Shown here: positions 1 through 64,000 of the stretch, one piece after another
Layout: each line of letters begins with the position of its first letter
Numbering within the stretch: the first letter of the stretch is position 1
Origin: Albugo candida
Lineage: Eukaryota
Assembly: GCA_040437565.1 (NCBI GenBank)
Contig: JBDOQK010000033.1
Coordinates: forward strand, 124,001-188,000
DNA length: 64,000 bases
Direction of reading: 5' to 3'
Program-made: the position numbers and the translations under genes
The notes under the pieces: model-generated
Database searches by the model: none
Told to the model about the DNA's origin: nothing
What the model saw: the letters and a program-made list of their open reading frames with translations, nothing else

Positions 1-12551: not shown

Positions 12552-12970
12552 ATGCTACAGATGATAGTGTTTATCACGCTCGTATTGTCCTTAATTATAC
12601 TCACACTTTGGTTCCTTCGATATATGGAGTACCGTGAGTCATTGCAGCTGATGCGCGACAAATCTTGGATCATGAAATCGCAAGAATTTGTGAGCACCAG
12701 AAAATTCAAGTCACTTCTCCAATACGATACTACATTTAAAAGAATTTCCAATTGGGCATCCATGAACTCTGCTTTGCTATCGCCCATTTCAGAGGAAGTC
12801 AGTGGCCAGGTGAGTGAATTGCCCAACACTTGCATGGAGTTGATTGTAATTGTTAGGAATCGATCGATTCGTCTTCGGAATGGAGGGATACGAGCATGTT
12901 ACGCGCATCCTTTGTCTCTTGTACGTGCACTGAAATATCTTGGGAATTTGCGTTATCGTTCTCTGCCTAG
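12552..12970 (+). CDS. Hypothetical protein with an N-terminal signal anchor, probably spliced at 12810
   Basis: Hydrophobic N-terminus MLQMIVFITLVLSLIILTLWF, a cag|gtgagt donor and a ttag acceptor at ~12856. No family recognised. Confidence 0.45.
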
Positions 12971-13500
12971 ATGGTTCTTGTGACAGCCACACACAGAGCA
13001 CACACTCTTTGTCTTCCTCACACACATTCTAGACTGTTTATGGTATCGATAGAAGGGCTATTTGGTGACGCAAACGATATAATTCCGTCTCAAAGGTTGC
13101 ATTCATAGTCACAACCGGAGATTGGTCTTCTGTAAAGCATGTGATATCACAATCCTTCCTATGCGTTTACATCGCAAAGCACAGTATTCGAAAGCCTTCG
13201 AAGCCATCTTTAAAGCCAATGTTCTATAAACATGATTTCTGGTGTCTTCCTATTGTGTATTGGGTAAAATGCCGTCTTGCATTCCCTTGTTTACCAAGCG
13301 TTGAGTCAATACAAGTAAAGCGTTTGCGACATACAAGTGAACATGCTCCTTTATACTCAATCGTACCTTTACTGGGTACTACTGTACGATGAGCAGCTGT
13401 TGCTTACAGAGCATTAATGAGTAATCGAGTAGAAATATCACTTTGATGACGCCTTTCTTTTGACCAGGGAGCGTAAACATGAGTGTTATAGCCAGCGATT

Positions 13501-14421
13501 ATGCGCCATGTACTGTTATTAGGTTTCCCAAATTTAACTTTCTACGAGACCACTCCATTGCAAGCAGTAAAATCTTCATTTTTCAAAAAGACGACACTTG
13601 CAATGGTCTTATATGCACGAGAACAACAAGCCGCTCTTTTCAGTTGCACAGATTGTTCTCTGCGTAACGCAATTTCGTCACATTTCCGCATTGTTCGTGG
13701 ATTACGACGGCACAACCCGACGATAAAATGCGTCGACAAGGAAAGCTTGGAAACGAAAAAAAAGCAAGACACAACACCGTGCATTTCGAAACGGATCTGC
13801 GCGCAACGTCAGCGTCGTCAGAGTGATCCATACAACGCGATACCCTCACAAAAGCATGAGATGATTCCTCGTGACCGATCCCGGACAATGGGACACAAAC
13901 GAGTACGATTTCAGGATAATAACCTGAATAATGTGGTTCACGTGGTCAACACATATAGTTATGAAGATTTGTTATGCGTTGTTGCAGGATTCACAGGAAA
14001 ATCTTCTGGGTATCAGCTTACGGCGTTCTTAAACCGCTCTGCGCGACAATTGGGCTATTGCACAACGACAAGCATGTTGCAATCCAGGTCAAAGACTTCC
14101 AACTGCTTCACACAAAGCGATGCCAAACGGTGGCGAAGGCTAGCGCTTTATAACTGGAATGCCGAAGACGAGATCTATCATCAAGAGCGCCAGCAACTCG
14201 GTTTTCCGATGCGCGCAAAACTGGCAAATTGGCTCCATCGTCGACGCGATTTACTATCTATCACTGCTGCATTCACATCGGCTGCTAAAGTATTGGAATA
14301 TAACGATCTTACAGCCTTAGTCAACATTGTAAATGGCTGTATCACAGTCGGCAGCTTCCAATTCGATCGTCTCAGTATTTTACAGCTCTGTAATTATCAA
14401 ACTGAGCTGTTCAATCTCTAA
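13501..14421 (+). CDS. Hypothetical protein with an RVxF motif and a C-terminal domain shared with 14609-15898
   Basis: 306-aa ORF containing KRVRF, YEDL, WRRLALYNWNAE and LVNIVNGCITVG, which align with the neighbouring gene. The start could instead be the ATG at 13603. Confidence 0.75.
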   Translation: MRHVLLLGFPNLTFYETTPLQAVKSSFFKKTTLAMVLYAREQQAALFSCTDCSLRNAISSHFRIVRGLRRHNPTIKCVDKESLETKKKQDTTPCISKRICAQRQRRQSDPYNAIPSQKHEMIPRDRSRTMGHKRVRFQDNNLNNVVHVVNTYSYEDLLCVVAGFTGKSSGYQLTAFLNRSARQLGYCTTTSMLQSRSKTSNCFTQSDAKRWRRLALYNWNAEDEIYHQERQQLGFPMRAKLANWLHRRRDLLSITAAFTSAAKVLEYNDLTALVNIVNGCITVGSFQFDRLSILQLCNYQTELFNL

Positions 14422-14608
14422 GCATAGCATAAGTTCCTGGTGTACATANNNNNNNNNNNNNNNNNNNNNNNNNNNNNNNNNNNNNNNNNNNNNNNNNNNN
14501 NNNNNNNNNNNNNNNNNNNNNNNNNNNNNNNNNNNNNNNNNNNNNNNNCATGTGATATATATATAAAATTTGCAAAAATATAATTTTATTTCAGTTACAT
14601 CAGAATTC

Positions 14609-15898
14609 TTACAGCCATCCATCTTCCTCGCTTTCCTGCACAAACTCTAGCTGGCAAAGTTTGGCAATATTCAAAAGTGAGAACGGGATCTCCCCAAAGC
14701 CAACACACGCATTGACAATTTCGACTATCTTCTCCAGTTGCTCTAAATCAGCGGGCGCTTTCCATCCAATCCCTAAATCCGTCACCTCATTAGATTGTTG
14801 AGCATTTCCATGTGTATCCACCAATCCGACAAGATGCTGTTGATCGGTACAAACTCTTTCTTCTGCATCCCAGTCGTGTGATATCACACGTCGCCACATC
14901 CGAATCTCCTCATTCGACAGCTGCGTAACAATCCCAAGCTTTGTATCAGACTGATTTACAAAGGCAAGCGTACGTTCCAAAAAATCTCTTATTTTTCGAG
15001 CTTTACGGCGTCGATCATGTGCTGGAAAACAAGCCACTCGCTCGAAGATATCTTCATAATGCTCCAACTCTATATAACAAGCTGGAGTATTATCGGGAAA
15101 GTACGTTGGTACTTCACGAAAGCTCACGTGTCGAGTAGCATCATGTAAAGCAGCCAATGCGTCATCAGCTAACTGACATGGACTGCTGGATTCCGTTTCA
15201 GTGGGTGAGCCTAATGTGTACCGTTTTTTCTCAAAAACGCGTTTAGTGAAACTTCGTCGTTCCTGCTGAAGATCTCGATCCTTCTCGTCATCGCTGTTGA
15301 ATGCATCATGCATCATGGCAAATTTTAGATACTTTTTCAGTCTATGCTTGGTCAATCTACCACTATCAATGGATCCCCGACTCGAACTAGATTGCTTGGA
15401 TGGAGACAAGATCGCGTGAGAGGATGTAGACGAGTCTTCATCTTCACAATGTTTGTTCATTTCATTTTTAGTACCTCGAGATCTTCGATGTTGACGGCCT
15501 GTAGGATAGGCATGGAAAAATGCTTGTGCGCGTTGGTGGATGGAGCTTTTCGAGTTCTCTTCCACTGTGTCTTCAGTCAGTTCTGCGTCCATCGCATCGT
15601 AACTGTGTCGACGAAACCCAAAAATCTTCTTCACCTTGAGCTCCTCTTTCACATTAAGTTTCTCATTTGAATGGTGGGGCGATGGTGTGTCTTCGAACCC
15701 TTCACCATCGAGTGCCTCGGTCAGCGAAGTCGGCGAAGCTGTGGCCGAACGATGTCGTCCTTTATGTCCTTTCTTGCTCTTTTGCACTTCATCCTCTTCT
15801 TCTTTTGTACTTCGATGTGTTATATCTCTTGCAAATCGCCGAACTCGGTGCCAAGAAGGAAGCGCAAACGATCGACGTCGTGCAAGTCGCTGTTCCAT
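14609..15898 (-). CDS. Hypothetical protein with a disordered basic/Ser-rich N-half, an RVxF motif and a shared C-terminal domain
   Basis: 429-aa ORF with several RRxS motifs, RHVSF, YEDI, WRRVISHDWDAE and IVEIVNACVGFG. Confidence 0.82.
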   Translation of the reverse strand: MEQRLARRRSFALPSWHRVRRFARDITHRSTKEEEDEVQKSKKGHKGRHRSATASPTSLTEALDGEGFEDTPSPHHSNEKLNVKEELKVKKIFGFRRHSYDAMDAELTEDTVEENSKSSIHQRAQAFFHAYPTGRQHRRSRGTKNEMNKHCEDEDSSTSSHAILSPSKQSSSSRGSIDSGRLTKHRLKKYLKFAMMHDAFNSDDEKDRDLQQERRSFTKRVFEKKRYTLGSPTETESSSPCQLADDALAALHDATRHVSFREVPTYFPDNTPACYIELEHYEDIFERVACFPAHDRRRKARKIRDFLERTLAFVNQSDTKLGIVTQLSNEEIRMWRRVISHDWDAEERVCTDQQHLVGLVDTHGNAQQSNEVTDLGIGWKAPADLEQLEKIVEIVNACVGFGEIPFSLLNIAKLCQLEFVQESEEDGWL

Positions 15899-16766
15899 GA
15901 ACGCGTCTCTTGTGTGTTGTCTGAATGTAGATCAACTTTTAGACAGGTTCCCGGTTGAATTGAAGAATGCGGCGTCTTTGTCGCGACAAAAGTCGCAAGC
16001 AAATTTAAGAAAAACAGAAGACTGTAGTGAATGCGATCGGTGAAAATACAAATATGTTATCCCTAAACTCTGTATTGTCGACGTAAAAGCGAGGTCTGGA
16101 CCTTAGTAACACTATGGGGCGTCTGGTTGAGCATGCGGGTTCTTGTGATAACTTATACTTGTATGCTAGACTCAGCCGACTCACTTCGAGCTGCTTTTGA
16201 GAAAATGAAGTGCATAAAAACGACAAAGGAAATACAAGTCACTACCCTTTGCGATATGTACTTAACGTTCGATTTTGGTATTTGATCTGGTTCAGAATGT
16301 ATAGAGCATGCGCCTTTCGAGCTGATCTTCTGCGCGTTCGATGAGTGTACGAGTGTACTGCAATGGTACAGCAGAAGGTCGGGCTTCTTTAGAACTTGCG
16401 TACATTGCTTTTGAGCGACATTTATTCGCGCAGTGACCATTATACACGTTTGTAACTGAAGCAAAGCGGTCTCGAGGACATACTACTACCGTTAATAGAT
16501 CAAATACGAAGCGAATGTTGTTCAGACAATGTTACCATCAAATGTTAGTAACAGTACGTTGATCGATGTGAGCAATTTAACAGAATGACTGCAATGTGAG
16601 TTTTGAATAACAAACATTCACTGCGATGCAATGAACGAACGATTGGTCGATCGGGTATATGATTTATAGCGCTACAACGAGACGAATCTTGAATTATCAT
16701 CGTGTAGTTGAGGCCCTCCCATTATTTTACGAAGACACGATGGTGGGGTCCTCTTGTAAATTATTC

Positions 16767-16780
16767 TTACTTTGCAATTT
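16767..16780 (+). promoter_or_regulatory. INR-FPR-like oomycete core promoter
   Basis: TTACTTTGCAATTT lies about 35 nt upstream of the ATG at 16816 and is a near match to TCAYTYYNCAWTTT. Confidence 0.4.
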
Positions 16781-16815
16781 GCCACTGAAGCTTACCCACA
16801 CACCAGAATCTCTAA

Positions 16816-17223
16816 ATGAAGTACCCGTTAGCGCTTTTATCGTTATCAAACGTCTTAGTGCCATCCATGGGACTATGTGAATCTGCGTTGCAATGTGCAT
16901 CGACGCCGAACTGCATGTCTTGCGTACGTAATATTTCTCCAGATTGTGAGGAAATATGTATGAATTCATCAGGAGTTGGAATGTATCAAAATGGAATAAA
17001 TAACTATGGTAATACCGGGCTGTATCCCAATACTATACCTTATGGTGCTCAGAATGGCATTCCTTATGGCGCTCAAAATGGTATTCCGTACGGAGGAAAC
17101 AGCTACAATCAATATCCAAACAATATTCGAACTGCTCCAGTTCGTTACAACGCAGCATCAGCAGCTAAAGTCTGTATCACTTCAATCGCATTCTTCTTCG
17201 GCATCGCTGGATTCATTTTTTAG
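16816..17223 (+). CDS. Small secreted Cys-rich protein with PYGAQNGI repeats and a GPI-anchor-like C-terminus
   Basis: Signal peptide MKYPLALLSLSNVLVPSMG, six clustered Cys, a G/Y/N/P-rich linker, then NAA followed by a hydrophobic tail. Confidence 0.8.
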   Translation: MKYPLALLSLSNVLVPSMGLCESALQCASTPNCMSCVRNISPDCEEICMNSSGVGMYQNGINNYGNTGLYPNTIPYGAQNGIPYGAQNGIPYGGNSYNQYPNNIRTAPVRYNAASAAKVCITSIAFFFGIAGFIF

Positions 17224-17353
17224 GCATACATTTTTAATTTAAGTGAATACAACGCACAATTATATTTAGAAATCTACAATGCAAAGTTCATAACCGATAT
17301 GAACGACATGCATAACTGCTGGTAGATAGTTGCCTTACATTCCGCGTTTCCTT

Positions 17354-19646
17354 TTACTTTTCCGACAGCGCTTTAAATAAACTCGGAACAACTTCCATGC
17401 GCCACGGTCCAGGCCCAGGCAACACCTCCCCATCGATATTCATACAGTCGATTGACTGATCAGGATCGATTTCAACCGCTTTTACTTTGATATAATTCAT
17501 CAAGGGACTTTCTAGCTCTTTGCCCATAAAGTAAAGCATGATCAATCGAAGTGAGCTTAGTAAGCTTCCTTTCCGCGAAACGATTAAATCCAAGCAACCA
17601 TCAGAAGGATGCGAGAATTGACCATCTGGAGCTGTATTTATGACTCCCACCACCAGAAACTCGCCCTTCTCTTCCTTCCATGCGGATGCGGGGTAGCGTG
17701 TACGACTGGCCGGACTACGCACGGCGTAAGGAGCTCCCGTCCATGACTTTCGAATATCCTTCGGATTCTCATAATCGTAAACATTACCTTCTTCAATCTC
17801 AAATTGATCTGTGGCACCTTCATTCTTGATTTCATCATAGGTACGTAATTCAGGTTGTGGATCCACCGGAACATAGCGAAATGATCCAGTGTGCTTTTTC
17901 GACTTGACTAGGAATTGTTTCACTTTCAAGAAATTGTATCGCAAAGTGCCCAGGTACCGATATCGTTCCGACTCGGCAGCGATATCTCCAGCAATTCCCC
18001 AGCCAAGACCACAGTAACTGTATTGTACACCACCCGATGGCTTGGAACTCGCTACTGTGATGACATCTAGGGGTCTCATCTTGCGTTTGATGATGCAAAA
18101 TAATGCTGCTTCTACCGTGGGGATTCCCACACCCAAGCCAAATGCATTCTGCGTCCCAGCTGAAATTAGCGATAATGGAGTGCTGGCCACAATTTCACGC
18201 CATTCATGTTCCGGTCGACTCAACAATCCGTTCATAAACTCGCAAAGTGTTCCGTCTCCGCCGATAAAAACAATCGCTTCAAATGCGTCCAATGCATCGT
18301 ACTCCCTGCCCATCTCTGTAGCGTGTCCGCTGTACAAAGTTTCTTCGATACAGTAATCGAAATTACCCAAATCGAAAAATATCTTCACTTTTTCCAGCCA
18401 GATTTTCCGTGCTCGACGTTTACCAGAATGCGGATTGATCACAACCTTGATCCGTCTCTTCTCCTGGATAGGAGGAGCTCGGGCTTGCCATCGTACTAAT
18501 TCCTGGATTGTGTTGACCCATTGCGTCGCCACTTTTGGCGGACATGTGAAATCGATCTGATTGTGTACACGTCTCAAAGCGCGCTCACCGGCGCCCTTCC
18601 CTTTTGTAAAGTAATGGATGCGAAAAACTCCGGGTTTATACAGCACTTGAGCGCCAACGATATCGTCTGTGAGAATTTTACCTTTTTCTGCCGATCTACA
18701 ACGCGAGTCAGCAATTGAGACTCTATCACATTGGGAGATTCGAGATTGTTACCGTTTATACCAAGTTATCTCATCTCGATCCATGCGAACATCAACACGT
18801 CTATTCTTTATAAGCATTCTCGCTCGAAATTCCAGTTCGATTGGCGCGTCTCGGCGAGAATACGCCTACAAATAGAGCATTAAGGTGGAAATAACATAGC
18901 AGCAAGCTTCTCTGTGATACCTGTATACGCCGTATGCTCTCTCGCACATAATCATCGGTTGGGTTGTCGAATGTGACATCACCCACTGATGTATTTCGAT
19001 TGAGGAGCGCCGTCTTGGCCAATTCTCGCAATGAATCACGAGCCAGACTGAGTTGGCTCGCATAAGTAACACTACGGCGTTTCGGATGATTTCGACGATG
19101 ATGAAAGTGCCCACTAAATGACTGGTTATCACGAATCCCCTTTTTTTTAACTTTATTACTGACTTGAAGCGGTTCAGAAAGACGAGAATCGTGATCCGCA
19201 TTGCGATAAAACGCATTTTCTCCACTGATATTATCACTCCTATCATGCTCCTCATGATACCGCTCGTCCAATGAACGTGTTCGATGTACTTGCATCGCCT
19301 GCCAGCTTGGAAGTTGCTGAACTTCCTGCGTTGATACTGCAAGCGGTTCTTCATCCTCAATAAAAGACCTGTGAATTGTTTCGCCGGTTCGACTCTCAAC
19401 GTGACTGAACCGCACAGAAGGACTTGAGCTCGTTTCAGCGGCGCTCTTGGGTGTCGATAGTGCACCCTGCATGGTTCTGGCTCCATCACGCGGAGTCCCG
19501 AGTGGGCTGTATTCCTGTGTCGCGTTTTGTGGACTTTTCTTCTCTGACATGAAATCTTCTTTATCACGATTCATTCCAATTTGATCGACTTTTTCGATTG
19601 AATTGACGTTTACTTCCGTACACAGGTCGTTAGAAGCTTCGGTCAT
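17354..19646 (-). CDS. Sphingosine/ceramide kinase-like (DAGK catalytic) protein with a long N-terminal extension and PH-like region, 3 exons
   Basis: INPHSG, GGDGTLCE, ISAGTQN, ESERYRYLG and NIDGE motifs. Introns at 18866-18920 and ~18696-18752 join ORFs 18801-19646 and 17354-18646. Confidence 0.9.
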
Positions 19647-21545
19647 TTTCGATTTTGACGATTTTCTTAGGCGAACTGAACGTCAAAACGGGAGAGGCTT
19701 TTACGGTAAAATTACTTTGGAAAGTTATCGTCCAAGCGCGGTAAGAATTTCAGTCATACTACGCTTTTATGAAATGATAGAATAATTGCATTTAAACAAA
19801 TAATCAATTTAGACAATCAGTGTTTACAGTCGGTCAAGAAACTCGACAGAAAAGCGTCGTTGGACTCCCTTTGTTTATATGACCAGTTTCACTGCGCATC
19901 GCATGAGAGCAATAAACTTGTGCGGCGTGTAATTTCTCGACCAGTAGTGAGATGCATTGCATGCATACGCGCTAATCGTTTCGTAATATTTGCGATAATC
20001 CATGCACAATCGATTTCTACCTCCGCCTTTGAACGTGGTGCTCATTCGATCTGCGGCTTTGAGACAGAGGGATGTCTGAGGTCGGAGAAAGTATTGGTAA
20101 TAAGCATTCACACCATTGTATGAGAGGGTATCCGCACTATGTAATAAGAGCCGGCACTTTTGCCATATTGCCATAACTACGCAGTTCGAGCATCTGTGGT
20201 AGAGACAATAACTCGAAGCATATGTCTAATCCTGATGGAATACTAAGGGCTGTATCATCTTTTACTCGCATTTGGAAAGTCTATGCTCTGGGAATACAAA
20301 CGCGGTTCGGTCGTAGAATGTCATCAAAGGAACTCGAAGTAAATCAATGTGCTCAGAGCTGCACAGACCTTGATAAGAAGAGTCAATTTACTTTGTCGTG
20401 TATGTCAAGTCGCACCATTGATATCACTGACTTTCAAGCGAATCTCAAGGTACGAAATATCGGTAAATGACAATGCACCATACCCGAAGGATTTCACTTG
20501 TTTATTCTCAAACTGGAAAGTCAGTTGGGAAAATCAATTGCATACACTACGCGTATCAAGTCCTTAGGGTCTCCTTTTGGTACAACTACGCCTGTAAATA
20601 GGTAACACGATTTTAACGCCCGTTTCGATTGCCAATTTCATATAGCAAGTGATCACGAAATTTTAGAAGGCTGTACTGAGAAAACAAAGAGCTGCTTCAA
20701 ATTTTATATCCGATGCGTAGTAAGTTGAATCCGAAAGAGCAAGCCTATAATGCTATAATGATGCTACATTATAAGAAATGCACCTCCAACCCGACGATGA
20801 AGATTTGGAGTTGTTGAATGCTGCATTAGAATATGTAAAGGGTCAAATGATATACAAAGTATGGTAATCATAGCAACCGAGGGATACAAGCATGATATGC
20901 TTGGAAAGCCGCATCGTGATATGAGGCCGCATGTTGTAGTAGCTGGCGCGACCCTTGTATACATTCATTATGCACGTTGTTACTCAATATAGTTTCTGGT
21001 ATAAAATCATTCCGCCGCGGCTGTATCGCATTTCGCGCTTCCAAAAAAGTCGGCTGGTGACAAAGTACACTTGAAAAATGAACTGAATGCCCACGCATTT
21101 CGATATGAATCAGACTGCATGCAATTCGCGTGCTCAGTCCGATTTTGACTTCATTTTGTACGCTTTGTGACATTGTCTGACTCTAATCAATTTGATGACA
21201 TACCTCAAGCACATCGGCATGGTTTCTTAGTCGCATTCGACCAAGATTGCTAACATGCATTCCTGCACTGAGATAAGTGAATTTGAACAATCCAAGTGAG
21301 TGGGCAAACAACACAAAGCTTCTAATAGTAAACCCTCATGCCAAATGAGAGAAACCAGTCGGCATTTTCTTTTGCAAGATTGTTCATTGACCTTATAATC
21401 TACTACTGATAGTCGAACAGTTCACATAATGTTGAAACTTTTGATTGAGCAAGTGTGCTCTAGATTGCCAAATCGGCAACTTCTGATGCTTCGGATGTAG
21501 ATTCTAAAAATATTGGGAAGACTGACTTCAATAAAGGCACAGATT

Positions 21546-22876
21546 TCACAATTTGGAATTGACTCGATTCGATATTCTTTTCATCCAATCAAATTGCTGT
21601 AAGCGTACTATTCCGCAAGGAGAATGCAAAAGCAGTTTGAAATCCGACGGATTTGATAGCGCAGAGAGGTCGGAGTGACGATTGATCTCATCAGATTTTT
21701 GATTGTCTTCGCGATTTGCAAAGAATGACGTCTGCAAAGCCAAATCTCTGCGAGTATCCACGTTGATCTTTCCTGAAGTGACAGAACAATTCTTCGGCTG
21801 CGACAAAGCTGTCAATCGTCCGGTGAGTATCGCATAATCATCATCCAGTTGCTCAGTAGTATGCTCAATGAATTCACAATTCGGAGTTTCAATTCTGGCA
21901 CCGTGTATCTCCACATCAATGGGCGTGTTGGGATTTAGAGAAACCTGGATATCTCCTCCCACCATGATACTGCTCTTCGCTCCCGGTGAACACGAGTCAA
22001 AATGGACAGTGGCACAGCAATTTCCACCAGTATCTTCGACCTCTAGCGCACCGTTCACACTCACGATATCCAAAGCATCCATCGCCTCTCCTAATACACG
22101 CATGTACCCATGCACGTTCCCAATGGACAACAAACCCTTGCTCAAAGAGTGAATGCGAGTAGCAGTTCCGTAAATTGCTCCAAATTCAGAAGCATGTCTC
22201 CCCTTCAGCAATCGCACGTCACAATTCTCTGCCAGCAATCGTTTGCATATAATTTGAGACGCTCCGAGTTGTACATCCACCCCCTCGACTACGTTTGCGA
22301 TCTTGATACAGCCATGATTCGTCTTCATTTGGACATTATCGCCACTGCAAAAACAATACTGTCAATTTAGCTATCGTTCCACATCAATTACGCAACACTA
22401 TACCGAATTTTGTGTACTGACACATCACCATCGCCGACCGCAATGCTTATATTTCCTTCCACCTTATTTAAGATCTCAACTTGACCGCTGAGAATTGATA
22501 CAATCAAATCGATATTTGGAGGAAGATGTACATTTATTTCATGGGAACGAGTGGTTGCAGGGCAAGAAATGTCGACTTTTTGTATCAGTGAGTCACTTTC
22601 TTGTGTCTCGGCATAATAAATAATGTCCGTTGTGTCGTCTTGATCTGAAGAATAATCAAGCGGTCTGATTTGAAATTTGCGGGCGGTATCTTCCAAGGTG
22701 GGATGTATGATAAGATTTGCTTTCTGAGACATTTTGATATCAAAAGCAAATACACATTGATGCGCGAGACGTTCGAATGGTATTTCATGTGCCAAATATT
22801 TGGAATACCATCGCTTGCGTATCAATTCAGGTCGAACTTGTCGTCGCAAAGTGTTCCAGCAACGATATCGATTCAT
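21546..22876 (-). CDS. Mitochondrial-targeted beta-repeat protein (FAM185A/DUF4097-like), 2 exons
   Basis: Arg-rich presequence and repeats of the 'G.V.I..V.G.I.I..G.GDV.V.KI' type. An intron at ~22347-22403 joins the two ORFs in frame (KIR|GDNVQMKT). Confidence 0.65.
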
Positions 22877-23208
22877 CTTGAATGAGATTTTATTTTATAC
22901 TAGAAAGCAGATTATACAATTTCTCAGCATCGATTAATTCTGGCAGGTCAGTATACAGCTCATGGATGCATACTGCTGTTCTTCGACGTGAGTCATGCCA
23001 TCTGCGCGAGCGCCATGAGAAACATACAAATCATGCACACGCATATACCTAAATATAGATCATAACACAATCATATACACAGCAGTTTCGTAACGAGCGC
23101 ATCATCCGCCGGAGATATTTTGTTTGTTTTTCTTTGCGGTCAGATCCCTATACATATTAGCTTGCGTATAATCAGCCAGCTGGTCGAAAGAAAATAAAGT
23201 TTGTGGCA

Positions 23209-23934
23209 ATGACTTTTGGCAGTAATACATCACGGAGATCAACAGAAACGGAAGAAAGAACATTGCAATTTGCATCTCCTTTGCAATATCAACTTGTACG
23301 CGATAATCTAGACGCGTACAAACGAGACGCATTCGAACTACTTCTAAGGCGGTATGCGGGAGATGATTTGAAATCTCCCGGCTGGCGACATAACACGGAA
23401 GTCGATGGGGTGAAGACGCTTTATGGTGAAGTTGAAAATAATAGCTGGCAGACTACATTGACCACTGCAGATATACCTCAAAAAGCACATGTGGTAGCGA
23501 GTATTTTATTAGATAAAGAAAAGATGAGCCAATACGATGATACGGTTGACACTATCAACAGCTTGGAACAACTTGACGAGAACACGGAGCTCAAGATTGT
23601 CTGCTGTAAAAGCGTCTTTATGACAACACCACGTGATATATGTGTTGTTACAACATACACATGCGAAGAAAGTGGTCGATATCTGATTGTCACGCGCTCA
23701 GTGAATCATCCGAATGGAACGCAAAAAGGCTACACGCGAGCTTATATCTATCTATCTGGTTACATCATAACACCGGATCCAGCAGATAGTAACAAGTGTC
23801 ACATTGCAATGATTGCGCATATCAATCTCAGCGGATTAGTGCCCCCATTCATCTCCAAGTACGCAGGTCAGACTGTTCCCATCAGAATGGTGCGAGCGAT
23901 CCGCGACGTTGCTACGAAGGCGGTAGACACGTAG
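23209..23934 (+). CDS. START-domain lipid-transfer protein
   Basis: W...DGVK, TTPRDICV, RSVNHP..KGYTRA, SGYIITP and INLSGLVPPF motifs. Confidence 0.88.
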   Translation: MTFGSNTSRRSTETEERTLQFASPLQYQLVRDNLDAYKRDAFELLLRRYAGDDLKSPGWRHNTEVDGVKTLYGEVENNSWQTTLTTADIPQKAHVVASILLDKEKMSQYDDTVDTINSLEQLDENTELKIVCCKSVFMTTPRDICVVTTYTCEESGRYLIVTRSVNHPNGTQKGYTRAYIYLSGYIITPDPADSNKCHIAMIAHINLSGLVPPFISKYAGQTVPIRMVRAIRDVATKAVDT

Positions 23935-24784
23935 ACTGACCTGCTCAATTGTATAATTCACTGCGAATAGAGCACATTTGCAAAGCAGATTTGTACATTC
24001 TTCACTAACGCCTTGATGTCTTGATTTTTTCGCCTTTACGATGAACGCATGTATCAAGTATGTGTATGGATGTCAAATGACTCGCGTGAAGGCTCTTTGG
24101 TGCTTGTATTTGATAGTCTACGCACAGCTGACGAGACCTTCCGAGAATGAGGCGTCTCTAGCAGCCTTAAACGCTCATCTCCAATAAATCTGCTAGAGTC
24201 GGAAAAGCGGGAATTCTTGAATTGTAAACGCAGCTGCCACTCGATATATAGAAACTCATGAATCAGTGGTTGCCCTACACACGTACACCGCTTGTAATTT
24301 TTCGCAGCTACGATGCACCAATTCTGCGTTGCCCATTGGTATACTGAAATCAAGTCTAGCTTCTTGGCATTGTGAATTCGATTTCGAATCACGATAATAA
24401 GTCCTAGACACATTATGCAGCCAACTGTAATGTTGCTGTGTGCACCTTTTGCACATCACCATTTCACTCATGCACAAGGTCGACAAATCTCGCTCGAGCT
24501 CGGGGCCCAGCTGAATTGATTGACCGACATTCTCGTCAAGAGTAACGATCTGACATGTCCCGGACTGATTCGCGGAAAGCAGAGTCCTAACAAACAAACA
24601 AGCATCGTGTAATCGAGCTGATCAGGCTATCAAACAATCAAGTTGTCGCTCGTTGTCGTCGATACGTTGTAACAATCAGTGCAACTTTTACCTTTCCATG
24701 CTTATTTAGAAAAGTTCCAGTAGACATGCGTTTTGTCAAATAATATTGTTTGAAAAAACTTGAAGACGATCCAGCCAAACAATT

Positions 24785-24798
24785 TCATTATCCATTTT
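24785..24798 (+). promoter_or_regulatory. INR-FPR-like oomycete core promoter
   Basis: TCATTATCCATTTT lies 15 nt upstream of the ATG at 24814, with one mismatch to the consensus. Confidence 0.5.
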
Positions 24799-24813
24799 TC
24801 TTCAAATAATAAA

Positions 24814-25254
24814 ATGAAAGTTGCTTCCATTACCAGTGCCTTCCTTGTCAGTATCTCACTCTCCAATGCGCGTGAATATAATCGTACCTTGGAAGTTTGT
24901 ACCCCCAGCAACACTACCGATTGCGCTCCTCATTCTCGCAGTCTTCATGTGTCTGTGTCAAAACCTACCGACGACGATACTGGTTCTGACGCGCCCGGGC
25001 CCGATGATACTGACGATGAGAAGAGTGCCAAAAAATCTCACAAGAAATCATCAGCATCATCTGAAGACGATACTTTCGACGATCCTTTACCGAAGAAATC
25101 TTCCAAGAAGAAGAAAGCTTCTCTTAGTGATGACGATGACTTGGAAAGTGTTGACTCTGAAAAGATTTCCAAAAAATCATCAAAGGGCGATACCGATGAC
25201 GATTACCTTCCTCCACGAAAGTCGAAAAGCTCAAACAAGAAAGATAGCGAATAG
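24814..25254 (+). CDS. Small secreted D/K/S-rich protein with RxL motifs (effector candidate)
   Basis: Signal peptide MKVASITSAFLVSISLSNA, RTLE and RSLH motifs, two Cys, and a charged low-complexity tail. Confidence 0.78.
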   Translation: MKVASITSAFLVSISLSNAREYNRTLEVCTPSNTTDCAPHSRSLHVSVSKPTDDDTGSDAPGPDDTDDEKSAKKSHKKSSASSEDDTFDDPLPKKSSKKKKASLSDDDDLESVDSEKISKKSSKGDTDDDYLPPRKSKSSNKKDSE

Positions 25255-25774
25255 AAGTAACGCCGACACGAACAAGATCGATACAAGCATCATTGTTGGA
25301 GCAAATTTCATTTCGGCAGCTACAAAATTCAATTCTTCATTTATCTTCTAATATACACTTTCTGCTTTATGGCTTTCGCCTCTCTGTACTAATCTTTTCT
25401 GTCCTGTTGTGCGTATCACAATCCGCTCGCCAACATCACACTCTCCCCGCTGTCCTTTACTTTGTGGGCTCAACTTCGCCTGTTCTATCGAATGCATCAA
25501 ATCGTCCCCAATAACATCTTTGCCGTCGGTGATACCATGAATTCATACACCTTTCGATAAGCACCGACTTCTAAGCCTCATACAATTCTCAAGCTATTAC
25601 TACCATCCTTACCATTACATAACCGTAGGAGCCCTACTANNNNNNNNNNNNNNNNNNNNNNNNNNNNNNNNNNNNNNNNNNNNNNNNNNNNNNNNNNNNN
25701 NNNNNNNNNNNNNNNNNNNNNNNNNNNNNNNNNNNNNNNCCATTACATAACCGTAGGAGCCCTACTAAGTACGT

Positions 25775-27424
25775 ATGGTATCGGATTTTCTGTGTTTTCC
25801 GCTGGGCGTCTCACTTCCTCCAGAATCGACTCATTCGATCTCAGTGTCTCTTCCTAAATGGACTCACGTGATCGAATACGAGAAGGGAAACCCAGACGTA
25901 CTTGAAGCTTTGAAAGGAGGGTATCCTCGCTTCGTATTTCATCCCTACGTGAAAGAATTACTTCGCATCTTGAAAACCATTTACGTCGCAGAAAACAAAA
26001 TGCTTCCGTCCGAATTGCTTCAAATTCTTCCAACAAAACAAGTAGCCATGCGTTTGTATGCGTTTCTTACCTGTACAGATGCTAATTGCGACAGTGAGCA
26101 CCCATTTGAACGCGTGCAAATGCTTACTTCTGACCGCTTGACCGCTATTCATGCGGTCTCATTTCCCGCTTCCCTGAGCGATAAAGCGAAATCAAGCTGG
26201 CAGCATTCTGGAGAGATTATATCGTCCCGTCACGCGCTTGCTTTGCTGCAAAGTATAAGGCAAGATTTAGATGATGTTACCATTGACATGCATTCCGCAC
26301 CGATCCATCACCAACTGTGTAAACGTATTGCTCAGCTGTACACGCAAGAGCCCGAGTTAGTAGTGCCGCCTGAATTTGTATTTGTGTATCCCACGGGGAT
26401 GGCGGCGATATTTGCGGCTGTGCGATTGCTGAAAGCGTATCACGAAGCGCGGCAAATCGGTCAAAAGTCGAAAGCCATTTTGATAGGATTTCCGTATGTA
26501 GACACACTCAAGATACTGGAAAGGAAGGAATGGTGCAAGGATGGTGTTTATTTCCTCCCGCATGTCACCGAGCCATCGTTTTACTCTGATTTGGAAACGC
26601 TATTACAAAGAGAAGAAACGTCGATCTTTGGGATTTTCACAGAATTTCCTGGAAATCCGCTGCTGTTGGGCTGTGATGTGGATCGAATTTCACAACTTGC
26701 GCGTAAATACAACACGTATTTTGTAGTGGATGATACGATTGGATCATATAACGTGAATTTGCTGCAGCATCAATGCGCTGATATTGTTGTGACATCCCTT
26801 TCCAAGATATTTAGCGGCACGGCCACAGTTATGGGTGGGAGCTTGATTCTCAGTCCTTGTAAGAACGAAGAGGCTGTAGCATCGTGGTATCGTATGCTGC
26901 GGACCGGCCAGGATGATTATCTCATGGTCGATGATGCTGGAGTGTTGCTGGAAGCATCGGCAGCGCTACAATCGCGATTGAACAGAGTCAATGCTTCAGC
27001 ACAATTCATTGCTGAAAATCTACGGAATTCTTCTTTGATAGAAAATGTATATTATCCAGCGTTTGATGAGAATACCATGGATACATACGTGAGATATCAG
27101 TCTCCGTTAAGAGCAACGACGCAAGCTTTTGGTCCATTGATGTCGATATATCTGAAAGAATCAAGCGATGGACAGGATTCCGATGGAATGAATTCCAATG
27201 CTCAGCTATTCTACGATGCTCTGAATATCGCAAAAGGACCCAGTCTGGGCACCAACTTTACTCTTTCATGTCCGTATACACTGCTTGCTCACTATACGGA
27301 GCTTGATTTTGCCGAACGTTGTGGCGTGGACCGAAAACTAATCCGGATTTCCATTGGATTGGAGCATCAAAACGATATCTGGCGCATGATTACGAATGCA
27401 CTTGACGCGTGTAGCGAACGCTGA
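25775..27424 (+). CDS. Cystathionine gamma-synthase (STR2-like PLP enzyme)
   Basis: GYPRF, YPTGMAA, GFPYVDT, EFPGNPLL, VDDTIG, SLSKIFSG (PLP lysine), KGPSLGTNFTL and IRISIGLE motifs. Confidence 0.9.
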   Translation: MVSDFLCFPLGVSLPPESTHSISVSLPKWTHVIEYEKGNPDVLEALKGGYPRFVFHPYVKELLRILKTIYVAENKMLPSELLQILPTKQVAMRLYAFLTCTDANCDSEHPFERVQMLTSDRLTAIHAVSFPASLSDKAKSSWQHSGEIISSRHALALLQSIRQDLDDVTIDMHSAPIHHQLCKRIAQLYTQEPELVVPPEFVFVYPTGMAAIFAAVRLLKAYHEARQIGQKSKAILIGFPYVDTLKILERKEWCKDGVYFLPHVTEPSFYSDLETLLQREETSIFGIFTEFPGNPLLLGCDVDRISQLARKYNTYFVVDDTIGSYNVNLLQHQCADIVVTSLSKIFSGTATVMGGSLILSPCKNEEAVASWYRMLRTGQDDYLMVDDAGVLLEASAALQSRLNRVNASAQFIAENLRNSSLIENVYYPAFDENTMDTYVRYQSPLRATTQAFGPLMSIYLKESSDGQDSDGMNSNAQLFYDALNIAKGPSLGTNFTLSCPYTLLAHYTELDFAERCGVDRKLIRISIGLEHQNDIWRMITNALDACSER

Positions 27425-27510
27425 ATGTGAAGCAGAAGTTTGAAAAAGTAAATGAAGTAGAGGCGTAAATTCATTTTATCGTTTGAGATCGAAACATTTG
27501 CACCTTCCTT

Positions 27511-28392
27511 CTACACGACTGTATGGTGGCGTATGCCAGCAATACGCCAGTCGAGTTGCTCGGGCGTCGTTACACACGACGCAAAAGCCCACGATGCACG
27601 ATTCGGGAGTGTGAGTTGCTTATGATTCCCGTCGGCGTATACCTTAATATGCTCCTTCGAACGTGATATCACTCGCAGCTCTAGCACTTCCTCTTTTATA
27701 TCATCCTGTATAGTATCCGCAGTCTCTGGTCCTTCTTGACTATTGTTTTCACACGCATACGTTCGAAATGCCCGGCTTTCCTGAAGAATCGATTGCGGTA
27801 CGATTCGAAATCCAACATTCTCTAAATACATTCGGTCAACATCCAATTCACATAATTCAACTGTTTGCTTCGTATTCTTGGAGTTTTGGATTGAAAAGAT
27901 GACCGCTTCAAAGCATACCTCGGAAACTCCTTTACGCATCATTTTGACACAATCTGGTTCCTCTTGTGCCTCTAGCGCTTGTACCGCTTCGTAAAATTCT
28001 CCAGTATTGTCGAATAAAGCCTTCCTACTAAGTCTTGGAAGGCTCAACGCATACTTTCGAAAATCTTCATCGTAGAACGTTCGTGTCACTAATTCGGATG
28101 TCATTTGCGCGCCATCGAGAAACTCAAACAAATCGATTTCGGTGAGTGTTGGTAACTGCAACATTGCGAATTGCACAGGTCCCCAGCGTCTTGTAAAAGG
28201 AAACGCCGAAGGTGACAGCACATTCGCGTGCTTGTACTTTTCGTATGTTGGCGCCCGATCAACGCAGCGTTTCCAAAATTCTTTCATCCCTTCAAAACCT
28301 TCCATAATAGAGGGTGGTCGCTTGGGTTCTTTGCTGCTAAATGACCGCTTCATGGAGCGTGCATATGAATTCCTGTGCCATCCTCTGCGCAT
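27511..28392 (-). CDS. Mitochondrial Tim44-like/MAIP1-like protein
   Basis: Presequence ending RSFSS, plus EFLDGA and C-terminal WAF...LDWRIA motifs typical of Tim44-fold proteins. Confidence 0.55.
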   Translation of the reverse strand: MRRGWHRNSYARSMKRSFSSKEPKRPPSIMEGFEGMKEFWKRCVDRAPTYEKYKHANVLSPSAFPFTRRWGPVQFAMLQLPTLTEIDLFEFLDGAQMTSELVTRTFYDEDFRKYALSLPRLSRKALFDNTGEFYEAVQALEAQEEPDCVKMMRKGVSEVCFEAVIFSIQNSKNTKQTVELCELDVDRMYLENVGFRIVPQSILQESRAFRTYACENNSQEGPETADTIQDDIKEEVLELRVISRSKEHIKVYADGNHKQLTLPNRASWAFASCVTTPEQLDWRIAGIRHHTVV

Positions 28393-28584
28393 GTCGACAA
28401 TACCACCACGTGTATCCTAGTTTAGGTTAGTATACGTGTATTTAGTTATTCCTTATTTATTGTATATACTTTACTTTGCATCGCNNNNNNNNNNNNNNNN
28501 NNNNNNNNNNNNNNNNNNNNNNNNNNNNNNNNNNNNNNNNNNNNNNNNNNNNNNNNNNNNNNNNNNNNNNNNNNNNNNNNNNNN

Positions 28585-30583
28585 TGACACTATCGCCTTC
28601 TTGCTCTTCTTTTGTTTCTTTTCTCTCACTGATTGTAAGCGATGCTGAAGGTGCTTTGCTCTTTTCCAAATGACACAAAGCCATTTGACTCCAAAGCTTG
28701 AAAACGTCTTTGGATTCCGAAATTGTCGACGAGTTGATTTGTGACCGGAACCATGTGGAACGAAGATAATGAATGGAAAGACCAACTTCGACGTGGCTGA
28801 AACCGCATCCGTCTCGAGTGAATACCCATCGAGTTTCGATCTCGAAATAATCGCTGAATGGGATTTTAGACATTCGATTGATTTCCGAGATAATAAATCG
28901 ATTCCATGTCACAGTGGATGCACCTGATGAGGATGAAGACTCACTGGTATCGAGACGGAATCGTTGGACTCGGTGACATGTGGCGTAAGGCGGTAAACCA
29001 GGAAAGGTGACCTTGGGTGGATGTTGAGATCGAACATGGCGAAATAACGAATAGTCAGTTTCTTTCGACATTTCAAAGCCATCCTTAAATATTGTGTGCT
29101 CTCCTGATGCTTTCCATGGATCAATATCGATATCGATATCTTGAGCCTGCATCAAAAATTGATGGAAAAAATCGTGGCCGATACCATCGTTCCATAACAG
29201 ATCAAACGCTGCCTTCAAGTCTACTGCAAGTTCACAGTCCAAAAGTATAGTCATCTTGGACAAAGGTCCGTCAGGTGCCATTGGTACAAATGGAATTGTG
29301 ATTTCCTCGGAAAGCTCATCATCTACTATCGACTTTTCTGAATGCTGCGAGAGCGGAATTTCGGTAGTCTCATGATGAGGAACCATATTACAGTACGTCT
29401 GTCGTCGAGTATCAGCTTGCCTGGAAAGTGTCTCCGCGTCCAAATGCAGCAAAGATTGATGTTTCAATCCTTCTTGGTTTGCGCGAATCAGCTGATCCAT
29501 CCGAAGAAAGCACAAATCGCGTAATCCATTGAATTCTGCAAAAGAGTATTTGATCCCTTTTTGTGTGTTTACTTGTAACGCATTTATGTAATAGAATTCT
29601 GGCTTGACCAGCGCTTCAACTTTCCCAAAAGCGACTTTCAACTCGCAGCCTGATTGCAACCGATACGGTCGAAAGCAAACATGTCGACGTGTGAGGAAGA
29701 GATGGCCGTAAAAAGGAGCCAAATCCATAAAATAGCAGCAATGAAATATCGTGACAGGCTTTTCATATTGTCCGAGTCGAAATTCTTTCCTCAACTGATC
29801 TTTTGAAATCGGTGGCAATCCATTCCAAGTCACATGTGTGCAGTCCAATTGGGAATGAAATTCTCTGATTCGGTAATAGCACGAATCACAAACACGCTGC
29901 TCTCCTTTCGCCAGAAAGACCTGATACGGCACTACAATCACTTTTGACGAACAATTGGAGCAGAAAGAGCCTCCACAATTTCGACAATGATGGCGCCCTT
30001 TTGTCAGCAAAGTCCCAATATCTTCCCGACAATTATCGCAAAAAGTCATATTGGCAAATGGTGGTGGTGGAAGGTCCGGATGGACGATCATGACGGGATG
30101 ATCCTCTTCCGTTTCGATTTTATTAATGTATGCGGAGAAATCGGGACTCGATCGTCGACCTCGCTGCGTTGCGATTCGTTCACGAGCTCCTTTTACTGTG
30201 ACAGCACGCACGTCTCTCCTGACTGCCATTTCGAGCGCCAAAGGCTCCATTGCAATGTGAGATGCTATTTCCGACGGATATTCAGTCTGTAACTGAACCA
30301 TCGAATCTCTCCTGCGTATTTTCGGGTCATCCGCCAGCATCGAAGGGGAGAGTATTGCTCTCAATGTCAAATCATTGGACGGAGTGAGTGTCGCCACGCG
30401 GAGAGCTTCCAATTGGGGTTTCTGTAACGTGATAGGACGGGTATCACTTTCATTCTTCTCGTCACTTGCTAGACACGTCTCTATACCTGTATTCCTGGTC
30501 TCGATTATGGTGCTAGTAGGTGGCAATTCGTCGCTTGATGACGATTTCATAATTAGAGGAGCGATAGTATAATCTATAGTCAT
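28585..30583 (-). CDS. FYVE-GRAM-VASt domain protein (3' end runs into the gap)
   Basis: FYVE motifs RHHCRNCG and RVCDSC, GRAM motif FHCC..GHLFLTRRHVCF, and VASt motifs KIPFSDYFEIETRW and WFRSQINSS. Confidence 0.88.
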
Positions 30584-31097
30584 TATGTCATTATAGGCGC
30601 AAGTGTACGGCTGCAAAGTATGAAAGTGTTTGTCGTCTGTTCCACGTGATAAAAGTGATAGAAATATATCGACATCGTGATGATGCGATTGGTAGTAAAT
30701 TATAGATTTTGCTTTAAATGAGTTTTTTGTCGATTTGTTCAGACCGAACAATCGACTGTATGAATGAAGCGTATTGAAGCGTCTAAGCTATACACTCTTT
30801 GACATTGTCCTTGGACTTGGTGTCCGATTCGCATTTGATTACTACCACGCATACACAGCTAATACTCTAATTCATAATGACAATCAAACTATCTTCGTTG
30901 ACAATCAAACTACCCTCGTTCTTCAACGACAAAGAAAGGGCTCAATGAAAAGCTACCGACAGGGTTAGAATCGCGCAATTGATAAGAATGCGCTTCAGAC
31001 AGATAGCGAATTTCATGCTGCTTATCTCATAATAACTTAAGCTGCATACTACGGTACTTGCATTCTTCTACGCGTTATCATCCACACATTCAAGCCG

Positions 31098-34000
31098 ATG
31101 AATAGAGTCGCTATTTCGTGGACGGGTCAATCGATTCAGAAGCTTGCATTATATCGACGGCGTCATAATCCCATCCCATTACTCTCTTTGGAACATATTC
31201 CATTTCTATTCCTTTATGCGTACGCAATCTCACAATCGTATCACACTATCGGAGAGCCTTATGCGTTCGCACTCGAAGAGTATCAAAGCACGCATCCGAT
31301 CCCTACGACCACATCCGACCTTGCATCGAAAACGCTCTCCCAAGGGCTCGTGCGTGAGGACACAATCAATGCTTCTTCGTCGTCAAACGCGATCTGGGAG
31401 GAAGAAGTACCGCTACCCAATCCATACCTTCCGGCGATCGGCCCACTTCTCTTCTTAATCGGAACGCTCCTTTCGCATGCTTTAATTATACTCTTGCAGG
31501 TTTGGTTTGTTCGCGTACGTGCATGGGTCCATTTCACATCAGTCAACACGCTGGAAGAAGCCGCTTTTGTCGTCATTCAACCTCGGGCTTACCGGGGCAA
31601 AAGTGACATTGTACCGCTACAATCAGATTTGATCCATGGCGAGAAATTTTATTATTTCATGTTTCAAAAGCATAAATATATCGCTCGCGTTGGCGTATCG
31701 AGTGATAAAAAAACGGATCAAAATGGTGCATTTATATGTTTCGAAAAGCTAAAGGCACCGACATCGCTCTCCATACAAACGTATGTATCGAGTCGTGGGC
31801 TACAGACGAAAAGGAGCGATCAAGTCAACCATATCGATCCTTTGCTCCAGCGATACGGTCCGAATGTATTTGAGATCCCTCGACCCAATTTTGTGGATAT
31901 GTTTAAGCAACAATTACTGGAGCCTCTCACAGTCTTCCAGATATTCAGTGTTTGCTTGTATATGCTGGACGAATATTGGCAGTATTCGCTGTTTACACTC
32001 GCTATGATTGTCATGTTTGAAGGTGTCACTGTTATGGGCCGTCTAAAAAATCTGCAAACGCTTTGTGGAATGAGCAATGAAGCTCGTAATGTGTACGTCT
32101 TCCGAGACGGAAAATGGATCATCATCAAATCCGATCGACTTGTGCCCGGTGACATTGTGTCTATCACACGAGACACGAAAGAACAAGAAAACTCGAAAAC
32201 CAGAGCAAATGTGGTTCCATGTGATTGCTTGCTTTTGGATGGCTCCGCTGTGATGAATGAAGCCACACTCACGGGTGAAAGTGTTCCTCAGATGAAAGAA
32301 GCAATTCGGAATAAAATGAATCCTGAAGAACTCGCACAAGCGCTCGATATGAAATCTCTACACAAAGTCCACGTGCTATTTGGCGGAACAACTGTCATGC
32401 AGAGTGATTCACGGAGTACGTCAGAGGAAGGCGACACACGTGCGGGTACAAACATCCCGTGTCCTCCCGATGAAGGATGTACGGCGTATGTCCTTCGTAC
32501 TGGCTTTAGTTCCTCACAGGGAAAACTACTGAGAATGATTGAGTTTTCGAGTGGCAAAGTAAGTGGCAGTTCGATGGATGCAATTGGCTTGGCACTTCTT
32601 CTGCTCGTGTTCGCGTTGATATCGAGTGGTTATGTACTCCACCAAGGAATCGCTCAAAAAGGCAAAATCACATTTGAACTGCTTTTGAGATGCATTCTCA
32701 TCATAACAAGTGTCATTCCCGCTGAGCTTCCGATGCAAACCGCAATGGCTGTCAATAGCGCTTTATTATCGCTTGTAAAGCTGTCGATATTTTGCACAGA
32801 ACCGTTCCGAATTTCGTTGGCTGGAAAAGTTGATATTTGTCTCTTTGACAAAACGGGAACACTCACAACCGATCAATTGACAGCGATCGGTGTCGTCTGT
32901 GACGATGAAATCTCGAGGTCGAAAGACATTGTGGGTCACGTTCCTATGGCAACCGCGAGCTTAGACACGTCACTCGTGCTTGCTGGATGTCATTCTCTCG
33001 TGCAGATTGACGGTAAATTGATTGGTGATCCCGTAGAAGAAGCATCCATCCGCGCGGTCGATTTTGAATATGACTCTCAAAGTCGTCGATATCGTCCGAA
33101 TAAGGAGAAAGAGCGTCATTGGGACGGCAGCGTAGCATGGGAGGGGAAGGATGTATCGATTGATATCCTTCATCGCAACCATTTTGCATCGAAATTACAA
33201 CGGATGAGTGTGCTTGCTCGTGTGCATTTTGGCTCAAATACGTGCATTCGGTCACTGGTGAAAGGCAGCCCCGAGACGATTTTTGAGCTGTTAAAGCCCA
33301 ACACAGCGCCGGATTGGTACTGGCCCACCTACCAGAACATGGCGAAGCGCGGAATGCGTGTTTTAGCACTCGCGTACAAGGATGTTGATTCATTATCGAA
33401 GCAGCAACTTGCTGAAAAACCGCGTGCATGGGCGGAATCCGATTTACAATTTGCGGGATTTGCAGCTTTCCAGTGCCTTGTGCGTAGAGACAGTGCTGAT
33501 ATCATCAAATGTCTGAAAGAGAGCTCTCATGCGGTATCAATGATCACCGGTGATGCCACACTCACCGCTGTGCACGTGTCACGTGAAGTGGGTATCCTTT
33601 CGCGTGCAGCTTTACTTTTGGATGTGAAAGACTCCTCTTCGTCACCCATTTGGACCTTACTCGAGTCGGAGACAACCACTCCAAATCACTTCCACATCGA
33701 TGCATATCAATCTGGCGATTTCGCAAAGCTTTCGAGAAAATATGATTTGTGTCTGAGCGGGAAATCCCTCTCCGTAGCTGCAAAAATCGATCCCGAAAGT
33801 GTGTGGAAACAGCTTCATCACGTTCGTGTATTTGCACGAATGACTCCCGAACTGAAAGAGAATGTATTGACATATTTGAAGAAATCGGGTCATTACACGC
33901 TCATGTGTGGTGACGGTGGAAATGATGTCGGAGCCCTGAAACAAGCACATATTGGCGTCGCGCTATTGAGCGGTTTTGGATCGGCAAATGCCGATAAGAG

Positions 34001-35396
34001 TATCACTGGAGCTTCAAAGTACAAAAAGGAAGTCATCAGTTCGATTGGAAATCGTCAAAGTCTCATGAAACTTCACACTTCGGCGCTCAAGAAATTACTC
34101 GTTCAGAGAAAAATCGATCATTCGAAATGTCGCGAGAAAGAAGATTTGGTCGCGCTTTTGCTCCAAGAAGCTTCGAAAATGACCAAACCGAAAAAGCCGC
34201 AAGTGGTAAAGGCACTCACAACAGAAGAGAAGAAGGAAATGATGAAGAAAAAACAAGCGGAAATAGAAGCAGACGTACGCGCACGTGAAGTTCGAGGAGA
34301 GTCGTTTGCTCGTGTTCGGGCTCTTGCGGCTTTTGCCAAACGAGAGGCAGCAGAAGCAAAACGTCTCAAGCAAGAACGCACCGGTGCTAAAGGTTTTGCA
34401 GCCTTTGCGAATAACGCGGCGATGCAGCAATATATGGATGATTTCGAGGATGGAGAGCTTCCTATGGTGAAACTCGGCGATGCTTCTATTGCATCTCCTT
34501 TCACGTCCAGAGCGCCATCTATCAAAGGCTGTGTCGATATCATCCGTCAAGGCCGATGTGCGTTAGTTACAACGACGCAAATGTATCAGATTCTCGCCAT
34601 CAATTGCCTTATCAGCTCGTATTCCTTATCGGTCTTGTATTTGGATAAAGTAAAGTACTCCAATGCTCAGATGGTGACACTCGGAATTGTATCGACAGTT
34701 GCCAGTGTGACGCTAAGTCGAGCCACTCCTCTGCCCACACTGTCTCCTGTTCGACCATTGACGAGTATTTTTTGCCCAGCGCTTTTTCTCAGTCTGGCGG
34801 GACAATTTGTGCTTCATTTGGGCTGTATGATTTATCTCACCAACCTCGCCAAGACGTACCTCGCAAACGAGTCGATAAGTACGTCGACGAACGCACTCGG
34901 TATTGCTGAATTCAAGCCAAATGTCATGGGAACTGTGATTTTTCTGGTCAATGGAGTACAGACAGTAAGTGTGTGTGCGGTGAATTACAAAGGCCGACCA
35001 TTTATGAAAAGTATGACTGATAATCCCGGGCTTTTGTACTCACTTGGCATCAGTATCGTCGGTGTATTTCTCCTCTGCACGGAAGCATTGCCAATATTTA
35101 ACGAGGTGCTTCAGATTGTACCGATGCCTGATCCACGATTTGCTCGCCAACTGACGTTTATATTGGCGTTGGATGTGTGTGGCGCGTTTGTGTGGGATCA
35201 GATCTGTCTGTTTGTATTTGCTCCCAAGATTTTTATTGCTTCTATTAGAGCAATTACGTTGAGGGATTTATGGCAATCGCTGAAAATGACGGTGATTGCT
35301 TTATTGGTAATTTACGTATTGTCGAATATCGATTATGAAGAAATTGAGCGTCAGCAGCAGCTTATGGAGCAACAGAAACTCGCAGGTACAAATTGA
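31098..35396 (+). CDS. ATP13A1: P5A-type ATPase (ATP13A1/Spf1)
   Basis: LDEYWQYSLFTL, TGES, PAELP, DKTGTLT, ITGD, MCGDGGNDVGALKQAH, DASIASPFTS and NYKGRPF motifs. Confidence 0.96.
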   Translation: MNRVAISWTGQSIQKLALYRRRHNPIPLLSLEHIPFLFLYAYAISQSYHTIGEPYAFALEEYQSTHPIPTTTSDLASKTLSQGLVREDTINASSSSNAIWEEEVPLPNPYLPAIGPLLFLIGTLLSHALIILLQVWFVRVRAWVHFTSVNTLEEAAFVVIQPRAYRGKSDIVPLQSDLIHGEKFYYFMFQKHKYIARVGVSSDKKTDQNGAFICFEKLKAPTSLSIQTYVSSRGLQTKRSDQVNHIDPLLQRYGPNVFEIPRPNFVDMFKQQLLEPLTVFQIFSVCLYMLDEYWQYSLFTLAMIVMFEGVTVMGRLKNLQTLCGMSNEARNVYVFRDGKWIIIKSDRLVPGDIVSITRDTKEQENSKTRANVVPCDCLLLDGSAVMNEATLTGESVPQMKEAIRNKMNPEELAQALDMKSLHKVHVLFGGTTVMQSDSRSTSEEGDTRAGTNIPCPPDEGCTAYVLRTGFSSSQGKLLRMIEFSSGKVSGSSMDAIGLALLLLVFALISSGYVLHQGIAQKGKITFELLLRCILIITSVIPAELPMQTAMAVNSALLSLVKLSIFCTEPFRISLAGKVDICLFDKTGTLTTDQLTAIGVVCDDEISRSKDIVGHVPMATASLDTSLVLAGCHSLVQIDGKLIGDPVEEASIRAVDFEYDSQSRRYRPNKEKERHWDGSVAWEGKDVSIDILHRNHFASKLQRMSVLARVHFGSNTCIRSLVKGSPETIFELLKPNTAPDWYWPTYQNMAKRGMRVLALAYKDVDSLSKQQLAEKPRAWAESDLQFAGFAAFQCLVRRDSADIIKCLKESSHAVSMITGDATLTAVHVSREVGILSRAALLLDVKDSSSSPIWTLLESETTTPNHFHIDAYQSGDFAKLSRKYDLCLSGKSLSVAAKIDPESVWKQLHHVRVFARMTPELKENVLTYLKKSGHYTLMCGDGGNDVGALKQAHIGVALLSGFGSANADKSITGASKYKKEVISSIGNRQSLMKLHTSALKKLLVQRKIDHSKCREKEDLVALLLQEASKMTKPKKPQVVKALTTEEKKEMMKKKQAEIEADVRAREVRGESFARVRALAAFAKREAAEAKRLKQERTGAKGFAAFANNAAMQQYMDDFEDGELPMVKLGDASIASPFTSRAPSIKGCVDIIRQGRCALVTTTQMYQILAINCLISSYSLSVLYLDKVKYSNAQMVTLGIVSTVASVTLSRATPLPTLSPVRPLTSIFCPALFLSLAGQFVLHLGCMIYLTNLAKTYLANESISTSTNALGIAEFKPNVMGTVIFLVNGVQTVSVCAVNYKGRPFMKSMTDNPGLLYSLGISIVGVFLLCTEALPIFNEVLQIVPMPDPRFARQLTFILALDVCGAFVWDQICLFVFAPKIFIASIRAITLRDLWQSLKMTVIALLVIYVLSNIDYEEIERQQQLMEQQKLAGTN

Positions 35397-36036
35397 GCGG
35401 ATTAAGGAGCGCGAGTGATTGGGTAGACAGATATTACAGTGATTGTGTGGCTGTAGTTGTGTGTTGCTGACACAATACGTCCCGCAAGTCGTTTCGCACT
35501 CTGTGTGATTAGGATGGTTGTCTCTAACGGAGGTTCGATATGTTTGTTTTACTTTGAGTTTGCAGTCAATTGAGTTTTTATGCAAACATTATTTTGGTAA
35601 CAATTCGAATTTAGCAATCTAACTATCGCCGAAACTTTTGAAAGCGTTATCACTCCCGTAATGTATTTTGAAAGGGAAATTAAAAAAAATTCAATGGAAA
35701 CATGAGCTTAAAGCCACTGATCGAAAGATACATAGCTTTCGACGGGAAAATTGGTGTCGGGACCCCATAAATTTCCTAATAGACTAAATCGCTGCTGACC
35801 GTAATACCATGATGTGCCATTTTTTCATATCTTTCCGTAAATAAATTTACTTTACCATCTGTATGACGTCATTTTAGGCAACACGTTCCTTCCTGGTAAG
35901 TAGCAAACAAGCACCACCCCATGAAGCGTTATTTATCAAACAACTCACTGCAGCCCCACAGTATACAGTCTTATGCAGGAAAATAATATATATTCGATTA
36001 TGTGGTACTTGCTCAAAGCCTTTAACAATTTGCAGC

Positions 36037-37689
36037 TTACGGTGGTGTAGTAGAGGAGACTGGCGCGGGATTAGTTGGCGTGGTTGAAGAAGGCTGTCCT
36101 TGTGGCGGGTTGACATTTGATACCGAAGGTGGAAGTGTAGGTGCGTTATTGGGAGTCGGTAGCAATGGAACCGTATTGGTAGGTATCGGTGGAGGTGAGT
36201 CGACAGGAGCGGCTGGCGGAGTCGTATTGACAGGTGGCAATGGGACCGTGTTGATGGGCGTTGATGGAGATGATTCGACTACTGGAAGTTCAATGCCATT
36301 TGAATCGACTGGCCAGACTTGAGATGCTTCAGATGCTCGATGCGTATCCTTGTAACTTTCCGCGACTCTTTCTTCTGCGGCTTGTCTCTCCACTTCTGGA
36401 TTTTCCGATCGCACTGGATAACGATTGTCTCGATAATTAGGTTGCTGAGAACGATCGTCTCTCGCGTATCCATTTGAAGTAGAAGTTGGATACGTATTTC
36501 CCCCATTCCTTCTCATTGCCTGCAATTCTTCAGCCTTGACATCTTCTTCGTCGTAGTTTCTCAGATTTTGTTTGGAGAGTCGGCTATCTTGTAGATCGTC
36601 CTCTTTGTATCTCGGAGCGCCTCTCGGTTGCTTGGGATTGGGATTTTCTTGTTCATTTTCATCCTCCGTATGCTTTTGCGCCTTTATCGGTCCTGTACCC
36701 TCATCGGGATCAGTGTCATCATAGTCGTTTGCTGCCATTTTTCGATTTGACCTTTTATCTTCAGTATTTTCGTCCTCTTGCTCACCAGTGGAATCAGCTT
36801 CCTTTGTACTCTCTTCTGCTCTTTTCTTTTTGTGTGACATCTCTTCACTTTCATCTTTTTGATTATCTGATTCGGAATCATTAGCATCTTCTTTTCTTTT
36901 GTTTCTCTTTGACTCGGAAGTATCCGTTGAATCTTCAGCGGAATCTGTGTCATCATTTTCTTCTTCTGAAGCCTTCCTTTTCGATTTCTTCTTTCCGGAC
37001 TCATCGTCCTGACTGTCATCTCCTTCAGACTCTTCTTCCGATTTCTTTTTCGATTTCTTCTTTCCGGACTCATCGTCCTGACTGTCATCTCCTTCAGACT
37101 CTTCTTCCGCTTTCTTTTTCAATTTCTTCTTCCTAGACTCATCACCTTCTCCAGCTGATTCAGACTCCTCCGAACCTCTGTCCACTCCCTTCTTCTTTGG
37201 CTTCTTCTCCTCTTCATTATTATCTGATGGATCTGACTCATCTTCGTCCGACTTTCTCTTCGATTTTGATTTCTTCGCTTTTACCGTCGGATCATCAGAA
37301 TCATCTTCTACTTCCTCTTCACTTTTGTGTTTTCTCGCACCACTCGATTTATGTTTGTCCGCTGTCTCATCGTCATCCGATGCTGCGGATTCTTCTTTAC
37401 TGGAAGCACGTGCTCCCTTTGTACCCGAATCCGATGAATCATCCTCGGAAGCTCGATTCTTGTGGCGATCTGACTTGCGTGGATGATCATCATTGCTATC
37501 TTCCGCTTCGTCGTCCTTTGCGAGTCTTCGACTTCTCAGGCTTTTGGCATTGTATGTCGACTCCTTCTGACGGAGCGGTAGTTTTAATACTGTGAGAGCT
37601 GTCAATTTACGGTTCTCTTTCAACGCGGAAGCGGCTTCCGTAGCGGCTATTGCGGCGAGAAGTGTGCTCGTGATGACGAAAACTTTCAT
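36037..37689 (-). CDS. Large secreted D/E/K/S-rich protein with a Pro/Thr-rich C-terminus
   Basis: Signal peptide MKVFVITSTLLAAIAATEA, RKL and RSRRL followed by an acidic stretch, and 23-aa tandem repeats. The stop overlaps a possible gtaagc donor, so the gene may extend further. Confidence 0.82.
   Translation of the reverse strand: MKVFVITSTLLAAIAATEAASALKENRKLTALTVLKLPLRQKESTYNAKSLRSRRLAKDDEAEDSNDDHPRKSDRHKNRASEDDSSDSGTKGARASSKEESAASDDDETADKHKSSGARKHKSEEEVEDDSDDPTVKAKKSKSKRKSDEDESDPSDNNEEEKKPKKKGVDRGSEESESAGEGDESRKKKLKKKAEEESEGDDSQDDESGKKKSKKKSEEESEGDDSQDDESGKKKSKRKASEEENDDTDSAEDSTDTSESKRNKRKEDANDSESDNQKDESEEMSHKKKRAEESTKEADSTGEQEDENTEDKRSNRKMAANDYDDTDPDEGTGPIKAQKHTEDENEQENPNPKQPRGAPRYKEDDLQDSRLSKQNLRNYDEEDVKAEELQAMRRNGGNTYPTSTSNGYARDDRSQQPNYRDNRYPVRSENPEVERQAAEERVAESYKDTHRASEASQVWPVDSNGIELPVVESSPSTPINTVPLPPVNTTPPAAPVDSPPPIPTNTVPLLPTPNNAPTLPPSVSNVNPPQGQPSSTTPTNPAPVSSTTPP
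36980..37120 (-). repeat. Two 69-bp (23-aa) tandem repeats KKxEEESEGDDSQDDESGKKKSK
   Basis: Near-identical units at ~36980 and ~37049. Confidence 0.85.
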
Positions 37690-38206
37690 TTGGAAAGCAC
37701 GAAAATGAGCGCAAAAAGAGTAAGAAATTTGGTTACATAACCTCAAAAAGGCAACGTGGGATTCTTACAACACAGCAAACATGGAAGAGCACATTTTGAC
37801 GTTATCGATACTTTGTGTATCGACCTACAACGTTGTTAATCGTACGTGCGTTGCATCGCAACTTTTTGTGATCATTTAAGCATCGATCTTTCGCGTAGAT
37901 ATGATTGGTGGGAATAATAACCAATGAATAGTGCCAAATGCGATGCATCGATTGAACGGACAAAATGATCATTTTACTCGGTGGTAAAACGCTGTTGAGC
38001 GATTCATCTTCAGTCTTTGAGAAATAATTTTCATGACAACACGTCCGGAAACGCTTCCCCTATCTGACATCTAGCGTTTTCTTATACCTCAGCCAGTACA
38101 GAGAACAAAAACAGCGTCATACCGAACAGCTTTGACATATGAAAAGCCTTATACTATCAGAAATTCATTACAAACGACGCCATTCCAACCGTTTAACCAA
38201 TGCTTT

Positions 38207-41200
38207 TTATAAAATAGTTTGCCACTTTGGACGCAATTGGCTGTCAATAGAACGGATTAAAGATCGAGGAGCATACACACTTTTCCCCCTTCCACCATGC
38301 AGATTTTCGTCCAGTGTAAAGCATAATAAAAGCACATTGATTGTGGTCTCATATATCTAATAACAGCAATCATTCATAAGCGATTTCATTTCCGAGTAAA
38401 CACGTACGGTCATAAAAGCGGTAGCGATGCTGTACGACATGGAAGCAATTGCTAGCAGCGGTAGAACCGGTGAATACATCTATCAAACAGTTGAGCGCAT
38501 AGAATCCACCTTAAGTAAGAGAATTAAATACCTGACTCGATAGAAACCATGCAATCAAACATGTGGTCGAGCACACTATAAGCTTCCCAATAAACACGGA
38601 AGAATGTCCAATTCGATCGACAGAGCCAAAACGCAGTAAATTTGAAGTCAATAGCGTGAACGCCAGCTGTTTTTCGTACACATTACGTAATGCTCCCATT
38701 TTCTACCACAAAAGCGTACCTTTGCGGATCGGAAGTAGCCGCTTCCTTGGATAGCTGTGATGTACATTGCCTCCTTGCAAAAGTATTTCAGACAGCAGTC
38801 AAAGCACCACACACAACACTGATAGAGAATGTCAGTACTCAGACTCGCCACTATATCATGACACATACACAGCAGCATTTGGCAAAGCAGNNNNNNNNNN
38901 NNNNNNNNNNNNNNNNNNNNNNNNNNNNNNNNNNNNNNNNNNNNNNNNNNNNNNNNNNNNNNNNNNNNNNNNNNNNNNNNNNNNNNNNNNTAGAACGGAT
39001 TAAAGATCGAGGAGCATACACACTTTTCCCCCTTCCACCATGCAGATTTTCGTCCAGTGTAAAGCATAATAAAAGCACATTGATTGTGGTCTCATATATC
39101 TAATAACAGCAATCATTCATAAGCGATTTCATTTCCGAGTAAACACGTACGGTCATAAAAGCGGTAGCGATGCTGTACGACATGGAAGCAATTGCTAGCA
39201 GCGGTAGAACCGGTGAATACATCTATCAAACAGTTGAGCGCATAGAATCCACCTTAAGTAAGAGAATTAAATACCTGACTCGATAGAAACCATGCAATCA
39301 AACATGTGGTCGAGCACACTATAAGCTTCCCAATAAACACGGAAGAATGTCCAATTCGATCGACAGAGCCAAAACGCAGTAAATTTGAAGTCAATAGCGT
39401 GAACGCCAGCTGTTTTTCGTACACATTACGTAATGCTCCCATTTTCTACCACAAAAGCGTACCTTTGCGGATCGGAAGTAGCCGCTTCCTTGGATAGCTG
39501 TGATGTACATTGCCTCCTTGCAAAAGTATTTCAGACAGCAGTCAAAGCACCACACACAACACTGATAGAGAATGTCAGTACTCAGACTCGCCACTATATC
39601 ATGACACATACACAGCAGCATTTGGCAAAGCAGGAGACTGCTACATTGGTGTCCAAATCGTTCCGTTTTGCAAGATTGTGATATACCGAACGCGACGTGC
39701 GGATGAATGGGACAGCTGCCGATGTGAGTGCAAGCGTCCCCAAATGATACGAAAAGGTCGATCGAAGCGCGTATGTGACAGGATCTCTCCATTTGTTGAG
39801 TTTTTTACGTGCTGCCACGTTGTCAAATTCTGAAAAGTACCAAAATGATACTGCTGTTGCAGTGATCATATCGCCGATGGACAGTACAAACGCGATACTC
39901 CAATACATACCCAACAAATGATATAGAAAGAGCCATCGTAATTTCGTGTTCACTTGGAAAGACTCGGTCACCACGTGAATGGTGGAGGGTGAAGACGCAG
40001 CGATTCTGGCAATTCGTGATGTTGTGGTTCCAGCTCCGAAAATGGACAAGCTGACCTGAATTCCCCAACCGTATAACGCTATGATCATGAGAAATATCAA
40101 AAATGGTACCAGGAGAAGTTTCTTCAGCTGCAGTAATACACGCGATGCGTGCGTGATGAAAATTCCAGCCATGAATAAACGCTGGATCATGAATACGACA
40201 ACCAGAAAGAACAACACGGCGCTACAGGATAGAACAACAGCTAACAGTTGCAATGATTGCTTCGTTCTATGGTCGTGGCGGTACGAATACGGGTCCAAAG
40301 AAGCCTGCAAGGAACGATAGCTCCCATAAATGAGAATCGCTTGAACGCCAACCATTGAAATTCCCAACACGACACATCCACAAATTCGAAGAAAAAGAAG
40401 GTAAATAAACGACGTCACTAATGTGATCCCACAGCTAATGAGTAAGATACTCCAACACTGCAAATGATTGGAATCAACACGTGATCTCAAGTAAGAAAGA
40501 GCGCTCACCTCACTCAAAGAGCCCACAAATCGACCGATGGAATCCTGAAACAAAGTCTCGACAAGTTGTTCCGAGCTGACTATCGGAGAAATCAGTGTTT
40601 ATCAATGCGCAAAACGCACACGCACCATCGACAGGAGCACATATATACGCATTTGTATTGGTCGCATACGTTTCGAATTCGACCTCTTCCGTTTCGGTGG
40701 AATCACGTGCTTCCTCGACACTATCAGCGTTAGTAATAGGCAAATCAACTCGTAAAGTATCTCCGTCTTCGTCCGGACACTCGTCGACGCAAACTCCAAA
40801 TTCAGGATTTCGTTCAAGATCGGGAAAATAGAGATACGAGTCTTTATCACAAGTATTTCCTTGGAAATCGACGCTATTGCGTATATATTTCGCAAAGGAA
40901 CGATTGGAATCGCGAGTGAATGCGTAACACGCCAATACAATCATTCCAATCCAATACAAGAAAAACAACACAAGTGCGATGAGATCGGTGCATGATCGCC
41001 TGGTTTTAGGACCTTTGAATCGAGACAGTGTGGAGGAGACAGCACTTTGAGATGTTAATAGCTGTACGTCTTCTTTCTCATCCAATTCGCTGCTTTCTGA
41101 CGATAATTTACGTCCAAATAGTGACACATTTTCGGAATTCACGCGACGGTAATCGCTTGCACGCGGCAACGATCTTATGCGTTGACTCTGTGTGTGTTGA

Positions 41201-41391
41201 AGCGCATTCGTATCAAAAGTCCCAAATTGCGATAACGCCGGCGAGAGCGCATCAATTTCGCGAGAATGCATCACGTCAGACGATGCGGGTTCCATAAAGA
41301 CGCGTAATGGCGACACCGCTAACGGGAAGCCAATTGGACTCGTCTTGATTGGTGTAAAACGAGCAGTTTGGATAGACAATGCGATATTCAT
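38207..41391 (-). CDS. Choline transporter-like (CTL/SLC44/Pns1) protein, multi-exon, interrupted by a gap duplicate
   Basis: RSCTDL, DFQGNTC, YHLGTLA, AMYITAIQG, FIGKL and terminal YETTINVLLLCF...WQTIL* motifs. The start may instead be the ATG at 41295. Confidence 0.9.
38248..39633. repeat. Gap-flanking duplicate 38248-38890 = 38991-39633
   Basis: Identical sequence across the N-gap, offset 743. Confidence 0.9.
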
Positions 41392-41551
41392 TTAGTCGCA
41401 ATGTATCATAATCGTCACACTGTCACAGCGGTCTCATATCTCAACTGTATAGGGCAACAGCGTGTCAAAAGTGTAAAGCACGAGAAAGATCAGACTATAT
41501 TTGTGAATCGTTCCTGGATTTCGGGCAAGGCATGTGAGAAGAATGTAGAAT

Positions 41552-42772
41552 TTACGCTTGAGCGGTTTGTTCGATTTGCTGGGGAGAGGAAGACGAATGG
41601 GTGACCATGATGGGAGGTTGATGAGCGGGTTTCCCAATGAGACCCAAGCGGGTAAACATATCCTGATCTTGCTCGAATTCTGGATTAGATGTGGTTAGTA
41701 GCCGATCACCAGTGAAGACGGAATTGGCACCGGCGAGGAATAAAAGTCCCTGTTCTGCTTCGGTGAATGACATACGACCAGCACTGAGTCGGACCATTGT
41801 CTTGGGCATGACGATTCGTGCGGTGGCAATAGTCCGGGCCATATCAAAAGCACTTACAGGTGGAATATCTTCTTCATACAGCGGAGTTCCAGGCACAGCT
41901 ACTAGGGCGTTCACAGGGACTGATTCAGGATGTTGCGTCATAGTCGCAAGGGTATGAAGTAAGGCGACCCGATCATGTTCCCCTTCTCCAAGCCCCAAGA
42001 TGCCCCCACAACATACAGAAATTCCAGCCTTTCGAACATTTTGCAAGGTAGCCAATCGATCGTCATAGGAGCGTGTCGTGATGATTTTCGCGTAATGCTC
42101 GCGACTTGTATCGAGGTTATGATTGTACGCTGACAAACCTGCCTCCTTGAGTGCGGTTGCCTGGTCCAAAGTCAGCATTCCTAACGTGCAGCATACTTCC
42201 ATATCGAGAGCTTTGACCTGTCGGACCATTTCCAGAACGTGTTTGAAAGCATTCTTCTTTCCGACCTCACGCCACGCTGAGCCCATGCAGAAACGCGTAC
42301 TTCCAGCATTCTTTGCACGTTTCGCCATTTCCAAAACATCTTCGACCTAGAATAAAATATGAGCTTTTTGCTTGAGAAATGGATGCAAAATCGATAGAAA
42401 ACCTTTTTTGTTGGCTCTGGCTTGACAAATGTGCGATGATGCGACGATTGAGAACAATATTTGCAGTCTTCAGTGCATCCGCCAGTTTTTATGGAGAGAA
42501 GAGTGCATTGTTGAACTTGACGAGAGTTGAAGTAGAGGCGATGTACCGTAGCTGCTTGATAAATTAATTCCAATAGTGGTTGGTGATATATGTCGCGAAC
42601 TTGTTCCAGAGACCAATCCTGTGATAACGAATAATACACACTCATGTTTGTATACTTGCGAGGTATACGTCCGACGTACCGTGCGTACGCTGGCGAATGG
42701 CTCGGAGGTCGGTTTCTGTGTTATAATGTTTCGTATTTTCATAAGAGGTGGTAGTTGCGAGCGTATGCGCAT
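41552..42772 (-). CDS. BIO2: Biotin synthase (radical SAM), 3 exons
   Basis: [25 protein letters not shown] and RLSAGR motifs. Introns 42619-42679 (VRT|DWS) and ~42347-42401. The start is at 42772 or 42742. Confidence 0.95.
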
Positions 42773-43618
42773 TTCACAGTTCAATTTCGATCCTATTTGA
42801 AGTGCTCGCAAAGACATTTGTAGAGGCATTAGCGATGTATCGAGTGCAGACAAAAAACCGGTGTGGAGTATTGATACACATATAGAACCAATGAAATGTG
42901 AAGGTCTGATACTTCTATATTTTTTATATTTTGTATCGTCATCCAATTAGCAGTGTGACGTCGAGCTGTGGCTCGAGTCATTTCCTACTCTTTCTACTAT
43001 ACAAATGGCTGAGTCGGTCGAATAGATAGTGAAATGACACTTTACCCGACTTAATATCACTTGATAATCGCTTGATGACGTGATATTCTCCCCACGGTAC
43101 TTGACTTGGTTATAAAGATGGTGTTCTTCATTCTCGAAATTGGAGTCAGAATCGTGTTTCTACGCACTCTACCACAATTATCGCTCTTTATACATTATGT
43201 CTACTTTCTCCATTCGCTTTCTTCCTCCAAGAAATGTTTGGGCTGCCTTTGAAGCTCCCACAAGCTCTATGACCATAAAAAATGATAATTCGTCTTAGAC
43301 CATCATTCCATATAGTAAACGATATGTCTGCAACACTCCTCGTTTTATATTCGGTAAATGCTCAAAGGCTGATTTCTGGAGTCGTCACACCATCTCCCAT
43401 TCGTATTCGTACACGTACCTTTTGATCTTTTATCTGTGTTTTTGTATGCTCGATGGGGCAACAGCTCTGCCTTCTTCGTACTTTGTTATTGACCAAGTAC
43501 CCACCGATCGCATCGTTAAATAGGAGTCACTATCTCCTTCCTTCATTGGCTTCTCTACATCAATGACATGCTAACTAGTGGATTTATCTAAACGGAATCC
43601 AATGAGCTAAAGGAAGCT

Positions 43619-44116
43619 TACTGATGCACTATTTCTACTCGTATTTCTCACCAGATTCGATGTGTTGGCTACTGAAAACCACATTATATGAAGATACAGC
43701 TTCAATATTAGGATTCCAGCTCAAAGCTTCGATTCAGTGTCAGTGAGTCTCGTGAGATGACTACGATACCAAAGTCACTTTATTTCTAAATTGAGATGCA
43801 CAATCTACTTGTCTCCANNNNNNNNNNNNNNNNNNNNNNNNNNNNNNNNNNNNNNNNNNNNNNNNNNNNNNNNNNNNNNNNNNNNNNNNNNNNNNNNNNN
43901 NNNNNNNNNNNNNNNNNTACTGATGCACTATTTCTACTCGTATTTCTCACCAGATTCGATGTGTTGGCTACTGAAAACCACATTATATGAAGATACAGCT
44001 TCAATATTAGGATTCCAGCTCAAAGCTTCGATTCAGTGTCAGTGAGTCTCGTGAGATGACTACGATACCAAAGTCACTTTATTTCTAAATTGAGATGCAC
44101 AATCTACTTGTCTCCA
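43619..44116. repeat. Gap-flanking duplicate ~43619-43817 = ~43918-44116
   Basis: Identical sequence across the N-gap, offset 299. Confidence 0.88.
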
Positions 44117-46856
44117 TGCAGCCATTTGGCAGGTTGCTTTCCTCGCGATATAGACGCAGACTTATATCCTGTGTATTCCAGCTTGAGGTAATCGATCAGG
44201 TATGTCGAAAGGATCATGAAGCCTTCCAATAAGATTCCCTTAATGAAACATTGAGCGTCGATATATCGACACGGCCAATCTTCGCTTGTTACCCTTATGA
44301 TTACTCGTGTTGGTAAGCTAATTGCTCACGAAATTCATTTGTTCTGGATCGGCTGTGCACTGAGAGAGCCTCCTCGACATCTGCGCCAGACCCTCGATTC
44401 GTCTTCTCTTCTTCGTGGCGTCTAGCAAGATCTTTGTTCATTACATTCCCGTCTGATGTTAACAATTCCACGGATTGTATACTCTTCTCACCGATCCATT
44501 AAAGACACGAGTACCCTAATATCACCAAAATCAGAACCAGTTATGTCTCTATCGTTATCATCTGCTCCAATATTCGCTCACTTTTACCATATTCGTCGCT
44601 TCAATCCTCCAAGTCAAACTTTTGCCTGAGGAGGTACTCTTGCGTCAAATAAAGCTTTTTGGATGATCTCTGGACTTCCGCCAGCCAAATAGTATGAAGG
44701 GAAGGATGAGAAGCACTATTGTTCAAGTCGTGAAGAATGATGAGCTGGACGCGTTGGACCAGGTCAGATACCCGGAAGCGAGGGATATGAAGCTAAAATT
44801 TCATCCACCCGACGAGAAGGAATACGCTCGGGATTTGTGCATCGTGTCGTATCGGTACTTGTGCGTCGGAAGCGATTTGGCGCTCGATTGGTTCGGATGA
44901 CATCATATCTCAGTCGTAGTGAAATCAGTGCTTCAACGTGCCATTGATGACTTTGACAGTGAAGAAGTCTGTGGGATCGGATGCTTCTTTGTTCAGATAA
45001 TGCCTCCAGAGCTACTCTCATCTTCCTTAGAAGAGACTGAGGATCAAGCAGTCACCTTTGATACTTATAGTCGTAAGTGGGCCGTATCCATAAACGTTGA
45101 GCGATGAAGTCAAGTAATCAAAGCTGTGTATAACGGTTGCCAGTAAAAGAAAATAAGAATTGAAGCTTAAGGCTGCGGTTTTTCCGTTTCTGAATCATTG
45201 ATATTTGTTGAGCAAAGTACGACATGAAATTTGTAGCACCATTTGACCTATGGATGAAGTGAAGCTCACACCACCTTTTGGAGGATCTGAATCCGGAAGG
45301 CATAGAGACGTATCTGACACTTCCCAAAGAAGCCAGCAATAGAAATGGAATTGAATTTGCACATGCTTTAGAAATGTCCATTTTTACTCCCAGGCTCAAG
45401 ATGTCGGGATGCGATTTGCGACTGCGGAAGAGTCAGGAAGGACGGCTATGGAGCCACCTCCTACATGACTCACTGAACGATACAGAATAGAAGTAATAAC
45501 AAGCCTCACCGACTCATTTTACGACCAAAACCCAAGCGGAATACGGAGGTCAGAGATAATATAGACGATATACTGGTACCAGCAACAAATCGAGTCCGTT
45601 GATATCGAAGTTGAGCCTGAGTCAATGGCATTTAGTTTAAAAAACAACGAATGCGCTTGGACTAAGCATAGTGAAACCTTGCACTTCTATGTGACATTGT
45701 GACGGAGGATAAAGTATAATAATTCAAAAGCCAACGGAGCCGATTTTCTAACCCATTCATTCCCGATTCGAGGATATTCAGACCCAATTTCAAGGTCGGA
45801 TACCATTCCAAAAGCGTGATGATGAGACGATGATGAAACCGGGGCTGTTAAACAAAGGATTTGCGATAGATGACGAAATGTGGAGAAAGCTTGCAATTAG
45901 TGACGAAACCAAAGCATACGATCTGATAGCGGAGGCTTCTTATAAGCTGTAAGTGCTGATGAAACCATCACGTGATACATATTACCTCCTCAGATCATTT
46001 TTCCGTATAAACGATCAAGCCATTTGGATCCCAGCACTGCGGGCTACGATGGTACTTACTCCCACAGTATCCACGCAGCAAACATTACAAAGTGTTGTTG
46101 CTTCCAGTTTCTAACAATCTATCCATCTATTTACTTGTTGCCGGGCTCAATGTATTTTTTATATAACTGCAGCACTGAATCTGTTTTCATTTCGTAATTG
46201 AGAACGACATATGTGTTCCTCTTATTGCGGAAATTCAACGCAAAATGCATTAGCATTCTTCCATTCCGACATCGTACCAATTGTCAACTCACAGAAGTCC
46301 CCACGACCCGTTCAGAAGCCTCGAACAGATGTCTTCACGACGCTATGCGTCCGAACCAATTAACACTGTATTTGGCTATTCCATCCCTGCGCTTGCTTCT
46401 TCAATTGCATAAGAATTCAGTCAATTTACTCTGACTATTTATTAGCTTTCCGGAATCCGGAAAAATTCACGAGAGAACGGNNNNNNNNNNNNNNNNNNNN
46501 NNNNNNNNNNNNNNNNNNNNNNNNNNNNNNNNNNNNNNNNNNNNNNNNNNNNNNNNNNNNNNNNNNNNNNNNNNNNNNNNCCGGAAAAATTCACGAGAGA
46601 ACGGTACACTTTCATGTTACCGCGACGTTTGAGTTTACAAAAGTCAGTTAATTCCGTATCCTCGCGCTCTTTCCTTTTCACAAAAGTTGAAGCTGTGCAA
46701 GCAAACAGAGATCACTCGTAACACCGCATACAGTTGTTTTGATACGCACAATACTATCGTTGTGTTAGATAGCAAGTACCACTAAACGTACGACAATAAT
46801 TCTCTAAATCTATCGCAAAGAAAATCGATAGATATAAGAGACAGCTCGACTTACGA

Positions 46857-48973
46857 ATGAATAGCTTTCAAGATCGCGAGTCGGTATACCCGCAAGTTGA
46901 TCCGTCTAAAGCGCTCTTCGACGATGACACAGTGATGATGGATAACTTTCACGATCAAATTGTGATGCGTTCCGCTTCGGTCATTTATACAAATCAAAAG
47001 CGCGAGAATTCATTCGATTCCACTGTCATAACAAATTGCACGCAAAGCGCTTGTTCAGAGTTTCCATCTGTGCAATTCACAATGGAAAACAAGAAAAATA
47101 ACTTTCAATCACTCGCCGATGACTTCCCATTGTCAGTACTTCCTTACTCCCACGCAATCGGACAGCAAAGTCGTTCAGTGAAATCGAGAGATATGTATTC
47201 CTCTTCGTACCCTCAAAGCGGGCCATTCGTACCGATATTTGATGCGAATAAGATACCGACTACTCAGCAGAGATGTAATCTGACGGAACGTACGAGCACT
47301 TTTGTGGATGAGAAGTTGTACGATCCGGAGGCTACTGTTCGTCAAAGAGCAGAATCCGAGCTCACAAAGTCGACAGCAGTGGATTTCACGGCATTGGATT
47401 GTAAGAATGAAATGACAGAAATCAACGATCTCCAAGAACAGATAATGCATCGAAAGACTCAGTATCGACTTGATTTGGATCGATGGCAAATGGAAGAGAT
47501 GCAAGTTCGTCCGCAGTTGTTATGTATCCTTTCATTGTATCGATATGTTGATTGTAGCAAATACAACGCGAATTAGTGCAACATTCACGAGAGCGGTATC
47601 ACAAACTCAAGAAGAATGAGAATCAGTGGGGATGTCTATTCGATCGAGATGGGTGAGTCGCTATGTCACCATGTCGAGAGAGTCATCTAATCTTCGGAGT
47701 AGAGTTGTTTGCTTTCGTCCGGGAGAACGGCGTCATGCGATATTGTCCGAGCAGCGGTTTCATCAAGTCAATCTCCGCAAGGTACCGCGATCTTCGAATC
47801 AGTATGTCGTCAATCCTTTACAGAAACGGGTTGTAGGCTTTACAGCGTGGTGGGGATGCAAGCTGGTTTCAAAGACGAATGGGCGAATGTCAAAACGTAT
47901 ACCAGGACTTCATGGTGCGTTACTATCCTAATTGAGCGCGTCGTGACTCAGCCCTATTAGTATGAAGAGGCTCGACATAAACAAGCACTGGCGCTCGCTC
48001 GGCTCGAGATAGGTAACAACGATCCAATTCTTTACGCAGATGGAAGCCATGTCCTGAACTGAAGGACTATGTCAGACTCTGTCTTTAGTGCTTTTCCAAT
48101 CCTCGGAAATCGATTCATCTTGATCCAACTGCTTGGAAAAGGAGGAAATGGAGAAGTTTGGGACGTTCTCGATTATGCGAACAATAAGTGTCGCTGTGCT
48201 CTCAAAATCTCATCGTTATTTGATCACGCACAAAAAGAACATCGAACGCACAGAGTGAGCCGAGTTGTCTCCATACAATTCGATTCGCTCTTATTTTGGT
48301 TTCAAAATAGGAATTGGACCACGAGAATATCGTGAATGTTGGTAGCTCGATATATTGCATAGAATTCAATCAAAAGCTTTTTGCTGCATTCACAATCGAT
48401 TTGGTGGATATGGATTTGCATCGGCTTATTGATTTGCGGGGAAAGCTTGACGAAGTCACTGCGCTTACGATTCTTCTCGCTCTCTTGAAGGCGTTGGCGT
48501 ATCTCCACGGACAAAGGGGTATCGCCCATTACGACCTGAAACCATCCAACATCCTGATCAATGAGAAGATGCAAGTCAAGCTGACGGATTTCGATTTGGC
48601 GAGAAACGTTCACACAAAGATTTCTTCTCATCATGAGGGTACCCTCAAGTATCTTCCTCCAGAGACGTTCACCGACCCTCACGGAACAGCAGAAAAAGCA
48701 GATATTTGGATGGTTGGCGTCATCTTTCACATGATGCTGTCAGGCAAGCATCCACTGTACTGTGATAAAGTCACACTCAAAGAGATTCGATGTATCGCTT
48801 CCCGCTACAGCGATACTGTTTGCCCGTTGGCTCAGGATGCTTCCTCACAGCTTTCCGATTTGTCGAAATGGATTTTATCAGAATGTTTGCGGGCAGAGCC
48901 AACGTATCGTCCAACAGCTCAACAATTGTTACAAGTACTTTTGTATGCACACAATCAAGCTAGTTCTTTTTAG
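46857..48973 (+). CDS. Tousled-like Ser/Thr kinase (divergent), about 7 exons
   Basis: Coiled-coil N-region, DSVFSAFPILGNRFILIQLLGKGG, HAQKEHRTHR|ELDHENIV, HYDLKPSNIL and GTLKYLPPE, all TLK hallmarks. Several GT-AG introns lie between 47505 and 48310. Confidence 0.75.
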
Positions 48974-49135
48974 GGTCACNNNNNNNNNNNNNNNNNNNNN
49001 NNNNNNNNNNNNNNNNNNNNNNNNNNNNNNNNNNNNNNNNNNNNNNNNNNNNNNNNNNNNNNNNNNNNNNNNNNNNNNNTGCGTGACGGTAATATAAGTA
49101 TTATGTATACTAAGGTTGAAATTGTAATAAACATA

Positions 49136-49433
49136 TTAGTATCGAGGATCCACAGAGCGCGCCCAATTCTAGAAAGGAGTGATTCAGCATAAGGAAATGG
49201 TCTCGAAGTGTACCACCTTGTAATCTGGATTGTACTTAAATTGGGAAGTATCCAGGAACAAAAGATCAGCCAAGAATATCATGCTCAGGAAGATGACCAG
49301 TGTAGCCTGTCAAGGAGATTGATACAGTTTTTTAGTGAAAAGATCTTTCACGTACCCAAAGGATCCATGCATCCGACGCAAACGCCACGAACGTGAAGAA
49401 TAAAAGCAAAAATATCTGCAATCGGTGATGCAT
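49136..49433 (-). CDS. 66-aa two-helix membrane microprotein, 3 exons (49433-49356, 49306-49217, 49168-49136)
   Basis: Canonical phase-0 GT-AG introns of 49 and 48 nt give MHHRLQIFLLLFFTFVAFASDAWILWATLVIFLSMIFLADLLFLDTSQFKYNPDYKNWARSVDPRY*. Confidence 0.7.
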
Positions 49434-49488
49434 TTTTGAATTTTGTTTCCGACGATTCAAGTTCTTTTATTATCCAATCAAATGTGAT

Positions 49489-50136
49489 CTAATCTACGAC
49501 GTTTGATTGAGCGAAAAAAGATCGTTGAGCTTGCATTAGAAATTCATTCGATATTGCAAACTTTTCCTGCGAAGCTCTTAATTCTTTATACAACTGCTCG
49601 GAAACAACGCCACGGCTAAGATCATCAGCCATCACTTCAACAGATCGAGAACTCACGACTCCTTTCATATTCAGTCTACTCTGTGTCAGTTTTGGTGAGA
49701 TTACTTGTGACTTTCTCGGGGGAATTGGAGTCTGATAGCAAGCCGACATGGTTCTCCAATTTGATTGGTGAGAACTCCTCAGCGGTTTTTCTACTTTCGC
49801 TACCATCATTCCAACCTGCTTTGGTGCAATTGGGTAAAGTTGCTGCCGTTCGCTTTTATCATTTGTGCAATGTTGCAGTTTTTTCGCACAGTCAAAGGCT
49901 TCCTGCAGAAGCAAGGAATCGATTGAGACGGATTCGCATGCATCAGGACGTCTTTGTGGCAGTAGTGGGAGAGTCTTGACTTGTTTTTTTTCAAATTCCG
50001 GTCGTCTCTGATACATTGACAGATTCGGTGCAGGTGTTTTGAGAAAATTCTCTACCTCACTCCATATATCCCCATCATTATTCGTATTTCTGTTTTTGTC
50101 AGATTTTAGCTTGGAATTAGGTACAGGCGAACTCAT
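49489..50136 (-). CDS. Hypothetical protein with a C-terminal helical/coiled-coil segment
   Basis: About 215-aa ORF from MSSPVPN with WSEVENFL and LYKELRASQ segments. No family recognised. Confidence 0.65.
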   Translation of the reverse strand: MSSPVPNSKLKSDKNRNTNNDGDIWSEVENFLKTPAPNLSMYQRRPEFEKKQVKTLPLLPQRRPDACESVSIDSLLLQEAFDCAKKLQHCTNDKSERQQLYPIAPKQVGMMVAKVEKPLRSSHQSNWRTMSACYQTPIPPRKSQVISPKLTQSRLNMKGVVSSRSVEVMADDLSRGVVSEQLYKELRASQEKFAISNEFLMQAQRSFFAQSNVVD

Positions 50137-50200
50137 ATTGCGATGTGATAGCGCAACTCCTGCTATAAATGGCTGAAGAGGTCTAATTATATACTTTATA

Positions 50201-51144
50201 TTATACAAGCACATAAAAGACAATCGGATTTCCGAGCCAACACAGTAAAAGCTGGACCAGTGCTCGAGCCACTAATCCCGATACAACAATGACAGCTGCT
50301 TCTACTGTACTCTGTCGAGCGTTCGTCATTCTTGCCGTTGCATTTTCATCTGTTCTTTTTTCTAAAAAAAGCCGTAGAGCCAAAACATTAGCGCAAAACA
50401 CAATACCACCCATTACATGGAAAAACGTCCAATGATATTCCCAGATCACGCTTAGTACTGCAATTATTTTCCCAAAGCACGATAGACACCAAGTACCAAT
50501 AAATTGGACCCAAAATTCAATATCCCAGCAATGAGCTCCTTTTACATTCTTTAGACGACGACGCTGCCACTGGAGCTTCCACGGATCCCAAAGTATCACG
50601 GAAGCCATTGTCATGACGCAAGAAAGATTCTCCAAAAATGCCATAATAATTAGTTGGATAGAAAATTGACTTAGGCGAAATCCTGACAGAAGCTGTTGTT
50701 TTGAGCCAAGTGCGAGAGAAAAACCAAATGTTGGAGTGGTTTCATGAACTTCTGATTCATTGCTGGAGTTTACACGGATACCTCGCTGACAATCGAGCAA
50801 GTATGCCTTCACATTCATGTCCAGCATCACGAGAACAAGGAACATCCGCCATACCGTTTTCTATGATAGAATAACACAATGTTACGTAAAAAACAGCAGA
50901 GAAAAACATTATTTTTGCGCACTAGACTGAATGGTGTGGAACGATTATATAAAACGTGGCGATAAACTTGATGTTTGAAGAGCATGAGGTCCAAAAACAA
51001 CAGGAAGGGTTCATACTCGACATATTTATCGCATATCTGATTACAGTGTTCGCAGATGCATAAATGAATATTCTTATCGCCGCCACCGTAATCCCGCACT
51101 AATAACGGCACAGAAGCACCGCATTCGACACATACGAATCCCAT
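50201..51144 (-). CDS. ARV1: ARV1 family ER sterol/GPI homeostasis protein, 2 exons
   Basis: CVECG..LCICEHC..CDKYVEYE..LDLML..YRHVLYN (Arv1 homology domain), an intron at ~50862-50921 and downstream TM helices. Confidence 0.92.
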
Positions 51145-51220
51145 TTTAATGTTTATTCCGAATGTAGTGAACTTTAGTGTGTCACGAATTCGCTGTGGAA
51201 TCTTTTTTTGCTACGAGTTT

Positions 51221-52537
51221 ATGACGTTTGCTGCATGGCCTTTGGGTCTAATTCTGTCGGCATGCTCGAGCATCTTTGGAATCATGGGAAAACTACTGCT
51301 GAAGCTAGCCCATAATCAACGTGAATTTGAAGAGTACGAAAAAGAAACGAATCAAACAAATCAAAAAGTGAAACCAAAATGGGTGCATTCGAACGGATGG
51401 TGTGTCTACTTTTGCGCTGGTCTATTCGCAATGCTAGTATTAAATCCTTTGCTCGCTTCTTTGGCGTATTGCTTTGCTTCTCAATCTCTGCTTGCTCCAA
51501 TGGGAGGGCTGACAATAGGGTGGAACACCTTGCTAGGTCCTTTAGTTCTCCCACACGAACAACTTGCGAAAAATGATTTTGCTGGAGCGTTTCTTATTTT
51601 TTCGGGCTGTATATTAGTTGGATTCTCTGGAACGCATAGTACGGTAAATATACCCATAAATGAGATGGGCTCAAGGTTTCAAAGCCTTCCGTTTGTTCTA
51701 TATATCGTGCTGGCTGTTATTTTTCTAGCTTTTTTGGTGTACAATGCTCGTGGCCCATTATGGAAAGATAACACTCTTGTAATCCCTGATCGGGAAACGG
51801 TGTTAGCAGCCGCAGATTCGCCTCAAGTCGAGCGCGATGTCAATTTGGAAAGCACGCGAAGCGAAAAGACGACCGATGCAGACGGTGGATCTTTGGAAGA
51901 ATCAAGTACACCGCTATTAACTCACCCGCGGAAGACTTTGGAATTTTCGAAACCCTCACGAATCTGTATGAGCATTTTATCAGGCGTTGTGAGCGGCCAG
52001 TTATTTTTTTTGGCGGCTTTGATGCAACTGCTTCACGATGAAAGCGGATATCATATTTGGCATTTTCCAGTCACTTACGTTTGCCTCATTGGCTCAATTG
52101 TCGGAGCCTTAACTGGTCTATATCTGCTTAATGTAGCCTTGCAGGTGGATGATGCAGTGATGGTTATATACCTCTACGAAGCTAGCTACATTCTCGCTGG
52201 AGCCATCTCGGGTTTATGTTTTTTTCAAGATATGAAGCATATGCCAACATGGCACTACATCGTCTACTCATTTAGTTTATGTCTCATCATGTGCGGTATT
52301 TATGTCGTCGCACAACGCAAAGATCAAGACCAGGAAGACGGAAGCTTTCTACTCCCGCTTCTCGTCGCACCTGCCGCGGTACAAGCTCATCCATCTTCTC
52401 GAGTTCTTTTTCGGAGAACTTCATCGTACCATATTAACCGTCATTCAGCTTCTCCGCGTCATCAGCTTTGTCGTAAAAACTATAAGGCTGATACTTTGCG
52501 TCGAAAGTCATTTCCATACGCAACGGTGCAACTTTAA
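51221..52537 (+). CDS. NIPA-type Mg2+ transporter/DMT superfamily protein
   Basis: GKLLLKLAH, AYCFASQSLLAPMG, LNVALQ and ISGLCFFQD motifs, with about 9 TM helices. Confidence 0.85.
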   Translation: MTFAAWPLGLILSACSSIFGIMGKLLLKLAHNQREFEEYEKETNQTNQKVKPKWVHSNGWCVYFCAGLFAMLVLNPLLASLAYCFASQSLLAPMGGLTIGWNTLLGPLVLPHEQLAKNDFAGAFLIFSGCILVGFSGTHSTVNIPINEMGSRFQSLPFVLYIVLAVIFLAFLVYNARGPLWKDNTLVIPDRETVLAAADSPQVERDVNLESTRSEKTTDADGGSLEESSTPLLTHPRKTLEFSKPSRICMSILSGVVSGQLFFLAALMQLLHDESGYHIWHFPVTYVCLIGSIVGALTGLYLLNVALQVDDAVMVIYLYEASYILAGAISGLCFFQDMKHMPTWHYIVYSFSLCLIMCGIYVVAQRKDQDQEDGSFLLPLLVAPAAVQAHPSSRVLFRRTSSYHINRHSASPRHQLCRKNYKADTLRRKSFPYATVQL

Positions 52538-52575
52538 CGTGTTCGTAACATTGAACACTTAACAAATAACATTTA

Positions 52576-52906
52576 TCAGTCATCATAACTAGCAACTTGA
52601 TCGTATTGGTAGCCTTTCCAACCGCGAAAGCTGCCATAAAGCTGGAAAGTGGCATATGAGCCAGGAATAAAAGCTACAGAGAGCATCAGCTCACAATGAC
52701 AGAGAGCATCAGCTCACAATGAATCGTTATTTGAAATAAAGCGTACCAATCAATCCAAGCATAAAAATTGACAAACCGCGCCGCTCTTCGTCTAATCCGA
52801 TGACTGTGCTTACATAGATTAGCACAGAGCCGACGGTGAACAAAGCAGCTGCGGCCAGGCCAGTCCGGATAGGAAATTTACGTCTCCGATTGTAGTAGCT
52901 GGACAT
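52576..52906 (-). CDS. TMEM230/TMEM134-like small membrane protein, 2 exons
   Basis: FPIRTGLAAAALFTVG...MLGLI|AFIPGSYATFQLYGSFRGWKGYQYDQVASYDD*, with an intron at ~52674-52746. Confidence 0.85.
52676..52721. repeat. 23-bp tandem duplication inside an intron
   Basis: acagagagcatcagctcacaatg occurs twice. Confidence 0.85.
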
Positions 52907-55559
52907 ATCGATCGATTGTATATGTTGAATAATGATAATTTCCCGTCTTAATCGTGTATTGGTCAAAATAGTACAAGCGCAGCATTGAAGACATAAAATA
53001 TGCCCAATCCCAACGACTTGTCGTAGATTGATTCGAATTAGCTAGTTCCAATGCCAGTTATTGGTGCTATTGGTAATATATCGGAAATGCATTGTGGTAA
53101 GTATGATGGACGATCAAATGTTTTAACCACACGAAGCGTAACAGCGATAATGAACGCGTTCTTTATCGACTCATGCGAGACTGATAACATCACGCGGGTG
53201 TTTGTATCTATGCGATAAGGTTCACACTTGTCAGTCGGATATATTCGAGTCCGTCTGGATTTTGAATTTATATAACCGAGCAGCCCGATCTGTATCATCT
53301 GTGGCCGCATCAGTTTTCTACTTTATAGATCCAGTGGGTAAAGCATATTTGTCACGACAACCTTAAAGTTCTGGAAAAAATGTCCTTCATATCAGAGCAT
53401 ACATATTGCAGTTAGCAAAATGTTGCCGGTAAAAGAGAACGAGCTTGCATGAGTACGAGTCAATTCAAGAAGTAGCACAAAGCTTCCACGCCTGACTGAG
53501 GAATGGTTTAGTGCGTATGCACAGTCTTCTTTTCTTACTACTAAATCAGTCAATGTAGAGAAATGATAAAAGAAAGAGATTGATTGCTTGCTCTACTCGG
53601 TCAATATACAAGCTTGTAAATGTTGAATGGTTTGCGCCCTCCAAACCAATGTGTCATTATTTCGAATAGAGTCCCAGTCTTGTGGTGTCCNNNNNNNNNN
53701 NNNNNNNNNNNNNNNNNNNNNNNNNNNNNNNNNNNNNNNNNNNNNNNNNNNNNNNNNNNNNNNNNNNNNNNNNNNNNNNNNNNNNNNNNNGAATCTGTAT
53801 GAGCATTTTATCAGGCGTTGTGAGCGGCCAGTTATTTTTTTTGGCGGCTTTGATGCGACTGCTTCACGATGAAAGCGGATATCATATTTGGCATTTTCCA
53901 GTCACTTACGTTTGCCTCATTGGCTCAATTGTCGGAGCCTTAACTGGTCTATATCTGCTTAATGTAGCCTTGCAGGTGGATGATGCAGTGATGGTTATAT
54001 ACCTCTACGAAGCTAGCTACATTCTCGCTGGAGCCATCTCGGGTTTATGTTTTTTTCAAGATATGAAGCATATGCCAACATGGCACTACATCGTCTACTC
54101 ATTTAGTTTATGTCTCATCATGTGCGGTATTTATGTCGTCGCACAACGCAAAGATCAAGACCAGGAAGACGGAAGCTTTCTACTCCCGCTTCTCGTCGCA
54201 CCTGCCGCGGTACAAGCTCATCCATCTTCTCGAGTTCTTTTTCGGAGAACTTCATCGTACCATATTAACCGTCATTCAGCTTCTCCGCGTCATCAGCTTT
54301 GTCGTAAAAACTATAAGGCTGATACTTTGCGTCGAAAGTCATTTCCATACGCAACGGTGCAACTTTAACGTGTTCGTAACATTGAACACTTAACAAATAA
54401 CATTTATCAGTCATCATAACTAGCAACTTGATCGTATTGGTAGCCTTTCCAACCGCGAAAGCTGCCATAAAGCTGGAAAGTGGCATATGAGCCAGGAATA
54501 AAAGCTACAGAGAGCATCAGCTCACAATGACAGAGAGCATCAGCTCACAATGAATCGTTATTTGAAATAAAGCGTACCAATCAATCCAAGCATAAAAATT
54601 GACAAACCGCGCCGCTCTTCGTCTAATCCGATGACTGTGCTTACATAGATTAGCACAGAGCCGACGGTGAACAAAGCAGCTGCGGCCAGGCCAGTCCGGA
54701 TAGGAAATTTACGTCTCCGATTGTAGTAGCTGGACATATCGATCGATTGTATATGTTGAATAATGATAATTTCCCGTCTTAATCGTGTATTGGTCAAAAT
54801 AGTACAAGCGCAGCATTGAAGACATAAAATATGCCCAATCCCAACGACTTGTCGTAGATTGATTCGAATTAGCTAGTTCCAATGCCAGTTATTGGTGCTA
54901 TTGGTAATATATCGGAAATGCATTGTGGTAAGTATGATGGACGATCAAATGTTTTAACCACACGAAGCGTAACAGCGATAATGAACGCGTTCTTTATCGA
55001 CTCATGCGAGACTGATAACATCACGCGGGTGTTTGTATCTATGCGATAAGGTTCACACTTGTCAGTCGGATATATTCGAGTCCGTCTGGATTTTGAATTT
55101 ATATAACCGAGCAGCCCGATCTGTATCATCTGTGGCCGCATCAGTTTTCTACTTTATAGATCCAGTGGGTAAAGCATATTTGTCACGACAACCTTAAAGT
55201 TCTGGAAAAAATGTCCTTCATATCAGAGCATACATATTGCAGTTAGCAAAATGTTGCCGGTAAAAGAGAACGAGCTTGCATGAGTACGAGTCAATTCAAG
55301 AAGTAGCACAAAGCTTCCACGCCTGACTGAGGAATGGTTTAGTGCGTATGCACAGTCTTCTTTTCTTACTACTAAATCAGTCAATGTAGAGAAATGATAA
55401 AAGAAAGAGATTGATTGCTTGCTCTACTCGGTCAATATACAAGCTTGTAAATGTTGAATGGTTTGCGCCCTCCAAACCAATGTGTCATTATTTCGAATAG
55501 AGTCCCAGTCTTGTGGTGTCCATCTAATCTAGGACTTGATTACTTCCACATCGTACCTG

Positions 55560-56264
55560 ATGGAAGGTCGAGGCTCTGCATCGATCCACTTATCGACAAA
55601 AGCGCATATTTTAGACCGACCAATTCCAAAAGGAAAGCACGAAGTCAATCTAAGCGCATTTTCCTTTTTGTTCTCTGAGATGGTGCAGTACTTTCAAAAA
55701 AGAGTGCAAAATATATCGGATCTCGAGAAACGGTTGGTGAAGTGCTTTGTTTTCACCCTCTTCTTCTATAAAACATCCTTGATTAAGCCTAGAAGACGCG
55801 GGTTATAATTTTGGAGTTCGTTTCGTTGAATTGATAATTTATCGTGAGCGAGCTGGGCGACGTGAAACGCGATTTTTGGGCATGCTCCAGGTAAAGTTTT
55901 TACATTCGAACCACATCCGTTTACGCACACTCGTACCTTGTAGTTTCTAGTGTCGACGTGCTGGAAGGCTTTATTCGGCAAAGCTGCCGACGCATTAGAA
56001 AGAAGTACGACGAATGAGAACGAATACATGATTCATGAACTCGATCCTATCACAAACAAATTCATATCCATCCCATCTGATCTTGGACAATTAGATTGTG
56101 CAGCTTATGTTGCTGGTATTGTTCGTGGCATTCTAACCAGTAGCGGTTTTGCATCGAATGTCACCGCCCACACTGTGGAGGCTGATAACACGTACGGTCG
56201 GAGAACAGTATTTCTAGTCAAATTTGAGAGTTTTGTGATAAAACGTGAACGGTTGTTAACATGA
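55560..56264 (+). CDS. TRAPPC5: TRAPP complex subunit 5 (Trs31), 3 exons
   Basis: ILDRPIPKGKHEVNLSAFSFLFSEMVQY, LEDAGYNFG..RRETR, WKALFGKAADALE and LDCAAYVAGIVRG motifs. Confidence 0.95.
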
Positions 56265-56834
56265 ATTCACGTATTTGAAGCTCTATAAGAGTCACTTTGC
56301 ACATGCCTATAGTTCAATGAATAAATTGGTGCAACATGCCGCATGCATACAATTTCCAAGTCTCTTTCTCTCATATTCAGCGAGCGCAGCGCAATCAGCA
56401 TCAGGCAAGGATCGAGTGCTGATAGCTAGAAAATCGCAAGTAACCGAACTACTTTATGCGTGGTGCTCGAATGCACCAAGTGGCTCGCTTATAATGCCAA
56501 TATACCGTATCGGCACATACTTTGTGTTGCGAGAGCTAATAGTCGCATAAGCCTACCTATCTCTATAGCGAAACTGGACCGTCATGCAGAACGAAAAGGT
56601 TAAGTGGACCACCAAGTACGGTAGCGATGTGCCCGCATTCATCTCAACTAAGATGGTGTACCATCAATCTTCTTCCGCGATAATAAGCGCCTGTACTGAT
56701 TGTTTAATTAGTTAGTATGATGACTGCACGGAGCATTTGACTTGCATAAAATACCATCAGACAACGGGCAGTTATGATGCGTGTTACTAACCTTAGTTTC
56801 ATGTTACATCGTTGCCATTCATTTTTAGGCAAAC

Positions 56835-57892
56835 ATGCGACCAATTCTGCTTAAAGGACACTCACGATCCATCACCATGGTCAAATATAATCGTGAAGGG
56901 GATCTCCTTGTATCCTGTGCGAAAGATAATTCCCCAAACTTATGGTACAGCCAAACCGGTGAGCGAATTGGGACTTATGAGGGACATACTGGTTCTTTAT
57001 GGGCATGTGATATCTCATACCATTCTACCTATCTATTGACTGCTTCCGCTGATTCTACCGTAAAACTATGGGATCTGCCAACTGGGAAATGTTTGTTTAC
57101 TTTTAAGCACACTGGTCCGGTCCGAAGTGTTCAATTCAGCTTGGGGGATAGATATTTCGTCTCTGTTTGTGACAAGTTTGTGGATCATCCAGCAACTATC
57201 TCTGTATACGCGTTACCAAATGATGTGAATCAGTGTAAGTGTGCAAATTACATAAATATATGTATATGTACACTAAGCTGAATGTACTCATTGTAGTGGT
57301 TGATCAGCCGATTTTGAAGATTACCAACCATGGATTCAATGGACGTATCACCGGAGCGTACTGGATGCCACTTAACACATCAATCCTAGCTTCAGGTGGA
57401 GACGGAGGGCTCAAGTTATTTGACCCAAAATCAGGTAAAGTCCTTAAAGAATGCAAAATTCATTCTGGAGATATCACAAATATCAGCTTCAACAAATTGA
57501 AAACACTTGCCATCACGTCTTCGAAAGACAACACCGCGAAATTAGTTGATGTGGAAACGCTCGATGTGCTGAAAACTTATGAAACAGATCGACCGGTAAA
57601 TTCCGCCGCAATATCACCGATTCGGGAGCATGTTGTATTAGGTGGTGGTCAAGAAGCAATGTCTGTTACAACAACTTCAGGTCAAGTTGGGAAATTTGAA
57701 GCCCGTTTTTTTCACATGGTGTTCCAAGAAGAATTTGCACGAGTCAAAGGTCATTTTGGTCCAATCAACACGATAGCATTCCACCCAGACGGCAAAAGCT
57801 ACGTAAGCGGTGCAGAAGATGGTTATGTACGTTTACATCATTTCGACGAAGATTATTTTACTACCAATTGGGTCGGCCCAAAGAAAGGATAG
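56835..57892 (+). CDS. EIF3I: Translation initiation factor 3 subunit I (WD40), 2 exons
   Basis: MRPILLKGHSRSIT, GGGQEAMSVTTTS, VKGHFGPIN and EDGYVRLH motifs, with an intron at ~57235-57297. Confidence 0.97.
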
Positions 57893-58058
57893 CTTGAATA
57901 AATTCTTATCAATCTGTGCGGTTATGTGTTTCAATTTATATTTACCACATTGTTTCGATGTCTTATTTTCCCACCATCGTCTTCTGCAAATGATTATGTA
58001 AAGTCATGATATTGTACATCTCGAAAACTCGATGTCTCATTTTCAATATTCATCTGTA

Positions 58059-59054
58059 ATGGAAGACACCGTGCGATATTTGGCAGACCTCAAGAAAAAA
58101 TATGTTCATCAGGTGGAGCACATAATGTACGTAATTACTCGATTTTTACAAATCGTAATCTAAGTCTGTAATTATAGTGACGACTGGGATTTTCAGTCTT
58201 TGCCACCAGACTCACGTCGACCGTTTCTTGAGGAGGAGATCATTAGCGAGATTGTTGATGATATAGCGCCAGACGTGAATGCAATCCAATTTATCCACGC
58301 ACTACCCACTCGGTGGTGTGGACTCTCTTTGACACAAGAGTTGGCTGATTTGGATTGCGATACTGACCCGAAATCGTATCAAAGTTATGAACAACATTTA
58401 GTGTATCTGTGCACACGAGCTAACGGTATCACGGGGATTCCGGAACCGGAGTTCCTTGACCGATTTGTACAGAGAAGCTACGTTTTGGATGTGTTTGGGA
58501 CAATTAGCGCACTTATCGCACGGCTTGAAGAGACAAAGTGGCAAGTACGATGTAAAGCGCTTGTTTTGTTGAAGGCGCTATTACTGCAGAATACTGGATT
58601 TGGAGGACATGTTGCACTAGAGGCGGCAACTGCGTATTTCCGGGTCATGCGACAACATCCGGAGCTCTTGGGGCGGTTGCATAGACTTTCCATTGAGGAT
58701 CGAAATGCTCGTGTCAGAGATGAAGCGTGTAAATTGCGATCAATAATCTTATCAGGTGAAGAAAACGCACTTTGTAGGGGAAATACTGTGTCCCCGGAAC
58801 GTATCATACAGAAGAACCGGCCACCGATCCTTTTGGAAATGGAAGAGCCCACAATTCCACATAAAGTAACGCTATCACCACGAGTAGCCATGATGGCATT
58901 GGCTTCTTGGAAGCGCAAGAAGCAGTACAGCGGAGATAAAGTGGAGCTGGGGTCAAAATTTGACGACGTGAACGACTGTTTTCAAGCAGACTTGTCACCT
59001 GCTGGATTGAGAAAACCTGAACTTCCATTCATCAGCTCGATATTTCGAGTGTAA
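58059..59054 (+). CDS. Hypothetical protein with a helical ENTH/VHS-like segment, 2 exons
   Basis: Exon 1 MEDTVRYL...VEHI splices in frame to ORF 58200. KWQVRCKALVLLKALL resembles tepsin/ENTH-type helices. Confidence 0.6.
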
Positions 59055-59174
59055 TTTTAAATAAAATTGAGTTGATAGTCCTCGCTGGTCCTGATGATCC
59101 TGAGTTATCATGATGCTACGCATTTAGTGTGTTCCTACACATCCGAATGCAATTCGATACGAAATGTACACCTT

Positions 59175-60365
59175 TCATTTACTGCGAATGCTTTTTGCAC
59201 GGCAATGGTTTTCATGTTGTCGTAGCGCTCGTACTTGTTTGAATTCTGCATGACACAAGTCACAAACTTGAACTTGGCCTTCCGTTGGAATTAACTCTTT
59301 TAAATGCCGATCCAATTGTTCCCTAGAAGGAAAGTCTTCGCGGCAAATGGAACACTTCCAATCTTTCGCAGCACCCTTTTGTTGACTCTGAATGGATGAA
59401 TGCTTCTCTTCGTACATCCAATCCGGTAATACCAGTGGGTTTTTACCATGTTTCGCGACATTGTGCTCGTTGAGTGCGTCTTGACATTTAAAAGTTCGGC
59501 TGCACAAAATGCACTCAACACGGTGCGAATCGCTTTGTGATACTCCGAGCACATGGACCATGTGAAAATGCGTTTCGTTTCCTTGTGCAGTCCGAAATGA
59601 TTTACCGCAATCTTTACACTGAAATTTCGGGAGATGGGTCACTTTCTCTTTTTCTTCATCTTTGTTATACTTCGCGATGAATTCCTCGATCGAGCACGAG
59701 GTTTCGTCCGAGTGTGCTGCAGTCCAGATGCATAAAATACTTGGCTGCTGTATCTGCTGGCCAAACATCAAAACGTTCTCAAACGATTTTCCATTCTGAT
59801 GCCGTTTGCGATCGTACTGAACTCTATAGTAGTCGCTAAAGAGCCCGCAGTATTGGAGATAAAATCCAGCCCATTTGGCGCGTTCTTGCACTTTCCATTG
59901 CTCCAATTGATTCAATGTGAGTGTCACATGTATCTCTCCGCATTCAGGGCGTAAGATCTCTCTGCAAGAATCGAAGAAATGTGATAAAAGCCTTAGATGT
60001 TGCTTCCGGTTCTCGTGTCCAAGATGAGGATGATGAAAGATAATTATATCCAGTGGAAATAGTGACCCCGTTTTAGTGACCTCATCACAGTAACAGCCGT
60101 CGGAAGATATGGCATCCTGAATGGATTCTTTCAGGCTGATCGCATTCACGCGATGTAGGACAATTGCACCAAGTTGCTTCAATTTTGCGCAAATTGATGA
60201 GACCTCAGGATACTTTGTCACAAGCTCGTGGAAGCTGTCATAAGAAGACGCAATAAGGCGAAAAGAGTCGTGTTGAAGCTTTAAGTATTTAAAGTACGCT
60301 AATGAGAAGGAAAAGTTTCCATCTCCGACGGTTACGATGCGTAATGGCTGGTCGCTGTGTGGCAT
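59175..60365 (-). CDS. BMT5/DUF2431-type methyltransferase-like domain fused to C2H2 zinc fingers
   Basis: VGDGNFSFS, SSYDS, FHHPH and GEIHVTL motifs, followed by four CxxC...H(x3-4)H/C fingers. Confidence 0.85.
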   Translation of the reverse strand: MPHSDQPLRIVTVGDGNFSFSLAYFKYLKLQHDSFRLIASSYDSFHELVTKYPEVSSICAKLKQLGAIVLHRVNAISLKESIQDAISSDGCYCDEVTKTGSLFPLDIIIFHHPHLGHENRKQHLRLLSHFFDSCREILRPECGEIHVTLTLNQLEQWKVQERAKWAGFYLQYCGLFSDYYRVQYDRKRHQNGKSFENVLMFGQQIQQPSILCIWTAAHSDETSCSIEEFIAKYNKDEEKEKVTHLPKFQCKDCGKSFRTAQGNETHFHMVHVLGVSQSDSHRVECILCSRTFKCQDALNEHNVAKHGKNPLVLPDWMYEEKHSSIQSQQKGAAKDWKCSICREDFPSREQLDRHLKELIPTEGQVQVCDLCHAEFKQVRALRQHENHCRAKSIRSK

Positions 60366-60403
60366 GATGAGGTTGTACGAAGGTGAATAGGTTACATTCT
60401 CGG

Positions 60404-64000: not shown

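Follow-up and report, generated by a model that had tools for sequence, protein, structure and literature searches.

The window (the whole 64,000-nt stretch of Albugo candida DNA that was analyzed, to which all coordinates refer) contains two convergent genes, A and B, with an assembly gap between them:

13501-14421, + strand: gene A, a short "A-type" family member; intact ORF, translated into 306 aa
14449-14548, no strand: assembly gap of 100 N between both stop codons; 21 bases in other assemblies
14609-15898, − strand: gene B, a long "B-type" family member; intact ORF, translated into 429 aa

The shorter gap length was read from bridging contigs of two other data sets (X1 and X7), in which the gap comprised 21 letters; the stop codons of A and B therefore lie approximately 108 bases apart. 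An annotated protein of A. candida showed 100% identity to A. In A. laibachii, AlNc14C390G11276 was 73% identical to A and AlNc14C390G11277 was 80% identical to B. The true start of gene A may be Met35 (at 13603), the position at which the A. laibachii orthologue starts. In one contig data set, A and B were covered by different contigs (13424-14448+ for A and 14594-16028 for B); this is a hint of transcription at most, as contigs of unspecified kind cannot demonstrate it.

The C-terminal approximately 170 aa of A and B were homologous. The two proteins were aligned by BLASTP over 126 aa (A175-300 with B312-418, E 6e-9), and comparison of the A-type with the B-type alignment by hhalign gave a probability of 98.65% (E 4.9e-16, 172 columns), with the match spanning the region from the RVxF motif to the last helix. 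Nothing significant was found between the N-halves, where the next-best BLASTP piece had an E-value of 0.87. The original prediction had described convergent ORFs with unrelated N-halves and collinear C-terminal blocks, and all five blocks that it quoted were found, with both ORFs at the coordinates given. Its claim that the genes are diverged paralogs was likewise borne out, both E-values being far beyond chance, and we conclude from these sequence comparisons that A and B are diverged paralogs. In the family tree, A fell together with a protein of Pythium oligandrum, and B joined the Globisporangium-type long forms; the A/B split is older than the divergence of Albugo and Pythium. The proposal of an old inverted duplication stood in part: the tree grouping supports the old age, but later juxtaposition of the two genes fits equally well as an inverted origin in place. 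The sole basis for adjacency of A and B outside A. candida was the consecutive numbering of the two A. laibachii genes. We regard as effectively refuted the reading in which A and B are spurious ORFs or resemble each other by chance. It could draw on the fact that no RNA run on record contains the stretch and that nothing identical to B was found in the protein collection, but it is opposed by the intact ORFs, by their identity to A. laibachii proteins, by homologues in further oomycete genera and by the high significance of the A/B likeness.

The family was rare, with 18 matches among 1.84 billion representative sequences. The word-indexed profile search scored 8000 candidates and returned at least six proteins, and it undercounts the family. 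All members with a known species came from oomycetes (A. candida, A. laibachii, Globisporangium splendens and Pythium oligandrum). The proposed oomycete family thus holds for the members that carry species names, and the family is apparently small and restricted to oomycetes. Members shared 20-40% identity with B over the aligned region, except for the A. laibachii orthologue (approximately 85%). The A-type comprised A, a third Albugo paralog and one Pythium oligandrum protein; these members have neither the long N-terminal arm nor the acidic-Trp tail, and carry an extra helix instead. A literature search on RVxF or PP1-interacting proteins of oomycetes, Phytophthora and stramenopiles returned no endogenous PP1 regulator of the A/B family, and no paper was found under the four gene identifiers.

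The homologous region was predicted to form a helical domain in both proteins:

13960-14391, + strand: helical domain of A, residues 154-297 (AlphaFold2 pLDDT 80.3, pTM 0.74; hhalign against the B-type profile)
14654-15058, − strand: helical domain of B, residues 281-415 (AlphaFold2 pLDDT 75.1, pTM 0.68)

The domain of B consisted of six helices, with an acidic linker of low confidence between helices 4 and 5. In A, six core helices were accompanied by a long A-type-specific helix (residues 237-258) where B has its acidic linker. Almost invariant residues were (B numbering) Y281, F291, R297, F306, W335, R336, R337, W343, N396, G402 and F406, and the WRRL..HDW helix of the domain was almost invariant as well. 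When A, B and 22 members were searched against Pfam (E ≤ 10), only scattered single matches were obtained, none of which was common to more than three members. The profile search of PDB sequences (E ≤ 10) gave a single chance match (E 2.4). Foldseek found no match in the PDB at E ≤ 0.001 with the models of A and B, and the ESM Atlas yielded no usable match. The best Z-scores of the wide VIA-align search were 3.7 (B) and 5.3 (A), which represent generic helical matches below the level that the tool treats as meaningful, although novelty of the fold is not thereby proven. The C-terminal domain, which had been called unnamed, was therefore left without a convincing match by the Pfam, PDB sequence and fold searches.

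The RVxF motif, [RK]x0-1[VI]x[FW], is the chief PP1 docking motif, and it may be followed by an aromatic pair spaced as RVxF-x5-8-phi-phi. The following candidate sites were located ahead of the domain:

13897-13911, + strand: RVxF of A, KRVRF, residues 133-137; conserved column, fits the narrow consensus as well as the wide one
15119-15133, − strand: RVxF of B, RHVSF, residues 256-260; conserved column, fits the wide consensus only
15098-15106, − strand: aromatic pair TYF of B, candidate phi-phi motif 6-7 residues past the RVxF Phe (from the alignment)

The positions predicted earlier for KRVRF and RHVSF were exact. For the wide consensus we used [RK]-x0-1-[VI]-{P}-[FW], a pattern that is frequent in proteins generally. 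When 45-aa windows of the member proteins were shuffled, only 5.3% contained it, which favors a real motif. Conservation in homologues had been set beforehand as a refuting test of the PP1 link. The link passed this test: the wide-consensus motif was kept in 22 of the 26 members, at one aligned place 17-25 residues ahead of helix 1. One member had KHVQW, a change from F to W that the motif permits. The four members without Val or Ile belonged to one clade (P0010, KRLRF; P0012, P0016 and P0017, KRTRF). The Phe column was at least 90% conserved, and the flanking positions were variable. The narrow consensus, [KR][KR][VI]x[FW] according to two papers (PMC10454571, PMC11728760), fitted five of the 26 members when counted by eye, including A but not B. 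In the AlphaFold2 models the motif lay in coil (pLDDT 56-64 in A and 46-69 in B), and the adjoining helices had a pLDDT of approximately 90. A coil motif of middling-to-low confidence next to a confident domain in both paralogs is the typical setting of a docking motif.

The family could be real and its [KR]-x-[VI]-x-F nevertheless be a structural element or the site of another partner, with no link to PP1. We consider this possible but rather unlikely. The clade in which Val is replaced by Thr or Leu but K/R and Phe are kept, as might happen under a constraint other than PP1, points in this direction, as do the position of B outside the narrow consensus and the sequence KRLRF of P0010, which would also fit the cyclin-type RxL motif. 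Against it, conservation falls precisely on the three RVxF anchors, with the permitted F-to-W change among them, and the motif is predicted to be coil that is not packed against the domain.

A sub-branch of the family carries SILK upstream of RVxF, which also argues against a role unrelated to PP1. SILK, with the consensus [GS]IL[RK], is another motif by which proteins dock to PP1 (PMC11728760). This consensus was found in two of the 26 members (P0018 and P0024, both divergent), at the same aligned place, where P0021 had PVLK. Shuffling the N-terminal part of the respective protein yields each occurrence in 1% of cases, and at least two SILK matches anywhere across the 26 shuffled proteins were obtained in 11% of trials. 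The MyPhoNE motif, RxxQ[VIL][KR]x[YW], was found in none of the 26 members, and both SILK and MyPhoNE were absent from A and B. The layout of P0018 and P0024, with [GS]IL[RK] N-terminal to RVxF, resembles the SILK and RVxF layout of inhibitor-2; however, inhibitor-2 has no sequence relation to the A/B family, and A and B themselves lack SILK.

The complex of B (residues 250-429) with the PP1 catalytic subunit (PP1c) was predicted without alignments, using as PP1c a stand-in from a metagenome contig instead of an Albugo protein. An ipSAE of 0.41 was obtained in all three runs, compared with 0.00 for the best control, and was graded as "weak support." Among solved complexes, 51 of 78 attained the pass mark, as did two of 108 mismatched pairs; passes at 0.60 or below, however, came from only five of the 78 and from all four passing mismatches (of 180). 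According to the tool, most passes in the weak band are wrong unless the guess already had a high prior probability. Agreement between the runs covered 36% of contacts or more, and the fold of the partner, with a pLDDT of 33-36, is uncertain. Because PP1-RVxF complexes are plentiful among solved structures, the pass may be a memory of the motif. The proposed check by complex prediction thus gave a pass that separated B from its controls, but with a score within the weak band. The weakness of the pass is a further point for a motif unrelated to PP1, and the controls at 0.00 are a further point against it.

PP1 specificity derives from hundreds of unrelated regulatory subunits. RVxF-anchored subunits include the PPP1R proteins, such as MYPT1, spinophilin and PNUTS. 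Like these, A and B have RVxF in a predicted disordered stretch directly adjoining a predicted folded domain, with a likely phi-phi pair 6-7 residues on, and the motif is kept in orthologues and paralogs. The domains of PPP1R proteins (ankyrin, PDZ, CBM21, FHA and LRR) are unlike the helical domain of A and B, which are putative PP1 binders.

The PPP1R15 proteins (GADD34/CReP) deserve separate mention. A and B could be a divergent PPP1R15-like subunit of an eIF2-alpha phosphatase, in which RVxF and phi-phi precede a helical region that recruits the substrate, but we consider this very improbable. The order of elements is similar (RVxF, an aromatic-acidic helix start ending in R-F and a later R-x-W-x-R-L). 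However, the Pfam model of this family (PF10488) was unmatched in 22 members at E ≤ 10, a search in which the HMMER filters drop many weak matches, so that a very remote relative could escape it. No PPP1R15 chain was present in the PDB profile search (E ≤ 10), and none in the fold searches. Moreover, the functional core of PPP1R15 is a short helical peptide, unlike a six-helix domain. A PPP1R15 identity was rejected on zero Pfam, PDB sequence or fold matches.

Another reading, which we judge extremely improbable, is that A and B are secreted and act as effectors by imitating regulatory subunits of host PP1, in the manner of the Phytophthora infestans RXLR effector Pi04314, which reportedly binds PP1c via a KVxF-type motif. 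Albugo is a biotroph, and a precedent exists in the interaction of Pi04314 with plant PP1c isoforms (PMC4740116). Yet B and the long forms had no evident signal peptide, their N-termini being charged and not hydrophobic (by eye), and the family is present and conserved in Pythium oligandrum and Globisporangium splendens, unlike fast-evolving effectors. Whereas Pi04314 is a secreted effector directed against host PP1c, the A/B family looks intracellular and is conserved across oomycete genera. A system of similar layout is GEXP15/CD2BP2 of Plasmodium and other eukaryotes, a PP1 regulator that has been surveyed across lineages and is recognized by a conserved N-terminal RVxF and a C-terminal domain, with CD2BP2-like proteins also reported in oomycetes (PMC10454571). 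The arrangement of RVxF and a C-terminal domain is shared with A and B, but the domain of GEXP15/CD2BP2 is GYF, and no GYF match was found in the A/B family.

We therefore lean toward the reading, somewhat probable in our judgment, that A and B are anciently diverged members of a small oomycete family of new endogenous PP1-interacting (regulatory or targeting) proteins. A new lineage-specific PP1-interacting family is plausible from the sequences and models. The predicted role as PP1 regulatory subunits was sustained with regard to the conserved RVxF and the unnamed family, and PP1 binding itself was backed by a weak in silico pass. The exposed RVxF in its disordered stretch would dock into the matching groove of PP1c, and the six-helix domain approximately 20 residues later would recruit a substrate or a location; alternatively, the domain might lie on the PP1 surface and shape specificity. 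If true, this reading would supply an entry point for mapping oomycete PP1 signaling, in the form of a family that is conserved, restricted to the lineage and equipped with a new domain. The family was unseen in hosts within the reach of the searches and could offer a selective attack point. If PP1 binding fails, it would still be a well-defined unnamed domain family that deserves a database entry.

Outside the domain and the RVxF region, the following short sites were recorded:

13813-13824, + strand: basophilic site RRQS in the N-half of A, residues 105-108; RRQS also in the A. laibachii orthologue
15866-15880, − strand: N-terminal basophilic site RRRSF of B, residues 7-11
15599-15613, − strand: basophilic site RRHSY of B, residues 96-100; kept in A. 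laibachii
15248-15262, − strand: ERRSF of B, residues 213-217, within the block D-L-x-x-[DE]-R-x-S-[FI]
14612-14629, − strand: C-terminal acidic-Trp tail EEDGWL-COOH of B

The basophilic RRxS sites reported for the N-halves were thus present, three in B and one in A. Eleven B-type rows covered the region of RRRSF, and 10 of them read S-F-x-[FLI]-x-S-W there; the block D-L-x-x-[DE]-R-x-S-[FI] was found in all 13 B-type rows. The best conserved site was [DE]-R-x-S-[FI], in which Arg occupies −2; R-R-x-S was fitted by just one of the conserved sites, the first (RRxSF). PKA-type control, as suggested in the original prediction, is conjectural. In the B-type, the long disordered N-terminal arm would present conserved phospho-acceptor sites of the Arg-x-Ser-Phe type, which might serve as a regulatory input or as substrates of the bound PP1. 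The B-type tail EEDGW[ILC] probably acts as another short docking motif, for a further partner. The [DEH]GW[ILC] end was found in 17 of the 26 members and in none of the A-type members.

A more elaborate reading, which we put forward only tentatively and hold to be doubtful as a whole, is that the proteins form an oomycete-restricted class of subunits of the PP1 holoenzyme, with a helical fold unseen in solved structures. Such a class would offer a lineage-specific handle on PP1 signaling in organisms that include major pathogens of plants and animals. The B-type would combine a disordered arm phosphorylated at several basophilic sites, RVxF docking and an acidic-Trp tail binding a further partner, and A and B would have been tail-to-tail in Albugo since a duplication that preceded the Albugo-Pythium divergence.

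Two convergent ORFs were analyzed at a locus in oomycete DNA (G+C content of the window approximately 42%):

13501-14421 (+): ORF A, 306 aa
14449-14548: run of 100 N, a scaffold gap between the stop codons of A and B
14609-15898 (-): ORF B, 429 aa

The run of N corresponded to 21 letters in the bridging contigs of two other data sets, so the two stop codons are approximately 108 bases apart. No further joint was found within 13300-16100 in any contig compared, and thus nothing there suggested introns. The window holds 12 other runs of exactly 100 N, 13 scaffold gaps in all. ORF A matched, at 100% identity, a protein annotated in Albugo candida whose entry has 6 member sequences, and a non-gene reading of the ORFs received little or no support. 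The A. laibachii orthologue of A begins at the residue aligned with Met35 (13603) of the A. candida ORF, so codons 1-34 of ORF A, at the start of 13501-13605 (+), may be a 5′ leader. For gene B, an identical entry was absent from a collection of 5.8 billion proteins, the best match being the A. laibachii orthologue (80%); B may be missing or differently modelled in the A. candida annotations of that collection. Both flanking genes were ordinary housekeeping genes: the upstream one encodes a protein of the PEP-mutase/isocitrate-lyase family, the downstream one a diacylglycerol-kinase-like protein.

The original prediction described A and B as tail-to-tail diverged paralogs with unrelated N-halves, and both points proved real. 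BLASTP aligned the two proteins over 126 residues (A175-300 against B312-418; E 6e-9) and found no significant similarity between their N-halves. When five A-type and ten B-type sequences were compared profile to profile, 172 columns were aligned (probability 98.65%, E 4.9e-16), beginning at the RVxF motif and spanning all blocks listed in that prediction. The predicted positions of both RVxF motifs were exact (KRVRF in A, 13897-13911; RHVSF in B, 15119-15133). The observed likeness was confirmed, and the interpretation offered in that prediction was upheld in part.

A full HMMER pass with B over 1.84 billion representatives returned 18 proteins at E ≤ 0.001, 11 of which reached E ≤ 1e-10. Named relatives, every one of oomycete origin, were added through word-indexed searches:

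AlNc14C390G11277: A. laibachii, 80% identity to B
AlNc14C390G11276: A. laibachii, 73% identity to A
FI667_g6763: Globisporangium splendens, family relative
Poli38472_013274: Pythium oligandrum, family relative
ABG067_006800 (A. candida) and AlNc14C64G4565 (A. laibachii): third Albugo paralog

Consecutive gene numbers, the sole basis for this point, suggest that the A/B pair is adjacent in A. laibachii too. The third paralog (family proteins P0026 and P0027) is an A-type protein of 246-251 aa found in both Albugo species, with KVRF or RKVRF and the same domain, and its duplication from A looks Albugo-specific. Maximum-likelihood analysis of 25 domain sequences (P0011 was omitted as a near-duplicate of P0005) grouped A with this paralog (support 97/94), and the two joined the P. 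oligandrum protein and another family member, P0022 (93/91). B fell among eleven long forms, including that of G. splendens (92/86). These placements put the A/B split before the Albugo-Pythium divergence, which bears out an old duplication.

From RVxF onward, a helix block Y-[ED]-D-x-L-x-x-V-x-x-F followed after about 20 residues, then K-V-x-E-F-L-E-R-S, then a block with an invariant Trp plus W-R-R-L-x-x-H-D-W. A variable linker, acidic in B-type members and carrying an extra helix in A-type members, led to the last block, L-x-x-L-x-x-V-V-N-x-C-x-x-F-G-x-x-x-F. Seventeen of 26 members, none of them A-type, ended in the B-type C-terminal tail EEDGW[ILC]-COOH. Two basophilic sites were well preserved in the long, Ser/Thr-rich N-terminal arm of B-type members. 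The first, [RK]-R-x-S-F-x-[FLI]-x-S-W, occurred in 10 of the 11 rows covering the region and reads RRRSFALPSW in B; the second, D-L-x-x-[DE]-R-x-S-[FI], occurred in all 13 rows and reads ERRSF in B.

Pfam gave no match for A or B and, on 22 members at E ≤ 10, no family common to more than three of them. The family profile found nothing among PDB chains except one chance match (E 2.4). AlphaFold2 with the family alignment modelled B 250-429 as six helices (pLDDT 75.1, pTM 0.68) and A 128-306 with the same helix order plus one extra helix (pLDDT 80.3, pTM 0.74). Neither model had a Foldseek match in the PDB at E ≤ 0.001, the best VIA-align scores over 48,161 chains (Z 3.7 for B, 5.3 for A) were under the tool's meaningful level for helical proteins, and the ESM Atlas yielded no usable match. 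The domain is unnamed, as predicted, and has no assignable solved fold, which falls short of proof that the fold is new.

Conservation of RVxF among homologues held: of the 26 members, 22 carried the wide consensus at the same aligned position, 17-25 residues ahead of helix 1 (as the variant KHVQW in one of them). Shuffling 45-residue windows of these proteins produced such a motif in 5.3% of trials. The Phe column, in a flank that otherwise varied, showed conservation of at least 90%, and the motif lay in coil of low-to-middling confidence in both models. Most B-type members carried an aromatic or aliphatic pair 6-7 residues past this Phe (TYF in B), which we take to fit the phi-phi rule. Upstream of RVxF, two divergent members had, at a shared alignment position, SILK or GILK, and a third had PVLK; against their significance, at least two SILK matches appeared anywhere in 26 shuffled proteins in 11% of trials. 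Consensus strings for SILK, MyPhoNE and the narrow RVxF were those given in PMC11728760 and PMC10454571. Against a PP1 reading, the four exceptions formed one clade with KRLRF or KRTRF, the narrow consensus [KR][KR][VI]x[FW] fitted 5 of 26 members (counted by eye), B not among them, and MyPhoNE occurred in none of the 26. The main rival, that the conserved stretch serves another purpose, is less probable but plausible.

For the proposed modelling of a complex, metagenome contigs were scanned with a pattern for a motif specific to the PP1 catalytic subunit (PP1c), which gave 119 loci, eight with intact intron-free PP1c ORFs, of which seven were aligned. Pairing one metagenomic PP1c (L019, 323 aa) with B 250-429, alignments not used, gave an ipSAE of 0.41 in 3 of 3 runs against 0.00 in 3 of 3 controls, a "weak support" verdict from the tool. 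Of 78 solved complexes, 51 attained the tool's mark, as did 2 of 108 mismatched pairs. Passes scoring 0.60 or under came from only 5 of those 78, and all 4 passing mismatches (of 180) fell in that range. Contact agreement between runs was at least 36% and partner pLDDT at least 33. Many PP1-RVxF complexes have been solved, so the pass may reflect motif recognition, and it contributes little past the conservation argument.

The best-supported explanation, which we consider somewhat more probable than not, is that A and B belong to a new family of PP1-interacting proteins that dock through RVxF and are restricted to this lineage. In such proteins, specificity for a substrate or a location would come from the helical domain, B-type members could contribute phospho-acceptor sites, and their acidic-Trp tail might serve a further partner. 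A PPP1R15-like role and a secreted-effector role each had little or no support; the known oomycete-PP1 link is a secreted effector, Pi04314 (PMC4740116). Literature searches returned no paper on the A/B family, nor any on comparable PP1 regulators endogenous to oomycetes.

Ten ordinary neighbor ORFs, several of which look truncated through gaps or introns, were recorded in the window:

6248-7267: malate/lactate dehydrogenase
11538-12287: PEP mutase/isocitrate lyase family
17354-18313: DAG-kinase-like
23209-23934: START domain
25775-27424: Cys/Met PLP enzyme
39594-40355: choline-transporter-like
41552-42328: biotin-synthase-like radical SAM
48410-48973: protein kinase fragment
51149-52537: NIPA Mg transporter
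60404-63241: Uso1/p115

A 550-aa ORF at 36037-37689 (-), with no Pfam match, is a candidate secreted protein; it has a signal-peptide-like start, long acidic/Lys/Ser-rich repeats (KKKSKKKSEEESEGDDSQDDESG-like units) and a Pro/Thr-rich tail at its end, and its region shows the window's strongest AT skew (-0.30). The 1432-aa P-type ATPase ORF at 31098-35396 (+) contains a weak RNF34/RFFL SAP domain match (27.8 bits, cut-off 27; E 2e-6). A single ORF at 59175-60365 (-) combines a BMT5-like rRNA methyltransferase domain with C2H2 zinc fingers following it.
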